Source: Candidatus Palauibacter sp. (GTDB lineage Bacteria > Gemmatimonadota > Gemmatimonadetes > Palauibacterales > Palauibacteraceae). From it: a stretch of 64,000 nt of DNA. The notes below the pieces were generated by a model. It was not told where the DNA came from, did no database searches, and worked only from the letters and a program-made list of their open reading frames with translations. This document shows positions 1 through 64,000 of this stretch, one piece after another; within the stretch, counting starts at the first letter, position 1; every line of letters begins with the position of its first letter. The translations under genes were made by a program, and so were the position numbers. Location of the stretch: positions 2,547,977 through 2,611,976 of the forward strand of contig NZ_OZ253465.1 in the NCBI RefSeq assembly GCF_965261555.1, read 5' to 3'.

Positions 1-313
1 CCTGGCCGGGACCGATGACGGGGAAGTCGACGAGTTCACGGGCCGGAGCGAGTCCGGGGTCGCCGAAGCAGCCGATGATCATCGCGTCGAACCCCTCCGC
101 CTCGAGGCGGGGCGCGGCGTGCAGAATGCCGGGGACGGAGAGATATTCTTCTGCGGAAGACTCGACCGATGCGGGGCCGTCGTCGGTCTCGCGCACCTCG
201 ACTGCGGTGCCCCCGAAGGCCGCGCCGTTGAGAAAGGCTTCGCGCCGCACGAGTTCCGGCGGCCCGAGGGGACCGCGGGACATGGGACCGGGAAGGAAAT
301 AGACAATGCGCAT
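1..313 (-). CDS. Asp/Glu/hydantoin racemase-family protein (5' part; runs off the left edge)
   Basis: Minus-strand frame starting ATG at 313 translates to MRIVYFLPGPMSRGPLGPPELVRREAFLNG...EGFDAMIIGCFGDPGL...PVIGPGQ, typical of the Asp/Glu/hydantoin racemase and arylmalonate decarboxylase fold. It is not in the ORF track because it has no stop within the window. Confidence 0.55.
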   Translation of the reverse strand, partial: MRIVYFLPGPMSRGPLGPPELVRREAFLNGAAFGGTAVEVRETDDGPASVESSAEEYLSVPGILHAAPRLEAEGFDAMIIGCFGDPGLAPARELVDFPVIGPGQ

Positions 314-381
314 GGTCTCGCCTGCCGTCTGGAGCCCGCTCTCGATCACGATCGTCTCGTTCGCGCCCGGAATATAGCAGC

Positions 382-1662
382 GTGACGACCGTTCGTCTGG
401 ACGAGCGGGATCTTGCGTTCCTGGGGGGAGATGAGGGGGAGGGTGCGCGGCTCGCGATGTCGATCCTCGCGCGCATGGCCGACGTGGTCGGGGCGCGTGA
501 ACTCCTCGACATCACGGCGGCGCATATCGACTCGTCGCTCTATCAGGGACCCGCGACGCTCGAGTTCGCGGAACGGCTGGCCGAGGGCGGTGCGCGGGTG
601 CGGGTGCCGACGACGCTGAACGTGTCGGGCGTGGACGAACACGGCTGGCGCGAGTGGGATGTGTCCGAATCCTGGGCGGCACCGGCGCGACGCCAGATGG
701 AGGCGTACGAGGCGATGGGCTGCGAACCCACCTGGACGTGCGCGCCCTACCAGACGCAGGCGCGTCCGGGGGTCGGGGAGCAGGTCGCGTGGGGCGAGTC
801 GAGCGCGATCGTATTCGCGAACTCGGTGCTGGGGGCGCGCACGGAGCGCTATCCGGACCTGCTGGACATCTGTTGCGCGGTCACGGGCCGGGCGCCGGCC
901 GCGGGACTCCATTTGACCGGGAATCGGGCGGGGCAGGTGCTCGTCGATCTCTCCGGTGTCCCGCGAAGGCTCGCGGAGGAGCCCGCGCTGTATCCGGTGC
1001 TGGGACACTGGATCGGTCTGCGGGTTGAGGGGCGGATTCCGGTGCTCGACGGGCTACCGGCCCGGCCCGCGGAGGACGACCTGAAGGCGCTGGGAGCCGC
1101 CATGGCCTCTTCGGGCGCGGTGGGCCTGTTCCACTGGGTCGGCCTCACGCCCGAGGCGCCGGACCGGGCCGCGGCGTTTCAAGGGAGGGAACCGGCGGCT
1201 CGGCTGCGTCCGGGGCCCGCAGCGCTACGGGCGGCGCGGGACGAACTCGGCTCCGGCCTGTCCGACGCGGAGGGCCTCGACCTCGTCGTGCTGGGGAGCC
1301 CGCACTTCTCGCTGTCGGAATTCGCGGCGCTCGCGCGGCTCGTCGATGGTCGGCGACGCCACGCCGGGGTGCGGCTGCTGATCACGACCGGGCGCGCCGT
1401 CCGTGAACTGGCGGCGAAAGCGGGTTATCTCGACGCGATCGAGTCGTTCGGCGGGGAACTGACCGTCGACACCTGCATCCTGACGACACCGATGCTGCCG
1501 CAGAGCATCCGGCGGCTCATGACCAACTCCGCCAAGTACGCCTGGTACACGCCGGGCCTGCTCGAGCGCGCCGTCGCCTTCGGGAGTCTGGCCGACTGCG
1601 TGGAGTCGGCCGTCGCGGGTCGCGTCACGCGGGACGACGGCTCGTGGACCGCCGAGCCGTGA
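382..1662 (+). CDS. aconitase X catalytic subunit (DUF521; AcnX type II large subunit, cis-3-hydroxy-L-proline dehydratase-like)
   Basis: 426 aa. The N-terminus (RLDERDLAFLGG...ARLAMSILARMADVVGARELLDITAAHIDSSLYQG) matches the DUF521/AcnX catalytic domain pattern. Its 3' end overlaps the DUF126 gene by 19 nt. Confidence 0.75.
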   Translation: MTTVRLDERDLAFLGGDEGEGARLAMSILARMADVVGARELLDITAAHIDSSLYQGPATLEFAERLAEGGARVRVPTTLNVSGVDEHGWREWDVSESWAAPARRQMEAYEAMGCEPTWTCAPYQTQARPGVGEQVAWGESSAIVFANSVLGARTERYPDLLDICCAVTGRAPAAGLHLTGNRAGQVLVDLSGVPRRLAEEPALYPVLGHWIGLRVEGRIPVLDGLPARPAEDDLKALGAAMASSGAVGLFHWVGLTPEAPDRAAAFQGREPAARLRPGPAALRAARDELGSGLSDAEGLDLVVLGSPHFSLSEFAALARLVDGRRRHAGVRLLITTGRAVRELAAKAGYLDAIESFGGELTVDTCILTTPMLPQSIRRLMTNSAKYAWYTPGLLERAVAFGSLADCVESAVAGRVTRDDGSWTAEP

Positions 1663-2147
1663 GCGATCGGTCGGCCGCGTCGGACTCCGGTCCGCTGACC
1701 GGTCGCGCGCTCGTCGCGGGCGCCGCGGAAGGCGCCGTTCTCTACTCGTCCGAGCCGCTCAGCTTCTGGGGCGGCTACGACGCGGAGACAGGGGAGATCA
1801 TCGACCGGCGCCACCCGCTGGCCGGCGAGGTCGGCGCGGGCCGCATCATGGCCATTCCGGCGACCCGCGGCTCCAGCACCACGACCGCCGTCCTCCTCGA
1901 GGCCATCCGCCGCGGCACCGCACCGGCAGCATTCCTGACCCGCGGCCCCGACACCTTCCTCGCGCTCGCCGCCATCGTCGCCGCCCAGCTCTACGACCGC
2001 GCTCCGCCCGTCATCGCGCTGTCCCCCGAGGATTTCGATGCCCTGCAGCGGATCCCCCGCGCCCGCGTCGAGCCGGCGGGCACCGTGCTGGCCCGCTGCC
2101 GGGCGCGGTGTCGGGCTGGTGGCATGGGATCCTGCTCATCATTCTAA
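1644..2147 (+). CDS. aconitase X swivel-domain small subunit (DUF126)
   Basis: 167 aa with GRALVAG...LSFWGGYDAETGEIIDRRHPLAGE...GRIMAIPATRGSSTTTAVLLEAIRRGTAPAAFL, the canonical DUF126 pattern. Overlapping arrangement with DUF521, as in AcnX type IIa. Confidence 0.75.
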   Translation: MDRRAVSDRSAASDSGPLTGRALVAGAAEGAVLYSSEPLSFWGGYDAETGEIIDRRHPLAGEVGAGRIMAIPATRGSSTTTAVLLEAIRRGTAPAAFLTRGPDTFLALAAIVAAQLYDRAPPVIALSPEDFDALQRIPRARVEPAGTVLARCRARCRAGGMGSCSSF

Positions 2148-2173
2148 TTGTCCGGCGGCCCGGCCGGGGGCCG

Positions 2174-2188
2174 CCCCCCCCCCCCCCC
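2174..2188. repeat. C15 homopolymeric tract immediately upstream of the 2206 start
   Basis: Direct reading: ccg + 15 consecutive C at 2174..2188, followed by the ggaggg SD (2193..2198) and ATG at 2200/2206. Confidence 0.9.
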
Positions 2189-2205
2189 GAACGGAGGGAA
2201 TGGAA

Positions 2206-2880
2206 ATGGACTGGGACGCGATACTCCTCGAGCCGATCCGCGCTTTACTCGATCAACTGGTCGGGTTCCTGCCCAACCTGCTGGCCGTCCTGGCGATTCT
2301 GATCGGTGGCTGGATCGTCGCCAAGCTGATCAAGACGGGGCTCGTCCGGCTTCTCGGGGCGGTGAAGGCGGACAGCGTGGCCGAGAGGATCCAGTTGGCG
2401 GAGATGTTGGCCAAGGGTGGCATCGAGCGCACGTTCTCCCAGTTGGTCGGAGCCCTGGCGTACTGGATCGTCATGCTCGTGGTGCTGGTGGCGGCGCTGA
2501 ACGCTCTCCAGCTCACCGCCACCGCCGAGCTGCTCCAGCGGCTCGTCGGCTTCCTGCCCACGATCGTGACGGCCATCGTCGTCTTGATCCTCGGAATCCT
2601 GGCTGCCGGTTTTCTGGGGGCGACGGTCCGCGCCGTGGCCAGCAATTCGGGCATCGCGCAGGCTCAGGTGCTGGGGCAGTTCGCGCAGATCGTCGTCATC
2701 ATCTTCGCCGTGGTCGTGGCCCTGCAGCAGGTTCAGGTCCAGTTCGTGGGCGACGCCTTCCTGATCATCCTCGCGGCCATCGGTTTCGGCCTGGCTCTCG
2801 CGTTCGGCCTTGGATGCAAGGACCTGGCGGGCCGCTGGATGAGCGACCTGATCGACCGCCTCTCGCCGCGAAAGGACTAG
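2206..2880 (+). CDS. conserved-TM-helix repeat membrane protein (MscS-associated TM_helix family)
   Basis: Repeated WIVAKLIKTGLVRLLGAVKAD... and VGFLPNLLAVLAILIGG / VGFLPTIVTAIVVLILG helix repeats. The ORF 2038..2880 is trimmed to the start with SD ggaggg at 2193..2198 (ATG 2200 or 2206). Confidence 0.65.
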   Translation: MDWDAILLEPIRALLDQLVGFLPNLLAVLAILIGGWIVAKLIKTGLVRLLGAVKADSVAERIQLAEMLAKGGIERTFSQLVGALAYWIVMLVVLVAALNALQLTATAELLQRLVGFLPTIVTAIVVLILGILAAGFLGATVRAVASNSGIAQAQVLGQFAQIVVIIFAVVVALQQVQVQFVGDAFLIILAAIGFGLALAFGLGCKDLAGRWMSDLIDRLSPRKD

Positions 2881-2930
2881 GCCGGAGGAGCTGGCTCGGA
2901 ACTCGCCCGGCGGGTTCCGAGCCGTAGCGT

Positions 2931-4400
2931 CTACCGGCGGTAGTCGAGGGGCGGCGGTCGGTCGCCCAGAAGCGCGGAATACTCGAAGTCCTCGCCGCGG
3001 TGCGCCCGGAGTTCCTCCCACGCGGCGGCGATCACATCGGGTGACTGAAAGAGTTCGATCGTCGTCAGGGCGAGCGTCTTCGCCGCGACGATCATTCCCT
3101 TCGTCCCGATATCGGTGCCGCCGGCCGCGACCGCCTGCCAACTGTGGGCCGAGGTCCCCGGCACCCAGGTGGCCGTCGACAGCCCCGTCGTCGGTACGAC
3201 CCAGCTGACGTCGCCGACGTCGGTCGATCCGCCGCCCGCGGGGTCGACCCCGAACTCCTCGATCTCGGCCTCGGAGCCCAGTGGCCAGGGCGAGCCGCCC
3301 ACGAAGCTGTCCTGGATCTTCTGGGCGAAGGCCCGCTCGGCCTCCGTGTACTCCACGCCCCCGACCTTGCGCAGGTTGGCGTCCATCACCTCTCCGAGGG
3401 CGACGTTGGGCACGAGGTCGTACAGCCCGTGGATGACCTCGTACTCCATCCCGGTCCCGGTACCCATCGCCGCGCCCTCGGCCGCGCGCGCCACGCGCTC
3501 GAACAGTCTGAGCACCGTGGGGGCGTCCGGGTGCCGCACGTAGTAGTAGACCTCCGCGAAGTCCGGCACGACGTTGGGCGCGAAGCCGCCCTGCGTAATC
3601 ACGTAGTGGATGCGCGTCTCCTGCGGGACGTGCTCGCGCATGAGGTTCACCATGTGGTTCATGGCCTCGACGCCGTCGAGCGCACTCCGTCCCCGCTCAG
3701 GCGCGCCCGCCGCGTGCGCGGAATAGCCCCGGAAGCGGAACTTGGCCGACTTGTTGGCCAGCGAGCGCCCCACTCGTGCGCTGTTCCGCGCCCCGGGATG
3801 CCAGTGCAGCGCCACGGCCACGTCGTCGAACAGGCCCGCGCGCACCATGTACACCTTCCCCGCGCCGCCCTCCTCGGCGGGCGTGCCGTAGAGCCGGATC
3901 GTCCCCTCATGGCCGGTCTCTTCCAGCCACTCCTTTACCGCGATGGCCGCCGCGACGGAGCCCGCGCCGAACAGGTGGTGTCCGCACGCGTGGCCCGCGC
4001 CTCCGATGATGATGGGGGAGCGCTCGGGCACCGCGTCCTGCGAGATGCCCGGCAGGGCGTCGTACTCGGCCAGGATCCCGATGATCGGGGCTCCGGAGCC
4101 GTAGCTGGCCACGAACGCCGTGGGCATGTCGGCGACCCCCGATTCGATGGAGAACCCCGCCGCCTCGAGTTCACCCTTGAGCAGCTCGGAGCTCTTCTCC
4201 TCCTGGTAGCCGACCTCGGCCCACTCCCAGATCTGACGCGCCACGCTCCCGTAGTGGTCGCTGCGCGCCTCGATCGCAGCGATCTGCGTCTCCTGGGCCG
4301 CCACGAGCGGCAGCGGGAATGCGGCCACGAAGGCGCCGGCGAGGAGTCGGCGACGGCGGAGCTTCCTGTTCATGACGGGGGACCTGGCTGACATGGACAT
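2931..4400 (-). CDS. M20D-family amidohydrolase/peptidase (AbgB/HipO-like), secreted
   Basis: 489 aa with a signal-like N-terminus (RRRRLLAGAFVAAFPLPLVAAQE) and M20 metal-binding motifs (GHACGHH, GTPAEEGGAGK, HWHP). Confidence 0.8.
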   Translation of the reverse strand: MSMSARSPVMNRKLRRRRLLAGAFVAAFPLPLVAAQETQIAAIEARSDHYGSVARQIWEWAEVGYQEEKSSELLKGELEAAGFSIESGVADMPTAFVASYGSGAPIIGILAEYDALPGISQDAVPERSPIIIGGAGHACGHHLFGAGSVAAAIAVKEWLEETGHEGTIRLYGTPAEEGGAGKVYMVRAGLFDDVAVALHWHPGARNSARVGRSLANKSAKFRFRGYSAHAAGAPERGRSALDGVEAMNHMVNLMREHVPQETRIHYVITQGGFAPNVVPDFAEVYYYVRHPDAPTVLRLFERVARAAEGAAMGTGTGMEYEVIHGLYDLVPNVALGEVMDANLRKVGGVEYTEAERAFAQKIQDSFVGGSPWPLGSEAEIEEFGVDPAGGGSTDVGDVSWVVPTTGLSTATWVPGTSAHSWQAVAAGGTDIGTKGMIVAAKTLALTTIELFQSPDVIAAAWEELRAHRGEDFEYSALLGDRPPPLDYRR

Positions 4401-4522
4401 GCTCTGGAACTCCTCGAAGAGGGACGGATAGAACGGTCTGTAGAAGCTGGCCCGGCGAACCGCGTCTGGCTAGCCTTGGTCGCCATTTCTCGTACCGGTC
4501 ACGGGGGTTGGGGGTGGAGAAG

Positions 4523-5398
4523 ATGAAGTCGTGGATCGTGCTTGCCCTGGCTGCGGCGCCGACCGCCGCGCCCGTCGCGTCGCTCCAGGAAGAAGTCCAG
4601 GAAGAGCTTCAGGAAGAAGCGGAAACCATCTGGTCCTACAACGCCGAGCTGAGCCTGCTCTTCACCTCGGGGAACTCCACGGTGCGCACGTTCGGCCTCG
4701 GTGGCGGAGCCCGGCGCGAGTGGGGCGGCGGAGAACTGTCGCTGAGCGCGGGAGGTCTTCGAACCGAGTCCGGCACGACACGGCGCGTCGCCGTGGGGAC
4801 TCCGGACAACTTCACCGTGGCGAGCGACTCCGATCCCGAGCCGACCGCCGAGAACTACTTCGCGCGGGGCGAATTCGAGCGTTCGTTCTCGGATCACGTC
4901 CACCTCACGGCCGGCGCCGGCTGGGAGCGGAATACCTTCGCCGGGTACGAGAGCAAGCTCTCCCTGGTGGGCGGCATCGGAAACACGTGGATCGACGACG
5001 AGAGGACGCGGCTCAAGAGCGACTACGGGGTCACGCTCACCTCCCAGAACGATGTCGTCGACGACCCGGGCAAGAGTTCGACGTTCGGCGGCATCCGCGT
5101 TTCCACCAACTTCCGCCGCCAGTTGACGGAGACGGCCAACCTCGAGAGCACGCTGACGCTGGACGAGAACCTCACGGATGCCGCGGACCTTCGCGCCGAC
5201 CTCGCGAACTCCCTCGCGGTCGACATCAACAGTTCTCTGGCCGTGAAGACGGGCCTCCGGCTCGCGTGGGACAACGCGCCGGCGCTGACGCGGGCGCCGC
5301 TGGAGGAGCCCGGGGGGACTCCGACCGGGGAGACGGTTCTCGTCCCGCGCCACAAGCTCGATTCCACGCTCACGATCGCGCTCGTCGCCAGCTTCTAG
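4523..5398 (+). CDS. DUF481-family outer-membrane beta-barrel protein
   Basis: Signal peptide MKSWIVLALAAAPTAAP, alternating beta-strand pattern and C-terminal ...LVASF, resembling DUF481/YdiY-like OMPs. Confidence 0.6.
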   Translation: MKSWIVLALAAAPTAAPVASLQEEVQEELQEEAETIWSYNAELSLLFTSGNSTVRTFGLGGGARREWGGGELSLSAGGLRTESGTTRRVAVGTPDNFTVASDSDPEPTAENYFARGEFERSFSDHVHLTAGAGWERNTFAGYESKLSLVGGIGNTWIDDERTRLKSDYGVTLTSQNDVVDDPGKSSTFGGIRVSTNFRRQLTETANLESTLTLDENLTDAADLRADLANSLAVDINSSLAVKTGLRLAWDNAPALTRAPLEEPGGTPTGETVLVPRHKLDSTLTIALVASF

Positions 5399-5429
5399 GG
5401 GCAACTCCGCGGGGGTGTCCGCATTGGCG

Positions 5430-6170
5430 TCAGAAGAGGCCGAGCTGGTCGGCGGGCGCGTCGCCCACCCGGGGTCGGTCGCGCCAGCCCGATGCTTCCC
5501 GGATCGGGGCGCTCCGCGGCTCCGCGCAGGCCGCATCGTCGGCGGCCACGCGGTTGACCCGTCGGCTGACCGCGAACACCTCCAGCGCCTCCGCGTCGAA
5601 CGGTTCAAGCGGTTCCATGGTGCGCTCGGAGATGTCGAGGTCGAGCCACATCTGCGCGCCCTCACCCTCGAGGATGACGGGCATGCGATCGTGCAGCGGT
5701 TCGAGCAGCTCGTTCGCGTCCGTCGTGATGATCGTGCAGGAGGGGATCCGGCCATCCGGTCCCCGCCATACGTCCCACAGGCCCGCGAGCGCCATCGGTC
5801 TCCGGTCCCGGCGGCGGACCAGGTACGGCTGCTTCAGGCCGCCCTCCTTCCGCCACTCGTAGAAGCCATCGGCGAGGACGGCGCAGCGGCGGTCGATGAC
5901 GAGGTCCCGAAACGCCCGCCGGGTTTCGAGCGACTCGGATCGAGCGTTGATCATCGGCGGGAGCGAAGCACGATCCTCGGCCCAGTTCGGGATCAGGCCC
6001 CAGCGAAGGGGAACGAGTTCGCGTCCGCCGGTGCTCCGGCGCAGCGCGACCACCTCATCAGTGGGCGCCACGTTGTAGCGGGCGGACCATTCCTTGAGCC
6101 GCGAAGGATCGGCCTCGAAGAGTTCGGCCAGGTCCGGAACCGGGGTCTGAAGGCTGAAGCGTCCGCACAT
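5430..6170 (-). CDS. SOS-response-associated peptidase (SRAP/YedK, abasic-site DNA-protein crosslink protein)
   Basis: Begins MCGRFSL (catalytic Cys2) and has the conserved ...RYNVAPT...WGLIPNW... blocks. Confidence 0.85.
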   Translation of the reverse strand: MCGRFSLQTPVPDLAELFEADPSRLKEWSARYNVAPTDEVVALRRSTGGRELVPLRWGLIPNWAEDRASLPPMINARSESLETRRAFRDLVIDRRCAVLADGFYEWRKEGGLKQPYLVRRRDRRPMALAGLWDVWRGPDGRIPSCTIITTDANELLEPLHDRMPVILEGEGAQMWLDLDISERTMEPLEPFDAEALEVFAVSRRVNRVAADDAACAEPRSAPIREASGWRDRPRVGDAPADQLGLF

Positions 6171-6290
6171 GGGAGCAACCTAACGACGCCGGCGCGATCG
6201 GCGGACCCCCGTTGCGGGTCCCGGCGCGCGCGCCGAGAATCCCCCGACCCCGCCTCAGGCGGCCGTCCCCCCGAACCGGGCATACACGAG

Positions 6291-7145
6291 ATGAAGATCG
6301 CGCTTGTTCAACAGTCCGCGGGACCCGACCGCACGCGTAACCTCGAACGCGCGCTCGACGCGATGGGGCGCGCCGCGTCGGAGGGCGCCGATCTCGTGGC
6401 GTTCCCCGAACTCGCGATCGACCGCTTCTTCCCCCAGCGGCCGGACGATCCCGGCGCCGCGGCGCTCGCGGAACCGATCCCCGGTCCCACCTGCGATCGA
6501 ATCGCAGCGCGCGCCGCCGAACTCGGGCTCGTCACGGTGTTCAACCAGTACGAACTCGGGCTCGACGGGCGGTGCTACGACAGCACGCCGGTCTTCGACG
6601 CGGACGGCTCGCTGCTCGGCGTGACGCGGATGATGCACATCACCGAGTACGCGTGCTTCCACGAACAGCAGTACTACGCGAAGGGCGACACCGACGCGCT
6701 CGTCTACGACACCGCCGTGGGACGCGTGGGGGTCGCGATCTGCTACGACCGCCACTATCCCGAGTACATGCGGCGCCTGGGAGAACGGGGCGCGCAGCTC
6801 GTCGTCATCCCGCAGGCCGGCGCGGTCGGTGAGTGGCCCGAGGGGCTCTTCGAGGCCGAGTTGCGGGTGGCGGCCTTTCAGAACGGCTACTTCGCGGCGC
6901 TGGCCAACCGCGTCGGCGCGGAGCCCCGCCTCACCTTCGCCGGAGAGTCCTTCGTCGTCGATCCTGAGGGCGTCGTCCTCGCCCGGGCGCCGGAAGGAGA
7001 AGAGACGATTCTCTACGCCGACATGGACCTCTCGCGGTGCGCGGCCTCCACCGCCCGTCGGCTGTTCTGGCGCGATCGCCGCCCCGACGTGTACGCGCGC
7101 TGGGGCGAGCGCCTCGCCACGGCGTCGTCCGTGCCCGGCCGCTGA
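6291..7145 (+). CDS. carbon-nitrogen hydrolase (nitrilase superfamily)
   Basis: MKIALVQQ... with the AFPEL (Glu), ICYDRHYPE (Cys-containing) and VVIPQAG blocks. The listed ORF 5415..7145 carries a false 5' extension antisense to the SRAP gene; ATG at 6291 was verified in sequence. Confidence 0.8.
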   Translation: MKIALVQQSAGPDRTRNLERALDAMGRAASEGADLVAFPELAIDRFFPQRPDDPGAAALAEPIPGPTCDRIAARAAELGLVTVFNQYELGLDGRCYDSTPVFDADGSLLGVTRMMHITEYACFHEQQYYAKGDTDALVYDTAVGRVGVAICYDRHYPEYMRRLGERGAQLVVIPQAGAVGEWPEGLFEAELRVAAFQNGYFAALANRVGAEPRLTFAGESFVVDPEGVVLARAPEGEETILYADMDLSRCAASTARRLFWRDRRPDVYARWGERLATASSVPGR

Positions 7146-7177
7146 CTCCGACCGTCCGCCGCCGCCGACTCCCGCTC

Positions 7178-8050
7178 GTGGAACTCCTCATCGTCGTGGT
7201 CGCCCTCGTCGGTCTGATGGCCGTCGTCCGTCTCCTCATGCCGCGGATCGTCCCTTACTTCGTCTTCTATCCGGAAACGCTGCAGCCGCACGAGACGCAC
7301 CCGCGATACTGGGGGTTCCCGCGAGCCACCGAAGTCCGCATCCCGACCGAAGACGGCGTGGAGCTGCACGCGTGGTGGTTTCCCGCGAACCCGCCGGAAT
7401 CCAGGAGCGGGACCGCGATCTACTTCCACGGCAACGCGGGGCACCTGGGAGATCGCGGAGCCGTGGCGGCGGCGCTCTCGAACCTCGGACTCGACGTCCT
7501 CCTGCCCGACTATCGAGGCTACGGAGCGAGCGAGGGGAAGCCCTCGGAGGAGGGTCTCTACGCGGACGCGAGAGGGGCCTACCGGTGGCTGGTGGACGAG
7601 CGGGGCGTCGATCCCGGGCGGCTCCTCCCCCTTGGGAACTCCCTCGGAAGCTCCGTGGCGGCGGAACTGGCGGTGAGTCGCCCGGTGGCGGGCGTCGTCC
7701 TCCTCGGGCCATTCACGGATACCGTGGCCATCGCCCGGCACCGCCTGTCGTGGCTCCCCGACTGGTATCTCGACTGGCTGCACAACCGCTTCGACACGCT
7801 GGACCGCGCGCCGCGGATCGAGGTGCCGACCTTCGTCGCCGCCGGCGAGGAGGACCAGGTCATTCCGCCCGGCCAGAGCCGGGAGGTTTTCGAGGCGCTA
7901 CGGGGACCGCGCCAGTGGCTCGAGATCCCGGGGGCGGGGCACAACGACATCTTCTCGCACGAAGTGCTGTGGCGGGAACTCCACCGCTTCACCCGCAACG
8001 TCCTGGACAGCGGCGCCGCGGACCTCCCCCGGGGAGATCAAAGGGGCTGA
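7178..8050 (+). CDS. alpha/beta hydrolase (serine aminopeptidase S33-like), N-terminal membrane anchor
   Basis: GTG 7178 in frame (VELLIVVVALVGLMAVV TM helix), followed by HGNAGH, GNSLGSS (nucleophile elbow) and GAGHNDIF. Confidence 0.7.
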   Translation: MELLIVVVALVGLMAVVRLLMPRIVPYFVFYPETLQPHETHPRYWGFPRATEVRIPTEDGVELHAWWFPANPPESRSGTAIYFHGNAGHLGDRGAVAAALSNLGLDVLLPDYRGYGASEGKPSEEGLYADARGAYRWLVDERGVDPGRLLPLGNSLGSSVAAELAVSRPVAGVVLLGPFTDTVAIARHRLSWLPDWYLDWLHNRFDTLDRAPRIEVPTFVAAGEEDQVIPPGQSREVFEALRGPRQWLEIPGAGHNDIFSHEVLWRELHRFTRNVLDSGAADLPRGDQRG

Positions 8051-8062
8051 CGGCCGGCCGGT

Positions 8063-8473
8063 CTATCGAGGTCGAAAAATCGTGGCCCCCGCCGTCTCGC
8101 CCGCCCGGCGAAGCCGACGGTCGAGCGATGCCAGCGGCAACGAACGCCGAAGGGCAGTCTCCACGTAGGCGGCGTCGTAGGCTGAAAGTCCGTGCCTCGC
8201 CGCCAGGTGAAGGATCGCTCCATCGCTGTGGTCATCATCGACCAGGATCCGCATTCCCTTCAGATCCGCGAGCGTGGCCGAAGCATCGGCTGCGGTCATG
8301 CGTCCCCTGCGCCGATTGACCGCGAGACCGTTCAGGACTTCGTACCACCAGATCCGCGGGACGATGGCGAAGTGCTCCAGCGTCAGTCGCACCGCCAACT
8401 CCGCCAACGGATCATCTTCATCCGCAAGACACCAGGAAAGTGCAACCGATGCATCGATCACGAGCGACATCAA
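8063..8473 (-). CDS. vapC: PIN-domain toxin VapC
   Basis: 136 aa with the MMSLVIDASVALSW...DAAYVETA PIN pattern. Overlaps the upstream antitoxin gene by 4 nt. Confidence 0.8.
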   Translation of the reverse strand: MMSLVIDASVALSWCLADEDDPLAELAVRLTLEHFAIVPRIWWYEVLNGLAVNRRRGRMTAADASATLADLKGMRILVDDDHSDGAILHLAARHGLSAYDAAYVETALRRSLPLASLDRRLRRAGETAGATIFRPR

Positions 8474-8718
8474 TACCTGTGCCCCTCGTGGATCGTTTCG
8501 ATGATTTCGGAGATTGACACGCGCTGCGGCAGGCGCTTCCGGCGTTCGCGGATGCGGCGGGCCGCCGCGTAGGCACGAGTGCGATCGTCCTCGTCTACGG
8601 GGACGAGCCGGGCGACCGGACGGCCGTGGCGGGTGATCGTGAGGCTCTCGCCGTCGGCCACACGGTCCAGAAGCCGCGGCAGGTGGGTCTTGGCTTCGTA
8701 CGCTCCGATGCGATCCAT
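8470..8718 (-). CDS. Phd/YefM-family antitoxin
   Basis: MDRIGAYEAKTHLPRLLDRVADGESLTITRHGRPVARLVPV is classic Phd/YefM. The listed ORF start (8811) is trimmed to MDRIG. Confidence 0.7.
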   Translation of the reverse strand: MDRIGAYEAKTHLPRLLDRVADGESLTITRHGRPVARLVPVDEDDRTRAYAAARRIRERRKRLPQRVSISEIIETIHEGHRY

Positions 8719-8807
8719 TACACTCTCACAGGTTAGACCAGACGATACGACCAGTCTGATTCTACGTGATGGTCGGCCTGGCGGGAAGTAGCGGGGCTGG
8801 TCCCGTG

Positions 8808-9500
8808 TCACACCGGAGCGAGGAGCCAGGCCGCGGCGGCGGCCAGATCGGACGCCACATGCACCGGAGCGGCGTCGTCGGGGCGGGGTTCAGCCTTGCG
8901 GTTGACCCACAGCACGGGGATCCCGAGCGAAGTGGCGGGGACGACGTCGTGGAAGAGGCTCTGCGCCACGTGCAGCCAGCGGTCGAAGCCTGCGGCCCAC
9001 TCCCGCCCGCGCTCGAAGTGCGGGGCGGCCGGCTTGTAGCTCCGCAGCCTCTGCGCCGTGCCGAGGAGGCCGAACTCGACGTCGAAGTGCTTCAGCGTCC
9101 CGGCGAGCAGGTCGTCGTCGATGTTCGACAGGATACCGAGTGTAACCCCGCCGTCCGCGAGGCGTGAGAGCGCCGGGTTCGTGTCCGGGAACGGCTGCCA
9201 GGAAGGGATGCTCGCGGGGATTCCGGCCGCAAGTTCCTCCGACGTATCCCAGCCGTTCGCGCGCGCGACCTCCATCGCGGTCTCGGTGAGCAACTGCCGG
9301 TAGGGGCGGTACTCGCTCGTCTTGAGCCGGTTCTGGGCCGCATGGAATTTACCCAGGAGCAACTCATCGTCCACGGCGGCCGCTTCCGCGTACGCGGCCC
9401 GGAGCGCCGCGAGAATCCCGCCCTCCCAGTCGATCAGCGTGCCGTAACAATCGAACGTGAGGAGGGTGCCCGGGCCCGCCGTACCTTCGAAACTGTGCAT
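8808..9500 (-). CDS. HAD-superfamily hydrolase (haloacid dehalogenase type II-like)
   Basis: LTFDCYGTLIDWE (motif I DxYGTL), later SNIDDDLL and SYKPAAPHFE. Confidence 0.75.
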   Translation of the reverse strand: MHSFEGTAGPGTLLTFDCYGTLIDWEGGILAALRAAYAEAAAVDDELLLGKFHAAQNRLKTSEYRPYRQLLTETAMEVARANGWDTSEELAAGIPASIPSWQPFPDTNPALSRLADGGVTLGILSNIDDDLLAGTLKHFDVEFGLLGTAQRLRSYKPAAPHFERGREWAAGFDRWLHVAQSLFHDVVPATSLGIPVLWVNRKAEPRPDDAAPVHVASDLAAAAAWLLAPV

Positions 9501-9530
9501 GTTCTCCCTCGAAACCGCTACGTTTCCCCC

Positions 9531-10562
9531 ATGTCGGCCGGCGAGATCTTATCGGACGTGGCAGGGGACGGCCACCGGAGAGCGAACCCCTTCGCGGGCG
9601 GCGGCCTCGACCGTGCCACGCACCTGAGGGCCGATCCCCGGTGGCTCTCCGCCCGGTTGTCCGATCCGGCCTCGCGCGTCGTCCCCGTGTGGCGCGAGCG
9701 CAGCCTGGTGGCTCGCGCGGCGGGAGAAGCCGGGACGGAAACCGACGACGCGGCCGACGGCACGGCCTATACGCCGGTACTCTTGCCGCCGGCCGCTCTC
9801 GCCTCCGACCTGGAACCACCTGAGGACTGGATCTTTCTCGGACTCGACGGGGGACAGGACGGGGGCCGCGCGGTGTTCGCCGCGGATGTGTCCGGAGAAG
9901 AGGATGTGTCAGGGGAAGAGGAGAGAGAGGAGCCACCGTCCGCTGTCACGCTCGACGGAGCGGGGGAGTTCCTCGATCTCCGCGGGGTGGGGGCCATGCT
10001 GGGGCAGCGCGACGGTTCGCTCCTGGCCTACGCCCGGGCGATCGTCACCTGGAGTCGCCGGCACCGCTTCTGCGGTACGTGCGGCTATCCGACCCGCCCC
10101 GAGCAGGGAGGGCACGTCCGGCGCTGCGACGACGAAGCCTGCGGGGCGGAGCATTTTCCGCGCACGGATCCGGCCATCATCGTCCTCGTGACCGATGGGG
10201 ACCGCTGCCTGCTGGGACGGAAGGACATCTGGCCGGAGGGCGTCTACTCCACGCTGGCGGGCTTCGTGGAGCCGGGCGAGAGCCTCTCCGAAGCCGTCGT
10301 CCGCGAGGTTCGGGAAGAGTCGGGGATCGAGGTCGGCTCCGTACGCTACCGTTCGTCGCAGCCCTGGCCCTTCCCGGCTTCATTGATGCTCGGGTTCCGG
10401 GCCGAACGTGTGGGCGGCGAGTTGAGCCTCGCGCGCCAGGAACTCGTCGATGCGCGCTGGTTCGACCGCGCCGATTTTGCTCGCCGCCGCGAAATCGGCC
10501 TCCGGCTTCCCGGCCGCGTGTCGATCTCGCGCCGCCTGATCGAGGACTGGCTCGCCGGGTAG
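9531..10562 (+). CDS. nudC: NAD+ diphosphatase NudC (Nudix hydrolase with zinc ribbon)
   Basis: Zinc ribbon CGTCGYPT...RRCDDEACGAEHFPRTDPAIIV plus the Nudix box GFVEPGESLSEAVVREVREESGI. Start ATG 9531 verified; the listed ORF has a 5' extension overlapping the HAD gene. Confidence 0.8.
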   Translation: MSAGEILSDVAGDGHRRANPFAGGGLDRATHLRADPRWLSARLSDPASRVVPVWRERSLVARAAGEAGTETDDAADGTAYTPVLLPPAALASDLEPPEDWIFLGLDGGQDGGRAVFAADVSGEEDVSGEEEREEPPSAVTLDGAGEFLDLRGVGAMLGQRDGSLLAYARAIVTWSRRHRFCGTCGYPTRPEQGGHVRRCDDEACGAEHFPRTDPAIIVLVTDGDRCLLGRKDIWPEGVYSTLAGFVEPGESLSEAVVREVREESGIEVGSVRYRSSQPWPFPASLMLGFRAERVGGELSLARQELVDARWFDRADFARRREIGLRLPGRVSISRRLIEDWLAG

Positions 10563-10574
10563 CGAGGAGGTCAG

Positions 10575-11846
10575 ATGCAACAGACCGCGCGATGTCTCAT
10601 CCTCTCGACCCTGACCCTCGCAGGGTTCGGGTGCCGGGACGCATCCCGGGAATCGGGCCGGCTCGACCCCGGGGCGGATTCCGCGATCAGTTCGACGGTC
10701 GATTCCGCGGGCGTGGAGATCGTCCACATCTCCGATCTGCAGGACCTCGACCTTCCGGAAATGAACAGGCGGTTGCTCTACTCCACCTCGGCGGACGTCG
10801 AGCTCCACCAGGTGGCGGGCGCGGTGTTCCTTCCGGATTCGTCGCTCGCGATCGCGAACGGCGGATCGTCTCAGATCCTCCTCCTCGACTCACAGGGGAA
10901 CGTTCTGGAGCGAAGAGGCCGCGAGGGAGAGGGACCCGGGGAGTATGTCGACATCGCCTGGATCGGGGTCGGCGCGGATGGCGTTCTCATCGTGTTCGAC
11001 GATCGCCTGCGGCGATTCACGTTCCTGGACGCGCAGGGAGGCGTGACCGGGGTGCAGCGCATCGAAGTGACCGAGGCTTTCGTCCCGTTGGCCGGCCTCC
11101 CGAGCGGAGAGTTCATCGCCGTGGTCGAGACGCGCCCCTTCCGCCCTACGGGGTTGCAGCGGGGCCCGCTGTTTCTGGTGGTCGTTGACCGGGCGGGTGC
11201 GGTCGCGGACACGCTGGGCCGGTGGGCCGGCAAGCAGCGCTACGTCACGCCCGACCGGATGATCGCATTCGGTTTCGCCGCCACCGCGCTCTATGCCGGA
11301 CGCGGTCCTCACGCCGCCCTGGCCACAACGGATTCGCTCGACATTACCCTGTACGAAGCATCGGCGCCGCTGACCCGGATCCGCGGCGGCCATTCCCCCC
11401 GCCAGGTCACCTCCCGGGAAGAGGAGGCGTGGACCGAACTCGTTCTCGACGTCTACCCGGAAGCGGTGCGTCCGGCTCAGCGCCGAACGCTGGAGCAGTC
11501 GACCGTCCGGGACACCTATCCCGCCGTCGGGGCGCTGAAGGTGGATGCCGCTGGCACGATATGGATCGGAGGCTACACGGGACTCGACGACGTCGAGCGG
11601 AACTGGACCGTCCTCCGACGCGACGGCACTCCTCTCGGTCGCCTCGGCCTTCCCGTTTATCGTCCCGAGTTGCTGAAGGTCAGGGAGAGCGGCATCACCG
11701 GCTGGGCCCTGGTCGAAATGGAAACGACCATTCCCAGCGCCAGCCACGAGCTGCTCGATGTGACCCCGGATCGCATCGCGGTCCTCCGCACGAGTGAACT
11801 GGGAGAAGAGTTCATCGAGGTGTACGCGATCGGGTTACCGCGGTAG
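10575..11846 (+). CDS. hypothetical lipoprotein (beta-propeller-like)
   Basis: Signal peptide with lipobox LTLAGFGC. No recognisable catalytic motifs. Confidence 0.55.
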   Translation: MQQTARCLILSTLTLAGFGCRDASRESGRLDPGADSAISSTVDSAGVEIVHISDLQDLDLPEMNRRLLYSTSADVELHQVAGAVFLPDSSLAIANGGSSQILLLDSQGNVLERRGREGEGPGEYVDIAWIGVGADGVLIVFDDRLRRFTFLDAQGGVTGVQRIEVTEAFVPLAGLPSGEFIAVVETRPFRPTGLQRGPLFLVVVDRAGAVADTLGRWAGKQRYVTPDRMIAFGFAATALYAGRGPHAALATTDSLDITLYEASAPLTRIRGGHSPRQVTSREEEAWTELVLDVYPEAVRPAQRRTLEQSTVRDTYPAVGALKVDAAGTIWIGGYTGLDDVERNWTVLRRDGTPLGRLGLPVYRPELLKVRESGITGWALVEMETTIPSASHELLDVTPDRIAVLRTSELGEEFIEVYAIGLPR

Positions 11847-11856
11847 CGGAAAGGGA

Positions 11857-13698
11857 TCAGGGCGCTCTGGGCGGGTTGACGCCGGCGCTCCCCGTGGCGA
11901 GCGCGACGACCTCGATGGCGGCCTCGCGCATCGTCACCGCGAGCGTGCGTCCGTCGGGGCTCACGCTCGGTTGGAGCGCGCCGTGCCCGCCGGTCGTCAC
12001 CTGTTCCGTCGCGCCGGTGGCGATATCCACCCGCCACACCTGGAAGGGCCCGGAGGCGTTGTTACGCGAGTAGAAGAGCGACGCGCCGTCGGCGCTCCAC
12101 TCGGGCGCGCTGTACGGCTCGCCATTCACAAAGGAGATGACCGCCCTCGGGGTTCCTCCCCCGGCCGCCACCGTGTAGACGGTGACGCGTCCGTCCTCGA
12201 ACGAGCGCCCGTAGAACGCCAGCCGCTCGCCGTCCGGCGAGAAACGGGCTCCCATGGCGTAGCCCTCGAACCCGTCGAGCGGGACTCGGACAGGGTCGGC
12301 GGCCGCGGACCCCGTCGCGGGATCGACGGCGACCGTGTAGACGGACCCCGGGTTCCCCTCGGACGGCGGGCCGTGGCTGCTGAAGGCGAGCGCCCGCCCG
12401 TCCGGGCTCCAATCCGGCTCGCCGGTGTCCGCGCCGGGTCCGAACCGCGTGAGTCGCGTGGGTCGCTCGCTCCCGTCCACCGGGACGAGCCATATGTCGT
12501 CGCTCTCCTCCAGGTGCCCGTGGAAGGCGAGCCACCGGCCGTCGGGCGACCACGCGGCTCCGTAGTCTTCGTGTTCCTCCGAGAGGAGCACTCGGGGTGC
12601 GCCGGCTGGTGCGCCGTCCGCATCGAGGTCGAGGACGCCCAGGTCGAAGTCGATGGGCATGCGGACGCGCCGCCAGGAGAAGGTGATGAACCCCAGCGCC
12701 TCGCCGGCCGGGTGCCAGGAAGGCAGGAAGGCGCTCGTGGAAGCGGTCGGCATCGCATCGGCCGGTTCCCCGCCGGTCACCGGCACGAGGCCCACCGTGG
12801 TGCGCGTATGGTAGACGCTGAGAGCGACGCGGCCGTCGGCGAGCGGCGTGACCGCGAGAACGTCACGGCCGCCGTGCTCCAGCCGTTCGGCCGGGCTCCC
12901 GTCCAGCGGCACGCGCCACCCGGCAAAGAGCGAGTCGCCGATTCCCGCCGCCGCGAGATGGAGCGCTTCGCCGGTGGGGGACCACTCCACGCGGCGGTCC
13001 CAACTGAGCTGGAGGCCGTCGGCGAGCGTGCGCGTCTCGCCCGTCGCGATCTCCGTCACGGCGAGGTCCGAGCGTCCGCCCGCGGCGCGAAGGTACGCGA
13101 CCGTGCGTCCGTCGGGAGATTGCACGGGCGCAACCCATCCCCCGGCACGGTCGACGATCACGGATGCCGCGCGGCCGGGTCCCGGCGCATACGCGACCCA
13201 CGCGGTATCGGTGCCCGCGTATCGGAGCGCGGTCACGGTCCCGTCGGATCGCAATCGCGGATAGTCGATGCGGGCGTCCCCGGGATCCACGATGCGCGAT
13301 TCCCGGCCGGTCGTCGGGTCCAGCGTCCAGACTCCGTGACGGTCGGACTGGCGATCGACATAAACGATGCGCGAACCGTCGGGCGACCAGGTGACGCGCG
13401 TCCGTCCCCCCAGGGTGCTCGTCATCGCGCGTCCGACCCCGGTCGCCACGTCGTAGACCGTCAGCGATCTCTTGTCCGCGGCATAGTCGGCGAAGACGAC
13501 GCGATCGCCGGCAGGCGACGGAATGCCCGGGTAGGCGTCGTAGAAGTCCGTAGGCACGTGTCGCGCAAGCACGCCGTCCGAGACCTCTTCGACGCGGTCT
13601 TCGCACGCCGCCGCCGAGAGGAGCGGCACTGTCGCAAGAACAAGCCTGACCCTGCCGCCGCACCGTCGATTCGACGGAGACCTCATCATCGTCTTCAT
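11857..13698 (-). CDS. TolB-like periplasmic beta-propeller protein (PD40/WD40-like repeats)
   Basis: 613 aa with repeated SPDG..LAF/WSPDG.. PD40 motifs and lipoprotein signal LLSAAAC. Confidence 0.75.
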   Translation of the reverse strand: MKTMMRSPSNRRCGGRVRLVLATVPLLSAAACEDRVEEVSDGVLARHVPTDFYDAYPGIPSPAGDRVVFADYAADKRSLTVYDVATGVGRAMTSTLGGRTRVTWSPDGSRIVYVDRQSDRHGVWTLDPTTGRESRIVDPGDARIDYPRLRSDGTVTALRYAGTDTAWVAYAPGPGRAASVIVDRAGGWVAPVQSPDGRTVAYLRAAGGRSDLAVTEIATGETRTLADGLQLSWDRRVEWSPTGEALHLAAAGIGDSLFAGWRVPLDGSPAERLEHGGRDVLAVTPLADGRVALSVYHTRTTVGLVPVTGGEPADAMPTASTSAFLPSWHPAGEALGFITFSWRRVRMPIDFDLGVLDLDADGAPAGAPRVLLSEEHEDYGAAWSPDGRWLAFHGHLEESDDIWLVPVDGSERPTRLTRFGPGADTGEPDWSPDGRALAFSSHGPPSEGNPGSVYTVAVDPATGSAAADPVRVPLDGFEGYAMGARFSPDGERLAFYGRSFEDGRVTVYTVAAGGGTPRAVISFVNGEPYSAPEWSADGASLFYSRNNASGPFQVWRVDIATGATEQVTTGGHGALQPSVSPDGRTLAVTMREAAIEVVALATGSAGVNPPRAP

Positions 13699-13765
13699 TG
13701 GGTGAGGGACGATATTTGTTGTGAGTTGCGAGGGTCAACGGACGTCGCAATTGTCACCGCCGACC

Positions 13766-14200
13766 ATGGAAAGCAATTCGACTTCACCTGATGCGATCGA
13801 CCGAACGATCGAGCTGAATGCCTCGCCCGCTCGCGTGTGGGTAGCGCTCGCCGATCCCGATGGGCTGGCCTCGTGGTTCCCCGACCGGGTCGAGGGACTT
13901 GCACCGGAAGAGGGCGCGACGGGCTGGCTCGCGTGGGACAGGCACGGCCGGTACGCGATCGCGGTCGAGTGGATGGAGGCCGGGCGCCGGCTCGTGTGGC
14001 GCTGGGCCCGGAAGCCGGACACCCCGCTCGAAGGCGGTTACAACACGACCGTCGAGTGGACGCTCACCGAACGCGAGGGCGGCGGGACGATCCTGCGCCT
14101 GGTCGAGAGCGGTTTCCGGACCGAGAGCGACCGCCAGGACAACGTCGGCGGCTGGGAGCACGAACTCGGCGAACTCGTCGACCACCTCGCCACAGCCTGA
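13766..14200 (+). CDS. SRPBCC-family protein (AHSA1/START-like)
   Basis: IELNASPARVWVALADPDGLASWFPD..., typical of the activator-of-Hsp90-ATPase/polyketide-cyclase-like fold. Confidence 0.7.
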   Translation: MESNSTSPDAIDRTIELNASPARVWVALADPDGLASWFPDRVEGLAPEEGATGWLAWDRHGRYAIAVEWMEAGRRLVWRWARKPDTPLEGGYNTTVEWTLTEREGGGTILRLVESGFRTESDRQDNVGGWEHELGELVDHLATA

Positions 14201-14218
14201 CCCCGATTCCTCCCTCTC

Positions 14219-15367
14219 CTACGATTTCGGGATGTCCTTGCCGGGATCCACGAAGGGGCGGGGCACGACCGTGGCGTCGCGTTCACCGTCCGGCGTCGTC
14301 ACGCTCAGCCGCGTGCCCATCTCTCCGGAGGCCGCCGGCACCAGGGCGTAGCCGATGTTCCGCCCGAGACGGGGCGAGTGGACGGCGGAAGTCACGAAGC
14401 CGATCTCCTCTCCGTCCCGGCTCACCGGCCAGCGGTCCATGTTCAGGTCGAGCGGGGCGCCCGAGATCTCGATTCCGGCGAGGAGTCGCCGGGGGCCCTC
14501 CTCGGCGATCCGGGCCAGCGCTTCGCGGCCGATGAAGTCGCCCTCCTGGTCGAAGTCGACCTGCCAGCCGAGCCCGACTTCGTACGGGTTCGTGTCCAGC
14601 GTCATGTCGATGCCGTAGTTGAGGATGCCGGCTTCGATGCGGCGGATGTCCGAGGGACCCGTGGGCGAGATGCCCAGGTCGCGTCCCGCCTCCATCACGC
14701 GGTCCCAGAGTTCGACGCCCCGGCTTCCGTCCCTGAGGTAGATCTCGTAGCCGACCTCGCCGCTCCACCCGGTGCGGGTCACGACCACCGGGATGCCGTC
14801 CAGATCCGCCTCCAGGAACCAGTAGTAGCGGAGGTCGAGGACCTCCTCCCCGAAGAGCCGCCGCACGACCTCCTTCGACTTCGGGCCCTGCACCTGCATC
14901 GGCGAGACATCCGGCTCGCAGATCTCGACATCGAGGCCGGCGTTGAGCGCGATCCCCTTCGCGTAGAGCAGCACGTCGCTGTCCGCGAGCGCGAGCCAGA
15001 AGTGGTTCTCACCGAGGCGCAGCAGCACGGGATCGTTCACGATGCCGCCGTCCTCGGCGCCGATGAGGACGTATTTCCCCTGCCCGACCGCGCACTTCGA
15101 CAGGTCCCGGGGCGTGAGCAGGTTCGTGAACTCGAAGGCGTCCGGCCCCGTGATCTCCACCTGCCGCTCGACGCTCACGTCCCACACCGTGACGCCGGTC
15201 AGGAGCTTCTCGTACTCCGCGTGCAGATCGTCGTAGCGGGTCGGGAGGAACATGTGGTTGTAGACCGTATAGCTCCGGCACCCGTCCCGGAGGGTGGCCT
15301 CGAAGTATGGGGAGCGGCGAAGCCGCGCCCCGCGCTGGATCAAGGCCATGTCGAAGGTCTGGGTCAT
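14219..15367 (-). CDS. GcvT-family aminomethyltransferase-like protein (folate-dependent demethylase family)
   Basis: 382 aa with ...VWDVSVERQVEITGPDAFEFTNLL... and GYEIYL blocks, as in glycine-cleavage T protein, DmdA and sarcosine-oxidase-type domains. Confidence 0.75.
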   Translation of the reverse strand: MTQTFDMALIQRGARLRRSPYFEATLRDGCRSYTVYNHMFLPTRYDDLHAEYEKLLTGVTVWDVSVERQVEITGPDAFEFTNLLTPRDLSKCAVGQGKYVLIGAEDGGIVNDPVLLRLGENHFWLALADSDVLLYAKGIALNAGLDVEICEPDVSPMQVQGPKSKEVVRRLFGEEVLDLRYYWFLEADLDGIPVVVTRTGWSGEVGYEIYLRDGSRGVELWDRVMEAGRDLGISPTGPSDIRRIEAGILNYGIDMTLDTNPYEVGLGWQVDFDQEGDFIGREALARIAEEGPRRLLAGIEISGAPLDLNMDRWPVSRDGEEIGFVTSAVHSPRLGRNIGYALVPAASGEMGTRLSVTTPDGERDATVVPRPFVDPGKDIPKS

Positions 15368-15537
15368 GAAGGTTATCCCTCCGGTCTACGGGTCGGGTTG
15401 GTGTCCACAGGGTGGAAATCGGCTGGCCTGCCGGCATCCGGTCAGGCGGTATCGGTGCCGGTGTCGGGGGGTGCGATGCCGAAGACGGAACCCTCCAGTC
15501 GGGCCACCGCCATGCGCGTCCGGGTCAGCTCCGCCCG

Positions 15538-16842
15538 TCAGGTGGGGATGCCGTGCTTCACGGCGCGCGTCATCGCGTCCACGAAGCGGTCGAGTTCCTC
15601 GAGGGTCGTGTAGGTGGACGGCGAGATCCGCAGGCCCGTGAACTCGGCGTGGTTGATGCCGACGGTGAAGATCCGGTGCTTGTTCCACAGCCAGTTGCGG
15701 AGCGCGCTCGTGTCGATCCCCCCCACCTGGACGTTCGCGATCCCGCATGCGAAGCCGGGCTTGAGGCTCGTGTTGAGCCGCACCCGGTCGTGTTCCAGGA
15801 GCTGCTCGGCCCAGTAGTTCCGGAGGTGGACGAGCCGCGCCTCCTTGCGCTCGCCGCCGACCAGCTGGTGGAAGGTGAGCGCCTCACCGATCGCGAGGAA
15901 GTTGGCCTCCGGGTGCGTGCCGATCGCCTCGAACTTCCGGATGTCGTCGTTGCTGCTCTCGGGCGCCGCCTGCAGCGGCCAGATCTCGGGGATCTTCTCC
16001 TTCCTCACGTAGAGGAGGCCCGTGCCGACGGGGGCGTGCAGCCACTTGTGGAGGCTCACCGCGTAGTTGTCGCAGTTGAGCTCGGAGAGGGTAAAGTCAT
16101 GGTGCGCCATCGAATGTGCTCCATCGACGATAACCGGGATGTCGTAGCCGCGCGCCATCTCCACGACCTCGCGCACGGGGAGGATCTGCCCGGTGATGTT
16201 GATCATGTGGCACATGAGAATGAGGCGCGTGCGGTCGGTGATCTGCTCCTCGAACAGCCGTACGATCTCCGCCGGGTCCTCGGCCGGGATCGGGATCTTG
16301 AACTGCTTCATCACGATCCCCTCGCGGCGCTCGCGCTGCTGGAAGGTCGTGATCATGCGCCCGTAGTCCTGCGTCGTCGTCACGACTTCGTCGCCGCGCT
16401 GGAGGTCGTAGCCGTTCTGCAGGATCTGAAGACCCTCGGACGCGTTGCGCGTGATCGCGACCTCCTCGGGGTCCACGTCCCACTGCCGGGCGAGGCGCGC
16501 GCGGACGCCCTCCCGCTGCGGCTCCAGGATCTGCCACCCGTTGTAGACCGGGATCTGGTTCGCGAAGTCGAGGTCCCGCTTCATCGCCTCGAGGACGTGG
16601 GCGGGCGTCGGGCTCACGCCGCCGTTGTTGAGGTTGACGAGGGAGCGGTCGGTCGTGAATGCCTTCTGGATCTCGAGCCAGAACTCCTCGTCGCGCGCGA
16701 TCTCCCCGGGGGAGCCGGGCGTGCGCGACGCCTCCCGGGCCGCGGCGATGGCGGTGTTCCACTTCGTCGGAACCATTGTCATGGCTCCGGCGGCTGCGGC
16801 GGAGCCCCCGAGGCGGGCGAGGAATCGTCGGCGGGTCGGCAT
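15538..16842 (-). CDS. class V aminotransferase-fold PLP enzyme with twin-arginine (Tat) signal
   Basis: N-terminus MPTRRRFLARLGGSAAAAGA (Tat motif). PLP lysine block SLHKWLHAPVGTG. Isopenicillin-N-epimerase/cysteine-desulfurase-like fold. Confidence 0.75.
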   Translation of the reverse strand: MPTRRRFLARLGGSAAAAGAMTMVPTKWNTAIAAAREASRTPGSPGEIARDEEFWLEIQKAFTTDRSLVNLNNGGVSPTPAHVLEAMKRDLDFANQIPVYNGWQILEPQREGVRARLARQWDVDPEEVAITRNASEGLQILQNGYDLQRGDEVVTTTQDYGRMITTFQQRERREGIVMKQFKIPIPAEDPAEIVRLFEEQITDRTRLILMCHMINITGQILPVREVVEMARGYDIPVIVDGAHSMAHHDFTLSELNCDNYAVSLHKWLHAPVGTGLLYVRKEKIPEIWPLQAAPESSNDDIRKFEAIGTHPEANFLAIGEALTFHQLVGGERKEARLVHLRNYWAEQLLEHDRVRLNTSLKPGFACGIANVQVGGIDTSALRNWLWNKHRIFTVGINHAEFTGLRISPSTYTTLEELDRFVDAMTRAVKHGIPT

Positions 16843-16967
16843 GCGGCCTCCTGGCTGGTTCGGCGCGGTCGTCGCCTTTCAATACTGCTGCCAAATAGAC
16901 GGTTTTCGGCGCCGCGAGCAAGTCCGGAACCGCCGGAGCCGGGCTCGCAGACTGCCGGCCCCGCGCG

Positions 16968-17522
16968 TCAGTCCTGTGTCGTGATCATGGCCAGGATCGG
17001 GTCGATCGCCTCCTCGGCCAGTTGTTCGAGTTCGACGGCGGTACGGTTCTGGATAGGGTGCGGGACCCACACGATGCCGGGTTCGAACCCCAGCGAGCGC
17101 GACTGGCTGCGGGCGGCCGCCTCGAACTCCGTCGTGACGACGAAACAGCCGGGGATTCCGCGTTCGTCCAGGTCTCTGAGGTCGTGCAGACCGCACGACG
17201 TGCAGGACCCTCAATCGGCCAGTGCCTGCACGACGACATCGGCCTCCGTGGCGATCCTCTGCAGGATTTCGACGGGCGCCCGCCGCGCGTTGGTCGGCTT
17301 GTCCGTGCGGATCGTCTCGATGCCGAGTGCGTCCAGTCGCGCCTTCACATGGTCGAGGAACTCGTCGCTGCGCAGCTTGCCGATTCCCTGGAGCGCGACA
17401 ACTCGCCCCTCCAGCGACGGCGGAGGCGTGCGCCGGGGCCGCATCTCCGGAGCGAGTTCGGAGGTGGGATCGTGGAGGACAGTGGCCGGCGTTGCCGGGC
17501 TCGCCGCGGTCGAAACGGTCAT
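16968..17522 (-). CDS. UGSC/UxxCxxC-motif selenoprotein (in-frame UGA at 17211..17213 read as selenocysteine)
   Basis: Frame verified base by base. The gene is MTVSTAAS...EADVVVQALAD-[TGA]-GSCTSCGLHDLRDLDERGIPGCFVVTTEFEAAAR...PILAMITTQD-[TGA at 16968]. The ATG (17520..17522) overlaps the stop of the upstream gene (ATGA). The post-UGA half has no Met and is absent from the ORF track. Confidence 0.7.
17181..17199 (-). promoter_or_regulatory. SECIS-like hairpin 11 nt downstream of the UGA
   Basis: The mRNA reads UGA GGGUCCUGCAC GUCGUGC-GGUCU-GCACGAC. This is a perfect 7-bp stem with a 5-nt GGUCU loop starting at nt 12 after UGA, the same spacing as the E. coli fdhF SECIS minihelix. Confidence 0.6.
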
Positions 17523-18970
17523 GTCTCGATCTCTCTCGTGATGGGGTGTGAGTGCTGCCAGGCGCGGCCGCCGGGCCAGCCGGCCAGGATCGCGGAGTAC
17601 AGTCCGGCCGCGCCGCCGGCCCGGGCGAGGAGCAGTCCGCCGGGCGGAAACTTGGGCACGTGGCGGCGCGTCTCCGAGTCCGGCACGCCCTCCGCGAGGC
17701 CGCCGGCGCCGCGGGCCACCTCGCCCAGCGGCCGCGTCGTCGCTTCGATCAGCGCCTCGGTGATGCGCGCCCGGCCCCAGCCCGCCTCCCGGTAGACGGC
17801 GTAGTGCTCCGGCGAGAGGAGGAGCACGGCGTGCGCCCACTCGCAGATCTTCGGGTGGCAGACGGCGAGCAGGCACGCCGCGAGCGACGCTGTGAGTTCC
17901 TCGGGGGTGCGCGAGGCCTGGTCCATGATCCCCTGCACGCCCTCGCCCTGGAACAGCGTGACGGCATCGGTCCCCCGCGGAACGCCGCGTGAGACGGAAA
18001 GCGGCTCCCAATCCTCGTCCGACTCGTCCTCGGCGAAGCAGAAGGTGTACTTGCTGGGCGCGCCGAAGGTGGAACGGTCGATCTCGCCGGGGCGCCCGCC
18101 GCCCACGTTTTGCACGATGAGGTTGAGGGCGCGCCCGATGGTCGCGTTCGCCCGGTTCCCCTGTCCGAGGACGTTGAGCCTCGAGTTCATCCCGATCCGG
18201 CGCGCAATGGGGCCGTTGACGATGATGAGGGGGGCGGTGAAGCAGGTGCTGCACAGGATCCCGTGCAGCGTGAAGTCCGGATCGAGCGCCGCCTCCAGCG
18301 CCGCCAGCAGCACGGGCATGTACTCCGGCTTGCAGCCCGCGAGCACGGCGTTGATCGCCACCTTCTCCACCGTGCATTCCGCATAGTCGGGCGGCACGGC
18401 CCCCACGATCTCGCCAGGAGCCTGGGACGTGCCCGCGAGCATCCGCAGGATCCGCTCCGGGGTCGGCGGGACGACCGGAAGCCCATCCGTCCAGCCGCGA
18501 TCGAAGCATGCCTCCACGTCGTCCGCGTGCGGCTCCAGCGCCACCCGTCGCGCCTCCAGGCCCGTGTCCCCGAAGCGCGCGCGCAGGCGCTCGGCGGCGC
18601 CCGGTGCTACCGACAGGGAACCGCAGCCGGGGCGGAACGCGGCCAGATCCTCCCCCAGGTCGGGGGTCGACGTCAACCGGCGCCACTCGTCGCGGTTCCA
18701 GCCGACGGCGCGCCCCGTCTCCCGTCCGTCCTCGAAGCGCACCAGCGTCGGGACCGTCTCGATGTCGAGGCGGAAAGAGTGTTCGAGTTCCGTGTCGTCG
18801 ATCACGCCAGGGACGGCGGCGGGAAAATCCGGATCGTCCTGGCTGAAGACCGTAAGACCGCAGCCGTCAGCGGACAGCCGTTTCAGCACGGGTTCGACGA
18901 GTTGGCAGGTGGGGCAGTCCCGCTTCACGACGACCGCGAGACCGTCCTCGGGTAACGGAGCGCGTTCCAT
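17519..18970 (-). CDS. hypothetical protein with N-terminal thioredoxin-fold domain (CPTC motif)
   Basis: 483 aa. N-terminal ~110 aa is thioredoxin-like (VVVKRDCPTCQLVEPVLKRL). The remainder is unrecognised but carries several Cys pairs (PGCGS, CSTCF, CHPKIC). Confidence 0.65.
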   Translation of the reverse strand: MERAPLPEDGLAVVVKRDCPTCQLVEPVLKRLSADGCGLTVFSQDDPDFPAAVPGVIDDTELEHSFRLDIETVPTLVRFEDGRETGRAVGWNRDEWRRLTSTPDLGEDLAAFRPGCGSLSVAPGAAERLRARFGDTGLEARRVALEPHADDVEACFDRGWTDGLPVVPPTPERILRMLAGTSQAPGEIVGAVPPDYAECTVEKVAINAVLAGCKPEYMPVLLAALEAALDPDFTLHGILCSTCFTAPLIIVNGPIARRIGMNSRLNVLGQGNRANATIGRALNLIVQNVGGGRPGEIDRSTFGAPSKYTFCFAEDESDEDWEPLSVSRGVPRGTDAVTLFQGEGVQGIMDQASRTPEELTASLAACLLAVCHPKICEWAHAVLLLSPEHYAVYREAGWGRARITEALIEATTRPLGEVARGAGGLAEGVPDSETRRHVPKFPPGGLLLARAGGAAGLYSAILAGWPGGRAWQHSHPITREIET

Positions 18971-19136
18971 GTCCCAACCGTAACGCTCGGATCCCGTCCG
19001 TCAAAGCCGCCACCCGCGCCGTTGACCCCCCGCGGGACTGAACGGAGATTTACGACCGCGTGTTATCAAAGGTTGTGAAGGGACGGGCAGGGATGTGTTT
19101 CGCCGTGATGGACCCACTCGGAAGGATGTACCTCTT

Positions 19137-20851
19137 ATGAACCGAACTGCACTCGCGCGCCGGCTGGCGGGCGGGGTAGTCCCGGGGCTGCTCCTCGCAT
19201 CGCTGTCCGGCCTCGCCTCTCCGGCGTCTGCCGCCGCGCAGTACATGCCGAGCCAGAGCCCGGTGCCTCCCCCGTTCTTCGCGCTCCAGAACGCGCGCAT
19301 CGTGACCGGCACGGGCGCCGTCATCGAGGACGGCACCGTCGTCATCGCCAACGGCCTCATCGAAGCCGTAGGGGCCGACGTCGACATCCCCGGTGAGGCG
19401 TGGCTGATCGACGCCAGCGGCCTCACCGTCTATCCCGGCCTCTTCGACGGCCTGTCGCAGGTCGCACTGGGGACACCGGGAGGGGACGGGCCCGCCGGTG
19501 CCGGCGCCGGAGGCAACCCCTTCCTCGCCCTCGCGCAGCAGGCGAACCAGCCGCGCACCGTGGGGCCGGAGGATCGCCCCGCGACGAACTCCTGGTTCAA
19601 CGCCGCGGACATGCTGGACGCCGACGCCGACGCGATCGAGACCTGGCGCAGCGGCGGGTTCACGAACGCGCTCGTGGCGCCCGATGACGGGATCGTGACG
19701 GGGCAGGGCGTCGTGGTGAACCTCGCGGGCAGCGAGCAGGAGATGGTCGTGAAGTCGCCTGCCGCGCTCCGCGTGACGATGAGCGGCGCCGGCGGATTCC
19801 GGAGTTACCCCGGCTCGCTGATGGGCGTGATCGCGTACATCCGGCAGCTCTATCTCGACGCGGACCACGCCGGGCAGTACGAGGCGCGCTATACGGCGAA
19901 CCCGGGCGGTCAGCCGCGTCCGACGTACGATCGCGCGCTCGGCCCGGTGCAGGATGCGATCGCGGGCGGCTGGCCCACGGTGATGCCGGCGAACGAGGTG
20001 CGGCAGATCCGGCGGGCGATCAAGCTCGGGCAGGACACCGGCGCGCGGCCGGTCCTGCAGGGTGCACACGAGGCGTACGGACTGGCCGACGAGATCGCGG
20101 CCGCGGGCGTTCCGGTGCTCGTCAACGTGGACTGGCCCGAGCGGAACCGCGATGCGGATCCGGAGGCCGAGGAGTCGCTCTCGTCGCTGAAGCGCCGCGC
20201 CTACGCGCCGACGACCCCGGCCCGGCTCGAGGAAGCCGGGGCCGAGTGGGCCTTCTACAGCGGCTCGGCGAACAACCCCCGCGCGATGATGGACAAGGTG
20301 CGGACGGCGATCGAGAACGGACTCTCGGAGGAGGCGGCGCTGGAGGCGCTCACTGCCGCGCCCGCCCGCATCTACGGCGTGGACGCGCTCCTCGGCTCCG
20401 TCGAGGTGGGGAAGATCGCGAACCTCGTCGTCACGGACGGCCCGCTGTTCGATGAGGGCACCGATGTTCGGATGGTGTTCGTCGACGGCCACAGGTTCGA
20501 GGAGGAGGCGCCCGAGCCGCGGCCGACGGAGCCCCCGGCGGTCGACATGAACGGCACCTGGCTTCTCTCCCTGAACAACGATTCGCAGGAGGCGACGGCC
20601 GAACTCGAGGTTTCCGAGGACGGCACGATCTCCGGCGTGATCCAGGGCGAGCGCGGCGAGCAGCAGATCACCGACGGCTGGGTGAGCGGCAACGAGTTCA
20701 GCATCACCGCCTCGGCCACGATGGGACCGGGCATGGAAGTCGAGATCGTCTATACCGGCACGGTCGAGGGCGACGCGATCGAGGGGAACGCCTCCTTCGG
20801 CGGCATGCGCAACATGGACTTCACGGGCACGAGGCCCGGAGGAGGTGTCCG

Positions 20852-20855
<4 letters not shown>
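19137..20855 (+). CDS. amidohydrolase-family protein (secreted) with C-terminal extra domain
   Basis: Signal peptide, then an amidohydrolase N-terminal pattern (IVTGTGAVIEDGTVVIANGLIEAVG...IDASGLTVYPGLFD). ATG 19137 verified. Confidence 0.75.
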
Positions 20856-22260
<1,405 letters not shown>

Positions 22261-22264
<4 letters not shown>

Positions 22265-23673
22265 CGCGCGGATCCGGTAACAACCTCGGGAACACCATGA
22301 ACGACAGGATCGGCACCATGCTGAAGTCGATAGTCGCGACGGCGGCCCTCCTCGGGACCGTCGGGTTCGCCCTGCCCGCACACGCCGCCGCACAGGACGG
22401 CGGGACGTTCGCGGTGCGGGGGGCCACGATCCACACGGTGGCCGACGGCGTCATCGAAGGCGGGACGATCGTGCTCAGAGACGGCCGCATCATCGCGGTC
22501 GGAACCGATGTGGATATCCCGGCGGACGCCGAGATCATCGACGGGGAAGGGAAGCACGTCTTTCCCGGCATGATCGATGCCTTCAGCTCGCTCGGGCTCA
22601 CGGAGATCGGGGCCGTGGCGGTGACGAACGACGCGAGCGAACTGGGGCGCTGGAACCCGCATCTCAACGCGCATACGGCGATCCACCCCGCCAGCGAGCA
22701 CATCCCGGTCGCGCGCGCGAACGGGATCACGCACTCGATGGTGGCGCCCGGCGGTGGCGGGCGCGGCTTCGGCGGCGGCGGAGGTTCCGGCATCCAGGGC
22801 CAGGCCACGCTCGTCCATCTCGATGGCTGGACGGTGGAGGAGATGGAGATCGAGAAGACCGCGGCCATGGTCCTCGGCTGGCCCACCCTCACGACGAGTT
22901 TCCGCGCCTTCGCCGGCTTTGGCCGCCCGGCCGGCGGCCGCTCCTTCCGCCAGGCGCAGGAGCGCTTCGACGAGCAGGTGGCGGAGATGGACGAGTGGTT
23001 CGTCGCCGCGCAGCACTACAGGCAGGCGGTGGCGTCCGGTTCGGAGCGCGTGCCGCGCAACATCCAGCTCGAGCACCTGTCGCGCGTCCTCGATCGGGGG
23101 ATGAAGGTCATCGTGCGGGCGAACGGCTGGCGCGAGATCGAGTCGGCGATCGAGTTCGCGGAGAAGTGGAATCTCGACCTCGTCATCGCGGGCGGAAACG
23201 GCGCGCGCGAGATCGCGGGGACGCTGGCCGAGAAGAACATCCCCGTGATCCTGGGACCGGTGCAGCGGGTGCCCCAGGGCGAGGACACCGCGTACGACGA
23301 CCCGAACACGCTGCCCGGCGTGCTGCACGACGCGGGCGTCGAGATCGCGTTCGCGACCTTCAACTCGTCCGATTCGCGGACGCTCCCCTACGAAGCCGCG
23401 AACTCCGTGTCGTGGGGGCTCACGAAGGAGGCGGCGCTGGAGGCGGTGACGCTGGCCCCGGCGCGCGTGCTCGGCGTGGACGACCGGCTGGGGTCGCTGG
23501 AGATCGGGAAGGTGGGGAACCTGATCGTGACCGACGGCGATCCGCTCGAGATCACTACGCAAATCGAGTGGGTGTTCATCAAGGGCGTGCCGTCGGACCT
23601 GGACAACAAGCACCGCAGCCTGTGGGAGAAGTACAACAACCGCCCCGCGCGGCGGGTGACGACGACGACCTGA
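22261..23673 (+). CDS. amidohydrolase-family protein (secreted)
   Basis: Paralog of the two preceding genes (VRGATIHTVADG...IIAVGTDVDIPADAEIIDGEGKHVFPGMIDA). Start overlaps the previous stop (ATGA). Confidence 0.8.
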
Positions 23674-23712
23674 CAGACGGAGTCCGGCCGCGGGCTTTTC
23701 GACCCGCGGCGG

Positions 23713-24063
23713 CTACTCGTCGGACTCGGGACGGCGCCGCTGCCTCTTCGTGAGGGAGCGGCGCCGTTTCTTGTCGAGCCGGGTTTCCCGGGAGGCCCGG
23801 GTGGGCTTCGTCGGGCGGCGGGGCCGCGGCTCGTGCTCCCGCTCCCTGAGGGCGGTCCGGAGCCGATCCAGCGCGCGGGCGCGGTTGCGGTGCTGGCTGC
23901 GGGACTCGCGGGCGGTCACGACGATGCCGGTGGGACGGTGCGTGAGCCGCACGGCCGACTCCGTCTTGTTCTGGTGCTGGCCGCCCGGACCGCCGGCCCG
24001 GAACGTCTCGACGGTACACTCGGCGAGCAGTTCTTCGTCGCTGCGTGACCCCGCGGCACTCAC
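23713..24063 (-). CDS. arfB: alternative ribosome-rescue factor ArfB (peptidyl-tRNA hydrolase, GGQ family)
   Basis: 116 aa with [18 protein letters not shown] (GGQ motif) and a basic C-terminal tail. Confidence 0.85.
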
Positions 24064-24147
24064 GGCTGCCTCCCTCGGATCGCCGGCCGGTTCCCGCCGG
24101 TCCGGAGCGCCGACACGAAAACCGTTCGATCAGCGTAACTTGTCCAC

Positions 24148-24693
24148 ATGAACGAGTCGACGCACGACGTCGAGACGACGGACCCGGAGGTCGGCGCCAT
24201 CGCCGATGGCGTGCGCCACGGACTGGACCCGCGGTCGATCCCGCTGCAGCGGGTGGTCGGCCGCATCGTCACGGCGTGCGTCTCCCTCCCGCTGGCGGCG
24301 GGCGTCGCGGTGGTTTGGGCCGCGGCCGTGCCGCCGCCGGGCGTCGTGACGTCGATCGTGAGCGGCTGGGCCGTCATCACCGGCGTGCTTGGCTGGTGGC
24401 TGCACCGTTGGGCGGCCCTCCATCACCGCTACGCCTCGTACACGGTCAACGCGGAGGACATCGAGATCCGAAGCGGCGTCGTGTGGCGGAAGGCGACCTG
24501 CGTCCCGCGCTCCCGCGTCCAGCACACCGACGTGTCGCAGGGGCCGCTCGAGCGTCGCTACGGCCTCGGCACGCTGGGCATCTACACCGCCGGAACCGAC
24601 TACGCCAAGGTCTCCCTCGACGGACTGGAGCACGAAACGGCGCTCCGCATCCGCGATCACCTCCTGCCGCCCGCGGGTGCCGATGCCGTCTGA
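24148..24693 (+). CDS. bacterial PH-domain membrane protein (YdbS-like, bPH_2)
   Basis: Two TM helices followed by a bPH_2 domain (YTVNAEDIEIRSGVVWRKATCVPRSRVQHTDVSQGPLERRYGLGTLGIYTAG). Confidence 0.7.
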   Translation: MNESTHDVETTDPEVGAIADGVRHGLDPRSIPLQRVVGRIVTACVSLPLAAGVAVVWAAAVPPPGVVTSIVSGWAVITGVLGWWLHRWAALHHRYASYTVNAEDIEIRSGVVWRKATCVPRSRVQHTDVSQGPLERRYGLGTLGIYTAGTDYAKVSLDGLEHETALRIRDHLLPPAGADAV

Positions 24694-26290
24694 GCCGGCG
24701 ACGCCCTCACGGGCGGTCGAGCACCGGCTCCATCCGCTCTCCATCGGCTTCTCGCTCGGAAGCCAGCTCCGTCGAGCGATCTTCCCCCTGATCGTCGGGG
24801 GCGCGTCGGCCAACTTCCTCGGCGTCGTGGAGATGCGTTCCGTTCTCCTCATCGGACTCATCCCGTTCGTCGTCGGGTCCGTCGTTCGCTACCTGACGTT
24901 CCGGTACCGGTACGAGGAGGCGGAACTCGTGATCCGGAGCGGACTCCTGTTTCGGCGCGAGAGGCACGTCCCCTACGCCCGGATCCAGAATCTCGACGCG
25001 GTGCAGGGCGTCTTCCATCGCGTGCTCGGCGTCGTGGAGGTCAAGCTCCAGACGGGCGGGGGACAGGAACCGGAGGCGACGCTGACGGTGCTGCCGCTGC
25101 CGGCCCTGGAGGCGTTGCGGCAGCGCGTCCGCGAGGGAAAGCGGGAGGCGGCCGAGGAGGGGACGGCGGCGGCGGAGGCGACGGCTGCGGACGCGGCGGC
25201 GACGGCCATGCCCGCCGAGCCGCCGGCGGACCCCGCCCTGGCCGGTTCGGAGGAGGGTCGCACGCTGCTGCATCTTCCCGCGCGCGAACTCCTGCTCCAC
25301 GGCCTGCTCCAGAACCGGGGCATGGTGCTGATCGCGGCCGCCTTCGGCCTTGCGTGGGAGTTGGGGCTCTTCGAGCGGGCGTCCGACTGGATCGCCGGGG
25401 AGCAGTCGTGGATCGGGCCCGCGGTCGAGGGCGCGGCTTCAGACGTGGTGGCGGCCGGCATCCTGGTGACCGTCGTCGCCATTACGGCGCTGGTCGTCGC
25501 CTTCGTGATCTTCGCGCGGATGCTCTCCGTCGCCTGGACGCTCGTCCGCCTCCACGACTACCGCGTCGTGCGGTCCGAGGAGGGGCTGCGCGCGACATTC
25601 GGCATGCTGACGCAGGTCGCCGCCACCATCCCGCTGCGCCGCGTTCAGACCGTGACGATCCACGAGGGACCGCTCCAGCGCTGGGCGGGCCGGGTCGCGG
25701 TCGGCGTGCAGACGGCCGGAGGAAGCCAGGCCGGACAGTCGGGGAACGCGGACCCCCACCGGCACCGACTCGCGCCGATCCTGCGGCGGGACCGTCTGCG
25801 CGAGTTCCTCCGGGAGGTGATCCCCGAGCTGGACGTCCCCGAGGTCGGCTGGGAGCCCGTGTCCCCGCTCGCGTTCCGGCGCGTCGTGAGGGGAACCTGC
25901 TTCCTCGCCACCCTCGCGTCGGTTCCGCTCTACTTCACCCTCGGCGCCTGGGGCGTGGCCTTCCACGCGGCCTTTCTGGCCTGGGCCGTGTTCTACGCGC
26001 GGCGCTACGTCGAGTGCCTCGGGTGGGCGCTGAAGGACGACATGGTCTGGTTCCGGAGCGGCTGGCTGTGGCGCCGCACGACGATCGCACGCTACACCCG
26101 CATCCAGGTCGTGGCGCTCCGGACGACGCCGATCGACCGCTGGCGGGGCATGGCCCGGCTTCTGGTGGACACGGCGGGCGCGGGGGCCGCCGCCCACAAG
26201 GTGGACATCCCCTACCTGCCCCTGGACACGGCTCGGGAACTGAGGACGCACCTCGCCGCCGAAGCCGCCCGCACCGCCTTCCGCTGGTAG
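24683..26290 (+). CDS. YdbT-like membrane protein with three bPH_2 repeats
   Basis: Repeated blocks (VRYLTFRYRYEEAELVIRSGLLFRRERHVPYARIQNLD...; ...ARYTRIQVVALRTTPIDRWRGMARLLVDTAG). ATG 24683 overlaps the YdbS stop; the listed ORF 24389..26290 has a 5' extension in frame. Confidence 0.7.
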   Translation: MPSEPATPSRAVEHRLHPLSIGFSLGSQLRRAIFPLIVGGASANFLGVVEMRSVLLIGLIPFVVGSVVRYLTFRYRYEEAELVIRSGLLFRRERHVPYARIQNLDAVQGVFHRVLGVVEVKLQTGGGQEPEATLTVLPLPALEALRQRVREGKREAAEEGTAAAEATAADAAATAMPAEPPADPALAGSEEGRTLLHLPARELLLHGLLQNRGMVLIAAAFGLAWELGLFERASDWIAGEQSWIGPAVEGAASDVVAAGILVTVVAITALVVAFVIFARMLSVAWTLVRLHDYRVVRSEEGLRATFGMLTQVAATIPLRRVQTVTIHEGPLQRWAGRVAVGVQTAGGSQAGQSGNADPHRHRLAPILRRDRLREFLREVIPELDVPEVGWEPVSPLAFRRVVRGTCFLATLASVPLYFTLGAWGVAFHAAFLAWAVFYARRYVECLGWALKDDMVWFRSGWLWRRTTIARYTRIQVVALRTTPIDRWRGMARLLVDTAGAGAAAHKVDIPYLPLDTARELRTHLAAEAARTAFRW

Positions 26291-26309
26291 AGGGCCGGCG
26301 CCGCCGCGG

Positions 26310-28535
26310 TCAGCGAGTGTCGTCGGTTTCCCGGAGCGCCTCCACGCGCCAGGAGAACTCCTCGTCGAGCTTCGACGTGTTGCCGCGCTTGACGAACTGC
26401 ACGTAGCCCTGCGGGTCCACGAACCAGGTCGTGGGCCAAGCCGCGACGCCGGCCCGCTGCACGTAGCCATCGTCCATGAGTACCTCGAAGTCGAACTCGT
26501 TGCGCGCAAGGTATTCGTCGACGATCTGGCGCGAGTTGTCGTTGCTGATCGACACCACGCGCACTTCGGGGTCGTCCCGGTAGCGGAGGTCGAACTTCTG
26601 GTATTCGGGCATCTCGACGATGCAGGGACCGCACCAGGTGCCCCAGAAGTGCACCACCGCGATCTTGCCGTCGAGGTCCGCCGAGTCGACCAGCGACCCA
26701 TCGATCCGCGCCAACCGGAACGGTTCGTACGTCCCCGCAGCCTCGACGCGTGACTCCAGGATCCGCTCGCGCCGGCGAATCTGATCGCGCTCGTCCAGCG
26801 TGTCGAGGTATTCTTCCATCCCCTCGCGACTACCGTAGCGGCGCTCATAGAGCGCTTCGATTGCGGCCTGACTGGGGTTCTCACCCACCTGCGTACTCCC
26901 GAGGCCAGCGATGTACGAGTCCTCCGCACGGTCCAGCCACTCGACCGCACGAACCTCATCTCCGTCGGCCTCCGCCTCGTCCGCGAAGCGTTCGTAGACC
27001 TGCCCGAGGTGGTATCGGGTTTCTCGATTGGCCTCCGTGAGCGCCAGCGCGCGTTCGAGCGCGTGACGCCCGTCCTCGACCCGGCCCGCCTTGAAGTAGC
27101 CCCACCCCATGGCGTCGTAGACGATGCTCAGGTAGTAGCGCAGGCTCTGCTCGCGCTCCCCTTCGGTCTTGAAGAGGGTCCCGAAGTTCTGGACTCGGTC
27201 GACGGCCGCCTCGAGACCTCGGTCCCTCGCGAACTCGGCCGCCTCGGAGGCATACGGGGTGGACTCGGCCATGGCGACCAGCGCGTCTCCGTACGTGATG
27301 TGGGGGTTCAGCTCGTCGTACCGGACAAGTCCACGAACGGCCGCCGCCAATTCCTCGGCGGGCGGCGGATCCATTTGACTGAGTGCGAAGTAGAGGCGCA
27401 GGTACGCGCTGGCCAACTGTCGATCCGAGTACCGCGGGCGTTCAAGGAAGCGGTTCACGGCGTCGCGCACGACCTCGAGTTGCGCCCGGAACTCGGGTGA
27501 GTCGCGGCCTTTCGCCTGGTAGAGACGGTTGAGTTCGCTGCTCTCGGCATTGTATTCCCGTGCGTAAATCAGCGACGCGTGGCGACTGAGGGGAGCGCGC
27601 TCGACGACCAGAGCCTCGAGTTCCTCGGCCCGATCCGTATCCCCCATATCCCTGTACATGCTTGCGACGGCTGAGAATCCGCGGATGGACTCGGGCCCCG
27701 CCTCCGTGAACTCGGCGATGCTGGCCTCGACGGCCGGAGGGCGCTCGTCGGCGGGGAGAACGTCCGATTCGAACAGGATCCACCAGTGCCACTGCCGGAC
27801 GTCGACCGATCCGGGCGCGAGCGCCACGGCCCGCTCGATCAGCGGCAGCGCCTCTTCCGGCCGGTTGGCGCGGAAGAGGTCTTCGGCCGCCCGGAGGTGT
27901 CCATTAACGTGATCCGGGAACCGCTCCCGCAGTTCCGCGTATGTGGCGAGGCTCGAGTCGGCCCATGCGGGGTCGCTCAGCTCGTACTGCGCCTGAGATT
28001 CCAGCTGGGCGCGCGCCATGAGGAGTTCCGGCGTCGCCCGGGTAGCCGAATCCAGCGCAGCAAGGAAGGAGCGGGCCCCCTCGACGCCGTCGAGGCGGAG
28101 CGATTGGAGATGGGCGGCCGCGAACTCGGGACGGGGCGACGTCTCCCACGCTCTCAGACTGGGCTCGAGCGCGAGGTCCCATTCGTTCTCCGCGAAGTAC
28201 GAAAGCGCCTGCGCATAGTGTCCCCACGGGTTGTCCGGGTCACCGGCAAGGATGGCGTCCGCCTGCTCGCGGGTTTCCTTGAACAACCACCAGGCCGCGA
28301 GTTGTTCCGCGTAGAGAGCCCGGAGTTCGGCGTCGTCGGGGGCGCGTGCGACCCATTCCTCGCCTAACAACCGGCCGGCCTCGAAGGTGCGGAGGCGCAC
28401 ATGATCCCGAAGTTCGGCCTTCGCCGCCTCAAGTTCCTCGGCCGTGTAGTCGGGCGGCGTGCCGCAGCTCGCGAGGGCAGCGCACGCGAGGAGGAGTCCG
28501 ACCCGTAGGACGGGGGGAGTGGAGCGAGACGGCAT
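26310..28535 (-). CDS. TPR-repeat protein fused to TlpA-like thiol-disulfide oxidoreductase (copy 1)
   Basis: Lipoprotein signal (LLLACAALASCG), long TPR-like region, C-terminal thioredoxin fold (VVHFWGTWCGPCIVEMPEYQKFD). Start ATG 28535 verified; the listed ORF extends falsely to 28913. Confidence 0.75.
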   Translation of the reverse strand: MPSRSTPPVLRVGLLLACAALASCGTPPDYTAEELEAAKAELRDHVRLRTFEAGRLLGEEWVARAPDDAELRALYAEQLAAWWLFKETREQADAILAGDPDNPWGHYAQALSYFAENEWDLALEPSLRAWETSPRPEFAAAHLQSLRLDGVEGARSFLAALDSATRATPELLMARAQLESQAQYELSDPAWADSSLATYAELRERFPDHVNGHLRAAEDLFRANRPEEALPLIERAVALAPGSVDVRQWHWWILFESDVLPADERPPAVEASIAEFTEAGPESIRGFSAVASMYRDMGDTDRAEELEALVVERAPLSRHASLIYAREYNAESSELNRLYQAKGRDSPEFRAQLEVVRDAVNRFLERPRYSDRQLASAYLRLYFALSQMDPPPAEELAAAVRGLVRYDELNPHITYGDALVAMAESTPYASEAAEFARDRGLEAAVDRVQNFGTLFKTEGEREQSLRYYLSIVYDAMGWGYFKAGRVEDGRHALERALALTEANRETRYHLGQVYERFADEAEADGDEVRAVEWLDRAEDSYIAGLGSTQVGENPSQAAIEALYERRYGSREGMEEYLDTLDERDQIRRRERILESRVEAAGTYEPFRLARIDGSLVDSADLDGKIAVVHFWGTWCGPCIVEMPEYQKFDLRYRDDPEVRVVSISNDNSRQIVDEYLARNEFDFEVLMDDGYVQRAGVAAWPTTWFVDPQGYVQFVKRGNTSKLDEEFSWRVEALRETDDTR

Positions 28536-28582
28536 GGTGTACCTCCCTGCGGCGTGCGTCCTCGTCGTTTGGCGCGTCCCGG

Positions 28583-30835
28583 TCACGGGCTGCTCGTCGT
28601 CTCTTCGCGGAGCGCCTCCACGCGCCAGGAGAACTCCTCGTCGAGCTTCAGGGCGGTGCCGATCTTGACGAACTGTACATAGCCCTCCCGGTCGACGAAC
28701 CACGTGGTCGGCCACGCGTTCACGCCGGCGCGCTCGACGTAGCCGTCGTCCACCAGCACGGCGAAGTCGAAGCTGTTCTTCCCGAGATACTCCTCGATCA
28801 CGTCGGTTGAGCGGTCGTTGCTGATCGAAATCACCGCCACTTCCGCGTCTTCCCGGTAGCGTTCGTCGAACTTCTGGTACTCGGGCATCTCGACGATGCA
28901 CGGTCCGCACCACGTCCCCCAGAAGTGGAGCACGGCGATCTTCCCCTCGAGGTCTGCGGAGTCGACCATCTCGCCGTCCAGCCGGGCGAGTTGGAACGGT
29001 TCGTAGGTCCCCGCAGCTTCGACCCGTGACTCGAGGATGCGGTCGCGGCGCCGGATCCGGTCCCGCTCGTCGAGCGTCGCGAGGTACTCCTCGATCCCTT
29101 CGCGGCTCCCGTTCCGGCTCTCATAGAGCGCTTCGAGCGCCGCCTCGTTGGGGTTCGTGCCCCGGCTGGCACCGAATCCCGCGATATAGGAGTCTTCTGC
29201 CTGGTCGAGCCACTCCGTCACGGCCTCGGCGTTGCCCCGTTCCTCGGCCTCGGTGGCCAGTTGCTCGTATACCTGTCCCAGGTGGTAGCGGACGTCACGG
29301 CTGTTCTCGGAGATCGCCAGCGCGCGTTCGAGGGTGTGACGTCCGTCCTCCGCGCGGCCGGCCTTGACGTAGGCCCAGCCGATCACGTCGTAGATCCCGC
29401 TCAGCGACGACCGGAGCGCCTGATCGAACTCGCCTTCGGTATCGAAGAAGTCGCGCGAATCCATGATTTGCTCCAGCATCGCCGGCACGCCCTCGCGCAC
29501 GATGTCGGCGGCCTCCAGGGCATACGGCGTGTTGTCGATCATGGCCAGCGGGGCCGACCCGAAGGTGATGCGCGGGTTGAGGGTCTCGTGTGCCGCGAGT
29601 CCCCGCACGGCGTCGGCGAAGTCCTCCACCGGAATCGGATCCATCGCGTTGAGGGCGAAATAGAGTGTGATGTAGGCGGTGCCCTTGTAGGTGTCGCTGT
29701 ACAGCGGCCGCTCCAGGTACTCGTACACGGCATCTCGCACGACTTCGAGCTGGGCCCGCACCTCGGGCGAGTCCGAGTCGTGCTCTTCCCGGAGTTCAGA
29801 GAGCTTGTCGTTGGCCCCCTGCAGCTCGGCGAGGTAGACCATCGAAGCGTAGTAACTCCCCGGGTCGCTCTCGACGATGCGCGCTTCGAGCTCGGCCGCC
29901 CGCTCTTCGTCCTCCATGTTCCGGTACATCGAAGCCATCGCATACCGGCCAGGCGGCGTCTCGGGGCTCGCCTCGCGGAACGCCGCCATGCTCGCTTCAA
30001 CGGCCGGTCGACGTTCCTCTCTCGGAAGCAGTTCCGACATCCAAAGACCCCGCCAGTGCTGGCTCCGCACCTCCGACGAACCCGGCGCCAGCTCGAGGGC
30101 GGATTCCATGAGCGGCGTCCACTCATCCATGCGCCGCGCCTGATACGCCTCGTTGGCCAACCTGGTGTAGCCCAGCACGTGGTCCGGGAACTGTTCCTTG
30201 AACTCGGCCCACGTCGCGCGGCTCGAGTCCGCCCATGTCGGATCCTGGCGCCGGTAGCGGGCCTGGGACTCCAACTCGGCCTGCATCCGGAGGACCTCCG
30301 GCCACCCGCGGGCTTCTTCGTCGAGCCCTTCGAGGAACTCCCACGCCACCTCGAAGTCGTCCCGGCTCAACACCCGGAGGTAGAGGGAGGCGAACTCGGG
30401 TTGGGGAGCTGCCTCCCACGCATCGCGCACCAACTCGATGGCGGGTGTCACTTCGTTGTCGACGTAGTGCGCGTAGCCCTTCGCGTAGAGGCCCCATGGA
30501 TTCCCGGGGTCGTTCGCGAGGATCGCAGCGGCCTGCTCGTGGACCTCCTTCGACAGCCGCCAGCCCACGAGCTGGTAGGCGTAGAGCCCACGGAGTTCCG
30601 CGTCGTCCGGGGCGCGGGCGACCCACTCCTCGCCGAACAGCTTGCCGGCCTCGAAGGTGCGCAGCCGCGCGTGGTCCCGGAGTTCGGCCTTCGCCGACTC
30701 GAGTTCCTCGGCGGTGTAGTCGGGTGGAGCGGCGCCGTCTCCACATGCTCCAAGCAGCGCGCCCGCGAACACCACCAGCGGAAGGAAGAGTCCGACCTTC
30801 AGGACGGAACGGCGGGAACGCGTCGACATCGGCAC
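28583..30835 (-). CDS. TPR-repeat protein fused to TlpA-like thiol-disulfide oxidoreductase (copy 2, tandem paralog)
   Basis: Same architecture and many identical blocks as copy 1 (YTAEELE.AKAELRDH.RLRTFEAG...; ...LHFWGTWCGPCIVEMPEYQKFD). Confidence 0.75.
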   Translation of the reverse strand: MPMSTRSRRSVLKVGLFLPLVVFAGALLGACGDGAAPPDYTAEELESAKAELRDHARLRTFEAGKLFGEEWVARAPDDAELRGLYAYQLVGWRLSKEVHEQAAAILANDPGNPWGLYAKGYAHYVDNEVTPAIELVRDAWEAAPQPEFASLYLRVLSRDDFEVAWEFLEGLDEEARGWPEVLRMQAELESQARYRRQDPTWADSSRATWAEFKEQFPDHVLGYTRLANEAYQARRMDEWTPLMESALELAPGSSEVRSQHWRGLWMSELLPREERRPAVEASMAAFREASPETPPGRYAMASMYRNMEDEERAAELEARIVESDPGSYYASMVYLAELQGANDKLSELREEHDSDSPEVRAQLEVVRDAVYEYLERPLYSDTYKGTAYITLYFALNAMDPIPVEDFADAVRGLAAHETLNPRITFGSAPLAMIDNTPYALEAADIVREGVPAMLEQIMDSRDFFDTEGEFDQALRSSLSGIYDVIGWAYVKAGRAEDGRHTLERALAISENSRDVRYHLGQVYEQLATEAEERGNAEAVTEWLDQAEDSYIAGFGASRGTNPNEAALEALYESRNGSREGIEEYLATLDERDRIRRRDRILESRVEAAGTYEPFQLARLDGEMVDSADLEGKIAVLHFWGTWCGPCIVEMPEYQKFDERYREDAEVAVISISNDRSTDVIEEYLGKNSFDFAVLVDDGYVERAGVNAWPTTWFVDREGYVQFVKIGTALKLDEEFSWRVEALREETTSSP

Positions 30836-31033
30836 ACCTCCGGGGGCAGGGACGTCCTGGGTCTGACGTTGCCAGGTCTGACGTGGCCAGACCCCTCAAA
30901 CTCTATCGACACCGAGACGAGTGAAAGGGTTCCCGCGCGCACGCGTGCACGGCAGCGTCAACGCACGGCCTCGCAGAGGAGACCGGCGTCACGCCGTTGA
31001 GGTCACGTTGAGCCCCCGGCGGATATCCGTCGT

Positions 31034-32593
31034 ATGTTCACGGAGATGAGCGACCCCCGACCCCACGACCCGGAATCCGTCCTCCGCGACGTCTTCGGTT
31101 ACGACGAGTTCCGGCCGGGACAGGCGCACATCATCGAATCGGTCCTGGCGGGACGGGACTGCATCGGCGTCATGCCCACCGGGGCGGGGAAGTCGCTCAC
31201 CTTCCAGGTCCCGGCCCGCATCATGCCCGGGACCGTACTCGTCCTCTCCCCGCTCATCAGCCTGATGAAGGATCAGGTCGACGCGCTCCGCGACGTCGGG
31301 TTCCGGGCCACCGCGATCAACTCGTCTCTCGCGGCGGACGAGCGCCGGCGCCGATTGCGGGGATTCGAGCGCGGGGACTACGAACTCGTCTATCTGGCGC
31401 CGGAAGCGCTGGGTCCGCACATGCGGGAACGCCTGCGTTACGCGCCGCTTTCCCTGATCGTCGTCGATGAGGCGCACTGCATCTCCCAATGGGGACACGA
31501 CTTCCGCCCTTCGTACCGGGCGCTTCAGGGACTGCGGGACGAGATTCGCGATCAACGCGCGGGAGGGAACGGACTGCCCATCCTCGCGCTCACCGCGACC
31601 GCCACCCGCAGGGTCGCCGCCGACATCGTTCGACAGTTGGGAATGAGGAAGCCCGAGGGATACAAGGGTTCCTTCTTTCGCTCGAACCTCCGCGTGATCT
31701 GCCGAAAGAAGGGGGAGGGAAATACACGGGCCGAGATCCTCGGGCTCATCCGCCGCCACCGGGGCGAGAGCGGGATCGTCTATTGTCTGTCGAGAAAGTC
31801 CGTCGAACAGATGGCGGAGTTCCTCCGCCGCGAAGGCGTCGACGCGGTCCCGTACCACGCGGGACTCGACGACGCCGCGCGGGCCGAGCACCAGGACGCG
31901 TTCGCCCGCGACGAGGTCGACGTGGTCGTGGCGACCATCGCCTTCGGGATGGGGATCGACAAATCCAACGTCCGCTTCGTCATCCACCGCGACATGCCGT
32001 CGGACATCGAGTCGTGGTACCAGGAGATCGGACGCGCGGGGCGCGACGGGCTCCCCAGCGACTGCGTCCTCTTCTACTCGTGGGCGGACGTGAAGGTGCG
32101 CGAGCGGTTCCTCGCCGAGATCGACGATCCGACGGTGCGCGAGGCGAAGCGCCGGGCGGCCGTCGACCTCTTCCGGCTCGCGGACCGCGACGTGTGCCGC
32201 CACCGCGGGCTGCTCGCGTACTTCGGGGAGGACTTCGATGCGTGCGGCGAAGCGTGCGACGTGTGCGCGGGAATCGGCGTCGCGGACCTCGTGGACGTGC
32301 TCCCCGTGCTCAAACGGAAGGCACGCGCGGCGGGTTCCCGGCGGCGGACCGCGGCGGTCGAGGTCGACCGGTCGCCGTCGGACCCCACCTTCCAGCGTCT
32401 CCGCACCCTGCGGAAGCAGCTGGCGGATGCGAGAGGGGTCCCCGCCTACATCGTGTTCAGCGACCAGGTGCTGTGGGACCTGATCGACCTGCGCCCCGGC
32501 TCGCCCGAAGAGATGCTGCGCGTGCCCGGCATCGGCCCCGCCAAGCTCCAGCAGTACGGCGAAGTCTTCCTGGCCGCGCTACAGGAAGGCTGA
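31034..32593 (+). CDS. recQ: ATP-dependent DNA helicase RecQ (short form with HRDC)
   Basis: FGYDEFRPGQAHIIESVLAGRDCIGVMPTGAGKSLTFQVPA (Walker A), DEAHCISQWGHDFRPSY (DEAH), zinc-binding Cys cluster, C-terminal HRDC-like region. Confidence 0.9.
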   Translation: MFTEMSDPRPHDPESVLRDVFGYDEFRPGQAHIIESVLAGRDCIGVMPTGAGKSLTFQVPARIMPGTVLVLSPLISLMKDQVDALRDVGFRATAINSSLAADERRRRLRGFERGDYELVYLAPEALGPHMRERLRYAPLSLIVVDEAHCISQWGHDFRPSYRALQGLRDEIRDQRAGGNGLPILALTATATRRVAADIVRQLGMRKPEGYKGSFFRSNLRVICRKKGEGNTRAEILGLIRRHRGESGIVYCLSRKSVEQMAEFLRREGVDAVPYHAGLDDAARAEHQDAFARDEVDVVVATIAFGMGIDKSNVRFVIHRDMPSDIESWYQEIGRAGRDGLPSDCVLFYSWADVKVRERFLAEIDDPTVREAKRRAAVDLFRLADRDVCRHRGLLAYFGEDFDACGEACDVCAGIGVADLVDVLPVLKRKARAAGSRRRTAAVEVDRSPSDPTFQRLRTLRKQLADARGVPAYIVFSDQVLWDLIDLRPGSPEEMLRVPGIGPAKLQQYGEVFLAALQEG

Positions 32594-32595
32594 AC

Positions 32596-33684
32596 TCACG
32601 ATTTCGTCCAGATCACGACGGCGCCGCACCGTGACTCCATTCCGGCGAATTCGGCCGGCAGCTCGGAGGGGCCTCGATACACTTCGACGCCCGCGATCTC
32701 GATCGGGATGACGAAGTCGTTGATGTTCGTTGAGGAGCCGGGCCCGATCCGACTCCGGCGGACGACGAGGCTGCCGTCCAGGTAGACGCTCATCAGGCAG
32801 CCCTCGCTCGAGGAAGCGTCCGGTATCCGGGAGTTGTACAGCCGGCAGCTGTTGAGCCGCGCTCCGCAGCCTCCGAGTCGGATCCCCGGGACATCGGCGA
32901 TCATGTGCGTGATCCGGGTGGGGTTGCGGCGCTCGATATCCTCGGCCGTGAAGAAGGTGCCGCCGCTCACGAGTTCGCCCCAGTACTTCCGCTCGTAGAA
33001 GCCCCTGGTCTCCAGCCTGCGAAGCCTCACGGCAGTCGCCACCAGCGGCTCCATCACCAACGGTTCGGGCACGAGACCGATCTCGATCTCCGTCGTGCGG
33101 CCGCGGGCCACCACGACCGGATGGCGGAACGGCGCATATCCGATATGGCGCACGGTGATCTCACGTCGGCCGACGGGGACGCCGCTGACGACGAAGCGGC
33201 CTCTCCGGTTGCTCGACACCTCGCCGGGATCGCCGATGATGGACACGGCGGCGGTGGCCACAGGGTCATCCGTCCCGGCATCGCGCACGTGCCCAATGAG
33301 CCGTCCCGTGCCGGCGTCGGAGAGGAGAAGCCGAAGCTCCACTTCGTGCGGCAGCCCCGCTTCGAGGGCTACCACGGACTCCTCGCTCGATGCATCTCCG
33401 AACTCGGCCCAGAGCGTGGCCTCTCCGGCGTCTCGGGGAGCGCAGAGCAGCAGGTGTCCGTCGGTTCCGGCCGTTTCGCGGACGGGTTGCCGCACCGCGT
33501 CCGTCCAGCGCAGAACCACGGTGGCCTCCGGTATCGGAATGAAGCCGGACTCGTCCACTACCAAGATGCGGAGGGAAGCCCGGCCGTCGCATTCGTCCGT
33601 CGACTGGCCCTCCATGCCGACGGGGACGACAAGCGGCTGCAGCGCGACCAGAACCGTCATCGCCAGCGTTCTTCCGTGATACAT
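32596..33684 (-). CDS. carboxypeptidase-regulatory-like domain plus TonB-receptor plug-like domain protein (no barrel)
   Basis: Signal-like MYHGRTLAMTVLVALQPLVVPV, then a CarbopepD_reg-like segment, then a plug-like segment (GTFFTAEDIERRNPTRITHMIADVPGIRL). Start trimmed from 33831 to avoid overlap with the convergent + gene; the start is uncertain. Confidence 0.5.
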   Translation of the reverse strand: MYHGRTLAMTVLVALQPLVVPVGMEGQSTDECDGRASLRILVVDESGFIPIPEATVVLRWTDAVRQPVRETAGTDGHLLLCAPRDAGEATLWAEFGDASSEESVVALEAGLPHEVELRLLLSDAGTGRLIGHVRDAGTDDPVATAAVSIIGDPGEVSSNRRGRFVVSGVPVGRREITVRHIGYAPFRHPVVVARGRTTEIEIGLVPEPLVMEPLVATAVRLRRLETRGFYERKYWGELVSGGTFFTAEDIERRNPTRITHMIADVPGIRLGGCGARLNSCRLYNSRIPDASSSEGCLMSVYLDGSLVVRRSRIGPGSSTNINDFVIPIEIAGVEVYRGPSELPAEFAGMESRCGAVVIWTKS

Positions 33685-33783
33685 GCCCCGTACTCCCGTG
33701 AGGTAGATCGCCTGTCCCGTTGGTGGTGTGGCGCACGTAAGTTGCGGCTGTTCGGAAGACGCCGGAATCACTTGCGGCGTCAC

Positions 33784-34338
33784 ATGGCTCCGATGCCCCA
33801 CGCGGAGGATCGAACCACGAAACCCTCGCACGCCGCAGCACTGAAGACGGCGCTCACCGCAGTCGTGCTGTACGGTGTCTTCGTGGTGGGCCTCCCGGCA
33901 CTTGTCCTCCAGAACATCGAAGGGGTTCTCCTGCCCTCGACGGATATCGGGTTCTTCCGCTGGCTGGGCGTGCCTGTGGCGGGATTCGGCTTCTACCTAT
34001 ACCTGTGGGCAGCCATCCGGCTCGTGCGGCGGCAGACCCCGGCCATCCCCGGCGTCGCGCCCACCGTGCTCGTGACCGACGGATGGTATGGACGCACGCG
34101 TCATCCGCTCCTCTTCGGTGTGGTCCTCATCCTTCTTGCGGAGGCCGTGTTTTTCTCGTCCGCGGCCCTGCTCGCCTACGCGCTCGCTTACTGGCTGTGG
34201 CTCACTCTCTTCGTTGTCCTCAAGGAGGAACCGGATCTCCGGCGTACCTTCGGCGAGGCGTTCGACGGCTACTGCCGTGACGTTCCGCGCTGGATGCCGC
34301 GACCAGGGCGGACCTCGCGGCCGGCCGGCTCCCGGTAG
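33784..34338 (+). CDS. ICMT/PEMT-family membrane methyltransferase (isoprenylcysteine carboxyl methyltransferase-like)
   Basis: 184 aa multi-TM protein with the characteristic ...LVTDGWYGRTRHPLLFGVVLILLAEAVFF... block. ATG 33784 verified; the ORF 32905..34338 is an artifactual extension. Confidence 0.7.
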   Translation: MAPMPHAEDRTTKPSHAAALKTALTAVVLYGVFVVGLPALVLQNIEGVLLPSTDIGFFRWLGVPVAGFGFYLYLWAAIRLVRRQTPAIPGVAPTVLVTDGWYGRTRHPLLFGVVLILLAEAVFFSSAALLAYALAYWLWLTLFVVLKEEPDLRRTFGEAFDGYCRDVPRWMPRPGRTSRPAGSR

Positions 34339-34348
34339 AGCCAGCGCG

Positions 34349-35182
34349 ATGCCGGAGGTCTTTTTCCACGTCGGGGCGGGGCGGGCGGCTTCGCGGTGGC
34401 TGCAGGAACAGGTGTTTCCGCACCTTCGAGGTGTGCGCTACCTCCCGCGCACCCGGTTTCGGCAGAGCGCGAAGGTGGTGCGGCGGGGTGGAGATCTTCC
34501 CGTCCTCGTGTCCCGACAGCTCGGATACCGCGAGTTCACGCCCGCCGTTGAATGGTTCGCGCGCCTGGCGCCGGCGGCCCGGCCGATCCTGATCCTGCGC
34601 CGCCACGATGAGTGGCTCCGGTCGGTATATCTCCGGGAGATCAAGGAGCTGCGCTACGTCCCGTTCGAGGCTTTCATCGACTTCGAGCGCGACGAGGGCC
34701 TCCGGCCCCGGTCCTCGGCCCTCTTCCGCGAGCGCATCCGCGTGCTCGAGGATCACTTCGAACATCGGCCGCTCGTCCTTTTCTTTGACCGACTCCTCGC
34801 GGACCCGCGCGCCTTCGTGCGAACGATCGCGGACTACGTGGGCGCGTCGTATGAGGAGGCCCGGATCTCGTTCCGCCCCTCGAACCGTTCCTATCGAGAC
34901 CGGCAGTACCGGTTTCTGCGGGAGGTGCGTCGACGCTGGCCGGCGAAACGGAGGGCGGAGCCCGCGCCCGCCGCCCTCCGGTGGCTTCGGGTCCGGAGTC
35001 GACGGCTCGCCTGGCACGCGGGCGTGGCGCTCGGGCAGGTCGCACCGGAGCAGATCCTGAGTTCCGATCCGCTCCTCACCGATCAGCAGCTCGCACGCGT
35101 CCGCACCTTCTACGAAGCGGACTGGCAGGCCTGCGTGGACTACGCCCGCCGACACAACCCGGGACTCATCGCCGGGGACTGA
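34349..35182 (+). CDS. sulfotransferase-family protein
   Basis: 277 aa starting 11 nt after the methyltransferase stop. PAPS-binding-like N-terminus (MPEVFFHVGAGRAASRWLQ) and general sulfotransferase-like composition. Family assignment is tentative. Confidence 0.5.
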   Translation: MPEVFFHVGAGRAASRWLQEQVFPHLRGVRYLPRTRFRQSAKVVRRGGDLPVLVSRQLGYREFTPAVEWFARLAPAARPILILRRHDEWLRSVYLREIKELRYVPFEAFIDFERDEGLRPRSSALFRERIRVLEDHFEHRPLVLFFDRLLADPRAFVRTIADYVGASYEEARISFRPSNRSYRDRQYRFLREVRRRWPAKRRAEPAPAALRWLRVRSRRLAWHAGVALGQVAPEQILSSDPLLTDQQLARVRTFYEADWQACVDYARRHNPGLIAGD

Positions 35183-35278
35183 CCGAACGCCGAAGGCGAC
35201 GACGGGCTCGCCGCATCCGCTGGCGCCCCCCAGATTCCCGCCCCTGTACGTCATTGCCGACGACACTCCGGAGGACGC

Positions 35279-37291
35279 ATGCCCCGACGACGGTTCGTTA
35301 CGCCCCGCGCTGCCCCGGCCACGCCGGTCCTCGGATGGCTGGCTCTCGGGGTGGCGCTCTCGGGGTGCGCCGGCGACGAGGCCGCCAACGATACTGACGA
35401 ACGCCTGCCTCCGGCGGCGGCGTATGCGGGTGACGACTGGCCTGTCTACGGCGGCGACCCGGGCGGCCTCAAGTATTCCTCCCTCACGGCGATCGACCGC
35501 TCGAACGTCGCCGAACTCGAGGCGGCTTGGGTCTGGGAGACGAGAGAAGAACCGATTCCCGATGCGGCGAGCCCCATCCAGGGCGAGCGCGTGGCGCCGG
35601 GGGCCTTCGAGGTGACGCCGATCGTCATCAACGACACGATGTGGCTCTCCACCCCCTACAGCCGCGTCGTCGCCCTGGACGCCGAGACGGGAGAGGAGTT
35701 CTGGAGCTACGATCCCAGGGCGTGGGAGTGGGGAAACCTCCACCGCGGCTGCCGCTTCTGTCACCGCGGAATCGCCCAGTGGAGCGAAGGAGGCGAGCGG
35801 CGGATCTTCCTGAACTCGCGCTGGCGGCTGATCGCGCTCGACGCCGCCACGGGCGAGCCGATCCAGAGCTTCGGGAACAGCGGAGAAGTAGATCTGACGG
35901 AGGGTCTCGCCTGGGACGCGAACCGGCTTCACATCTCCAACACCTCTCCCGCCGTCGTGTTCGAGGACATCGTGATCGTGGGCAGCGGCGTCCCGGACAA
36001 CCGGATCTACCGCAACAACCCTCCGGGCGACGTGCAGGCGTTCGACGCGCGCACCGGGGAGTTGCTCTGGACCTTCCACACCATCCCCAAGGAGGGGGAG
36101 TTCGGGGTCGAGACGTGGGAGGACGAGTCATGGTCCTACACCGGCTCGGCCAACGTGTGGGCGCCGTTCTCGCTGGACCCCGAGCGGGGGTTCCTTTACC
36201 TGCCCGTCTCCACGCCGAACAACGACTTCTATGGCGGCCACCGGCGGGGCCAGAACCTGTTCGCCGAGTCGCTCGTGTGCCTCGACGCGCGGACGGGCGA
36301 GCGCGTGTGGCACTTCCAGACCGTTCACCACGGGCTGTGGGACTACGACCTGCCCGCGCCGCCCGCGCTCGCGACGATCGAGGTCGGCGGGCGCGAGATC
36401 GACGCGGTCGTGGCGGTGGGAAAGACGGCGTTCACGTACGTGCTCGACCGAGTGACCGGCGAGCCCGTGTGGCCGGTCGAGGAGCGCGCGGTGCCGGAGA
36501 GCACGGTTCCCGGCGAGGTGCCGTGGCCGACCCAGCCGTTCCCGACGCGGCCCGCCCCGTTCTCCCGGCAGGGGATCACGGAAGACGACCTCATCGATTT
36601 CACGCCCGAACTGCGCGCGGAGGCGCTGGAGGTGTTCCGCCGCCACCGGACGGGGCCGATCTTCACGCCGCCCTCCGTCGAGGGGACGATCATGATGCCG
36701 GGCCTCATCGGCGGGGCGGGGTGGGGCGGCGCGGCCATCGATCCCGAGAGCGGCCACATGTTCGTGAAGGCGTATGACGATCCCTTCCTGGCCCGCGTCG
36801 CCGAGGCGGAGCCAGGGGAGGGGGACGCGGATTATCTCCCGAACTTCGCGAGCACGCTCTCGGTGGCTGGCGGGCTGCCGATCCTCAAGCCGCCCTACGG
36901 CACAATCACGGCGATCGATCTCAACACGGGCGACCACCTGTGGCAGCGTCCCTTCGGGGACGACTCGGCGATCCGGGAGCACCCGGCACTGGCGGGACTC
37001 GACCTCCCCCCGATGGGAGGCACGCCGCAGAGCCACGGGACGACATCCGGACCGCTGGCGACCGCGGGCGGGATCGTGTTCCTGGCGGGTGGAACTCCGT
37101 GGATCGAGGCGATGGATGTCCGCGACGGAACCACGCTGTGGCGAGGGGACCTGGCCGGGGGGCTGGGGCGCGGCAACCCGATGACCTACCGCACGCGATC
37201 CGGACGCCAGTTCGTCGTCGTCGCAACCTCCGCCGACGGACAGGTCGACTCGAAGCTGCAGGCCTTCGCCCTGCCGACGCCGGGGCGCTGA
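35279..37291 (+). CDS. PQQ-dependent dehydrogenase (quinoprotein glucose/alcohol dehydrogenase family), secreted lipoprotein
   Basis: Lipobox LALSGCAG; repeated W-motif propeller blades (DWPVYGGDPGGLKYSSLTAIDRSNVAELEAAWVWET...). Confidence 0.8.
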   Translation: MPRRRFVTPRAAPATPVLGWLALGVALSGCAGDEAANDTDERLPPAAAYAGDDWPVYGGDPGGLKYSSLTAIDRSNVAELEAAWVWETREEPIPDAASPIQGERVAPGAFEVTPIVINDTMWLSTPYSRVVALDAETGEEFWSYDPRAWEWGNLHRGCRFCHRGIAQWSEGGERRIFLNSRWRLIALDAATGEPIQSFGNSGEVDLTEGLAWDANRLHISNTSPAVVFEDIVIVGSGVPDNRIYRNNPPGDVQAFDARTGELLWTFHTIPKEGEFGVETWEDESWSYTGSANVWAPFSLDPERGFLYLPVSTPNNDFYGGHRRGQNLFAESLVCLDARTGERVWHFQTVHHGLWDYDLPAPPALATIEVGGREIDAVVAVGKTAFTYVLDRVTGEPVWPVEERAVPESTVPGEVPWPTQPFPTRPAPFSRQGITEDDLIDFTPELRAEALEVFRRHRTGPIFTPPSVEGTIMMPGLIGGAGWGGAAIDPESGHMFVKAYDDPFLARVAEAEPGEGDADYLPNFASTLSVAGGLPILKPPYGTITAIDLNTGDHLWQRPFGDDSAIREHPALAGLDLPPMGGTPQSHGTTSGPLATAGGIVFLAGGTPWIEAMDVRDGTTLWRGDLAGGLGRGNPMTYRTRSGRQFVVVATSADGQVDSKLQAFALPTPGR

Positions 37292-37404
37292 ACGGCCTCT
37301 TCGCCAACGTTCCCCCCGGCGCCGGCGGCCCCCGCTGGCAGCCGGCCGCATTACAGCTTGCCATCCCCCCTCGCGAGGTGCATCATCATCTGACGGTTCT
37401 AGTT

Positions 37405-37423
37405 GAGAATGATTCTCATTATC
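37405..37423. promoter_or_regulatory. Fur box (iron box)
   Basis: GAGAATGATTCTCATTATC matches the 19-bp consensus GATAATGATAATCATTATC at 16/19 positions. It lies in a locally AT-rich patch about 22 nt upstream of the CbiX-like gene start. A TTGACA hexamer follows at 37428..37433. Confidence 0.7.
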
Positions 37424-37444
37424 ATTATTGACAAGGTTGAGCCG

Positions 37445-38470
37445 ATGTTGAACGGATCACGGGTGCGCGCGCTGTTCGCCGCCCTTGGATTGCTCTGGAC
37501 GTTGAGCGGGTGTGCCTCCGCAGGGGGACCGCAGCCCGCCGTCGAACTCACCTCCCGCCTGGACCAGCCGGGACTTGCGCCGGAATCTGGACCCCGTCCC
37601 GGGATCCTCGTCATGGCGCACGGGGGTGGGGCGGAGTGGAACGGGCGGGTCGAGGACGCCCTGCGGCCGCTGCGCGACCGGATCCCCGTGTCGCTGGCGC
37701 TGGGGATGGCCGATCCCGGGACGATGCAGTCCGCCCTGGACTCGCTCGCGGAAGAGGGCGTGAACACGGTGGCCGTCGTGAGGCTGTTCGTGTCGGGAGC
37801 GTCGTTCCTGCATCCGACGGAGTTCCTGCTCGGCCTCCGTCCCGACGCCCCGGAGCGCGCGATGGTGGGGCACCGAATGGTGAGCGGGACGGAACTCGAT
37901 CCCCTCGCGAACGGCAGCCGGATCCTGCTGGTGCGGGAGGGACTGGGAGGGTCCGGCCAGGCGGCTCGCATCCTGGTCGACCGGGCCGCGACCGCCGGCA
38001 GACCCCCCGCCGAGAGCGGCGTGCTCCTCCTCGCGCACGGCATGGGGGATGATGGCGAGGACCGACGGGTGCTCGGCTCCATGGAGGATGCGGCCGAGGC
38101 CCTGCGGACCGGCGGCTACGCCGAAGTCCACGTCGGCACGCTCAGGGAAGACTGGGCCGGCGCACGGGAGGAGGCGGAGGAGCGGATCAAGGCGCTGGTC
38201 GCCGGCATGGGCGAACGTCACCGGCACGTCCTCGTGATCCCGTACCGCGTGTCCGGTTTCGGCCCCTACGCCGACGTGCTCGAAGGTCTCGAATACGTCG
38301 CCACCGAAGGATTCCTGCCCCATCCCCTGATCACCGATTGGATCGCGGAAAGGGCGACGGCGCGTTTCTGCGCCACCGGTATCGTCTCACCGCTCGGATC
38401 CTGTTCCGCCTCCGCGGGTGGGCGCGCGCCGTCGCGCCCCTGCGGACAGCCTCGAAACCTCGCCCGCTAA
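37445..38470 (+). CDS. CbiX-type (class II) chelatase-fold lipoprotein, duplicated CbiX domain
   Basis: Lipobox LLWTLSGCAS. Two halves each with the CbiX signature (ILVMAHGGGAEWN...; VLLLAHGMGDDGEDRRV...). The listed ORF start 37403 is the Fur box translated. Confidence 0.6.
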   Translation: MLNGSRVRALFAALGLLWTLSGCASAGGPQPAVELTSRLDQPGLAPESGPRPGILVMAHGGGAEWNGRVEDALRPLRDRIPVSLALGMADPGTMQSALDSLAEEGVNTVAVVRLFVSGASFLHPTEFLLGLRPDAPERAMVGHRMVSGTELDPLANGSRILLVREGLGGSGQAARILVDRAATAGRPPAESGVLLLAHGMGDDGEDRRVLGSMEDAAEALRTGGYAEVHVGTLREDWAGAREEAEERIKALVAGMGERHRHVLVIPYRVSGFGPYADVLEGLEYVATEGFLPHPLITDWIAERATARFCATGIVSPLGSCSASAGGRAPSRPCGQPRNLAR

Positions 38471-38494
38471 CTCTCGACACGGAGACCCGATTAC

Positions 38495-39568
38495 ATGACC
38501 GGAAGCACTCCTCTCTCGGCGCGGATCCCCTTCCGCGCACTGACGATTCCAATCGTGCTCGCGGCCTTTGCGGCGTGCGAGTCGGAAGTCGCCGCCCCCG
38601 AAGAGACGTTCGAGGAAGGCGTGATCACGGTCGACGCCACTTCGCCCGTCTCCTTCGCCTATGTGAGTCTGACCGGCGGCGGGGCGCTCCGGAGCCCGGC
38701 GGCTCCGGGCGGTTCCACGTCGTGGGACATGGCCTTCCGCAGGTTTTCCGTGCGGCTGAACGGCGGCGTCGCGGGCCCCGGCTCCGTATCCGCCGTCAGT
38801 CTGGGGAACAACGCGGGTCTGACGGCGGATCAGGTCACGGCGCTGACTCCGCAAGATGGCGAAGCGGCGTTCGCGGCGGTCACCGCTGCCGATATTCCGG
38901 CGGCGGGATTCGTCGAGGATGCGCTGGCGCCGGAGACGGGGCCGTCGTGGTTCCGCTTCGACCCCCAGGCGGGCACGATCGTGGCGAACCCCGGCGCGGC
39001 CTGGAAGCTGCGCGAGGGTTCGGGCCGCGGGTACGGCGTGATTCGCATGGTGGAGATCGCGATGCAGGGCGAGAGGCCCGTGGGCGCGACGATCCAGTTC
39101 CGGCGTCACGACCCGGGTGGCAGTCTCGGCGCGCCGGAAACGCTCGCGCTCGACCTCACGCGCGGACCGGTCTTCGTGAGCCTGTCGAACGGGATCGTGC
39201 GCGACCCCGCCGCTTGCGGCTGGGACGTCGCGACATCGCCCGAATTCACGATACAGGTGAACGAGGCCTGCGGCGCGGGAACCTTCCCGCTCGATGCAAC
39301 GGACGACTTCACGGCCCTGGCCCGTGCGGACGACGCGCCGGACTATGCCGGCTTCCTCTCGACGATCGCCGGCGCGTTTCCGGCCACGGTGGGAGATGCG
39401 CGGGGCGCGTTCTGGTATAGTATCCGGCAGAACAATCGAATGTGGCCGACCTACAACGTTTTCCTCGTCCGCGTGGGCGCGGAGGTCTACAAGGTGCAGC
39501 TCTTCGACTACTACAATGCGACCGGTGACTCGGGCCATCCGTCGGTGAGGTTCCAGCGGCTCCGGTGA
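38495..39568 (+). CDS. HmuY-like lipoprotein (tentative heme-binding protein)
   Basis: Lipobox LAAFAACES. Sits between the chelatase-like gene and a TonB-dependent receptor, with start/stop overlap to the receptor. Family assignment is from context and loose similarity only. Confidence 0.4.
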   Translation: MTGSTPLSARIPFRALTIPIVLAAFAACESEVAAPEETFEEGVITVDATSPVSFAYVSLTGGGALRSPAAPGGSTSWDMAFRRFSVRLNGGVAGPGSVSAVSLGNNAGLTADQVTALTPQDGEAAFAAVTAADIPAAGFVEDALAPETGPSWFRFDPQAGTIVANPGAAWKLREGSGRGYGVIRMVEIAMQGERPVGATIQFRRHDPGGSLGAPETLALDLTRGPVFVSLSNGIVRDPAACGWDVATSPEFTIQVNEACGAGTFPLDATDDFTALARADDAPDYAGFLSTIAGAFPATVGDARGAFWYSIRQNNRMWPTYNVFLVRVGAEVYKVQLFDYYNATGDSGHPSVRFQRLR

Positions 39569-41763
39569 CCGCCGCGCTCGCGCGGCTGGCGCTCTGCGCC
39601 ACCCTCGTGCTGGGTGGCATCCTCCTTCCGGCTGCGGCAGAGGCCCGGATACAGGCCCAAACGCAGGGCCAGGCACAGGGTCGGGTCTACGACGTGGCGT
39701 CGGGGGCGGGGATCGCGGACGCCGAGGTGACGTGGCTCCCGGCTCCCGGCGCCTCAGAGTCGGTGGCTGCGGCACAACGCGGGATCTCGGTGCGCACCAA
39801 CGCCGCCGGCGTCCTTGCGCCGGATGAGAATTGGGGGCCCGGCGGAGGCATTGAGGTGTCGGCGCTCGGATATCTCTCCCGAAGGCTGGCCTGGACGGAG
39901 GCCACGGCGGCGGGCTGGCGGATCGGGCTCGAACGGGACCCGCTGGCCCTCGACGAGATCGTGGTTACGGCGAGTTCACTCCCGCGCCTCCGCTCGCAGA
40001 TCGCCGTGCCGATGGAGACGGTGGAGGCCGAGGAGATCGACGCGGCCGGCGTCGCTTCCGCCGACGGGCTGCTTGCGGAGCTTCCCGGCGTCCAGGTGAC
40101 GGCCGCCACCCCAGTCGGCTCGAATCTCATGATCCGGGGCATTGGCGGCGCGCGCGTCCTCGTCCTGCTCGACGGCCAGCCGAGCGCGGGGGCGCTGCTC
40201 GAGAACCGCGACCTGAGCCGCATGTCACTGGCGGGCGTGGAGCGCGTCGAGATCGTGAAGGGCCCCCTTTCGTCCCTCTACGGCTCCGACGCTCTGGGCG
40301 GCGTCGTGAACGTCATCACCCAGCTTCCCGCCTCGGGGTTCCAGGTCGACGCGCGCGCCGTGTCAGGCGGCGCCGGACGTCGCGAGGCGGAGGCGACGGC
40401 AAGCGGCGGAGGCCGTCTCCGGTACCGGATCACGGGCGGCTGGCGCCAGGAAGACCGGATCCCGGGGCTCGCCGACGGGGGGCCGAGCGCGTTCGCCCGC
40501 GTCTGGGACTTCCGGTCCCGCTTTCAGTTCAAGGCGTCGGACGCCTGGGACATCCTCGCCACCGCCACCTACCTCCGCGAGCGGCAGCGCTGGCCGGTGG
40601 GCGGTGCGTTCTCCGGGTTCAACGACAACGCGGGATTCTCGGGATCGGTGGAGGCGCGACGACCGCTCGGTCCCGGAGCGTGGAGCGGAAGTCTCTTCCT
40701 TCAGGAATACGAGCACCTGTTCCGCAGCGCCCGTGGAGATGCTCCCATCGCCGATGGGGGTGCCGACACCCAGTGGGAACGCCTCGCGAAGGGTGCCGCG
40801 GGGTATTCCGCCGTCCTGGGCGGACATTCCGTCGATGTCGGCCTCGAGGTCGCGAGCCGCGCGATCCGGTCGCCCGACAAGCTGATCGAGGAGCGCGCGG
40901 CCGACCGGCAGCTCGCGCTCTTCGCGCAGGACGCGTGGCGCCTCGGGGGGACCGTCGTGAGCGGTGGCGCCCGCCTCACCTGGAACGACCGCTGGGGCTC
41001 CAACCTCTCCCCGACCGTGGGTGTGACTCGTCGCGCCGGGGAGCACGTGCACCTCCGCGCGGCGGTGGCCCGCGGCTTCCGGGCCCCCTCCTTCAAGGAG
41101 CTGGCCTGGAACTTCGTCAACGTGGGGGGCGGCTATGTCCTCCAGGGGTTCCCGGATCTGGACCCGGAGCGTTCGTGGAACGTCTCCGGCGGGGTGGAAT
41201 GGCAACCGGCGTCGACACTTCGGATGGAAGTCGAGGCCTTCTCCAACCGGATTCGGAACCTCATTGAGCCCGGGTTCGTCGGTAATGCCGAGAGCGGTCT
41301 CCTCATCTTCTCCCCCCGGAACGTCGCGGACGCGATCACGCGCGGGTTCGAGTTCAGCCTCCGCGCCGTCCTGGATCGCGCGGAGTTCACCGCAGGCTAC
41401 GCCTACCTCGACGCCTACGCGGTCGACTCCGGGCTTCCGCTGGACCGACGCGCCGCACATTCAGCGCGCGCCCGGGCGGCGTGGACCGCCGAGGCCCTCT
41501 CCGGGCTTCGGCTGGATGCCACGGCACACCTCACTGGCGCCGCGCCGATCATCGGAACCGGCCCCGACGGGAGCGACGCGAGGATCGGCACGCAGGAGCG
41601 GTTCGTGGCCATCGACCTGCAGACCTCCGTCGATCTCGGGCGAAGGCTCAAGCTCGTGGCGGGCGTCGACAACCTGTTCGATGCTCGTCCGGCGGGTTGG
41701 CAGGGGGCGATAGAACGGAAGCTGCGGATGGGGCTGGCCGTCGAGGAGCTGTTTGCACGCTGA
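39565..41763 (+). CDS. TonB-dependent outer-membrane receptor
   Basis: 732 aa: signal peptide, plug (DEIVVTASSLPRLRSQ...IRGIGGARVLVLLDGQP), beta-barrel repeats. Confidence 0.75.
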   Translation: MTAALARLALCATLVLGGILLPAAAEARIQAQTQGQAQGRVYDVASGAGIADAEVTWLPAPGASESVAAAQRGISVRTNAAGVLAPDENWGPGGGIEVSALGYLSRRLAWTEATAAGWRIGLERDPLALDEIVVTASSLPRLRSQIAVPMETVEAEEIDAAGVASADGLLAELPGVQVTAATPVGSNLMIRGIGGARVLVLLDGQPSAGALLENRDLSRMSLAGVERVEIVKGPLSSLYGSDALGGVVNVITQLPASGFQVDARAVSGGAGRREAEATASGGGRLRYRITGGWRQEDRIPGLADGGPSAFARVWDFRSRFQFKASDAWDILATATYLRERQRWPVGGAFSGFNDNAGFSGSVEARRPLGPGAWSGSLFLQEYEHLFRSARGDAPIADGGADTQWERLAKGAAGYSAVLGGHSVDVGLEVASRAIRSPDKLIEERAADRQLALFAQDAWRLGGTVVSGGARLTWNDRWGSNLSPTVGVTRRAGEHVHLRAAVARGFRAPSFKELAWNFVNVGGGYVLQGFPDLDPERSWNVSGGVEWQPASTLRMEVEAFSNRIRNLIEPGFVGNAESGLLIFSPRNVADAITRGFEFSLRAVLDRAEFTAGYAYLDAYAVDSGLPLDRRAAHSARARAAWTAEALSGLRLDATAHLTGAAPIIGTGPDGSDARIGTQERFVAIDLQTSVDLGRRLKLVAGVDNLFDARPAGWQGAIERKLRMGLAVEELFAR

Positions 41764-41782
41764 GTCGACGCGCGCGGCCAGC

Positions 41783-42955
41783 TCAGGCGCAGTAATCGGC
41801 CGCCGCCTCCGCGAGGATCTCGGCCAGCCTCGCGCACGATTCGAGGTCCACCCACTCCACGTCGGCGTGCGCGCCCTCGCCGTGCGGGCCGATCACGACG
41901 CTGTCGACCCCCGCGGCCTGAGTCAGCGCGGAGTCCATCCACGGAGAGTCTCCGATGACCTCCGGTGCGCTGCCCAGAACGCTGCGGGCGGCGCGCGATA
42001 CGCAGGCCGCGACCGGCGCCTCCGGTGTCGTTTCGAAGGGTTCGCGGTGAAAGAAGGTCGACCAGGCGACCTCGAGGGACGGGTCCTCGGCGCGCAGGTC
42101 GTCGATGATGGCCGCGATCTCGGCTTCCACGGACTCCCGCGTCTCGGGCGGCACGGTGCGCCGCTCGACCCGAAGCGTGCAGCGCGGAGAGTAGGTGCTG
42201 ATCCCGCTCCCCCCCTCGAGCAGCGGCGCGTGCATCGAGGGGGGGCCGAGGAGGGGGTGCCCCGGCCGGGACTGGAGTTCTTCGATGAACGCCTCCAATC
42301 GCTGCAGGACGCGTCCCATGCGCACGTTCGCATCGATGCCCTCCCGGAAGCGGCTGCCGTGGGCGGCCCGCCCGTGCGTCGTGATCTCGATCCACGTGAA
42401 TCCGCGGTGGGCCACGCACAGATCCAGCGACGTGGGCTCGGTGACGATCGCGGCGTCGAAAGCGAGTTCACCGCGCGCGCGCCGTTCGAGCAGGTCCGCG
42501 GTGCCCAGGCTCGCGTATTCCTCGTCGGCCACGGCGGCCACAAGGACATCGCCGCCCAGGCGGGTGCCCGATTCGCGGAGGAGTCGGGCGGCCTCGATGC
42601 AGGCGGCCAGCGCCCCCTTCATGTCGTAGGCCCCCCGTCCGTAGAGCCGCCCGTCCCGCATGCTCGGCGAAAACGGCGCCTTCATGCCCTCCACGCCGAC
42701 CGTGTCGTAGTGGGCGTTCAGCATCAGGGCCGGCCCGCCCCCCGCGCCCGCGAGCCGCCCGACGACGCTCGGCCGCCCCGCCTCGGGCTCGTACCGCGTC
42801 ACTTCGAGACCCGCCTCGCGCATGTGCCGCGTCGTGAGGCGCGCGATCTCCGTCTCGCCGGGCGCCCCCTCCACCAGCGTGGGGTTCACGGAGTTCGTAG
42901 CGACGAGATCCGTGAGGACGGTGGTGAGGCGCAGCGGGTCGGCGGAGAACGTCAA
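41783..42955 (-). CDS. M20-family peptidase (ArgE/DapE-like)
   Basis: M20 motifs LNAHYDTV, GRGAYDMKG, ADEEYASLG. The proposed TTG start at 42955 overlaps the stop of the upstream small-protein gene (TTGA); the listed ORF has a long R-rich false extension. Confidence 0.7.
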   Translation of the reverse strand: MTFSADPLRLTTVLTDLVATNSVNPTLVEGAPGETEIARLTTRHMREAGLEVTRYEPEAGRPSVVGRLAGAGGGPALMLNAHYDTVGVEGMKAPFSPSMRDGRLYGRGAYDMKGALAACIEAARLLRESGTRLGGDVLVAAVADEEYASLGTADLLERRARGELAFDAAIVTEPTSLDLCVAHRGFTWIEITTHGRAAHGSRFREGIDANVRMGRVLQRLEAFIEELQSRPGHPLLGPPSMHAPLLEGGSGISTYSPRCTLRVERRTVPPETRESVEAEIAAIIDDLRAEDPSLEVAWSTFFHREPFETTPEAPVAACVSRAARSVLGSAPEVIGDSPWMDSALTQAAGVDSVVIGPHGEGAHADVEWVDLESCARLAEILAEAAADYCA

Positions 42956-43236
42956 GGGCTCGGGAGGCGCTTGATCTCCCTTCGGCCGGCCGCCACGCCG
43001 GTCCCGATCCCGATCCCGAACAGGATGGCCGTGAGGGGAGTAACGAATGGAAGGACCGCAGCCAGCAGTCCGACGCCCCAGCCCGCGACCCCGGCCACGA
43101 GCGGAACCCCGCGCCGGTGAACGCCGTCCACGAAGCGCAGTCGACCGCGCACGAACCTCTTCATCGTCACGTAGCCGCCGACCGAAGCGAAGCCCGCGAT
43201 GGCGAGCCAGAGAAAATTCCCGATGAACTCGAACAT
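42952..43236 (-). CDS. small membrane protein (2 TM)
   Basis: 94 aa; two hydrophobic helices; stop coupled to the downstream M20 start. Confidence 0.5.
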   Translation of the reverse strand: MFEFIGNFLWLAIAGFASVGGYVTMKRFVRGRLRFVDGVHRRGVPLVAGVAGWGVGLLAAVLPFVTPLTAILFGIGIGTGVAAGRREIKRLPSP

Positions 43237-43368
43237 GTCGCACCTCCCGCACAGCCTGTACGCCCTCCATCCCGGGGCGGTTTCAGGGGTCCGGCAGCCG
43301 GTTTGCGACGGGCTGCCGGCCGTGTTGTACTATGTTGCCGAAGTCCGAACCCAGCCACGGAGATCGAG

Positions 43369-43791
43369 ATGAACAGGGACGGAATCCAGGTCCGGTGGGA
43401 CGGCGGACTCAAGTTCAGCGCCGACCGAGCCGACCACGAGACGCGTATCGACGGGGACGAGGGCATCGCCCCCAGCCCGGTCGCCCTTATGGTGGAGTCC
43501 GTCGCCGCCTGCGCCGCGATCGACGTGGTGGTCATCCTGCAGAAGGGGCGCCAGGAACTCACCGGGCTCTCGGTCCGGGCGAGGGCGCGCAGGGCGGACG
43601 CCGCGCCGCGCTACGTGAAGGGTCTCCAGTTCGACTTCCACGTCTCCGGCGACGTGGACGAGGCGAAGGCCCGGCGGGCCGTCATGCTCTCCTTCGAGCG
43701 CTACTGCTCCGTCTACCATTCGCTCCGGAAGGACATGGAACTCGAATGGACGCTGACCCTCAACGGCGAGCCTGCGGGCGGACAGGACTGA
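43369..43791 (+). CDS. OsmC/Ohr-family protein
   Basis: 140 aa (MNRDGIQVRWDGGLKF...SPVALMVESVAACAAIDVVVILQKG...SFERYCSVYHSL). ATG 43369 verified. Confidence 0.75.
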   Translation: MNRDGIQVRWDGGLKFSADRADHETRIDGDEGIAPSPVALMVESVAACAAIDVVVILQKGRQELTGLSVRARARRADAAPRYVKGLQFDFHVSGDVDEAKARRAVMLSFERYCSVYHSLRKDMELEWTLTLNGEPAGGQD

Positions 43792-43804
43792 GCGGCCAGG
43801 GCCG

Positions 43805-44629
43805 TTATTCGAAGGGATCGGGAAGGTCCCCGGCCCAGTCCAGGAAGCCCGCGCCGCTCGGCGTCCACACGACGATCGCGCCGCAGGTCGAGCCCGTGCG
43901 CATAAATTCCATGGGCGTCTCGACTTCACGCTTGTAGACCTCGACCGCGCCCAGATCGTCCCTCGGGAGATCGTCGAACTGCATCCCCGCCTGGTACATC
44001 CCGTCCAGGTAGAGCGCCGGCGGACAGTTGAGCCGCGCGCCCTCGCCGAGGAAGACTGGCGCGATCCCGTATTCGATCCGGCCCACGGAGACGTTCGGCA
44101 GGCCGCGCAGGAGATCGCTGGGGAGGCGCGGGTTGCGGTTGATGATGTCCCGCGGCGTGAAGAAGGTCCCGAATCCCCGTCCCATGCGTTCGAGGAAGCC
44201 TTCCACGTTCCGCTGGCGGCGGGTCTGCCGGATCTCCACGGTGAGATCCGCGATGCGAATGACGGTACTCGAAAGGGTCAGCGTGACGCGCGTCGTCTGG
44301 TCCGGCTCGAGGTCGATGTGCGTATAGCCGGCCTCATAGCCGATGAACCGCACCTCGATCGAGTCCCTGCCGGCCCAGGTCTGCGGGACCCGGAAGTTGC
44401 CTTCGACATCGGTGATCGCCCCGTATCCGGAGCCCATGAGAATCACGCGGGCCCCTTCGATCGGAAGCCCTGTCGAGGCGCTGACCACCTGCCCGATCAG
44501 TTCCGCCGTCTGCCGCTCCGTCTCCTCCTGCGCCGCGGCCGCGCTCGGCGAACCCGCCAGCACGCCTCCGGCGACCAGGGTCAGCGCCGCCAAACGGGCG
44601 CCTCTGCTTCCCGATTCCAACGCACTCAT
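43805..44629 (-). CDS. carboxypeptidase-regulatory-like plus plug-like domain protein (paralog of 32596..33684)
   Basis: Signal peptide, a CarbopepD_reg-like block (IGQVVSASTGLPIEGARVILMGSGYGAITDVEGNFRV) and a plug-like block (TFFTPRDIINRNPRLPSDLLRGLPNV). Confidence 0.55.
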   Translation of the reverse strand: MSALESGSRGARLAALTLVAGGVLAGSPSAAAAQEETERQTAELIGQVVSASTGLPIEGARVILMGSGYGAITDVEGNFRVPQTWAGRDSIEVRFIGYEAGYTHIDLEPDQTTRVTLTLSSTVIRIADLTVEIRQTRRQRNVEGFLERMGRGFGTFFTPRDIINRNPRLPSDLLRGLPNVSVGRIEYGIAPVFLGEGARLNCPPALYLDGMYQAGMQFDDLPRDDLGAVEVYKREVETPMEFMRTGSTCGAIVVWTPSGAGFLDWAGDLPDPFE

Positions 44630-44705
44630 ACCGCCCCCTGCTCGAGTCCGGCCCTCTCCGTGACGCTTTCCATCATCCACCTTCCATCACCGGGAAGATA
44701 AGGTC

Positions 44706-45314
44706 TCATCGCCTCTTCATCGACAGCACCGTCGGATCGCCGCCCGTGCTGCCGTGGATGGTGACGATCAGTTCGGTGCTCGTCGGGCTCTCGTACGTGA
44801 ACCACCACGGAGCGTTCGGCGGCGGTGTCTCCGCCGTGCTCCGGAAGGTGGCCTTCCGGCCGTCGAGGGCCGTGAGACGGTATTCGAGGCGCGCCTCCTC
44901 CCAGGGTTCCCAGCCCCGCCCGACGTGCTTGAACCGGTAGTAGATCTCGCCATCGTCGTCCTGCTCCAGGAGCAGCAGCTCGTACATGACCGCGAGACCG
45001 TCCTGGACGAGGCGGAAGGAGCCGGACATCGAGCGCCCCGCCGGGCCGAACCACCCCTCCTCGATCTGTCCTCCGAAGGCGTCCCCGCCCCAGTGGCCGG
45101 CGATCCATGCCAGCTCCTCGAGATCGACCGCCCGTGTGGGCGCGTCGGGCGCCGGATGGCCCGCCGCATCCGCCTGCTGACCCGTCGCCCCGGTGGCGCC
45201 GATCGCGTGGACGACGACTGCGAGCGCGACGGCGACCGCGGCCGCCGGGCAGCGACAGGCCCACGCCGGGGACGTTTGAGAAACCGCGGACCCCGCCGCA
45301 TCTTCGCACGCCAT
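44706..45314 (-). CDS. hypothetical secreted protein (DUF6265-like)
   Basis: C-terminal 200 aa of ORF 44706..45911; the rest is an R-rich extension. The start is uncertain (ATG 45314 abuts the divergent + gene start). Confidence 0.4.
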   Translation of the reverse strand: MACEDAAGSAVSQTSPAWACRCPAAAVAVALAVVVHAIGATGATGQQADAAGHPAPDAPTRAVDLEELAWIAGHWGGDAFGGQIEEGWFGPAGRSMSGSFRLVQDGLAVMYELLLLEQDDDGEIYYRFKHVGRGWEPWEEARLEYRLTALDGRKATFRSTAETPPPNAPWWFTYESPTSTELIVTIHGSTGGDPTVLSMKRR

Positions 45315-45672
45315 GAAAGGCGTCCTGAGAATCCTCGTCTCGGTCATCGTCTGCCTCCTCGCCGGCCTCGCCGGGCTCGTGCTCGTGTTCAGAGACCTGC
45401 CCGTGGGTCCCGGTCCCGGGCTCATCGCGCTCGGGGGTCTCCTGTACTTCTCCGCGGGCTTTGGCCTCGCGCGGTGGCATCGCGGCGCGCGTCCCCTCCT
45501 CTGGGGGCTGGCGCCGGGCTGGAGTCTGGCCCTGCTGGGCGGCATCGGCCTCTGGGTGACGGTGACGGATCCTCCGTCCGGACACTGGGGCCTGGCGCTT
45601 CTCTTCCTGCTCGGCCCGGCCGTCGCGGGCTCGGCGGGCGCCGTCCTCGCCAGAAGGACGCTGAACGGCTGA
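45313..45672 (+). CDS. small integral membrane protein (4 predicted TM)
   Basis: 119 aa, strongly hydrophobic helices (ILVSVIVCLLAGLAGLVLVF...). Confidence 0.45.
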   Translation: MKGVLRILVSVIVCLLAGLAGLVLVFRDLPVGPGPGLIALGGLLYFSAGFGLARWHRGARPLLWGLAPGWSLALLGGIGLWVTVTDPPSGHWGLALLFLLGPAVAGSAGAVLARRTLNG

Positions 45673-45679
45673 CCCGCGA

Positions 45680-46405
45680 TCACGGCCCTGCCCGCCGCGG
45701 TCCCGCGGGGCGACTGCCACCGCGCGGTCTGGCCACGCCAAGGTAGACGGAACCCAGCGCCCGGGGCACTCCCGGCATCGTGAACCGGTCGAGGTCGACG
45801 ATCCGGAATCCGCCGCCTTCGATCTCGGCGTCGATCTTCCGGTTTATGTTGCAGCCGCAGGCGACGAAGTTCTGGACCGGGTTCAGCGTGTCCTGGAGGC
45901 GCGAAACCCATCCTTTGTCGTTCCGTCCGTGCTCGAGGAAGAGGAGCTCACCGGAGGGTTTCAGCGCCCGTCTCAGTTCGAGGAGGGCGTCCCGGAGCCG
46001 CTCGATCGAACACAGCGTCCAGGTGGTCGTCACCGTGTCGAAGTGCTCATCCGGAAAGGGGAGTCGGTCGGCGGCGTCGTGAATCAGGCGTTCGACGGGG
46101 AAGGGGGCACGGGCGATGCGGGCGCGCACGCGGCGTTCGAGGACGGCCGCGGGGTCGATCCCCGTGACGCGTCGAACCGACATCGGGTAACATTCGAGAT
46201 TGAGGCCGGTGCCGAAGCCGACTTCCAGCACATGCCCCTGTGCGCGGGAGAGAACCCGGCGCCGGTACCTGCGATGCAGTTCGCCCTTGAGCCCGCTCTC
46301 CATGAGACGCGGAAAGATGTGCTCGGAGTACAGCCCCACTCGCTCTCCTCCCCGGTGACGCGGGCCCGGTGACGCGGGCGAAGGTTGAAACGTCTGCTCA
46401 AACAT
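45680..46405 (-). CDS. class I SAM-dependent methyltransferase (Methyltransf_11-like)
   Basis: VLEVGFGTGLNLECY (motif I) and LKPSGELLFLEHG. ATG 46405 verified. Confidence 0.75.
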   Translation of the reverse strand: MFEQTFQPSPASPGPRHRGGERVGLYSEHIFPRLMESGLKGELHRRYRRRVLSRAQGHVLEVGFGTGLNLECYPMSVRRVTGIDPAAVLERRVRARIARAPFPVERLIHDAADRLPFPDEHFDTVTTTWTLCSIERLRDALLELRRALKPSGELLFLEHGRNDKGWVSRLQDTLNPVQNFVACGCNINRKIDAEIEGGGFRIVDLDRFTMPGVPRALGSVYLGVARPRGGSRPAGPRRAGP

Positions 46406-46434
46406 AGACGTAACGGCTCCCGTCGGGATGGGTC

Positions 46435-48771
46435 GTGGCTCTGGACTGGAGAGCGCTCTTGAACCGAATGCCTGCTGCCGGGTGCGCCCTTGCGCTCGCG
46501 GTGTGTCTGGGAGCCGTCGCGGGCGCCGCATTCGACGCGCGCGCCCTCCAGGAGTCGCCCGTCTCCGTCTCGCGGCCGGTTCCGGTCGACGCCTACGCCG
46601 ACGAAGGGATCGCGGGACTGATCGAGCGCGCCCTGGCGCAGCGCAAGGCCCGGGCCGAAGGGCTGACGAGCTTCGAGACGACCTTCCGCGAGCGCATCTA
46701 CGCCGGGCTGGGCGGTGCGGCCCTGCGCCGCGAGCGGGCGGTGTTTCACCAGGAACGCGCCGCGCGACTGCGCTGGGCGGCGGAGGGCGAACACATCATC
46801 CGTTGGCTGGGACTGCGACGCGGCGTGCCGATCGTCGGCCTCGGCGTCGAGTTCGAGGACGACCTGCGCGACGACGATGCGTTCGAACTCGATTTCGACA
46901 TCATCGATCCGGCCAGCGAACACCTGGCCCTGGGCTCGGAGTGGGCCCTCCATCCCCTGGCGGATACCGCAGCCTATCACTACCGCTATCGCTCCGGCGA
47001 CACGCTGCGCATCCGCTTCCCGGGGGACAACCGGGAGGTGACGCTGATCGAGGCGGTCGTCGAGCCGCGGGAGGCCCGCTTCGACCGCATCGCGGGCTCA
47101 CTCTGGTTCGACGCCGACGAGGGCGTCCTCACGCGCGCCGCCTACCGTCCCGCGATCGAATACGACTTCGACCGCGAAGAACCGGAGGATGCGGAGGATG
47201 TTCCCGGGTTCGTGAAGCCGATCCGCGCCAGGGTCGACTTCATCACGATCGACTACGGACTCCAGGAACTGCGCTGGTGGCTGCCGAATCGCATGGCCTT
47301 CGATGCGGTTGCCACGATGGCGGATCTCGCGAGCATGCCCGTGCGCTACGAATGGATCTTCGAGGATTACCTCGTCGACGCCGAGCAGACGCTCGATCCG
47401 GGAGAGGATCTGCCGGAGGGCTGGACGCGCTGGGTCGACGGCGACGAAGACTTCCTCGCGCCCGAAGGGCAAACGCTCGACGTATCCGTGACCGAAGGTC
47501 GGACGCGGCGTCGGGCGGAGCGCGAGCCCGAGCGAACGCGCGACGACCCGTTGACGGCGGAACCGGATTCGCTCCCCGCCAGGGTCCGCCCGATCGTGAC
47601 GATCGTCCCGCCCCTCGATCAGCTCCCCTCGTACCCGGAGCTGCCGGAGCCGCTCTTTTCGGCCACGGTCGACGCCTTCGCGACGGCGGAGCTCGACGAC
47701 CTGAAGGATCGTCTGTCCTCGCTGCACATCCCCGCCGCCATGGGCCTGGGTCCCCGTCTGGACCTTGCGCCGGGTCTGCGCAGACTCCGCTACAATCGGG
47801 TCGAGGGACTGTCGTTCAGCGCCCGGTTCGCCGTGCCGACGGGGGTCACGTCCGAGTTTGCGGTTACGCCGCGAATCGGCATCCCGGAGTGGGAGCCGGG
47901 CGTGGAGGTCGGGTGGCGGCGCCGGACGGCGACGGGCGGTTTCGGGATCACGGCGTACCGGCGCCTCGCGGACCTCGGGGACTGGGGCCGTCCGCTTTCC
48001 TTCGGCAACTCCTTCAACAGCCTGGTCGTGGGGTATGACGAGGGCCTCTACTTCCGGGAGACCGGCTTCGAGATCTCGGCGAGCCGCCAGGGCAGGAGGA
48101 CCCGCGTGGAAGGCGCCCTCTTCGCCGAGCGGCACCAGAACGCACGGAAGCAGAGCGACGCCTCGCTTCCGAACCTCTTCGGCGACGCGGTCTTTCCGGA
48201 CAACATCGTCGCCGCGCGCGGAGATGTCGCCGGCGTCTCGGGCCGCCTGCGCGCGTTTTCCTCCGTGGACCCGGGCGTGCCGATCCTCAGCGGATCCGTT
48301 TGGGGAGAAGTCGCGACGGGCGACTTCGATCTCTACGGGCGTGCCGCCGTCTCCGCGGCGCTGCAACTCCCCGTGAGCGAGTGGTCGCTGGCGCTGGAGG
48401 GCGGGGCCGGAAGAGTGTTCGGGGAGCCGCCTCCACAGCGTCGCTTCCACCTCGGCGGATCGTACACGCTGCGGGCCTTCGATCCCGTGTCGACCGGAGG
48501 CGACAGCTTCTGGTTCGGCCGGTTGGAACTGGGGCGCGGTTTCCGGATCGGCGATCCCACGTACGACGTCGGGGGCAGCCCGATGCGGATCACGGGGTTC
48601 TGGGACACGGGTTGGACGGGACCCGTGGATGCCTTCGGCACGGAGGGCTGGCGGTCGAGCGTGGGCGTCGGCGTCTCGCTCCTGGACGGCCTGTTTCGCA
48701 TCGACATTGCCCGCGGTGTCCGCGGCGGCAGCCTCTGGCGCCTCCACATATACTCCGACGGCCTGATGTAA
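46435..48771 (+). CDS. large hypothetical secreted/outer-membrane protein
   Basis: 778 aa; signal peptide (MPAAGCALALAVCLGAVAGAAF); C-terminal half rich in beta-strand-like G/Y/F alternation. No family recognised. Confidence 0.55.
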   Translation: MALDWRALLNRMPAAGCALALAVCLGAVAGAAFDARALQESPVSVSRPVPVDAYADEGIAGLIERALAQRKARAEGLTSFETTFRERIYAGLGGAALRRERAVFHQERAARLRWAAEGEHIIRWLGLRRGVPIVGLGVEFEDDLRDDDAFELDFDIIDPASEHLALGSEWALHPLADTAAYHYRYRSGDTLRIRFPGDNREVTLIEAVVEPREARFDRIAGSLWFDADEGVLTRAAYRPAIEYDFDREEPEDAEDVPGFVKPIRARVDFITIDYGLQELRWWLPNRMAFDAVATMADLASMPVRYEWIFEDYLVDAEQTLDPGEDLPEGWTRWVDGDEDFLAPEGQTLDVSVTEGRTRRRAEREPERTRDDPLTAEPDSLPARVRPIVTIVPPLDQLPSYPELPEPLFSATVDAFATAELDDLKDRLSSLHIPAAMGLGPRLDLAPGLRRLRYNRVEGLSFSARFAVPTGVTSEFAVTPRIGIPEWEPGVEVGWRRRTATGGFGITAYRRLADLGDWGRPLSFGNSFNSLVVGYDEGLYFRETGFEISASRQGRRTRVEGALFAERHQNARKQSDASLPNLFGDAVFPDNIVAARGDVAGVSGRLRAFSSVDPGVPILSGSVWGEVATGDFDLYGRAAVSAALQLPVSEWSLALEGGAGRVFGEPPPQRRFHLGGSYTLRAFDPVSTGGDSFWFGRLELGRGFRIGDPTYDVGGSPMRITGFWDTGWTGPVDAFGTEGWRSSVGVGVSLLDGLFRIDIARGVRGGSLWRLHIYSDGLM

Positions 48772-48812
48772 CGATGCCGCGGCCCGGGGGTTCTGACGGA
48801 AGATCGGAAGAC

Positions 48813-49544
48813 ATGGCGAAGAAACGAAGCAGAGACGGAAGCGAGGACAGCAGGGCGGCCGACGCGAAACGGTCGGTAAGGGAGTTGGCTCGATCGCTGA
48901 TTGTCGCAGCCGCCGGTCTCCTCTTCTTTCGGACATTCCTCCTGGCCACGTCCGTGATCTCCTCGGGGTCGATGGAGGACACGCTTCTCGTCGGCGATTT
49001 TCTGCTTGTGAACAAGGTCGCCCTCGGCACGACGATCCCGTTTACGAACGCGCGCGTGCCGGGATACGCGGAGCCGGAGTACGGGGACATCATCGTGTTC
49101 CGGGCGGACCATTCCCCCGGCATGGATCTCGTGAAGCGCACAGTCGGCCTGCCCGGCGACACTCTCCACATGGAGGGCGGCGTGCTGTATCGGAACGGGG
49201 TTGAGGTCGAGGAATCCTACGTCCGCCGCGATCCACGGCGGCCGGATGGCGGAGACATCCGGATGCTGTGGCAGAGGGAACACCTGATCCCGGACGCGGA
49301 ACGAAGCGAGTACAGGCCTACGCGGGACAATTGGGGGCCGCTCGTCGTCCCCCGAGAGCGCTATTTCATGCTCGGCGACAACCGGGACGACAGTCTCGAT
49401 TCACGGTTCTGGGGCTTCGTCGAGCGCGGGAAGATGCGGGGCAGGCCCTTCTTCATCTACTTCTCATATGATCGGGACGCACTCGAGCCGTTTCGGGTTC
49501 TGACGGCCATGAGACCGGGCAGGCTCGGGCTCCGGCCGCACTGA
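48813..49544 (+). CDS. lepB: signal peptidase I (copy 1)
   Basis: TM anchor, catalytic Ser block SSGSMEDTLLVGDFLLVNK, Lys block VKRTVGLPGD, and GDNRDDSLDSRFWGFV. Confidence 0.85.
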   Translation: MAKKRSRDGSEDSRAADAKRSVRELARSLIVAAAGLLFFRTFLLATSVISSGSMEDTLLVGDFLLVNKVALGTTIPFTNARVPGYAEPEYGDIIVFRADHSPGMDLVKRTVGLPGDTLHMEGGVLYRNGVEVEESYVRRDPRRPDGGDIRMLWQREHLIPDAERSEYRPTRDNWGPLVVPRERYFMLGDNRDDSLDSRFWGFVERGKMRGRPFFIYFSYDRDALEPFRVLTAMRPGRLGLRPH

Positions 49545-49696
49545 CGATGTCCGGACTCGCGGTGCCGGCCTCCGATAGCCGAGGGCCGGATGTTTGCATG
49601 GCGGACGGGTTGGCCGCACCGTAGCGTCCGCACAACCGCAAGATGACGTCCGGCGCTCGATGTGCCGGCGATTTCCCGTGAAGAGCGCTCGGATAC

Positions 49697-50470
49697 ATGG
49701 CACGAGGTCGCAGAGGAAGAGACGGTGCAGGAGAGGCGGACGAAGCCGCGGGAGAGAAGCGGAAACGTCCCCCATCCCCGCCCGTGTTCAGCGCCGAGTG
49801 GTTTCGCGACTGGGGGCGCACGCTGTTCGTTGCGCTCCTCATCTTCCTCTTCTTCCGGACGTTCCTGCTGGCGACCTTCGTGATTACGTCGGGGTCGATG
49901 GAGGGGACGCTCCTCGTCGGCGATTTCCTGCTCGTGAACAAGACGTCGCTCGGTGCGCCGATCCCGTTCACGAACGCCCGCATCCCGGGATACGCGGAGC
50001 CGGAGTACGGGGACATCATCGTGTTCCGGGCGGACCATTCTCCGGGGCTGGATATCGTCAAGCGTACCGTGGGTTTGCCCGGCGACACGCTCCGCATGGA
50101 GGGGGGCCGCCTCTACCGGAACGGCGTAGCGGTCGACGAGCCCTACATCCGCCGGAATCCGCGACAGCGGGATGAGGGGGATGCCCGGATGCAGTGGCAA
50201 CTGCCGCACCTGCTTCCGGATCCGGAGCGGGGCGAGTACGAACCCACGCGGGACAACTGGGGGCCCCTCGTGGTCCCGCCGGAGCGCTACTTCATGCTCG
50301 GGGACAACCGGGACGAGAGCCTCGATTCACGGTTCTGGGGCTTCGTCGAGCGCGGGAAGATGCGGGGCAGGCCCTTCTTCATCTACTTCTCGTACGACCG
50401 GGACGCGCTGAAGCCGGTGAAGTTCCTCACGGCGATGAGGCCGGGAAGGATAGGACCCTCGCCGGACTGA
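49697..50470 (+). CDS. lepB: signal peptidase I (copy 2, tandem paralog)
   Basis: Near-identical blocks to copy 1 (TSGSMEGTLLVGDFLLVNK; VKRTVGLPGD; GDNRDESLDSRFWGFV). Confidence 0.85.
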   Translation: MARGRRGRDGAGEADEAAGEKRKRPPSPPVFSAEWFRDWGRTLFVALLIFLFFRTFLLATFVITSGSMEGTLLVGDFLLVNKTSLGAPIPFTNARIPGYAEPEYGDIIVFRADHSPGLDIVKRTVGLPGDTLRMEGGRLYRNGVAVDEPYIRRNPRQRDEGDARMQWQLPHLLPDPERGEYEPTRDNWGPLVVPPERYFMLGDNRDESLDSRFWGFVERGKMRGRPFFIYFSYDRDALKPVKFLTAMRPGRIGPSPD

Positions 50471-50496
50471 GCGGATCGAGAGTGTGCCGTCCGCCG

Positions 50497-50559
50497 TCAG
50501 AGCTTCTTGATCAGCTTCCGAATGACGAACACGGCGACGACGATGGCGATCTTTTTCAT
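50497..50559 (-). CDS. 20-aa hydrophobic/cationic mini-protein MKKIAIVVAVFVIRKLIKKL (candidate)
   Basis: ATG preceded by GAGGAAAC (SD-like) 5 nt upstream. Single TM-length hydrophobic core plus lysine-rich tail. Lies in an otherwise empty 275-bp intergenic region. Confidence 0.35.
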   Translation of the reverse strand: MKKIAIVVAVFVIRKLIKKL

Positions 50560-50609
50560 CGGGTTTCCTCTTCCCCGCATGGCGTACGCTTCAAGGTGGC
50601 GCGTCCACC

Positions 50610-50649
50610 CCCTGCCGAACAGTGCGTCCGCACCCTGCCGGACAGTACG
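50610..50649. promoter_or_regulatory. 17-nt direct repeat (ccctgccgRacagtRcg x2, 23-nt spacing) upstream of the efflux operon
   Basis: Direct reading: ccctgccgaacagtgcg at 50610..50626 and ccctgccggacagtacg at 50633..50649, about 100 nt upstream of the MFP start. Confidence 0.35.
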
Positions 50650-50745
50650 GGCCGCTCCCGGGTCGAGGTTTCGGCGGCTCTGGCCCGCAGCCGGACGTCG
50701 GGCAACGTTGAGCGGATGGGAGAGGTTCGCAGTCGAGGAGGTGTC

Positions 50746-52251
50746 ATGCGCGTGAACCGGGCGGTCGCCCTTGTGGCGGCGTTCTCGTGTGCGGGGTGTG
50801 ATTCGCCGTCCGCCGACGAGGCGGCGGCAGCCACCCATTCGCATGCCGGCGGCGGCGTCGTGACGCACTGGACCGAGTCGCTCGAACTCTTTGTCGAGTA
50901 CCCTCCGCACGTTCGGGGGGTCGCGAGCGAACCGTGGGGAATCCACCTCACGTGGCTGGCGGACTGGAAGCCGGTGCGGGAGGGGCGCCTCGTGCTGTTG
51001 CTCCGGGGACCCGGCGGCGCCCGCGAAGAGGTCGTCATGCAGGCCCCGGCGAGCCCGGGAACCTACAGCGCGAGCCCGACCCTCACGGTGGTCGGGACAT
51101 GGCGGGCGGACCTGACCCTCACGGCCCGCGGCGCGGACCACGCGATTCCGGTGGGGCAGCTGGAGGTGTTCGCGAGCGAAGATGCGCTCCCGCACGACGT
51201 GGAGCAGCCGCTTCCGGGGCTGATCGCGCTCCTGAAGGAAGAGCAGTGGGCGATGCCGTTCGAGGTTGCGGTCGCGGAGACGCGCCGGATTCCGAACTCG
51301 ATCCCGGTCACGGGGGAGATCACGGCTCCCGCGGGCGGTCTCGCGCACGTCTCGACGCCGGTGGAAGGCCTCGTGCTCGTCCAGGGGCCATCGCCCGCCC
51401 CGGGCGAGGTGGTGCGGGAGGGAGAGACGTTGGCGCTGATCGCCCCCACGAGCCTCCAGGACTCGTACGCCCGCATGCTGGCGGACGTGGTGGAGGCCGA
51501 GCGCGAGGCGGCTCGGGCGGAGCGTCTCTTCGCCGCCGGAGCCATCGCCGAGCGCCGTCTGGAGGAGGCCCACCACAACCTCGAGGTGGCCCGGGCAGCG
51601 TTCGAGGCCGTGGGGGGCAGTCACTCCGCCGACGCGGACGGCGGTTCCGATCCGAACGTCTACCGGCTTCGGAGTCCCATCGGGGGAGTGATCGCGGATC
51701 GTCATGTGGCCCCCGGCGAGCACGTCGCCACCGGGACGCACGCGTTCACGGTGGTGCGGCCCGATCCGCTGTGGTTCGTCGCGCGGGTTCCGGCCCGCCA
51801 CGCCGAAGCGGCCGGCGAAGTCAGCGGCGCGTGGTTCACCGTCGAAGGCGCGACCCAGACGCATGCCGCCGACCGCGTGGTGTCCGTGGGCAGCATCATC
51901 GATCCGGAGAGCCGGGCGCTGCCGGTCCGGTTCGCGGTGGCGAACCCGGGCGGAGTGCTCAAGGTGGGGATGCTCGCCGAGGGACATCTGCTCCTCGGCG
52001 AGCCCGTGGAGGGCGTGGCGGTCCCGACGCCGGCGATCCTGGACGAAGACGGGCTCTCCGTCGTCTACGTGAAAGTCGGCGGCGAAGCGTTCCAGCGGCG
52101 GGTGGTGGAGACCGGCCCCTCGGACGGGTCGTGGACCATCGTTCGCTCCGGCGTTGCGAGCGGGGAACAGGTCGTCGCGGTCGGCGCCTATCAGGTGAGA
52201 CTGGCCTCGCTCGGCGACGTGGAGATCTCGGATCACGGGCATCCGCACTGA
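50746..52251 (+). CDS. efflux RND periplasmic adaptor (membrane-fusion protein, CzcB/CusB-like)
   Basis: SD GAGGAGG then ATG 50746. Lipoprotein-like signal (VALVAAFSCAGCDS), MFP coiled-coil and beta-barrel blocks, His-rich C-terminus (SDHGHPH). Confidence 0.8.
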   Translation: MRVNRAVALVAAFSCAGCDSPSADEAAAATHSHAGGGVVTHWTESLELFVEYPPHVRGVASEPWGIHLTWLADWKPVREGRLVLLLRGPGGAREEVVMQAPASPGTYSASPTLTVVGTWRADLTLTARGADHAIPVGQLEVFASEDALPHDVEQPLPGLIALLKEEQWAMPFEVAVAETRRIPNSIPVTGEITAPAGGLAHVSTPVEGLVLVQGPSPAPGEVVREGETLALIAPTSLQDSYARMLADVVEAEREAARAERLFAAGAIAERRLEEAHHNLEVARAAFEAVGGSHSADADGGSDPNVYRLRSPIGGVIADRHVAPGEHVATGTHAFTVVRPDPLWFVARVPARHAEAAGEVSGAWFTVEGATQTHAADRVVSVGSIIDPESRALPVRFAVANPGGVLKVGMLAEGHLLLGEPVEGVAVPTPAILDEDGLSVVYVKVGGEAFQRRVVETGPSDGSWTIVRSGVASGEQVVAVGAYQVRLASLGDVEISDHGHPH

Positions 52252-52261
52252 GGACGCCGGG

Positions 52262-55200
52262 ATGACTGCCACCGGACCGGCGGGAGATCGGCCGGGACTC
52301 CTGCACGGACTGCTCGACCGGCTCGTCCATGCCTCGCTGGAGAACCGCTTCCTCGCCGTGGCCGCCGGAGCCCTCCTCCTGGCGGGCGGGGGCTGGGTGG
52401 GGGCCACGCTGCCCGTCGATGTCTTTCCCGACCTCACCGCTCCCACGGTGACCGTGCTCAGCGACGCCCACGGACTCGCCCCGGAAGAGGTCGAGAGTCT
52501 CGTCACCTTCCCGGTCGAAACCGCGGTGAACGGAGCGGCCGGCGTGCGCCGGGTCCGGTCGAGTTCGGCGCAGGGGATCAGCATCGTCTGGGTGGATTTC
52601 GATTGGGGGACGGACATCCTCCGCGCCCGGCAGATCGTGAACGAGCGGCTTCAACTCGCCACGGCCCAGCTCCCCGACGACGTGAGCGCGCCCGTCCTCG
52701 CGCCCGTGAGTTCGATCATGGGGGAGATCCTGCTCGTCGGCATGAGCGCGCCCGCCCCGCAACTCATGGAGGCGCGGACGGCGGCCGACTGGACCGTGCG
52801 GCGAAGGCTGCTCGCCGTGCCCGGAGTCTCGCAGGTGGTCGCGATCGGCGGACAGGTTCGCCAGTACCAGATCCTGGTCCGTCCCGAGCGCCTGCTCGCA
52901 TACGGCGTCGGGCTCGACCAGGTGCTCGAGGCGGCGGCGGGCTCGAACCGGAACGCCTCCGGAGGCGTCTATCGCTCGGGCGGGCGCGAGATCCTGATCC
53001 GCGGCATCGGTCGCGCGCGCGACCTGGAGGAGATCGGCCTCACCGTCGTCGCCGTGCGGGAGGGAGTACCCGTCCTCATCGAGGACCTGGCGGAGGTTCG
53101 GATCGGTCCGCGTGTCCGGCTCGGCACCGCTTCCGTGAACGCCGAGCCCGCCGTCGTGCTCTCGATCCAGAAGCAGCCTGGGGCCAACACGCTGGAACTG
53201 ACGGAGCGGATCGACGCCGAACTGAATGAAATCGAAGCGGAACTCCCGGCGGGCGTGGCCTTCGAGCGGTCCGTGTTCCGGCAGGCCGATTTCATATCGC
53301 TCGCCGTGGAGAACGTGATCGAAGCCCTGCGCGACGGGGCGCTGCTCGTCATCGCAGTGCTCCTGCTCTTCCTTTGGAACCTGAGGACGACGGCGATTTC
53401 CGTGCTCGCGATCCCGCTCTCGCTCGCCCTGGCCGTCATCGTGCTGCGGCTCCTCGGGGGCACCATCAACACGATGACGCTGGGAGGCATGGCCATCGCC
53501 ATCGGCGCCCTCGTCGATGACGCGATCATCGTCGTCGAGAACGTGTACCGCCGCCTGCGCGAAGACCGCCGCCGGCCGCCGGAGCGCCGACGGCGACCGC
53601 TGTCCCTCATCCGGGATGCGGCGCGGGAGATCCGGAACCCGATCCTCAGCGCGACGCTCATCATCTCCATCGTCTTCGTCCCGCTCTTCTTCCTCTCCGG
53701 CGTGGAAGGGCGGATGCTCCGACCGCTCGGACTCGCCTACATCGTGAGCATTCTGTCGTCTCTGCTCGTCGCGGTCACGGTGACGCCGGCCCTCTGCCAC
53801 ATGCTTCTGCCGGGGGATCGGGCCATCGGCCGCCCGCGCGACCCGTGGCTGATGCGGGGGCTCGAACGGGCGTACGGGCGCATCCTCGACGCCGCGCTTC
53901 ACCGTTCCGGGGCCGTGCTCGGCGGCGCGGCGCTCCTGCTCGTCGGCACCCTGGCTCTCGTGCCCTCGCTGGGGCGCGGATTCCTGCCCGAGTTCCAGGA
54001 GGGGACGCTGACCATCTCCGTCGTGAGTCTGCCCGGGACGTCGCTGGTGGAGTCCGACGCGATCGGGGCCCGCGTGGAGCGCCAGCTTCTGGCGCATCCG
54101 GCCGTCGTCTCAACGTCGCGGCGGACCGGCCGGGCCGAACTCGACGAGCACGCGCAGGGCGCCAACGCCTCCGAGGTCGACGCGCGACTGGACCTCTCGG
54201 AACACGACCTGGAGGAGGTCATGGCCGCGCTCCGGGACGATTTGGCCGGGCTTCCCGGGACGAACGTCACGATCGGACAGCCGATCGGACACCGGATCGA
54301 CCACATGCTCTCGGGCACGCGGGCCGCCATCGCGGCGAACCTGTTCGGGCCCGACCTCCGGCAACTGCGCGACATCGCCGGCGAGATCGAGACGGTCGCG
54401 GGCACCGTCGGGGGCCTCGTGGACGTCTCCGTCGAGAGGCAGGCGGACATCCCCCAGCTTCAGGTCCGCGCCGACCGCCGCGCCATGGCCCGTCACGGCG
54501 TCACGCCGGCCGAAATGGCCGCGGCCGTCGACGTCGCGTTTCAGGGGGAGGAGGTGTCGCTCATCCGGGAGGGGGACCGCGCCTTCGACCTCGTGGTGCG
54601 CTACGCGGACGAGCACCGCACGGACCCCGAGGCGATCGGCGGGACGCTGATGACGACCCCGTCGGGCACCACCGTGCCGCTCTCGCAGCTCGCATCGATC
54701 GTGCCGTCGCTGGGGCCCAACACGATCAGCCGGGAGAACGTGCAGCGGAAGATCGTCGTGAGCGCGAACGTCGCCGGGCGCGACGTCGGCGGGGCGGCGG
54801 AGGAGCTTCAGGCGCGCGTCGCCGCGGAGGTCGAACTGCCGCCGGGCTACTACGTCCAGTACGGCGGCCAGTTCGAGAGCGGACGGGAGGCGACGCGGCG
54901 GATCACGCTGCTCTCGCTGTTCTCGATCGCCGCCATCTTCCTCATCATGTTCCGGGCCTTCGGGAGCGCCCGGATCGCGGTTCTGCTCATGGTGAACCTG
55001 CCTCTGGCGCTGGCGGGCGGCGTGCTCGCGGTCCTGCTCATCGGCGGCACGGTGAACATCGCGACCCTGGTCGGGTTCATCACGCTGTTCGGCATCGCGG
55101 TGAGAAACGGGATCCTTCTCGTGAGCCGCTATCAGGATCTGCGTGCGGCGGGCGCCGGGCTCGGCCCGAGCATCCGGCGCGGCTCCATGGAACGTCTCAG

Positions 55201-55426
55201 CCCGATCCTCATGACGGCGCTCACGGCGGGCCTCGCGCTCGTTCCGCTCGCTCTGGGCATTGGCGAACCGGGCAAGGAGATCCAGGCCCCGCTCGCCGTC
55301 GTCGTCCTCGGGGGGCTCGTGACCTCCACCACGCTCAACATGGTTGTCGTTCCGGCCCTCTTCCTGCGCTTCGCCGGATCGGTCAGCGTAAGCGGTCCCG
55401 GCTCCTTCAGCGGAAGCGGTCGATAG
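52262..55426 (+). CDS. heavy-metal efflux RND permease (CzcA/CusA family)
   Basis: 1054 aa, 12-TM RND architecture with HME-family N-terminus (LENRFLAVAAGALLLAGGGWVGATLPVDVFPDLTAPTVTVLSD). Confidence 0.9.
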   Translation: MTATGPAGDRPGLLHGLLDRLVHASLENRFLAVAAGALLLAGGGWVGATLPVDVFPDLTAPTVTVLSDAHGLAPEEVESLVTFPVETAVNGAAGVRRVRSSSAQGISIVWVDFDWGTDILRARQIVNERLQLATAQLPDDVSAPVLAPVSSIMGEILLVGMSAPAPQLMEARTAADWTVRRRLLAVPGVSQVVAIGGQVRQYQILVRPERLLAYGVGLDQVLEAAAGSNRNASGGVYRSGGREILIRGIGRARDLEEIGLTVVAVREGVPVLIEDLAEVRIGPRVRLGTASVNAEPAVVLSIQKQPGANTLELTERIDAELNEIEAELPAGVAFERSVFRQADFISLAVENVIEALRDGALLVIAVLLLFLWNLRTTAISVLAIPLSLALAVIVLRLLGGTINTMTLGGMAIAIGALVDDAIIVVENVYRRLREDRRRPPERRRRPLSLIRDAAREIRNPILSATLIISIVFVPLFFLSGVEGRMLRPLGLAYIVSILSSLLVAVTVTPALCHMLLPGDRAIGRPRDPWLMRGLERAYGRILDAALHRSGAVLGGAALLLVGTLALVPSLGRGFLPEFQEGTLTISVVSLPGTSLVESDAIGARVERQLLAHPAVVSTSRRTGRAELDEHAQGANASEVDARLDLSEHDLEEVMAALRDDLAGLPGTNVTIGQPIGHRIDHMLSGTRAAIAANLFGPDLRQLRDIAGEIETVAGTVGGLVDVSVERQADIPQLQVRADRRAMARHGVTPAEMAAAVDVAFQGEEVSLIREGDRAFDLVVRYADEHRTDPEAIGGTLMTTPSGTTVPLSQLASIVPSLGPNTISRENVQRKIVVSANVAGRDVGGAAEELQARVAAEVELPPGYYVQYGGQFESGREATRRITLLSLFSIAAIFLIMFRAFGSARIAVLLMVNLPLALAGGVLAVLLIGGTVNIATLVGFITLFGIAVRNGILLVSRYQDLRAAGAGLGPSIRRGSMERLSPILMTALTAGLALVPLALGIGEPGKEIQAPLAVVVLGGLVTSTTLNMVVVPALFLRFAGSVSVSGPGSFSGSGR

Positions 55427-56525
55427 AGAAGGGGGACGGATCCCGGGAGGGCGGCTCGTCCGTGAGGAGGTCCGCCATCAGCGCTCCGAGGACCGGCAGA
55501 AACTTGAACGCGTGGCCGGAGCCCCCCGTGAAGATCGCGACGCGGGAGTTGTCGGGGTGGCGGTCGAGGATGAAGTTCTCGTCCGGCGTGTTGGTGTAGA
55601 GACAGACGGACGCGTGAGTCAGTGCGCCCGCCACGCCCGGCGCGTACCGCGCGAACAGCCTTCGCAGATCCTCCGTCTCGGAGGCGCCGACCTCGCGGTC
55701 GACCCGCTCGACATCGGTCCCGCGTCCGGCCTGAAAGTGCATCCCCGCCTTGAGACCTCGCGCACTCGGCGGGAATCCGTACCACGTCCCCTCGCGTTCG
55801 AGTTCCCACACCCATGCGGGACCCTCCGCGAGCGCGTCCGAATGCGCCCCGGCGGGCTCGAACCAGTACTGCACCGTGCGCTCCACCTCGAGCGGGAGAG
55901 AAAGCCCGGGGAGCAGTTGCGGCGTCCAGGCCCCCGCGGTGATCGCGAGGCGCCGCGCCGGGTACTCTCCCCGTTCGGTCCGGACTCGGACGCCCGAGGC
56001 CGAAGCGGACCACTCGATCGCGGGTTCGTCGAAGCGTAGCTCCGCGCCCTCGGCGGCCTCCAGCGTCGCCTCGAGGCAGGCCTCCAGCGAGAGGATCGCG
56101 GCACCCGGTTCGTGGATCGTGACGGTCCCGGGATCCGGTCGGAGCCAGGGAAAGCGCTCGACGACCTCCTCGACGGAGAGGAGGATGTCGTCGGCGTTCG
56201 GCCGCGCGGCGTCGCGAAGCGGGCTCCCCGCGAATACGCGGCCGTTTTCCGGCCCCATCATGAGGGCGCCCGCCGTCCGCAGCAGCGTCCTGCCGGACGT
56301 ACGCTCGAGATCTGCCCAGCGGCGCCGGGCATCACGGACGAGCGGCATGTACGGAGACCCCCGGTACCACGCCTCGCGGATCATCCGCGTCTCGCTGTGC
56401 GCGGACCCCATGGTGTGCGGGGGCGTGTAACGGTCGAATCCGACCACCGAGTGTCCCCGCCGGACGAGTTCGGCGGCCGTCGCGCCTCCGATGGCTCCGA
56501 GCCCGATGACGGCGAAGTCGTGCAC
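55407..56525 (-). CDS. FAD-dependent oxidase, N-methyltryptophan/sarcosine oxidase (MSOX/MTOX)-like
   Basis: Proposed GTG start gives VHDFAVIGLGAIGGATAAELVRRGHSVVGFDR (Rossmann GxGxxG), with DAO-family blocks later. The start is an inference. Confidence 0.65.
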   Translation of the reverse strand: MHDFAVIGLGAIGGATAAELVRRGHSVVGFDRYTPPHTMGSAHSETRMIREAWYRGSPYMPLVRDARRRWADLERTSGRTLLRTAGALMMGPENGRVFAGSPLRDAARPNADDILLSVEEVVERFPWLRPDPGTVTIHEPGAAILSLEACLEATLEAAEGAELRFDEPAIEWSASASGVRVRTERGEYPARRLAITAGAWTPQLLPGLSLPLEVERTVQYWFEPAGAHSDALAEGPAWVWELEREGTWYGFPPSARGLKAGMHFQAGRGTDVERVDREVGASETEDLRRLFARYAPGVAGALTHASVCLYTNTPDENFILDRHPDNSRVAIFTGGSGHAFKFLPVLGALMADLLTDEPPSRDPSPFSIDRFR

Positions 56526-56541
56526 GAGGCTCCCGGCCCGC

Positions 56542-58386
56542 TCAGTGCCCGATTCTGGGGAAGGAGAGGCGCTGCTCCGCCTCCACCACGGAGACCGCCC
56601 TCGCGACCCCGTCGGCGACCTCGAACTCGAACTGCACGGCGGAACCGTGCAGGAGGAAGATCGTCGGGGACTGCGGGAGGAGTCGGAACGCCGCCTCGCC
56701 GGTGCGCGCGGCCGTGAGAACGCCATCCTCGAGCGTCACGGTCAGCGTCGTGGCCGGGTCGATGCGGTACTCGCCCACGAAGAGGGACAGACTCCCGGGC
56801 TCGGCGCGCACGATGGGGAGCGTGAGCGCCGGATCCGGCTCGACCCCCAGCTCCGACAGACGCTCCAGGAGCCGGGGCATCCCGGGCGCGTACGTGAGCG
56901 CCTCCCGGATGTGGGCGGACGCCGCCTCCCGATCCCCGGCCCCTTCGTGAAGCTCGGAGAGCGCGAAGCGGATCGCGGGGGGTTCGGGCGTCTCCGCCGC
57001 GTAGGCTTCGAGGATCGCAATGGCCGTGGCCGGCTCGCTCTCCCGGAAATGGCCCGCGAGCCTCAGGATCTGGCCGGTGGAGTAGTCGTATTCCTCCGGC
57101 CGCGTGCGCCGCCAGTTCTCGTACCTCGACATCGCCGCCTCGACCCCGCCTGCCTCGACGATCGGCAGCAGCCGTTCCGCGATCGACGGTTTCGGGCGAA
57201 CGGCTTCGGCGCCCCACAGCAGGTTCGTCAACCCCTCCAGGACCGGTCCCAGGTCGGAGGATGTGTTGTCCATCAGCACGATGAGGCGTCCGTAGTCCGG
57301 GAAGACGCGCAGGTAGGAGGAGAAGCCGAAGATCCCTCCCGAGTGTTCGATCACGCGCACGCCATGGTCGTCTCCGATATCCCGCGTCCGCACGCCCACG
57401 CCGTACCCGTACGACCCGGATTCGAGGCCGGGCGTCGTCATGCGCGCCAGCGTCTCCGGGTCGCGGAACAGGCCTCCTTCGACGAAGAGGCCGGCCGCCC
57501 AGCGAGAGAGGTCGCCGACGGTGGAGTACAGCATGCCGGCGGCATGGGGCACCGTCGGGTCGATGAGGCGCGCCGGCCGGTAGCCGGCGAGGTCGCGCGT
57601 GTGGCCGGCCGCGTGGCCCTCCGGCGGCCACAGCGCATGATCGTACCCCGTATCGCTCAACTCCAGCGGTCCGAGCACATACGTGCGGAGAGCCTCGTCG
57701 TAGCTCAGGCCCGTGACCCGTTCCGCGATCCAGCCCAGGAGCACGTAGCCCGAGTTGGAGTACTCGAAGTCCGTGCCCGGTTCGAAGGAGAGCGGCTCCT
57801 CCCATGTGAGCGCGACGATCTCGCCCGGCGAAAACGGCGTCGCGGCCTCCCACTCCAGGAACCCCGGCATGTTCGTGTGGCTCGGCAGCCCGGAGGTGTG
57901 CGTGAGCAGGTGGTGGAGCGTGATCCGTTCCGCGTTTTCCGGCGGATATTCCTCGATGTGGCGGCCCACCGGGTCCTCGACCCGCAGCAGCCCCTCCTCC
58001 TCGAGTCTCAGGATGAGCGCGGCCGTGAACTGCTTCGTCAGCGATGCGACGCGGAACCGGGTGTCGAGGGTGTTGCGGCCGCCGCCGGCGAAGTCGGATT
58101 CGCCGAACGCGCCCTCGAACAGCACCTGGCCCTCGTCGACGATCAGGGCCGCACCGTTGAAAAGCCTCAGGTCATGGAAGGACCGGAGGTAGCCTTCCGC
58201 GCGGTCCGCACGCCCCTGCGCCTCGACGGCGGACGCGAGCCCGGACGCGAGTCCGAGCGCGAGCGCCGCGGCGAGACCGTACTTCCAGGATGATTTCCGA
58301 CGCGGGTCCAAGCGGGATCCTCCCGTGGGCGACAAAGGGACCGGAACGCTCGCGTCCCCCGAACGAAAGAGATAGGATCGCATCAT
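56542..58386 (-). CDS. serine hydrolase (class C beta-lactamase/PBP-like) with C-terminal helical-repeat domain
   Basis: S-x-x-K motif in FRVASLTKQFTAALIL, YSNSGY (YxN) and HSGG. Signal peptide about 30 aa in; the listed ATG overlaps the divergent decarboxylase ATG, so the start is uncertain. Confidence 0.7.
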   Translation of the reverse strand: MMRSYLFRSGDASVPVPLSPTGGSRLDPRRKSSWKYGLAAALALGLASGLASAVEAQGRADRAEGYLRSFHDLRLFNGAALIVDEGQVLFEGAFGESDFAGGGRNTLDTRFRVASLTKQFTAALILRLEEEGLLRVEDPVGRHIEEYPPENAERITLHHLLTHTSGLPSHTNMPGFLEWEAATPFSPGEIVALTWEEPLSFEPGTDFEYSNSGYVLLGWIAERVTGLSYDEALRTYVLGPLELSDTGYDHALWPPEGHAAGHTRDLAGYRPARLIDPTVPHAAGMLYSTVGDLSRWAAGLFVEGGLFRDPETLARMTTPGLESGSYGYGVGVRTRDIGDDHGVRVIEHSGGIFGFSSYLRVFPDYGRLIVLMDNTSSDLGPVLEGLTNLLWGAEAVRPKPSIAERLLPIVEAGGVEAAMSRYENWRRTRPEEYDYSTGQILRLAGHFRESEPATAIAILEAYAAETPEPPAIRFALSELHEGAGDREAASAHIREALTYAPGMPRLLERLSELGVEPDPALTLPIVRAEPGSLSLFVGEYRIDPATTLTVTLEDGVLTAARTGEAAFRLLPQSPTIFLLHGSAVQFEFEVADGVARAVSVVEAEQRLSFPRIGH

Positions 58387-59905
58387 GCGCTCGATCTCAA
58401 GTCGGCAGCGGTCCCGGATCCTGGAACTGGAGGAGGCTGCGCGGCCGCTCGACCCCGGCGCGGGCGAGCGCGACCGCCTTATGGCCTTGGTACACGCCTA
58501 CGCGCAGCGGTTCCTCACCGGGCTTCCCGAACGGCCCGCCTACGAGTACGACAAGTCGGCCGTCGCGGAGATCCGGGAACTCGGAGTCGGGACCGATACG
58601 CGACCCATCGAGCGGCTCATCGACCGCATCGACGAGTCCGTCGTGGGGGCGGGACTCGTGCCCTCTCACGGCGGGCACCTCGGCTACATCCCCGGCGGCG
58701 GCATCTACGCCTCGTCGCTCGCGGATTATCTCGCGGCCGTCACGAACGAATACGCCGGCGTACGCTTCACCGGCCCCGGCGCCGTCGAGATGGAGAACGT
58801 CGTCCTCGGCTGGATGGCGCGTCTCGCGGGATATCCGGCCACATGCGCCGGGAACCTCGCCTCGGGAGGCTCGATCGCGAGCCTCATCGCCGTCGTCACC
58901 GCCCGCGAGGCGGCCGGACTTCGGGCGCGCGACTACGAGCGGGCGGTCGTCTACTCGTCGTCCCACCTGCACCACTGCCTGCACAAGGCGCTCAGAATGG
59001 CCGGCGTGGGAGAGGCGGTGCGGCGCGATGTCCCGCTGGACGGCGATTACCGCATGCGGGCCGATGCGCTCGCCGAATTCGTGGAGGAGGATCGCGCGCG
59101 CGGACTCCGGCCGTGGCTCGTCTTCGCATCGGCGGGCACCGTGGACATCGGCGCCATCGACCCGCTCGCGGAGATCGCGGACGTTGCCGAGCGCGAGGAT
59201 CTCTGGTTCCACGTGGACGGCGCCTACGGCGGATTTTTTGCCCTGCTCGAGGAGATCCGGCCCGCGCTGGCGGGTCTGGAACGCTCGGATTCCCTCGTCC
59301 TCGATCCGCACAAGGGGATGTTTCTCCCCTACGGCACGGGCGCCGTGCTCGTCCGCGACGGGAAGGCCCTGGCGGACGCGCACGCGTCGGGCGCCAGCTA
59401 CCTGCAGGACACGGTCGAGGCCGAGCGCTGGGGGCCGTCTCCGGCCGCCGTATCGCCCGAACTCACCAAGCACTTTCGGGGGCTGCGGGTCTGGCTGCCG
59501 CTCCTCCTGCACGGGGAGGCGCCGTTCGAGGCCTGCCTGCGGGAGAAGCTCGAACTCGCGCGGTACTTCCACGGCGAGATCGGGGCGCTCGGGTTCGAGG
59601 TGGGGCCGGAACCGGAACTTTCCGTCGTGACCTACCGCTGGGTGCCGGAGTCGGGCGACGCGAACGCCTTCAACCGGGCGCTGGTGGACGAGACCCACCG
59701 CGACGGGCGCGTCTTCCTCTCCTCCACGACGATCGACGGGACGGTCTGGCTGCGGATGGCGGCGCTCGCGTTCCGCACCCACCTGGACACGATCGACCTC
59801 GCGCTCGAGGTCCTCCGGGAATCCGTCCAAAAGCTTGAAACCCGCCCCGAACGCTGGCGCGCGGCGTCTCCCGCCGGAGCGCTCGCCGGGGGAGGCAGCG
59901 GCTGA
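58385..59905 (+). CDS. PLP-dependent group II decarboxylase (aromatic-L-amino-acid/glutamate decarboxylase family)
   Basis: LVLDPHKGMFLPYGTGAVLV (PLP-lysine) and GGSIASLIAV blocks. Alternative start at MALVHAYAQ (58481). Confidence 0.8.
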   Translation: MRSISSRQRSRILELEEAARPLDPGAGERDRLMALVHAYAQRFLTGLPERPAYEYDKSAVAEIRELGVGTDTRPIERLIDRIDESVVGAGLVPSHGGHLGYIPGGGIYASSLADYLAAVTNEYAGVRFTGPGAVEMENVVLGWMARLAGYPATCAGNLASGGSIASLIAVVTAREAAGLRARDYERAVVYSSSHLHHCLHKALRMAGVGEAVRRDVPLDGDYRMRADALAEFVEEDRARGLRPWLVFASAGTVDIGAIDPLAEIADVAEREDLWFHVDGAYGGFFALLEEIRPALAGLERSDSLVLDPHKGMFLPYGTGAVLVRDGKALADAHASGASYLQDTVEAERWGPSPAAVSPELTKHFRGLRVWLPLLLHGEAPFEACLREKLELARYFHGEIGALGFEVGPEPELSVVTYRWVPESGDANAFNRALVDETHRDGRVFLSSTTIDGTVWLRMAALAFRTHLDTIDLALEVLRESVQKLETRPERWRAASPAGALAGGGSG

Positions 59906-61695
59906 TGGCGGGTTCGAGTCCGGGGCGCGCGACGCAGGACGTACGCTACGAGCCGGACGAGCGGCCGCCGCTCCCGATCGCCGCCGGACTCGGCGTCCAG
60001 TACGCCCTCATCTGCCTCGCCAGCATCGTGCTCACGCCGACGGTCATGATCACCGTGGCGGGCGGCAGCGATGCCTACCTCTCGTGGGCGGTGTCCGCGG
60101 CGCTCGTCATCAGCGGGGTCACGACGGCGATCCAGGCGCGCAGCGTGGGACGGATCGGGGCGGGCTACATCCTCGTCATGGGGAGCACGAGCGCGTTTCT
60201 CGCGGTGAGCGTGTCCGCCCTCGAGCAGGGCGGGCCGGGGATGCTCGCGCTGCTGATCATCGGCTCCTCGCTCATCCAGTTCGTGCTCGCCTCGAGGATG
60301 GCGCTGCTGCGGCGGATCTTCACTCCCACCGTGGCGGGCGTCGTGCTCATGCTCATTCCGGTGACGCTCGCCCCGCTGATCCTGCGGAAGCTCGCCGAGG
60401 TGCCGGCCGGGGCGTCGCCGGCCGCGGCTCCGGTCGTTGCGGGCGTGACGCTGGCGGTCCTGGTGCTCGTTCCGCTCCGCTTCTCCGGCGCCCTTCGGCT
60501 CTGGGCCCCGGCCCTGGGGATCGCCGCCGGGTCTCTCGTCGCCGGCCTCGGGTTCGGGATCTACGACCTGTCCCCGGTCGCCGAAGCCCGCTGGATCGGC
60601 CTGCCGGACCTCGCGTACCCGGGGCTCGACCTGAGCTTCCGCCCCGAGTTCTGGGCGCTGTTGCCGTCCTTCGTGATGGTGACGCTCGTGGGCGCCATGG
60701 ATACGCTCGGGGACGCCATCGCGATTCAGCGGGTCTCGTGGCGCAGGCCGCGCGCGATCGACTTTCGCTCCATCCAGGGCGCGATCTCGGCCGACGGGGT
60801 GGGGAACCTCCTCTCCGGCCTGGCGGGGACCGTTCCCAATACGACCTACGGCATGAGCATCGCCGTCGCCGAACTCACGGGCGTCGCTTCCCGCGCCATC
60901 GGGATCTGCGTAGGCATCGTCTTCGTCGCCTTCGCCTTCCTGCCGAAATTCCTCGCCCTCATCATCGCGATCCCCGGCCCCGTCGTGGCGGCCTATTTCG
61001 TCATCATCGTCGCGCTGATCTTCGTCTTCGGAATCAAGATCCTGCTCCAGGAAGGGCTGGATTACCGCAACGGCATCGTCGTCGGCGTCGCGTTCTGGCT
61101 GGGCATCGCCTTCCAGCTCGACTGGATCTACCCGGAGTCCTTCCAGGGGGCCTGGGGCGAACTCCTCGGCAACGGCATGACCGTCGGCGGCTTGACGGTG
61201 ATCCTGCTCACGGTCTTCGGAATGGGCGGCCGCCGGGCGCGACTCAAGACGCGGTTGTCGCACGATACCTGGCCGGAGGTCGACGCCTTCCTGGTGAAGT
61301 TCGCCGCGCGCAACGGCTGGGACGAAGACATGGAAACGCGTCTGCGCGCCGTGGGTGAGGAGACGTTGCACATCCTCACTCGTGAGAAGGCACAGGAGGC
61401 GGGGGATACGCCCGAGGCGGGGGATACGCCGGAAGTGGAGCGCAACCTGCTGGTGATCGCGCGCGGCGATGGCCCCTCCGCGGATCTCGAGTTCATCGCG
61501 ACGACGGACGAGAAGAACATCGAAGACCAGCTGGCGATGCTCAGCGAGGCGGCCGCGGGCATCCCGGTCGAGGCGGAGACCCCGCTGCGGCTGCTGAGGC
61601 ACTACGCATCCTCGATCCGCCACCAGCAGTACCACGACATCGACATCCTCACGGTCCGCGTGGAGTCCGCGGGCCAGATGGCCAGGGACTTCTAG
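59905..61695 (+). CDS. NCS2-family (xanthine/uracil/vitamin C permease-like) transporter with C-terminal cytoplasmic extension
   Basis: 596 aa, about 12 TM with NCS2-like blocks (GLGVQYALICLASIV...; VPNTTYGMSIAVAELTGVASR). ATG overlaps the decarboxylase stop (TGATG). Confidence 0.7.
   Translation: MAGSSPGRATQDVRYEPDERPPLPIAAGLGVQYALICLASIVLTPTVMITVAGGSDAYLSWAVSAALVISGVTTAIQARSVGRIGAGYILVMGSTSAFLAVSVSALEQGGPGMLALLIIGSSLIQFVLASRMALLRRIFTPTVAGVVLMLIPVTLAPLILRKLAEVPAGASPAAAPVVAGVTLAVLVLVPLRFSGALRLWAPALGIAAGSLVAGLGFGIYDLSPVAEARWIGLPDLAYPGLDLSFRPEFWALLPSFVMVTLVGAMDTLGDAIAIQRVSWRRPRAIDFRSIQGAISADGVGNLLSGLAGTVPNTTYGMSIAVAELTGVASRAIGICVGIVFVAFAFLPKFLALIIAIPGPVVAAYFVIIVALIFVFGIKILLQEGLDYRNGIVVGVAFWLGIAFQLDWIYPESFQGAWGELLGNGMTVGGLTVILLTVFGMGGRRARLKTRLSHDTWPEVDAFLVKFAARNGWDEDMETRLRAVGEETLHILTREKAQEAGDTPEAGDTPEVERNLLVIARGDGPSADLEFIATTDEKNIEDQLAMLSEAAAGIPVEAETPLRLLRHYASSIRHQQYHDIDILTVRVESAGQMARDF
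61396..61431 (+). repeat. 18-bp tandem duplication in the permease tail (encodes EAGDTP-EAGDTP)
   Basis: gaggcgggggatacgccc followed immediately by gaggcgggggatacgcc. Confidence 0.85.
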
Positions 61696-61710
61696 CCGCG
61701 ACCCGCTCCT

Positions 61711-62826
61711 TCAGCCTGCAGCCTGCGTCGCCCGGTCGCGGGACGGAACGATGATCGCCTTCGTGACGGCGAGCCGCTCGACGTCCGCGAGCGCCCGATT
61801 CGTTTCCTCGAGGCCGTACTCTCCCCCGATCACCCGGGCGAAGGGGAGGCGGTGCCGGGCGAGCAGGTCGAGCGCGCGTGAGACGTGCGGCAGTTCGGTG
61901 CCCCAGCGCCCCTTCACCGTCGCGTGCTTCCGGTTGATGTCGAGGTGCGGGTTGATGGAGACGGGACCGACGTCCGTGTAGTGGCCCGCCACCACGTACG
62001 TGCCTCCGTCGCGGAGAAGGGCGAACCCTTCCGGGATCGCCGCCGGGTTGCCGCTCGCCTCGATGACGACGTCGGCGCCCCGGCCCTCCGTGAGATCGGC
62101 CACCCGTGCCGACCGGTCGGGGCCCGACGTTCGGCTCACGGAGAGCGTGACGTCGGCGCCCATCGCGGTGGCCAGGTCGAGGCGCTCGTCGGGGTCGCCG
62201 ATGACGACGAGAACGCCGCACCCCCGGACCCGGGCGAAGGCGGCGGCCGCGAGGCCCACGGGGCCGGAGCCCTGGACGACGACCGTGTCTCCCGGCCGGA
62301 GTTCCGAGCGCTCGACGGCTCCGAAACCGGTGAAGAGTCCGCAGCCGCCTCCGATGACATCCGCTGTCTCCAGCCCCTCGGGCAACTTGAAGATCGACGT
62401 GTCGGCCGTGAGCCGCATGGACGTCGCCCAGCCTCCGAACAGCCCCTCGAGTGCGCTGAACGTGATGCCGTAGACGCGCCGGTGCGGGCACAGGTTCGGC
62501 TGCCGCGCCGCGGAACAATGGAAGCAGCGGTGGCACGTGCCCACCACGTCGAAGAAGGTGACCGTGTCCCCCTCCGCCAGCGGCCGCCCGGTGGCGTCGA
62601 CGCCCGGGCCGCGGGTTTCCCGCACCCGTCCCACGCTCACGTGCCCCGGGATGATGGGCCAGGGGACCCCCGCGAGCCGCCCGTGATAGAGGTGTACATC
62701 GGTTCCGCACACCTCGCTCGCTTCGATCTCCAGCCATGTCTCGCCCGGCCCGAGTGCGGGGTCGTCGAAGTCCCGAATCTCGAGCGGCTGTCGCGGGCCC
62801 GTCATCACCGACGCGCGTTGTGGCAC
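61711..62826 (-). CDS. zinc-dependent alcohol dehydrogenase-family (MDR) oxidoreductase
   Basis: ASEVCGTDVHLYHG (catalytic Zn), CHRCFHCSAARQPNLC (structural Zn Cys cluster), GSGPVGLAAAAFA (NAD binding). Confidence 0.8.
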   Translation of the reverse strand: MPQRASVMTGPRQPLEIRDFDDPALGPGETWLEIEASEVCGTDVHLYHGRLAGVPWPIIPGHVSVGRVRETRGPGVDATGRPLAEGDTVTFFDVVGTCHRCFHCSAARQPNLCPHRRVYGITFSALEGLFGGWATSMRLTADTSIFKLPEGLETADVIGGGCGLFTGFGAVERSELRPGDTVVVQGSGPVGLAAAAFARVRGCGVLVVIGDPDERLDLATAMGADVTLSVSRTSGPDRSARVADLTEGRGADVVIEASGNPAAIPEGFALLRDGGTYVVAGHYTDVGPVSINPHLDINRKHATVKGRWGTELPHVSRALDLLARHRLPFARVIGGEYGLEETNRALADVERLAVTKAIIVPSRDRATQAAG

Positions 62827-62920
62827 TTCGCCTCCCGTCCGCGGAGTTCTCAGGTCGCCTTGCGGCGCGTATCATACGGCCTCGCCCGGAGGAGACGCCC
62901 GAGGGAGACCCCCGCAGGAG

Positions 62921-64000
62921 ATGAGAATGTCCGGAGTCCACATGCGAAACCGCACGCGAGCCCCTGCCGGCCGCCGGATCCGTTCCCTCGCCGCCGCGGT
63001 GCTTCTGTGCGGGTGTGCCGGCGAGGCGGAACGGCAGGTGTCGCTGCAGTCGGGGGATGTCGAGTTCGTGCGGCCGTTCCCGAGCGGCGAGCCCCATCTC
63101 GCGGTGGGTGCGGAGGGACGCACGATCCTGACGTGGATCGAGCCGGAGGACGGCGTGCCTGCGCTGCGTCTCGCGATTCGCGAAGCGGACGGCTGGTCCG
63201 CGCCGCGCACCGTGTGGACGTCGGAAGAGATGTTCGTGAACTGGGCCGACTTCCCCTCGTCGGTCGAGATGTCCGACGGCACCCTCGCCGTTCACTGGCT
63301 GGAGAAGGTGGCCGAGGCGCCGTACGCCTACCACGTCATGCTGGCGCTCTCTTCGGATGACGGAATGACGTGGACGGAGCCGTTCCGCGCGCACGACGAC
63401 GAGTCGCCGACCGAGCACGGCTTCGTATCGATGGTCCCGTGGCGGGACGGCGCGGCGCTGACCTGGCTCGACGCCCGCGCGATGGCGGGCGCCGCCGCCG
63501 GGGGCGTGCACGTAACGGAAGGGAGCCACGCAGTGCGGGGTCCGATGTCCGTCCGCTTCCGGACGCTCGCGCCGGACGGCCGACTGGGCCCCGAGGTGCT
63601 CCTCGACGACAGGACGTGCGAGTGCTGCCAGACCGCGCTGGCCCGCGTGGGCGACGGCCTCGTCGCCGCCTACCGCGACCGGAGCGAATCCGAGGTCCGC
63701 GACATCGCCGTCGTCCGCGGGGCGGGGGAGCGCTGGACCGAGCCCGCTCCGGTGTCGACCGACGGCTGGGTCATCCCCGGCTGTCCCGTGAACGGGCCGC
63801 AGTTGAGCGGAGACGAAGCGGCGCTGGTCTCCGCCTGGTACACGGGCGCCGGCGGCACGCCGCAGGCGTACGTCGCCTTCTCGGCCGACGGCGGCGCGAG
63901 CTTCGGCCCGCGGATCCGGATCGACGAAGGGCTGCCGCTGGGCCGCGTGGACATCGAGCGTCTCGACGACGGTTCGGCGGCGGTCGTGTGGCTCGAAGCC
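62921..64000 (+). CDS. BNR/sialidase-like exported lipoprotein (5' part; runs off the right edge)
   Basis: Not in the ORF track (no stop). GCAGGAG SD, then MRMSGVHMRNRTRAPAGRRIRSLAAAVLLCGCAGE. Repeated S-x-D-x-G-x-T-W/F-like blocks (SSDDGMTWTEP; SADGGASFGP). Confidence 0.55.
   Translation, partial: MRMSGVHMRNRTRAPAGRRIRSLAAAVLLCGCAGEAERQVSLQSGDVEFVRPFPSGEPHLAVGAEGRTILTWIEPEDGVPALRLAIREADGWSAPRTVWTSEEMFVNWADFPSSVEMSDGTLAVHWLEKVAEAPYAYHVMLALSSDDGMTWTEPFRAHDDESPTEHGFVSMVPWRDGAALTWLDARAMAGAAAGGVHVTEGSHAVRGPMSVRFRTLAPDGRLGPEVLLDDRTCECCQTALARVGDGLVAAYRDRSESEVRDIAVVRGAGERWTEPAPVSTDGWVIPGCPVNGPQLSGDEAALVSAWYTGAGGTPQAYVAFSADGGASFGPRIRIDEGLPLGRVDIERLDDGSAAVVWLEA

Follow-up and report, generated by a model that had tools for sequence, protein, structure and literature searches.

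In a 64-kb window of Candidatus Palauibacter, the whole stretch of DNA analysed here, four consecutive genes on the minus strand include one that is interrupted by an in-frame UGA. A preliminary description of the locus proposed that all four form a single module, which raises the question of which of these genes belong together and what reaction they might carry out. The coordinates agree with that description as to the common direction of the four genes, the ATGA overlap between the stop codon of the thioredoxin (Trx)-fold gene and the start of the selenoprotein gene, and the two gaps further downstream, 125 nt from B to C (16843..16967) and 170 nt from C to D (15368..15537). The features of the locus are:

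18971..19094, no strand: divergent intergenic region 5' of gene A, from the gene layout
17519..18970, minus strand: gene A, 483 aa; Trx-fold domain, PGCGS linker and ~330-aa C-terminal domain
17519..17522, minus strand: ATGA overlap read in the sequence, A stop TGA at 17519-17521 and B ATG at 17520-17522
16968..17522 including the stop codon (16968-16970), minus strand: gene B, 184-aa UGSC-family selenoprotein
15538..16842, minus strand: gene C, 434 aa; PvdN-like class V PLP enzyme with predicted Tat signal
14219..15367, minus strand: gene D, 382 aa; DmdA-like GcvT-family aminomethyltransferase with GCV_T and GCV_T_C domains

The tight packing of A and B is compatible with translational coupling, and 18971..19094 is presumed to be their promoter region. 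No sigma-70 consensus was found there, which is uninformative for Gemmatimonadota. A promoter and terminator scan of 13900-19300 gave no match and is equally uninformative at 70% GC in Gemmatimonadota. Rfam and tRNA scans of the whole window returned no matches.

Gene B belongs to the UGSC family, as it scores 111.8 bits against PF24696 (gathering threshold 25). The NF041046 cutoff of 125 bits is narrowly missed (115.4 bits); P0179, a clear Cys-form member of the family, likewise stays below it (119.9 bits). The UGSC family was catalogued in 2007-2008 (PMC1976440, PMC2398784) and reaches high abundance in metagenomes from surface waters (PMC2398784). With the 'UGSC-containing protein' of Zhang and Gladyshev, B shares the UGSC motif, the in-frame UGA and the size of ~180 aa, and nothing about B itself departs from that family. 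Three features of B concern its selenocysteine (Sec):

17211-17213, minus strand: UGA selenocysteine codon, residue 104 of B, in the context ...ALAD-U-GSC-TSC...
17193..17213, minus strand: U-GS-C-TS-C (UxxCxxC) redox motif, U104, C107 and C110
17170..17210, minus strand: SECIS-like hairpin 3' of the UGA, upper stem UCGUGC/GCACGA, apical loop GGUCU

Read-through translation confirmed the in-frame UGA given in the preliminary description. Across 81 homologous loci the aligned codon is TGA in 77 and TGC in 4, and protein similarity runs through it; the in-frame TGA is therefore not due to chance and, as judged from these alignments, the Sec of B is genuine. The same 81 loci keep the motif D-[U/C]-GSC-[TV]-[ST]-C-xx-H, and a His-Asp pair directly after the UxxCxxC cluster is invariant. 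The hairpin lies 13-31 nt past the UGA, carries a G/U-containing apical loop as SECIS-type hairpins do, and is retained across 44 diverse sequences, in which 83% of cells are paired overall and 95.5% in the upper helix; slid controls, scored over the whole structure, give 21-43%. Compensation occurs by GC/GU/AU exchanges, and five pairs are changed on both sides. The hairpin has no Rfam match, and its single-sequence z-score is not significant. None of selA, selB, selC and selD is found inside the 64-kb window. Structure models were obtained for both A and B with moderate confidence (pLDDT 74 each). B is modelled as a small Rossmann-like alpha/beta protein and not as a Trx/Prx fold, whereas a Trx-like fold was proposed for UGSC in 2008; the B family profile found no match among PDB sequences.

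Gene A begins with a Trx-fold domain, in which the CxxC motif sits where a helix begins, and continues through a linker into a much larger domain:

18905..18916, minus strand: CPTC (CxxC) redox motif of A, residues 19-22 (C19, C22), invariant in 29 aligned homologues
17522..18523, minus strand: C-terminal domain of A, ~residues 150-483, from the alignment of homologues

The ~330-aa C-terminal domain has no relative in Pfam, NCBIfam or PDB. At E<=5, the 29 members of the family matched only N-terminal Trx-type models of NCBIfam and Pfam, besides isolated chance matches of single members, and the family profile found weak thioredoxin matches and nothing else among PDB sequences. There is no detectable similarity of A to the pyruvoyl subunits GrdE/PrdA or to other modelled families. 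Alignment of the homologues nevertheless reveals a series of conserved motifs in this domain, RGWTDGLPVVPPT, AGC(K/R)PEY, LGQGNRANATIGRAL, FCFAEDES and SPEH. Identity of A across phyla amounts to 63-70%, which points to a constrained enzyme and not to a loose scaffold. In the structure model the most conserved motifs fall into low-confidence loops (residues 134-166, 265-271 and 291-308), as would suit segments that become ordered only within a complex. Cys213 is the only cysteine kept in every A sequence read; Cys311 is replaced by Ala in two loci (L124, L200). A form of the C-terminal domain lacking the Trx domain is encoded in six loci (L086, L089, L113, L124, L176, L200), where the Sec-UGSC gene still follows. 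The linker sequence PGCGS is invariant in A, and the segment is absent from the Trx-less subfamily; a pyruvoyl site at its Cys116 was considered and rejected for that reason. Since no signal peptide is seen on reading the N-termini of A and B, both proteins are presumably cytoplasmic.

How closely A and B are tied to each other was apparent from loci retrieved through either gene. The 82 genomic loci retrieved through A stem from Gemmatimonadota, Alpha-, Beta- and Gammaproteobacteria, Nitrospirales, Acidobacteriota, Chloroflexota, Hydrogenedentota, Acidimicrobiales and Eremiobacterota, i.e. from at least nine phyla. All 82 contain a UGSC gene, immediately downstream of A in 81. From the side of B, 99 metagenomic loci were picked solely by the DNA pattern for D-U-GSCTSC..HD with at least 700 nt upstream, and 92 of them have an A homologue directly upstream of UGSC. 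The remaining seven lack an adjacent A, and some genomes can therefore carry B apart from A. A protein search also brought up UGSC genes of the Cys form; upstream of these lies again gene A, with 479-482 aa and an overlap of 4 nt in the database gene calls. Of 173 related loci, 140 have at most 60 nt between the stop of A and the first aligned residue of B, a measure preferred because the earliest possible start codon misleads in high-GC DNA. Other gene families recur in 11 of the 82 loci at the most, and the neighbours differ from genome to genome. The 'UGSC/Unknown_1' fusion of PMC2398784 is absent from the 173 paired loci and from the best 120 UGSC matches. The functional unit is thus, by a narrow balance of probability for the explanation as a whole, a tightly packed two-gene operon of A and B and not a set of four genes. 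The coupling of the Trx-fold protein with the selenoprotein, as proposed beforehand, thus holds in genomes and metagenomes alike. The statement that the combination is not a described system has to be qualified: UGSC has been catalogued since 2007-2008 and is modelled in Pfam and NCBIfam. Its partnership with A was not found in the searchable literature.

The downstream genes fared differently in the neighbourhood comparison proposed in the preliminary description, which upheld A beside B and spoke against C and D. Gene C is an Aminotran_5 protein (134.9 bits) whose N-terminus, MPTRRRFLARLGG, exceeds the cutoff of the Tat-signal model TIGR01409 over residues 3-23 (17.7 vs 16.7 bits), in agreement with the twin-arginine signal noted earlier on the PLP enzyme; on this evidence C is presumably periplasmic. 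Its best PDB relative is PvdN (5I90, 127 bits, residues 34-424). PvdN is a periplasmic, Tat-exported PLP enzyme of pyoverdine tailoring and provides a precedent for a class V PLP enzyme that passes the Tat system in folded form; C shares the Tat signal. C as an orthologue of PvdN was rejected, the score against NF051467 being 142.3 bits where the equivalog cutoff is 650, and no pyoverdine genes were seen near C. Gene D narrowly misses the equivalog cutoff of the DmdA model NF009133 (399.4 vs 410 bits) and matches 3TFH over its full length (276 bits), an entry annotated as GcvT-like aminomethyltransferase which we take to be the structure of Pelagibacter DmdA. DmdA is a DMSP demethylase of the GcvT family. 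As D scores just under the DmdA cutoff, it could act on DMSP or on a methylated compound related to it.

That A, B, C and D act together in one-carbon metabolism or amine reduction, as the first reading of the locus had it, appears very improbable. The co-directional genes with their short gaps speak for it, as does the lack of a predicted terminator, although that scan was uninformative; so do the order A-B-C in the window, L003, L004, L008 and L203, with C within ~4.3 kb of the pair in L005, and the methylated-amine/sulfonium family of D, which recalls betaine and sarcosine chemistry. However, C and D stand together beside A-B only in the window, L003, L004 and L008, all of them Palauibacter-level relatives, and are absent from 76 of the 82 genomic and from all 120 metagenomic loci, including those of other Gemmatimonadota/Longimicrobiales (L006, L007, L009, L010, L012, L064). 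The junction of C and D is itself unstable: a Fic-domain gene separates them in L008, and in L203, the closest relative (A 96% identical), C is followed by genes for a RibD_C-like protein, an integrase and a relaxase, and the locus contains no gene of the GcvT family. Moreover, C bears a predicted Tat signal while A and B have no signal peptide. We therefore regard C and D as ordinary, independent and lineage-specific neighbours of A-B in Candidatus Palauibacter; in genome annotation, the A-B system should not be taken to include the PLP and GcvT genes that follow it.

Returning to the two-gene operon, the likeness to glycine/sarcosine/betaine reductase raised in the preliminary description found weak but real backing. 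The selenoprotein B models compared were TIGR01917, TIGR01918, NF040794 and NF040795, of which TIGR01918 also covers proline reductase. Matches to the GrdB/GrdF/GrdH/TIGR01918 models were obtained for 13 of 17 UGSC members and for 105 of 108 further ones; the 105 match the GrdB model, and the next unrelated family is reached by only 12 members. In nearly all members, residues ~84-161 of UGSC are matched with positions ~334-399 of the GrdB model, a stretch of ~65 residues spanning the Sec position. Scores are ~15-17 bits with a best E of 9.7e-5, B itself reaching 15.5 bits and thus staying far below the cutoff of 602, and the similarity is partly driven by the Cys-rich motif. This weak but consistent match suggests that B may be a remote relative of the part that bears the Sec in selenoprotein B, the substrate-specific subunit of glycine, sarcosine, betaine and proline reductases. 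B is, however, much shorter (~180 aa) than the GrdB/F/H models (~431-435 positions) and also than PrdB (241 aa). GrdB carries UxxCxxC (PMC13188914), the motif that B displays as U104-x-x-C107-x-x-C110, and GrdB and PrdB resemble A-B further in having a neighbouring non-seleno subunit and a thiol/Trx-type electron supply (PMC11229817, PMC13188914). Unlike A, the adjacent subunit in Grd and Prd is the pyruvoyl proprotein GrdE or PrdA, to neither of which A is similar. Among the neighbours that recur in the 82 loci, none was recognised as being of the GrdA, GrdC/D or PrdC type. Moreover, Grd and Prd were characterised in anaerobic Stickland fermenters, which the sampled A-B hosts are not. The near-obligate partner A, the Rossmann-like model fold and the consistent selenoprotein B match of UGSC were not found in the searchable literature.

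Taken together, A-B most likely serves as a cytoplasmic relay from Trx to Sec/Cys that would reduce a substrate bound by the large domain of A. The ~330-aa domain would both bind the substrate and dock B, whose selenolate would attack the substrate held there. A nearby Cys of UxxCxxC would then resolve the adduct to a selenenylsulfide, which may be re-reduced by A's own Trx domain or, with Trx-less A, by a C-terminal Cys pair or a free thioredoxin. The Trx domain could finally be recharged through the cellular thioredoxin reductase/NADPH system, for a net thiol-driven two-electron reduction in the cytoplasm. We infer both that electrons flow in this direction and that a substrate is bound. The neighbouring genes vary among genomes and indicate no substrate.

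What such a relay might serve can be read in several ways. In a tentative and rather doubtful extension, A-B would be the widespread counterpart, in non-Stickland bacteria, of the Stickland-type selenoprotein B reductases: the substrate would be activated at a site in the domain of A, which might be a covalent carbonyl on the universally conserved cysteine of AGC(K/R)PEY, and a common small molecule (osmolyte/amine) would have a C-N, C-S or similar bond split reductively by the Sec of UGSC, with electrons from the fused Trx domain. Were this reading true, a selenoprotein family that ranks among the most abundant in aquatic settings would have a function. A general antioxidant or repair system (Sec peroxidase, disulfide/sulfoxide reductase or protein repair) in place of a small-metabolite reductase is likewise unlikely but deserves somewhat more weight. 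The sampled hosts include Reyranella, Xanthobacter and Marinobacter, which are aerobes; a Trx-fold CxxC is combined with Sec/Cys redox chemistry in a stand-alone pair without fixed metabolic neighbours; and MsrB (SelR) is encoded directly upstream in L205-L207. The abundance of UGSC in surface-water metagenomes (PMC2398784) would fit as well. Yet B is not modelled as a Trx/Prx fold and matches selenoprotein B models, known peroxidases and Msr enzymes have no counterpart of the large, extremely conserved domain of A, and GntR/FCD-type regulators adjoining Cys-type loci hint at control by a metabolite.

A role of A-B in handling selenium or a soft metal or metalloid, be it by delivering selenide to SelD or by binding or reducing Hg, As or Te at UxxCxxC, seems improbable. 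Sec and two Cys within seven residues, followed by the invariant His-Asp, would make a good soft-metal site, and 12 of the 82 loci have SelA/SelB as immediate neighbours of the pair; a thirteenth shows a partial match to SelB, and in L001 SelD is an immediate neighbour too. But sel genes often adjoin the main selenoprotein gene of a genome, so that this adjacency needs no functional link; ~85% of the loci have no nearby sel gene, and there are members of the Cys form that have no Sec machinery in their vicinity. Nor is there a mer, ars or other resistance family among the annotated recurrent neighbour clusters, most clusters being unannotated. As UGSC is almost never without one specific and equally uncharacterised partner, which usually brings its own thioredoxin domain, and as UGSC resembles the catalytic Sec region of glycine/proline reductase B proteins, its function becomes experimentally approachable. 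At 90% identity that partner, A, forms more than 8000 clusters, and a collection with one genome per species contains it in at least 599 sequence stretches.

The window (GC about 70%; best protein match Candidatus Palauibacter sp. of the Gemmatimonadota, with 96% identity for gene A) carries four consecutive minus-strand genes, A to D, which the preliminary description proposed as a single module. Re-reading of the sequence found them arranged exactly as claimed, including the ATGA overlap shared by the stop of A and the start of B and the intergenic gaps of 125 nt (B-C) and 170 nt (C-D):

17519..18970, minus strand: gene A, Trx-fold partner protein, 483 aa, CPTC at residues 19-22
16968..17522, minus strand: gene B, UGSC-family selenoprotein, 184 aa with the TGA at 17211-17213 taken as Sec
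15538..16842, minus strand: gene C, PvdN-like PLP enzyme, 434 aa
14219..15367, minus strand: gene D, DmdA-like aminomethyltransferase, 382 aa

Two tandem amidohydrolase-family genes (19095..22264, plus strand) are divergent from A. A 613-aa PD40/TolB-like beta-propeller protein is encoded downstream of D (11857..13698, minus strand), and an AHSA1/SRPBCC gene (13721..14200, plus strand) is convergent with D.

Gene-neighbourhood conservation was sampled from both sides. On the A side, a one-genome-per-species scan showed A relatives to be encoded in at least 599 stretches. Of these, 80 loci were kept, and two were added from protein look-ups. All 82 loci contain a UGSC gene, which directly follows A in 81, and the hosts belong to the Gemmatimonadota, Alpha-, Beta- and Gammaproteobacteria, Nitrospirales, Acidobacteriota, Chloroflexota, Hydrogenedentota, Acidimicrobiales and Eremiobacterota. 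On the B side, 120 metagenomic loci were collected by a DNA pattern encoding only D-U-GSCTSC..HD; among the 99 whose upstream sequence was 700 nt or longer, 92 have an A homologue directly upstream of UGSC. Seven loci (L091, L102, L106, L116, L156, L161, L165) have no detectable A homologue upstream of the Sec form; L156 encodes ABC-transporter permeases there instead. Genes for Cys forms of UGSC, retrieved by protein search, are preceded by the same Pfam-less gene of 479-482 aa with a 4-nt overlap, and the distance from the A stop to the first aligned residue of B is at most 60 nt in 140 of 173 loci. The two-gene core A-B, a strictly co-inherited and tightly packed gene pair, is thus very strongly supported, and the coupling of Trx-fold protein and selenoprotein noticed in the window is borne out; for C and D the same sampling gave the opposite result.

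Neither C nor D is an unusual enzyme, and both have close relatives that are characterised. The class V PLP enzyme C most resembles PvdN (NF051467, 142 bits and far below the cutoff; PDB 5I90, 127 bits), and its Tat signal, already recognised in the preliminary description, scores above the TIGR01409 cutoff; reading of the N-termini of A and B revealed no signal peptide. D is DmdA-like (NF009133, 399.4 bits versus a cutoff of 410) and matches over its full length 3TFH (276 bits), an entry annotated as GcvT-like aminomethyltransferase which we take to be the Pelagibacter DmdA structure. The occurrence of a DMSP-type demethylase in a genome of Candidatus Palauibacter may in itself be ecologically interesting. 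Both genes adjoin A-B only in Palauibacter-level relatives (comparison loci L003, L004 and L008); C stands beside A-B without D in L203 and about 4.3 kb from A-B in L005, and both are missing beside A-B in the other Gemmatimonadota sampled. In the closest relative, L203 (A 96% identical), C is followed by a RibD_C/DHFR-like gene, a phage-type integrase, a relaxase and a NikA/MobC-like gene (13517..21452), which together look like an integrated mobile element. This locus contains no GcvT-family (DmdA-like) gene, and it also differs on the upstream side, where a GerE regulator and a 2018-aa protein containing Ig-like repeat domains are encoded. On the Palauibacter chromosome represented by L008, a 494-aa Fic-domain protein with the motif HPFADGNGRVAR (HPFADGNGR) is encoded between C and D (11790..13274, plus strand). 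Since C and D are absent from the other loci sampled, their junction is unstable and C, unlike A and B, has a Tat signal, the four-gene module is unsupported.

B scores 111.8 bits against PF24696 (gathering threshold 25) and 115.4 bits against NF041046 (cutoff 125), a narrow shortfall common to other clear members, and on these profiles is assigned to the UGSC family; in the literature, 'UGSC-containing protein' denotes a selenoprotein of unknown function. Read-through of the TGA gives the motif ALAD-U-GSC-TSC. Of 81 aligned homologous loci, 77 have TGA and 4 have TGC at this codon, protein similarity continues uninterrupted across it, and D-[U/C]-GSC-[TV]-[ST]-C-xx-H is kept; many full-length Cys forms were found. 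An RNA hairpin (UCGUGC, a GU-containing loop, GCACGA) begins 13 nt 3' of the UGA and is kept across a diverse set of 44 sequences, with 95.5% pairing in its upper helix. The whole hairpin is 83% paired as compared to 21-43% in slid controls, with both-side changes at five pairs. It has no Rfam match and its single-sequence fold is unexceptional in this GC-rich DNA; the comparative pattern fits a bacterial SECIS. As judged from the aligned loci, the UxxCxxC selenocysteine protein proposed from the window is a real selenoprotein.

A structure model of B built on a Cys-form homologue (pLDDT 74) predicts a three-layer alpha/beta sandwich with a parallel sheet, which bears only generic likeness to P-loop or Rossmann-like proteins. 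In the modelled homologue, the Sec/Cys position is residue 95, between strand 87-91 and helix 100-111. The predicted fold differs from the Trx-like one suggested for UGSC in 2008. Among NCBIfam models, TIGR01917 (glycine reductase selenoprotein B) was matched by 13 of 17 and then by 105 of 108 further UGSC members (best E 9.7e-5), the GrdF, GrdH and TIGR01918 models by nearly as many, and the next unrelated model by only 12. The matched stretch runs from about 84 to 161 in UGSC and from about 334 to 399 in the model, the Sec position included, at scores far below membership cutoffs. A UxxCxxC motif has been reported for GrdB (PMC13188914), and B has its own version of this motif type, U-GS-C-TS-C. 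There is good evidence from these profile matches that UGSC and selenoprotein B are remotely related, or at least have a catalytic module in common. The glycine/sarcosine/betaine reductase-like logic invoked earlier has real but weak backing from the matches to these models.

A belongs to no Pfam family and is named merely 'thioredoxin family protein' by NCBI. Its approximately 330 aa beyond the Trx domain have no sequence relative in the PDB and no Pfam or NCBIfam match at E<=5 in 29 members other than isolated chance hits of single members, and comparison of the A model with PDB structures ranked no analogue above the thioredoxin matches. This domain is exceptionally conserved, with 63-70% identity between phyla. 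Signature motifs in the alignment are RGWTDGLPVVPPT, AGC(K/R)PEY, LGQGNRANATIGRAL, FCFAEDES and SPEH, the conserved loops include RGWTDGLPVVPPT and GQGNRANATIGRA, and the model places several signature motifs in loops of low confidence, where they are possibly interface or active-site segments. C213 is the sole conserved cysteine present in every variant read. An A subfamily of about 340-380 aa in six metagenomic loci (L086, L089, L113, L124, L176, L200) has no Trx domain, yet a Sec-UGSC gene still comes after it; the universal partner is therefore the unknown domain rather than the Trx domain. Several of these proteins terminate in a C-x(4-5)-C tail (e.g. GPVCVDGACQL), which may stand in for the missing Trx domain.

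The UGSC family is already catalogued and the window copy is an ordinary member, so that the claim of a system not yet described has to be narrowed: in the literature searched, three features appear undescribed, namely that UGSC is nearly always paired with one specific partner domain for which no model exists, that this partner is optionally fused to thioredoxin, and that UGSC is consistently linked to the catalytic region of selenoprotein B.

With a Trx-fold CxxC domain in A, and in B a selenoprotein-B-like UxxCxxC Sec motif with genuine Sec incorporation signals, we interpret A-B as a selenoprotein-B-like redox pair. A and B would form a complex in which the selenolate of B would attack a substrate bound in the large domain of A. 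The adduct would be resolved to a selenenylsulfide by a motif cysteine, which the Trx domain of A would re-reduce with electrons from the thioredoxin reductase system of the cell. Proline reductase, in which PrdB uses its Sec to attack the substrate held by the PrdA pyruvoyl group (PMC11229817), is an attractive analogy for B and A. However, A has no detectable relationship to PrdA or GrdE, and a carbonyl cofactor would be hypothetical; we regard it as quite improbable that A-B represents a widespread Stickland-type reductase counterpart in bacteria other than Stickland fermenters.

The neighbours of A-B bear on two other readings. In one lineage (L205-L207, 3907..4410) an MsrB (SelR) gene lies directly upstream of A-B and co-directional with it, which would suit a general antioxidant or repair enzyme, in our opinion an unlikely function. 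SelA and SelB are the only notable recurrent neighbours, in 12 loci, with a thirteenth showing a partial SelB match, and every other gene family recurs in at most 11 of the 82 loci. Adjacent sel genes would agree with a role in selenium or metal handling, which we hold to be very unlikely. That selA and selB lie immediately beside A-B (L001, there also with selD, L049, L051-L053, L055, L057, L066, L072, L074, L078, L081) suggests that the Sec machinery and the redox pair are passed on together and that these genomes may have UGSC as their main selenoprotein. A divergent GntR/FCD-family regulator, not seen adjoining Sec forms, tends to be near Cys-form UGSC (motif SDCGSCTSCSTHD; L204 3795..4466, L208 3692..4405, L022, L041), which hints at control of the Cys-type A-B loci by a small metabolite.

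Follow-up and report, generated by a model that had tools for sequence, protein, structure and literature searches.

A UGSC-family gene of Candidatus Palauibacter with a predicted selenocysteine codon, and its thioredoxin-domain partner

On the minus strand of the 64-kb stretch of Candidatus Palauibacter DNA analysed here (hereafter, the window), a reading frame opens at an ATG (17522-17520), runs for 103 sense codons to ...VVVQALAD and meets a TGA at 17213-17211. Does the gene end there, or is this triplet a selenocysteine (Sec) codon within a longer gene, and what would the longer product do? According to the original prediction, the frame that starts at 17522 continues past the UGA to a second TGA at 16968, and our base-by-base reading of the strand confirmed this course: the frame resumes as GSCTSCGLHD... 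and ends at the TGA 16970-16968. The 79 codons originally counted after the UGA must be corrected to 80 sense codons, and the complete gene (16968..17522, minus strand) encodes 184 aa, composed of 103 aa, Sec104 and 80 aa. The accompanying claim that no Met follows the UGA was wrong, as one Met is present seven residues from the end (...ILAMITTQD). However, this Met lies too near the end, and an in-frame GTG would give at most ~34 aa; therefore, the post-UGA half is still not an independent ORF, as had been concluded. The UGA itself (17211..17213, minus strand) would encode U104 in the motif D-U-G-S-C-T-S-C, whose residues are numbered U104-G-S-C107-T-S-C110.

Composition and substitution patterns indicate that the frame is coding on both sides of this codon. 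GC3 is 0.87 upstream and 0.85 downstream of the UGA, which is the sole such in-frame TGA in the 64-kb window. Among the Gemmatimonadota-clade loci compared, the window included, the TGA is retained in 18/18, and the dN/dS ratio is 0.094 before the TGA and 0.13 after it, compared with ~2.1 in the other two frames of the post-TGA part. In addition, the variable sites after the TGA are concentrated at the third codon position (25/17/60 for the three positions). A TGA also occupies the aligned codon in at least six lineages outside the Gemmatimonadota, and it is found in 25 different segments of 72 nt, or 21 different sequences of 54 nt, from ~8 lineages. In 56-57 distinct homologous sequences the aligned codon is TGC or TGT. 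Cys-aligned homologs, the existence of which had been proposed as a check, were recovered as 56 distinct sequences with DCGSCTSC at the TGA; they align over their full length, with Cys exactly at the TGA position, and the downstream half is conserved in them (HD..LD.RGIPG...PHPIQNRT). The nearest homologs, with 85-94% identity, have without exception been recorded as 103-109-aa fragments that end in ...ALAD, and they have thus been cut at the same TGA. Although these public calls, the use of UGA as the main stop codon (23/36 window genes) and the lack of Sec machinery found in the 64-kb window would suit a true stop or a nonsense mutation, with only a 103-aa fragment made and the downstream 240 nt left as an untranslated remnant or spacer, the retention of the TGA across lineages, the downstream GC3, the alignment with the C-terminal half of the Cys-form proteins and above all the pattern of selection already contradict this reading, which we regard as scarcely credible.

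The full-length product belongs to a known family. With U read as C, it matches Pfam PF24696 (UGSC) with 111.8 bits (cutoff 25) and NCBIfam NF041046 with 115.4 bits (E 2e-33), the latter score being 10 bits under the curated cutoff of 125. NF041046 is titled 'UGSC family (seleno)protein', the family name given in the original prediction. In an alignment of 17 members of the same subfamily, which comprises the window protein and 16 Cys-form relatives, the best E for NF041046 is 3.7e-37, and the window protein has the U/C-G-S-C motif with Sec or Cys in one alignment column. The single-domain size of the family (~150-210 aa) is also shared: 184 aa for the window protein, 171-189 aa for the homologs and 210 aa for an annotated Natrinema member. 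Zhang & Gladyshev named the family 'UGSC-containing protein'; it was detected first in Hyphomonas neptunium, has been in the literature since 2007-2008 and is a major selenoprotein family of the GOS metagenomes. Reviews have called it uncharacterised, and its function is still listed as 'unknown' in a 2026 review. The Candidatus Palauibacter gene is a newly recognised, misannotated member of this long-known family, and because the family has been known for so long, the importance of the gene lies in its annotation and not in its biology. Public records for this Gemmatimonadota member list 103-109-aa hypothetical proteins only, and one reason is likely that the subfamily falls just below the NCBIfam cutoff. 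The error is a routine annotation failure in which gene callers take the Sec codon for a stop.

The predicted SECIS element extends over nt 4-44, with the U of the UGA as nt 1 (17170..17210, minus strand), and is supported by the predicted folds, by the alignment of the Sec forms and by the contrast between Sec and Cys forms. Its apical hairpin (17181-17199, minus strand), flanked by a looser lower stem, consists of the 5' arm GUCGUGC (17199-17193), the loop GGUCU (17192-17188) and the 3' arm GCACGAC (17187-17181). The perfect 7-bp stem and GGUCU loop that had been placed 11 nt after the UGA were found exactly as described (17199-17181): the upper stem starts at nt 15, after an 11-nt spacer, and the loop occupies nt 22-26, with G23 and U24. 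The supposed agreement with bacterial SECIS elements in spacing and loop content also holds, as the register is that of E. coli fdhF and the 9-mer GGUCUGCAC at nt 22-30 occurs in identical form and in the same register in the fdhF SECIS. Of the 1,160 TGA triplets on both strands of the window, no other has, 9-13 nt further on, a perfect Watson-Crick stem of 7 bp whose loop contains GU.

The hairpin is kept in all Sec forms and has features there that the Cys forms lack. All 21 of 21 Sec forms have G23U24 and 19/21 have the full 7-bp stem; for the Cys forms, the corresponding counts are 1/56 and 6/56. When each Sec lineage is represented only once, 6/7 Sec forms combine G23U24 with the full stem and none of the 56 Cys forms does (Fisher p = 1e-7), with an equal GC of 0.59. 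The codons at the loop specify GL, SL or SS (xGU) in the Sec forms instead of the ST of the Cys forms, and this difference is explained by the requirement of the SECIS loop. Furthermore, 88.7% of the cells in the Sec-form alignment are paired, compared with 25-40% when the partners are slid, and compensatory changes are found at pair 18-30 (G:C to A:U, loci L025/L026) and at pair 21-27 (C:G to G:C, Paracoccus L095). The hairpin is kept, with compensatory changes, in Sec forms that are ~30% identical.

The stem is partly forced by the conserved S-C...H-D codons, and on average 5.3/7 stem pairs are still formed in the Cys forms. Of the fold proposed originally, the stem was recovered, but the folding energy did not stand out from shuffled sequences: for DNA with 69.5% GC, the hairpin is not unusual (z = -0.78, with 38/200 shuffles as good), and therefore the folding energy is not used here as evidence for the hairpin. 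Formal covariation among 16 Sec-form sequences was not above the shuffle controls because 8/16 pairs never vary; the contrast between Sec and Cys forms was used instead. A search of the 64-kb window against Rfam at gathering thresholds gave no match. The bulged U of the upper stem, a determinant for E. coli SelB, is absent from this perfect 7-bp helix. A bulged U is not known to be universal among bacterial SECIS elements. We consider the hairpin to be a supported prediction of an fdhF-type SECIS that would present G23/U24 to SelB.

The window holds no gene for the machinery of Sec insertion: selA, selB, selD and tRNA-Sec were not found within its 64 kb, and ARAGORN reported no tRNA or tRNA-Sec there. 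In two other lineages, Xanthobacter sp. 126 and a Burkholderiales MAG (loci L092, L070), no more than 5 kb separates selA and selB from a pair formed by the partner gene described below and a Sec-form UGSC gene, and these genes lie next to no Cys-form locus. SelA and SelB are also present in both sponge Gemmatimonadetes bins of Slaby et al. (2017; PMC5649159 Table S4). It could be argued that the UGA is read through by a near-cognate Trp or Cys tRNA or by a suppressor tRNA instead of being decoded as Sec, and that the hairpin merely slows the ribosome; in general, readthrough of a stop codon can be enhanced by a stable hairpin that follows it. However, the hairpin has the determinants of SelB recognition (G23/U24 and the 11-nt spacing) together with the fdhF 9-mer, and the Cys forms never combine G23/U24 with the full stem. 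Moreover, the Cys that homologs carry at this position makes a classic Sec/Cys pair, and two other lineages have selA-selB in physical linkage with the module. Readthrough by a tRNA other than that for Sec is, in our view, very improbable, and the sequence comparisons support the minus-strand gene as a real UGSC member that probably encodes Sec and has been halved by gene callers at its UGA.

Directly upstream of the UGSC gene at this locus is a partner gene of 483 aa (17519..18970, minus strand), which consists of a thioredoxin-fold domain (~1-105), a linker and a ~330-aa domain (~145-483) that we call X. The stop TGA of the partner and the start ATG of UGSC share the four nucleotides ATGA (17519..17522, minus strand), and gene calls at related loci, of both Sec and Cys form, show the same 4-nt overlap, which suggests that the translation of the two genes is coupled. 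In the redox CxxC motif of the thioredoxin domain, C19-P-T-C22 (18905..18916, minus strand), C19 and C22 are invariant in 33 aligned homologs, and in the AF2 model both lie where a strand of the thioredoxin fold passes into a helix. The linker, which is of low confidence in the model, has an invariant PGCGS motif with C116; we considered whether this motif might be a pyruvoyl self-cleavage site like that of PrdA/GrdE and found no sequence or profile support for the idea. Against NCBIfam, the partner has no match except to thioredoxin, and the X domain, for which 6,071 clusters at 50% identity were obtained at E <= 0.001, is without a Pfam or NCBIfam model. Similarities of X to class I fumarate hydratase and to Toblerone-fold amide hydrolases (Foldseek TM ~0.2, probability 0.4-0.8) were rejected as too weak.

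The partner adjoins UGSC in 80/80 loci, and three architectures were observed: Trx-X with a separate UGSC, X with a separate UGSC, and fusions of UGSC to X. The fusion proteins, in the orders UGSC-X and X-UGSC, are from other lineages. A standalone X adjoins a Sec-form UGSC in locus L094 and in Paracoccus, and a Cys-form UGSC in the haloarchaeon Natrinema. In the UGSC-X fusions P0279 and P0311, the Cys motif is missing altogether, so the UGSC domain is not always redox-active. Given the fusions found here, the 'Unknown_1' of the 'UGSC/Unknown_1 fusion' in the GOS paper is likely the X domain. UGSC never occurs alone: in lineages that range from Gemmatimonadota to haloarchaea, the obligate and highly conserved X domain stands beside it or forms part of the same protein.

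According to the literature, UGSC is a stand-alone thiol-disulfide oxidoreductase with a thioredoxin fold, which would serve as a general antioxidant without a dedicated partner, and UxxC does resemble CxxC. However, the AF2 model of the Cys homolog P0001, which is 59% identical to the window protein, does not have the thioredoxin fold assigned in the literature. From this model (pLDDT 90.9), the UGSC fold is predicted to be flavodoxin-like and not thioredoxin-like, with the Cys/Sec position at the beta3-alpha3 junction. In the window subfamily, it is the partner that carries the thioredoxin fold that the literature ascribed to UGSC itself. We therefore regard a UGSC that acts on its own in this manner as improbable.

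We believe, with a probability of about 90%, that the gene encodes a Sec-containing UGSC protein whose Sec is inserted by way of the SECIS and that this protein and its partner form a two-subunit selenol/thiol oxidoreductase. The decoding and the coupling to the partner follow from the sequence and from comparison of loci, whereas the function is something that we infer. The UGA at 17211-17213 would be decoded as Sec under the direction of the fdhF-type hairpin 11 nt on, which would offer G23/U24 to SelB, and the translation of UGSC would be coupled to that of the 483-aa partner through the ATGA overlap. Sec104, at the N-terminus of a helix in the flavodoxin-like fold, would act as the nucleophile and would be resolved by C107, or possibly C110, to give an Se-S bond. 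The thioredoxin domain of the partner (C19xxC22) would then re-reduce this bond with electrons that may come from NAD(P)H via a TrxR-like flavoprotein, which is encoded next door in 10 related loci. The X domain (~330 aa) would bind the substrate, probably a small organic acid or amino-acid derivative taken up by the cell, and the chemistry may be akin to the reductive cleavage by selenoprotein B of the glycine, sarcosine, betaine and proline reductases.

The neighbouring genes bear on the role of such an enzyme. Neighbours were counted by targeted tblastn over ~95 loci; a clustering of neighbourhoods by longest ORF was dropped because antisense ORFs, arising in DNA of high GC, distorted it. 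At 125 nt downstream of UGSC is a gene for a class V aminotransferase or cysteine-desulfurase-like protein with a twin-arginine signal (15538..16842, minus strand; PF00266 134.9 bits), whose best NCBIfam matches, PvdN-like and SufS-like, are both under cutoff. Farther on is a gene for a GcvT-family aminomethyltransferase (14219..15367, minus strand; PF01571/PF08669) that is closest to the DMSP demethylase DmdA (NF009133, 399.4 bits, cutoff 410) and that accompanies UGSC in 14 Palauibacter-clade loci only. A GntR/FCD regulator was counted in 30 loci, TctC in 17 and a TrxR-like gene in 10. It has to be considered whether the module serves sulfur or selenium trafficking instead of organic catabolism, for example by carrying or reducing persulfides or perselenides supplied by a cysteine-desulfurase-like enzyme. 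The class V aminotransferase follows UGSC in 22/22 Gemmatimonadota-clade loci and in Paracoccus L095, and TusA and DsrE genes are near the module in Paracoccus pFER4 and Xanthobacter sp. 126. However, TusA and DsrE occur in just these 2 of the ~95 loci, and the Palauibacter aminotransferase, with its Tat signal and its best score to the periplasmic PvdN, may be in another compartment. The aminotransferase is a clade-specific neighbour outside the conserved core, and elsewhere UGSC most commonly has GntR/FCD regulators and TctC or TRAP transporters as its neighbours. A role in trafficking thus seems doubtful to us, although it deserves to be kept in view.

For the two-subunit oxidoreductase, we tentatively raise the possibility of a wider meaning: UGSC and X may represent a widespread, previously unrecognised two-component Sec/Cys reductase of Bacteria and Archaea. 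UGSC would then be a distantly related miniature of the Sec module of GrdB/PrdB, X would be a new domain that binds the substrate or takes part in catalysis, and the fused thioredoxin would be a built-in reductant. If this is true, an abundant orphan selenoprotein family of aquatic metagenomes gains an enzyme context, and the adjoining GntR/FCD regulators and TctC/TRAP transporters offer a route to the substrate. Sec-form hosts that can be cultivated include Xanthobacter sp. 126, Paracoccus ferrooxidans/versutus and Reyranella sp. Because the partner is constant and has a thioredoxin fold, and because such hosts are available, the function of this orphan family is experimentally approachable.

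Compared with the known UGSC family, the window protein is alike in its size of ~180 aa, the position of the motif, the alternation of Sec and Cys and the full-length match to both HMMs, and it differs from the typical family in the extra thioredoxin domain of its subfamily's partner and in the 10 bits by which it falls short for NF041046. Its hairpin is like the E. coli fdhF SECIS in starting 11 nt after the UGA, in having G23/U24 in the apical loop and in sharing the 9-mer, and it is unlike the fdhF SECIS in being a perfect 7-bp helix without a bulged U and in having a loop of 5 nt (4 nt in fdhF). The closest known systems also include Mmp7/McrC of the methyl-coenzyme M reductase activation complex (PDB 8s7v). 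With regard to GrdB, GrdF, GrdH and PrdB, the original prediction had named a UxxCxxC motif for glycine reductase protein B, and the motif is indeed documented for GrdB/F/H (Wagner et al., 1999, as cited in PMC6778437; see also PMC13188914). Both groups have UxxCxxC at the Sec, and weak profile matches recur over the Sec-bearing region: 13/17 family members weakly match the GrdB and GrdF profiles there, with a best E of 1.3e-4. In contrast, UGSC has ~180 aa vs ~430 aa for GrdB and ~240-430 aa for the selenoprotein B group as a whole, and the window protein scores far under the cutoffs, with 15.5 bits against TIGR01917 (cutoff 602), 14.3 against NF040794 (cutoff 800) and no match to Pfam GRDB. 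No GrdA/C/D/E or PrdA gene is nearby, and no gene for a pyruvoyl proprotein adjoins UGSC. The hosts are also different, being aerobic or facultative Gemmatimonadota and Proteobacteria for UGSC and amino-acid-fermenting anaerobes for Grd/Prd. The apparent similarity of UGSC to GrdB is marginal at the level of sequence. Grd systems also depend on thioredoxin, as UGSC would through the thioredoxin domain of its partner.

On the minus strand, the UGSC gene opens at ATG 17522 and runs for 103 codons to ...VVVQALAD, where it meets an in-frame TGA (17213-17211), and the same frame continues as GSCTSCGLHDLRDLDERGIPG... for 80 codons up to the stop TGA at 16970-16968. The conceptual product has 184 aa and carries U104 within U-G-S-C-T-S-C. 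The original prediction had described this frame and had interpreted the internal TGA as a selenocysteine (Sec) codon; the observation and the interpretation are both correct, apart from two details that leave the argument unaffected: 79 codons were counted after the TGA, and the second half was said to lack Met, where one Met lies seven residues before the end. The GC content of the window is 69.5%, GC3 sets coding frames apart, and in a scan of the whole window this site is the only in-frame TGA with a coding-type composition on both sides (GC3 of 0.87 and 0.85).

When Cys is put in place of U, the protein is matched by the Pfam model PF24696, "UGSC family" (111.8 bits, cutoff 25). The NCBI family "UGSC family (seleno)protein" named in the original prediction proved to be NF041046, which is matched at 115.4 bits (E 2e-33), 10 bits short of its curated cutoff (125). 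Searching 5.8 billion proteins returned two classes of match. Homologs of the first class are full-length (171-189 aa, 49-59% identity) and, as the original prediction had proposed looking for, place a Cys opposite the window TGA, within DCGSCTSC; the translation beyond the TGA aligns with their C-terminal halves. Those of the second class have 103-109 aa and 85-94% identity, every one ends in ...ALAD, and the named records are hypothetical proteins of Gemmatimonadales or Gemmatimonadota MAGs. Because the UGSC family was already known in 2007-2008 and is covered by models in NCBIfam as well as Pfam, the window gene is a new, misannotated member in Gemmatimonadota and does not represent a new type of element.

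Scanning a single genome for each GTDB species gave 80 loci; the nearest (94% identity) come from Candidatus Palauibacter and further Gemmatimonadota MAGs, many of which are sponge-derived. At the aligned codon, TGA is found in the Palauibacter clade and in two other Gemmatimonadota, two Rhodospirillaceae, Reyranella, a Burkholderiales MAG, an Acidimicrobiia MAG and an alphaproteobacterial MAG, and 56 distinct sequences have TGC or TGT there. When the window was compared with 17 Gemmatimonadota loci, dN/dS was 0.13 after the TGA (75 codons) versus 0.094 before it (85 codons), the other two frames of the same DNA gave approximately 2.1, and the variable columns past the TGA were distributed 25/17/60 over the three codon positions. 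A pseudogene or a true stop at 17213-17211 is incompatible with this selection pattern and with the TGA data. Genome-wide reassignment of UGA is excluded because 23 of the 36 predicted window genes, including the UGSC gene and its partner, end at TGA as an ordinary stop.

The predicted SECIS apical hairpin (17181-17199, minus strand) begins 11 nt after the UGA and has, as originally described, a perfect 7-bp stem (GUCGUGC/GCACGAC) and the loop GGUCU. Among the 1,160 TGA triplets of both window strands, no other has a perfect 7-bp stem with a GU-containing loop 9-13 nt downstream. The folding energy of the hairpin by itself is not significant (z -0.78). The hairpin lies at the same place in all Sec forms, and in an alignment of 16 of them 88.7% of the cells are paired versus 25-40% when the 3′ partners are slid, with one compensatory change from G:C to A:U; covariation in this alignment did not exceed the shuffle controls because most hairpin pairs never vary. 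Moreover, the codons for the conserved S-C and H-D impose part of the stem, and Cys forms on average still make 5.3 of the 7 pairs. Therefore, the informative test is the contrast between Sec and Cys forms. Counting the U of UGA as 1, G23/U24 in the loop is found in 21/21 Sec forms and 1/56 Cys forms, and the full stem in 19/21 and 6/56; among lineage representatives, both features occur together in six of seven Sec forms and in none of the 56 Cys forms (Fisher's exact p = 1e-7), at an equal GC content of 0.59 in the two groups. At the loop, Cys forms encode Ser-Thr and Sec forms Gly-Leu, Ser-Leu or Ser-Ser (first codon GGU or AGU), an amino-acid change that we attribute to the SECIS loop requirement. 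The hairpin and G23U24 are kept in Sec forms of much more distant subfamilies (approximately 30% identity), from the Paracoccus plasmid pFER4 and a JGI contig, and the Paracoccus form has a C:G to G:C swap at the pair 21-27. Furthermore, the window element shares the 9-mer GGUCUGCAC (nt 22-30) with the SECIS of E. coli fdhF. On these sequence and comparative grounds, we consider recoding of the UGA at codon 104, directed by a predicted fdhF-type SECIS, to be established.

No SelA, SelB or SelD domain was found among the 27 window genes scanned, and no tRNA or Rfam family in the window. Indirect evidence comes from other genomes. In two unrelated lineages, selA and selB lie close to the partner-UGSC(Sec) pair: approximately 2 kb away in Xanthobacter sp. 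126 (L092, 1-2792) and 3-6 kb away in a Burkholderiales MAG (L070, 11561-14280). Both genes were absent by tblastn from every other fetched locus; therefore, no Cys-form locus has either within the fetched flanks. In the Xanthobacter locus, a CMD/AhpD-like gene between selA and an aminotransferase may itself encode a selenoprotein. SelA and SelB were reported in most sponge-symbiont bins, with one of each in both Gemmatimonadetes bins (Slaby et al., 2017, including Table S4; PMC5649159).

The partner gene (17519-18970, minus strand; 483 aa) lies directly upstream, and its stop overlaps the UGSC start (ATGA). It occupies this position in 80/80 loci (tblastn, 55-96% identity) across Gemmatimonadota, Alpha-, Beta- and Gammaproteobacteria, Bacteroidota, Acidobacteriota and Actinomycetota, and it is more conserved than UGSC. 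The full gene has no Pfam or NCBIfam match at E < 0.001; for it, the protein database contains at least 8,000 clusters, which are named "thioredoxin family protein" at most. Its C-terminal domain of approximately 330 aa, here called X, has no convincing match in Pfam, NCBIfam, PDB sequences or PDB structures, and Foldseek returned class I fumarate hydratase alone (TM 0.2). When 1.84 billion representatives (50% identity) were searched exhaustively with HMMER, 6,071 relatives were found at E <= 0.001, and X defines a large superfamily for which neither Pfam nor NCBIfam has a model. Among the best 150 of these 6,071, X stands alone in 96, follows thioredoxin (Trx-X) in 37, and is fused as UGSC-X in 13 and as X-UGSC in four; Pfam verified the UGSC domain in four fusions, and X is also duplicated within proteins of approximately 710-740 aa. 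Two Cys, C213 ("AGC") and C311 ("FCxxE[DN]E"), are shared by the Trx-X forms and the seven standalone or fusion sequences with a single copy that were inspected; the duplicated 741-aa protein lacks C311. Standalone X adjoins a Sec-form UGSC on a JGI contig and on Paracoccus ferrooxidans pFER4, and on a Natrinema plasmid X, annotated "hypothetical protein", adjoins a Cys form annotated "UGSC family (seleno)protein". A "UGSC/Unknown_1 fusion" is named in the GOS paper of 2008, and Unknown_1 is probably X. From the sequences and their comparison, we regard the predicted translational coupling of UGSC with its partner, and the predicted obligate functional link of UGSC with X, as established. Two UGSC-X fusions (P0279 and P0311) have a Pfam-scored UGSC domain without the C/U-G-S-C cysteines (AEIGGSLFG and GFGWSGVYT); therefore, the domain is not redox-active in every case and can be kept without its presumed redox centre.

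In the mechanism that we propose, Sec104 would sit at the N-terminus of a helix and act as the nucleophile, C107 or C110 would resolve it, and the partner CxxC would re-reduce the Se-S bond with electrons from a thioredoxin-reductase-like flavoprotein, the gene for which lies beside the pair in 10 loci; X would be the substrate-binding part. The neighbouring genes encode GntR/FCD regulators (30 loci), TctC (17 loci) and, in some loci, TRAP transporters, a CoA-transferase, or BKACE with 3-hydroxyacyl-CoA dehydrogenase, and these regulators, transporters and enzymes suggest an inducible catabolic role on an imported small acid or amino-acid derivative. A minority alternative is that the module serves sulfur or selenium trafficking, in favour of which a few lineages have cysteine-desulfurase-like, TusA and DsrE genes nearby. 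However, DsrE and TusA, together with a cysteine desulfurase or thioredoxin gene, are found a few kb from the UGSC-X pair in two alphaproteobacteria only (P. ferrooxidans pFER4, L095 197-2343; Xanthobacter, L092 9488-10547), and these genes are absent from the other approximately 93 loci. The Palauibacter loci conserve two downstream genes. A class V aminotransferase (15538-16842, minus strand; twin-arginine signal MPTRRRFLARLGG...) follows UGSC in every Gemmatimonadota-clade locus, its top scores, well short of the cutoffs, being to PvdN, a periplasmic enzyme of pyoverdine tailoring, and to SufS. A GcvT-family aminomethyltransferase (14219-15367, minus strand) scores 399.4 bits against the DMSP demethylase (DmdA) model NF009133 (cutoff 410) and is kept in 14 Palauibacter-clade loci, a hint that these sponge-associated bacteria may metabolise methylated sulfur compounds or methylated amines.

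Divergent from the operon are three consecutive amidohydrolase-family genes (19095-23673, plus strand; 586, 470 and 470 aa) with overlapping stop and start codons and N-terminal signal-like sequences. The 750-aa protein encoded at 28583-30835 (minus strand) joins TPR repeats to a thioredoxin-like AhpC/TSA-redoxin domain at its C-terminus. A PQQ-dependent dehydrogenase (PF01011, 648 bits), two genes without strong matches, an HmuY-like protein and a TonB-dependent receptor (35279-41763, plus strand) may form an uptake or oxidation cluster. The stretches 7145-9342, 26290-28583, 48771-50194 and 55426-56542 (1.1-2.3 kb each) contain no ORF passing the GC3 filter of the gene map.

A structural model of P0001, a Cys homolog 59% identical to the window protein, predicts an alternating beta-alpha, flavodoxin/Rossmann-like domain (pLDDT 90.9), in which the Sec/Cys would lie where strand 3 meets helix 3, with the next two Cys in the first turns of helix 3. 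What this case adds to the known family is the obligate partner domain, a corrected assignment of the fold and a SECIS signature specific to Sec forms; with these three, the function of an abundant orphan family of selenoproteins can be put to the test. The UxxCxxC motif that the original prediction named for glycine reductase protein B is indeed the same in GrdB/F/H as in UGSC. UGSC has no match to Pfam GRDB; 13 of 17 family members match the GrdB and GrdF models weakly (best E 1.3e-4) in the region that carries Sec, and five of the 17 match TIGR01918 and GrdH. We therefore consider UGSC to be, without membership, a probable distant relative of the Sec module of selenoprotein B.

Follow-up and report, generated by a model that had tools for sequence, protein, structure and literature searches.

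A Fur-box-associated operon of Candidatus Palauibacter encoding an exported chelatase-fold lipoprotein, an HmuY-family lipoprotein and a TonB-dependent receptor: a probable haem acquisition locus

Introduction

What is taken up by an operon that places an exported chelatase-like protein ahead of an HmuY-like lipoprotein and a TonB-dependent receptor, and which signal controls it? This question is raised by three tightly linked plus-strand genes, here named g1, g2 and g3, all located downstream of a Fur-like box in a marine Gemmatimonadota bacterium of the Candidatus Palauibacter type; the 64-kb stretch of DNA that was analysed is referred to as the window. The original prediction had described a Fur-controlled uptake operon for haem or metalloporphyrin, in which g1 would act in a dechelatase-like manner rather than in cobalt insertion. 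Following operator scans, profile and structure comparisons and an examination of homologous loci, we consider it probable (roughly 0.6) that the locus is an iron-repressed acquisition operon for haem, or a closely related tetrapyrrole, of Candidatus Palauibacter-type Gemmatimonadota. As such, it looks like a variant on haem-scavenging systems that have been described before, and not like an enzyme of vitamin B12 or sirohaem synthesis.

Results and discussion

Gene organization and operator

The features of the locus are the following:

37358..37386, plus strand: weak sigma-70-like promoter candidate, TTGCCA-17-CATCAT, 9/12 consensus positions
37371..37460: AT-rich regulatory patch, GC at or below 0.45 in 60-nt windows
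37404..37418: core operator, putative Fur-family box TGAGAATGATTCTCA, perfect 7-1-7 inverted repeat with zero mismatches
37405..37423: match GAGAATGATTCTCATTATC to the 19-bp Fur consensus (E. coli, GATAATGATAATCATTATC)
37410..37424: 7-1-7 element TGATTCTCATTATCA, the second of the site, overlapping the core and shifted from it by 6 bp
37445..38470, plus strand: g1, 341-aa lipoprotein, predicted to be exported, in which two domains make up a CbiX/SirB-like class II chelatase fold, ATG start
38495..39568, plus strand: g2, HmuY-family lipoprotein (PF14064), long form, 357 aa
39565..41763, plus strand: g3, TonB-dependent receptor of 732 aa with Plug and barrel domains

Genes g1 and g2 are separated by 24 nt, and the g2 stop and g3 start share four nucleotides (GTGA, 39565..39568), an overlap also present in L001, L201, L203, L207, L208, L210 and L211. 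The mechanical ORF of g1 starts at TTG 37403, one base 5' of the palindrome, and reads MRMILIIIIDKVEPM, whereas homologues such as P0011 start at the position equivalent to ATG 37445, which lies 26 nt beyond the end of the core palindrome. A GC scan of the 64 kb in 60-nt windows (window mean 0.695) identified 37371..37460 as the sole stretch at or below 0.45, with a minimum of 0.35. Within it, GAGAATGATTCTCATTATC agrees with GATAATGATAATCATTATC at 16/19 positions on the plus strand (3 mismatches) and at 17/19 on the minus strand (2 mismatches); consensus matches were obtained in 0/100 dinucleotide-preserving shuffles, and neither a further Fur consensus site nor a second copy of the 7-1-7 core was found across the window. 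The linked genes with their overlap, the near-consensus box in the only AT-rich patch of a GC-rich region and the mis-started g1 reading frame had all been anticipated, and the coordinates and scans agree with each of them.

The second element, TGATTCTCATTATCA, agrees with TGATAATnATTATCA at 12 of 14 specified positions, and the TCA periodicity downstream of the core is partly kept at +16 to +20 in aligned loci of g1 homologues; by analogy with the Baichoo-Helmann model, the overlapping 7-1-7 elements would form a two-dimer site. The candidate promoter is not conserved in the other g1-homologue loci, and for this reason it is no more than a candidate. A scan of 15 ORFs of the 64-kb window revealed no Fur gene. 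A Fur-family protein is the probable ligand of the palindrome.

Operator conservation and haem loci in other genomes

Of 80 loci with g1 homologues, 53 carry the box 5' of the gene, where chance would give about 0.2. The 52 unique sites yield the consensus ctagtTGAGAaTGATTCTCAwTntCa, and the flanking bases, unlike the box, are not conserved; as judged from these alignments, the box is a phylogenetic footprint. Gene order g1-g2-g3 is found in 28/80 loci, five of which lack a recognisable box. Rhodothermales carry the variant TTTAGAYTNARTCTAAA ahead of g1 and again ahead of a separate receptor-HmuY operon; it also lies 5' of g1 in two Bacteroidetes-labelled metagenome-assembled loci (L074 and L075) and 5' of a receptor-HmuY-g1 cluster (L072). 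This variant is nearly identical to the Fur box of Riemerella, ATTTAGAATTATTCTAAAT: in EMSA, purified Fur bound promoter fragments carrying the latter, and hmuY-hmuR of that organism is under Fur control (PMC5609570).

Within Gemmatimonadota, the cultured Gaopeijia maritima (L201) and a relative carry g2-g3 orthologues divergent from a Peripla_BP_2-FecCD-ABC_tran-HemS/ChuX cluster, and the shared intergenic region contains the box with one mismatch, the only box in 13 kb. The receptor of this locus is 53% identical to g3 over the full length, and the g2 orthologue shows 55% identity over the alignment and 58% in the best local BLASTP segment. In L206, the box precedes g2-g3 beside hemA, ferrochelatase, an amino-oxidase-family gene and a Chlor_dismutase-family (HemQ/ChdC-type) gene, and in L207 it lies 5' of a PepSY_TM gene. 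Elsewhere, transporters of the MFS or HmuTUV type occur alongside g2-g3. Because the operator is conserved, its variant resembles the Riemerella Fur box and the same box stands at the Gaopeijia haem importer, the iron and haem assignment of the operon is well supported. The comparison of orthologous loci called for by the original prediction therefore backed its iron-regulated, haem-related reading.

The same box may mark a different metal. The exact 15-mer was also found 5' of ZnuA-like lipoprotein genes (L097, with a His-rich loop, L126, L130 and L197), and therefore the sequence alone does not specify iron; it likewise precedes genes for two proteins judged COG0523-like from sequence alone (L163 and L192). 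These ZnuA-like and possible COG0523-like loci lie on high-GC metagenome contigs of other lineages. Among the known members of Zur regulons are receptor genes and chelatase-like genes. A regulon for zinc, cobalt, nickel or manganese, governed by Zur or another Fur paralogue, could thus be envisaged, with g1 as a periplasmic metal-binder or metallochaperone and g2-g3 importing a metal or metallophore, and the many conserved His, Glu and Asp residues of g1 and its solitary occurrence in many genomes would agree with this. We consider it improbable, given that the Gemmatimonadota box stands at HmuTUV-HemS, near haem-biosynthesis genes and 5' of the PepSY_TM gene, that the sister-phylum variant is nearly identical to an EMSA-tested Fur box (PMC5609570), that the ZnuD model gives g3 only 36 bits, compared with about 135-145 for the haem and B12 models, and that no znu-type gene was found in the window or the 80 loci.

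The receptor and its substrate

The identification of the third gene as a TonB-dependent receptor was confirmed by its Plug (PF07715, 81 bits) and barrel (PF00593, 139 bits) domains, and a TonB-box-like DEIVVTA lies at residues 130-136. All NCBIfam substrate subfamilies scored g3 under their cut-offs, including haemin (TIGR01785, 135 bits against 316.85) and B12 (TIGR01779, 144.8 against 599.7). A His between the FRAP and PDL motifs is a hallmark of haem receptors, and the g3 sequence contains none; only the context of its orthologue points to haem as the probable substrate.

The profile results bear on whether the operon could instead scavenge cobalamin or other corrinoids for a B12-auxotrophic symbiont, with a BtuB-type g3, g2 as surface corrinoid binder and g1 as a CbiX-derived corrinoid or cobalt handler. 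The B12 profile is the only NCBIfam model matching g3 in a single full-length stretch, CbiX enzymes are cobaltochelatases, and Palauibacterales reportedly have no B12 biosynthesis and import the vitamin (PMC10469786). Even so, this reading appears very improbable: the B12 score is far under its cut-off, no cobalamin riboswitch was detected even at E <= 1, the operon lies behind an operator of Fur type, and orthologues of g2-g3 are found in haem loci. Moreover, the surface B12 binders known from Bacteroides are members of other families (BtuH is a DUF4465 protein), and HmuY is unmentioned in that literature.

The HmuY-family lipoprotein

The 357-aa middle protein had been described as HmuY-like, and this holds for family and fold. 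It matches PF14064 with 45.1 bits (cut-off 27), a domain carried by all 120 listed g2 homologues; Cys28 of its lipobox (FAAC) is invariant, as is Glu29. The Foldseek comparison with HmuY structures that had been proposed returned HmuY 3h8t as the best match (E 2.5e-8), followed by BfrB, Tfo and BVU_2192; matches with E <= 0.001 were exclusively HmuY-family structures, with TM to target of 0.57-0.63 for a model of moderate pLDDT (68). The resemblance does not extend to the haem-ligand region, as sequence similarity to HmuY is limited to residues 42-102 and 322-354 and a family-specific insert of ~200 residues replaces that region. Haem axial ligands are His134/His166 in P. gingivalis HmuY and Met pairs in some homologues. 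Since no invariant or near-invariant His was found among 26 diverse members of the g2 family and the ligand region is replaced, haem binding by g2 is putative; Tyr or Met may provide the ligation.

The exported chelatase-fold lipoprotein

The g1 product was correctly predicted to be a duplicated CbiX-domain protein located outside the cytoplasm. It consists of two alpha/beta domains separated by a cleft, and the sheet of either domain has four parallel strands, which corresponds to the class II chelatase fold; SirB is the best structural match, with periplasmic binding proteins ranking lower. The lipobox (LSGC, Cys23) is conserved in homologues, and the family retains a signal peptide, with or without lipobox, and a C-terminal Cys pair. 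At the sequence level the relationship is distant: g1 falls under the gathering cut-off of Pfam CbiX (PF01903, 14.8 bits against 22), as do its homologues in L072 (19.9 bits) and L011 (18.1 bits), and a precomputed PF01903 match exists for 17 of 120 listed homologues. A profile alignment with a weak E-value (0.18) pairs the invariant H59 (MAHGG) with the LLAHGSS His of CbiX 3lyh, the invariant H198 (AHGM) is the equivalent residue of the second domain, and, in a profile alignment only, the near-invariant H123 (RLFVSGASFLH) lies three residues past the CfbA His of the LFLxxGxH motif. At 90% identity the family falls into at least 848 clusters, and a species-representative genome set has at least 271 places that encode relatives.

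Further arrangements in which g1 independently accompanies HmuY and receptor genes were found in L072, L011/L014/L015 and L058. In addition, g1 and its box form a single-gene unit in many genomes devoid of g2-g3 and stand alone among unrelated neighbours in most of the more distant loci. Some Palauibacter genomes (L005, L007, L009 and L063) have kept g1 and lost g2-g3, and therefore g1 is neither simply an accessory of this receptor nor dependent on it.

Database entries for homologues read 'hypothetical' or, for P0011, P0026 and P0120, 'sirohydrochlorin chelatase', names which, if the present reading is right, can mislead reconstructions of B12 or sirohaem pathways in metagenome-assembled genomes. 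Taken literally, the latter name, together with the SirB match, would make g1 an ordinary cytoplasmic enzyme of sirohaem or B12 biosynthesis placed incidentally beside g2-g3. There is next to no likelihood of this, in view of the conserved signal peptide and Cys pair, the score under the CbiX threshold, the conserved Fur-type operator 5' of g1, its repeated linkage with receptor and HmuY genes, and the reported lack of a B12 pathway in Palauibacterales (PMC10469786). For related reasons, namely its export, the absence of a riboswitch and the reported lack of B12 biosynthesis, a role in cobalt insertion is unlikely, as the original prediction had argued.

With regard to the chemistry of g1, it may bind, de-metallate or re-metallate the imported tetrapyrrole. 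[quoted passage not shown] We regard such a shuttle as rather unlikely, as H59 and H198 are invariant across the family, which suggests metal chemistry, and no transporter gene was linked to g1 in the loci examined. The dechelatase-like role proposed for g1 was nonetheless not supported: it derives from fold and context, and the analogue FetB showed no reverse chelatase activity with haemin in vitro. We offer only as a tentative and somewhat doubtful proposal that g1 and its relatives are a class of exported enzymes, not recognised before, which use a class II chelatase fold to take the iron out of haem, or to exchange its metal, within the periplasm. They would be small proteins that have converged on the role of the class I de-chelatase HmuS, and they would belong to the core of the Fur regulon in Gemmatimonadota and in neighbouring phyla. 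If true, bacteria with g1 could use haem iron with neither a haem importer nor a haem oxygenase.

Proposed mechanism and implications

Under the preferred reading of an iron-repressed haem operon, a Fur-family repressor would occupy TGAGAATGATTCTCA just 5' of g1 when iron is plentiful, and g1, g2 and g3 would be transcribed together when it is scarce. The g2 product, probably exposed at the surface, would capture the tetrapyrrole and g3 would carry it into the periplasm, where g1, with its CbiX-type His retained, would receive it and either hold it or remove or exchange its metal. The ligand (presumably haem), the topology of g1 and g2 and any catalytic activity of g1 are predicted in this scheme. 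The operon has no inner-membrane haem importer, and the window contains neither an ABC importer nor a cytoplasmic HemS; if g1 removes the metal, the freed iron would enter by general ferrous-iron transporters, which would explain this absence.

If this reading is right, the locus represents a compact system for extracting iron from haem outside the cytoplasm, and a family of exported chelatase-fold proteins is now identified. It would also define TGAGAATnATTCTCA as the Fur operator of Gemmatimonadota, a phylum that has been little studied, and TTTAGAnTnAnTCTAAA as that of Rhodothermales and Bacteroidota relatives, providing a handle on regulon reconstruction. The cultured Gaopeijia maritima and the small soluble domains make the system testable.

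Comparison with known systems

Haem uptake loci that encode chelatase-like proteins (HmuS, FetB/IhtB) have been described before, as has Fur control of hmuYR, and the present operon is not categorically new. It shares with the canonical haem locus of Gaopeijia maritima (receptor, HmuTUV/ShuTUV and HemS/ChuS) the outer-membrane pair and the operator; it differs in that the ABC importer and HemS are missing and g1 sits 5' of g2 instead, which suggests that the tetrapyrrole, once imported, is handled differently. As in hmuYRSTUV of Bacteroidota, a gene for an HmuY-family lipoprotein lies directly 5' of the receptor gene, the operon also includes a gene for a member of the chelatase superfamily, and, in Riemerella, hmuYR is under Fur via a near-identical operator (PMC5609570). 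In hmuYRSTUV, HmuS is a haem de-chelatase and the released iron enters via FeoB (PMC12583661). HmuS is a 163-kDa, NADH-dependent membrane protein of class I (CobN-like), whereas g1 is a 35-kDa lipoprotein of class II fold with no evident supply of reductant; furthermore, g2 is ~170 residues longer than HmuY and has no conserved His ligands, and the chelatase-like gene comes first in the window operon. CbiKP, the periplasmic CbiK of Desulfovibrio vulgaris, belongs to the CbiK family and not to the CbiX/SirB-like group, and has no HmuY/receptor partner of the kind described here. The closest studied analogue of g1 is FetB/IhtB of the P. gingivalis Iht system (IhtA-IhtB), a CbiK-like haem-binding lipoprotein adjoining the receptor IhtA (PMC12094164), which inserted Co and Mn into a porphyrin and showed no reverse chelatase activity on haemin in vitro (PMC13065792).

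Results

Organization of the locus

The G+C content of the window is 69.5%, and the nearest relative is a Candidatus Palauibacter chromosome (Gemmatimonadota) whose g1, g2 and g3 proteins are 92-97% identical to those encoded here. The three genes, for a putatively chelatase-fold exported lipoprotein (g1), a long HmuY-family lipoprotein (g2) and a TonB-dependent receptor (g3), and the features around them are as follows:

Features of the locus (window positions)
35279..37291, + strand, PQQ-dependent dehydrogenase gene, 5' flank of g1-g2-g3
37404..37418, core operator TGAGAATGATTCTCA, perfect 7-1-7 inverted repeat
37405..37423, match to the E. coli Fur consensus, GAGAATGATTCTCATTATC
37445..38470, + strand, g1
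38495..39568, + strand, g2
39565..41763, + strand, g3
41783..43270, - strand, convergent M20 peptidase gene, 3' flank of g1-g2-g3

The tight linkage and the start/stop overlap of the last two genes described in the original prediction were both found, with 24 nt between g1 and g2 and a 4-nt overlap (GTGA) between g2 and g3, and no terminator-like sites above chance expectation were detected between the three genes. Within the window, no inner-membrane transporter was found near them, and no Fur gene among the scanned ORFs.

The last 24 codons of an FG-GAP/VCBS-repeat gene persist at 37264..37335 (67% identical, in a different frame from the dehydrogenase gene). A gene of this type, of ~390 aa, lies between the PQQ dehydrogenase gene and g1 in three close relatives (L001-L003; 5734..6894 in L001) and is absent from the window, and the remnant points to a deletion just 5' of the operator. 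A seeming second g1 copy in the upstream region of L001-L003 proved to be this FG-GAP repeat protein and was discarded as a clustering artefact. Further downstream, 43805..44680 (- strand) encodes a 291-aa protein consisting of a signal sequence, a CarboxypepD_reg domain and a region without family match; the protein is similar to the extension at the N-terminus of g3-like receptors, and neither plug nor barrel was detected in it.

A conserved palindromic operator precedes g1

A scan of the 64 kb identified the 90 nt at 37371..37460 as the sole place where a 60-nt window falls to a G+C of 45% or less, in agreement with the earlier claim that a near-consensus Fur box occupies the only AT-rich patch of the region. 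Compared with the E. coli Fur consensus, the box itself agrees at 16/19 positions when read on one strand and at 17/19 on the opposite strand, and none of 100 shuffles gave a match. The true operator unit is the 7-1-7 palindrome, which is overlapped at a 6-bp offset by a second element, TGATTCTCATTATCA; overlapping offset elements are reportedly the arrangement proposed by Baichoo and Helmann for classical Fur boxes. The mechanically called g1 ORF starts at TTG 37403, one base 5' of the palindrome, and in the homologues the start codon corresponds to ATG 37445; the remark that g1 had been mis-started in the box was therefore correct. Upstream of g1, the only promoter candidate was a weak, non-conserved sigma-70-like match, and the assignment was dropped. 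No cobalamin riboswitch or other Rfam element was found; corrinoid scavenging, another possible role for the locus, ranks below the iron/haem reading.

Conservation of the box was assessed in 80 loci encoding g1 relatives, taken from species-representative genomes, allowing up to 3 mismatches to the palindrome. The box lies just 5' of the g1 homologue in 53/80 loci; about 10 such sites occur elsewhere in 1.08 Mb, so that ~0.2 would be expected by chance in the regions examined. The 15 core positions are near-invariant and the flanks carry almost no information (consensus ctagtTGAGAaTGATTCTCAwTntCa). The operator is thus a phylogenetic footprint, spanning g1 proteins down to ~43% identity. One locus binned as Gammaproteobacteria (L029, VXMG01000014.1) carries the full g1-g2-g3 set at 52-65% identity with a Gemmatimonadota-type box, TGAGACTGATTCTCA, and is likely a mis-binned Gemmatimonadota contig or a horizontal transfer.

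Iron or zinc as the regulatory metal

The operator sequence alone does not specify the metal. An exact 15-mer scan of metagenome contigs returned 120 contigs from many phyla, in which the site precedes iron genes (FTR1 permeases, receptors, a PepSY protein, FhuD-like genes) and, in other lineages, ZnuA-like genes and two genes judged COG0523-like from sequence; with iron and zinc-type genes mixed, the metal could not be assigned by defining a regulon in this way. Searches for homologues of ZnuA, FTR1 and receptor probes in the 80 loci and the window gave nothing useful. Contigs of other high-GC bacteria (L188 3089..3103, L140, L198 and L164) carry this exact 15-mer in front of FTR1-type iron permease genes. 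For two of them, L188 and L164, the longest ORF opens in or beside the box and so acquires a spurious N-terminus (e.g., MMLRMILIF), as happened with the mis-started g1. L188, with its FTR1-cytochrome c arrangement, was dropped as a Gemmatimonadota example because the contig belongs to Myxococcales.

The Rhodothermales g1 homologues have a related palindrome, TTTAGAYTNARTCTAAA, in front of them; in L011, L014 and L015 it also stands before a separate receptor-HmuY operon a few kb away. Two MAG loci labelled Bacteroidetes (L074, L075) carry it ahead of g1, and an unclassified bacterium (L072) carries it ahead of a receptor-HmuY-g1 cluster. Over all, this lineage variant, TTTAGAYTNARTCTAAA(TAA), was seen before g1 homologues in L010-L016, L056, L072, L074 and L075 (e.g., L011 6855 and 10406). 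The Fur box of Riemerella anatipestifer is ATTTAGAATTATTCTAAAT; promoter fragments containing it are bound by purified Fur in gel shifts, and hmuY-hmuR is under Fur control in this organism (PMC5609570). The Rhodothermales palindrome differs from it by 1-2 bases per half-site, and the Gemmatimonadota box by one base per half-site (TTGAGAAT vs TTTAGAAT).

Furthermore, the cultured Gemmatimonadota species Gaopeijia maritima (L201) encodes orthologues of g2 (55% aligned identity, 58% in the best local BLASTP segment) and g3 (53% full-length) with the same 4-nt overlap, divergent from a haem importer unit (Peripla_BP_2, FecCD, ABC_tran, HemS/ChuX), and the sole box in 13 kb (1 mismatch) lies in the intergenic region common to both units; a second genome shows the same divergent arrangement. 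In another Gemmatimonadota contig (L206; 2392..6049 and 10268..11113), two boxes precede the g2-g3 pair, whose neighbours are hemA/GluTR, ferrochelatase, an amino-oxidase-family gene and a Chlor_dismutase-family (HemQ/ChdC-type) gene, a set that we take to fit the coproporphyrin-dependent route; this layout hints at haem uptake coordinated with synthesis. The box also precedes a PepSY_TM gene 3' of another g2-g3 pair. Taken together, the sister-phylum box, the Gaopeijia locus and the boxes at haem-biosynthesis and PepSY_TM genes settle the metal question reasonably well for Gemmatimonadota, and we therefore treat the site as a Fur operator, a predicted binding that we regard as very likely. 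A zinc or other-metal regulon, to which the ZnuA-like and COG0523-like genes of other lineages would point, is less probable than the iron/haem reading.

Features of the encoded proteins

No Pfam or NCBIfam family was reached above threshold by g1: CbiX scored 14.8 bits (cut-off 22), and PDB sequence searches reached no better than E 0.18-0.8 to CbiX and CfbA. With these searches all below threshold, identification from sequence was abandoned, and the predicted fold is settled by structure prediction alone. The histidine after strand 1 is conserved in both halves (H59 in MAHGG, H198 in AHGM), H59 aligning with the AHGS histidine of CbiX 3lyh; H123, a candidate second histidine, is conserved, as are H143, H293, an invariant TLREDW motif and a C-terminal Cys pair. 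Residues ~130-160 (37832..37924) form an insertion with a beta-hairpin and the near-invariant H143, which the profile alignment places where the nickel chelatase CfbA has its His-rich loop.

Nearly all full-length g1 members carry a signal peptide and most a lipobox, the Rhodothermales members having a signal peptide without the lipobox Cys; on these features g1 is predicted to be extracytoplasmic, as originally proposed. The family comprises at least 848 clusters (90% identity, E <= 0.001), and the genome set has genes for relatives at 271 or more sites. Members occur in Gemmatimonadota-, Rhodothermales-, Bacteroidetes- and Acidobacteriota-labelled MAGs and in one MAG labelled Gammaproteobacteria. 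Some sources name members "sirohydrochlorin chelatase", in line with which g1 would be a mis-localised biosynthetic chelatase; given the export of these proteins and the reported absence of B12 synthesis from Palauibacterales (PMC10469786), the name is probably a misnomer, and this explanation ranks below iron/haem.

The HmuY-like nature predicted for g2 held for family and fold: the protein passes the HmuY model (45.1 bits vs 27), the domain is present in all homologues listed, and its predicted structure, of moderate quality (pLDDT 68), gave significant E-values to HmuY-family structures only. The haem ligands did not follow. The 357-aa protein is ~170 residues longer than HmuY and alignable to it only at the N- and C-terminal strands (residues 42-102 and 322-354), and no invariant histidine exists in the g2 family; thus the haem coordination by two histidines known from P. 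gingivalis HmuY is not conserved, and the ligand of g2 is assigned from context only. BtuH, a Bacteroides B12 binder, was considered as an HmuY-like protein and rejected, since it is a DUF4465 protein. Following the lipidated Cys, g2 shows the acidic stretch C-E-[SD]-[ED], with Cys and Glu invariant (38576..38590, residues 28-32), which presumably recalls the Bacteroidota lipoprotein surface-export signal and is a lead only; g1 has no such stretch. Plug and barrel domains and a TonB-box-like DEIVVTA are present in g3, which reached no curated substrate subfamily cut-off.

Modularity of the gene cluster

The order g1-g2-g3 occurs in 28/80 loci, all from closer relatives, many of them sponge- or coral-associated MAGs. 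Other arrangements are receptor-HmuY-g1-receptor (L072), g1 followed by two unrelated genes and then receptor-HmuY under the same operator (three Rhodothermales loci), and receptor-membrane protein-g1 (L058). In L058 (3800..7837), the receptor gene and a gene for a 241-aa multi-pass membrane protein without Pfam match lie directly 5' of the box and g1; this protein could be an unrecognised inner-membrane partner. In the majority of the more distant Gemmatimonadota, g1 and its box form a single-gene unit, and no common neighbour emerged, the adjacent genes being unrelated (dehydrogenases, peptidases, polyphosphate kinase, isocitrate dehydrogenase and others).

Some Palauibacter genomes have lost g2-g3: only fragments of both, fused behind g1, remain in Ca. 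Palauibacter poriticola (L005, 8015..8550), and none in L007, L009 and L063, where g1 is directly followed by the M20 peptidase gene; L008 (7001..7964) has a frameshifted g1 and no g2-g3. Within the genus, the module has decayed. Conversely, g2-g3 without g1 are found beside HmuTUV-HemS, beside an MFS transporter, or alone. From gene order, g2-g3 would be a mobile outer-membrane pair with alternative downstream modules, and g1 a putative core iron-regulon gene, often but not always attached to it.

Discussion

The best-supported account is that haem, or a close relative, would be taken up through g2 and g3 under iron repression, and that the imported tetrapyrrole would then be handled by g1 in the periplasm; we assign this iron/haem operon model a probability of roughly 60%. 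We slightly favour the prediction that g1 has a tetrapyrrole as its ligand or substrate, whether it binds the molecule or alters its metal. Removal of iron by g1 is one option, and it would neatly explain the missing importer, g1 sitting where the importer and HemS sit in Gaopeijia; a parallel activity is described for HmuS (PMC12583661) and has long been proposed for IhtB (PMC12094164). Against it, in vitro assays of FetB, the one exported class II chelatase from such a locus to have been tested, showed insertion of Co and Mn into a porphyrin and no removal of the metal from haemin (PMC13065792), and a reductant is not evident in the periplasm. A dechelatase role specifically is doubtful, and binding without catalysis deserves to be taken just as seriously.

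Under the iron/haem model, g1 represents a structurally assignable protein family of uncharacterised function, widespread, mis-annotated and experimentally tractable, which bears on extracytoplasmic iron release from haem, and the operator is newly delineated for the phylum. Regarding known systems, the locus would work like hmuYR with a chelatase-superfamily partner, and like ihtAB. Since g1 is neither CobN-like, as HmuS-type proteins are, nor of the CbiK family, as IhtB-type proteins are, g2 does not show the ligands expected of HmuY proper and g3 stays below the subfamily cut-offs, the locus is a member of neither.
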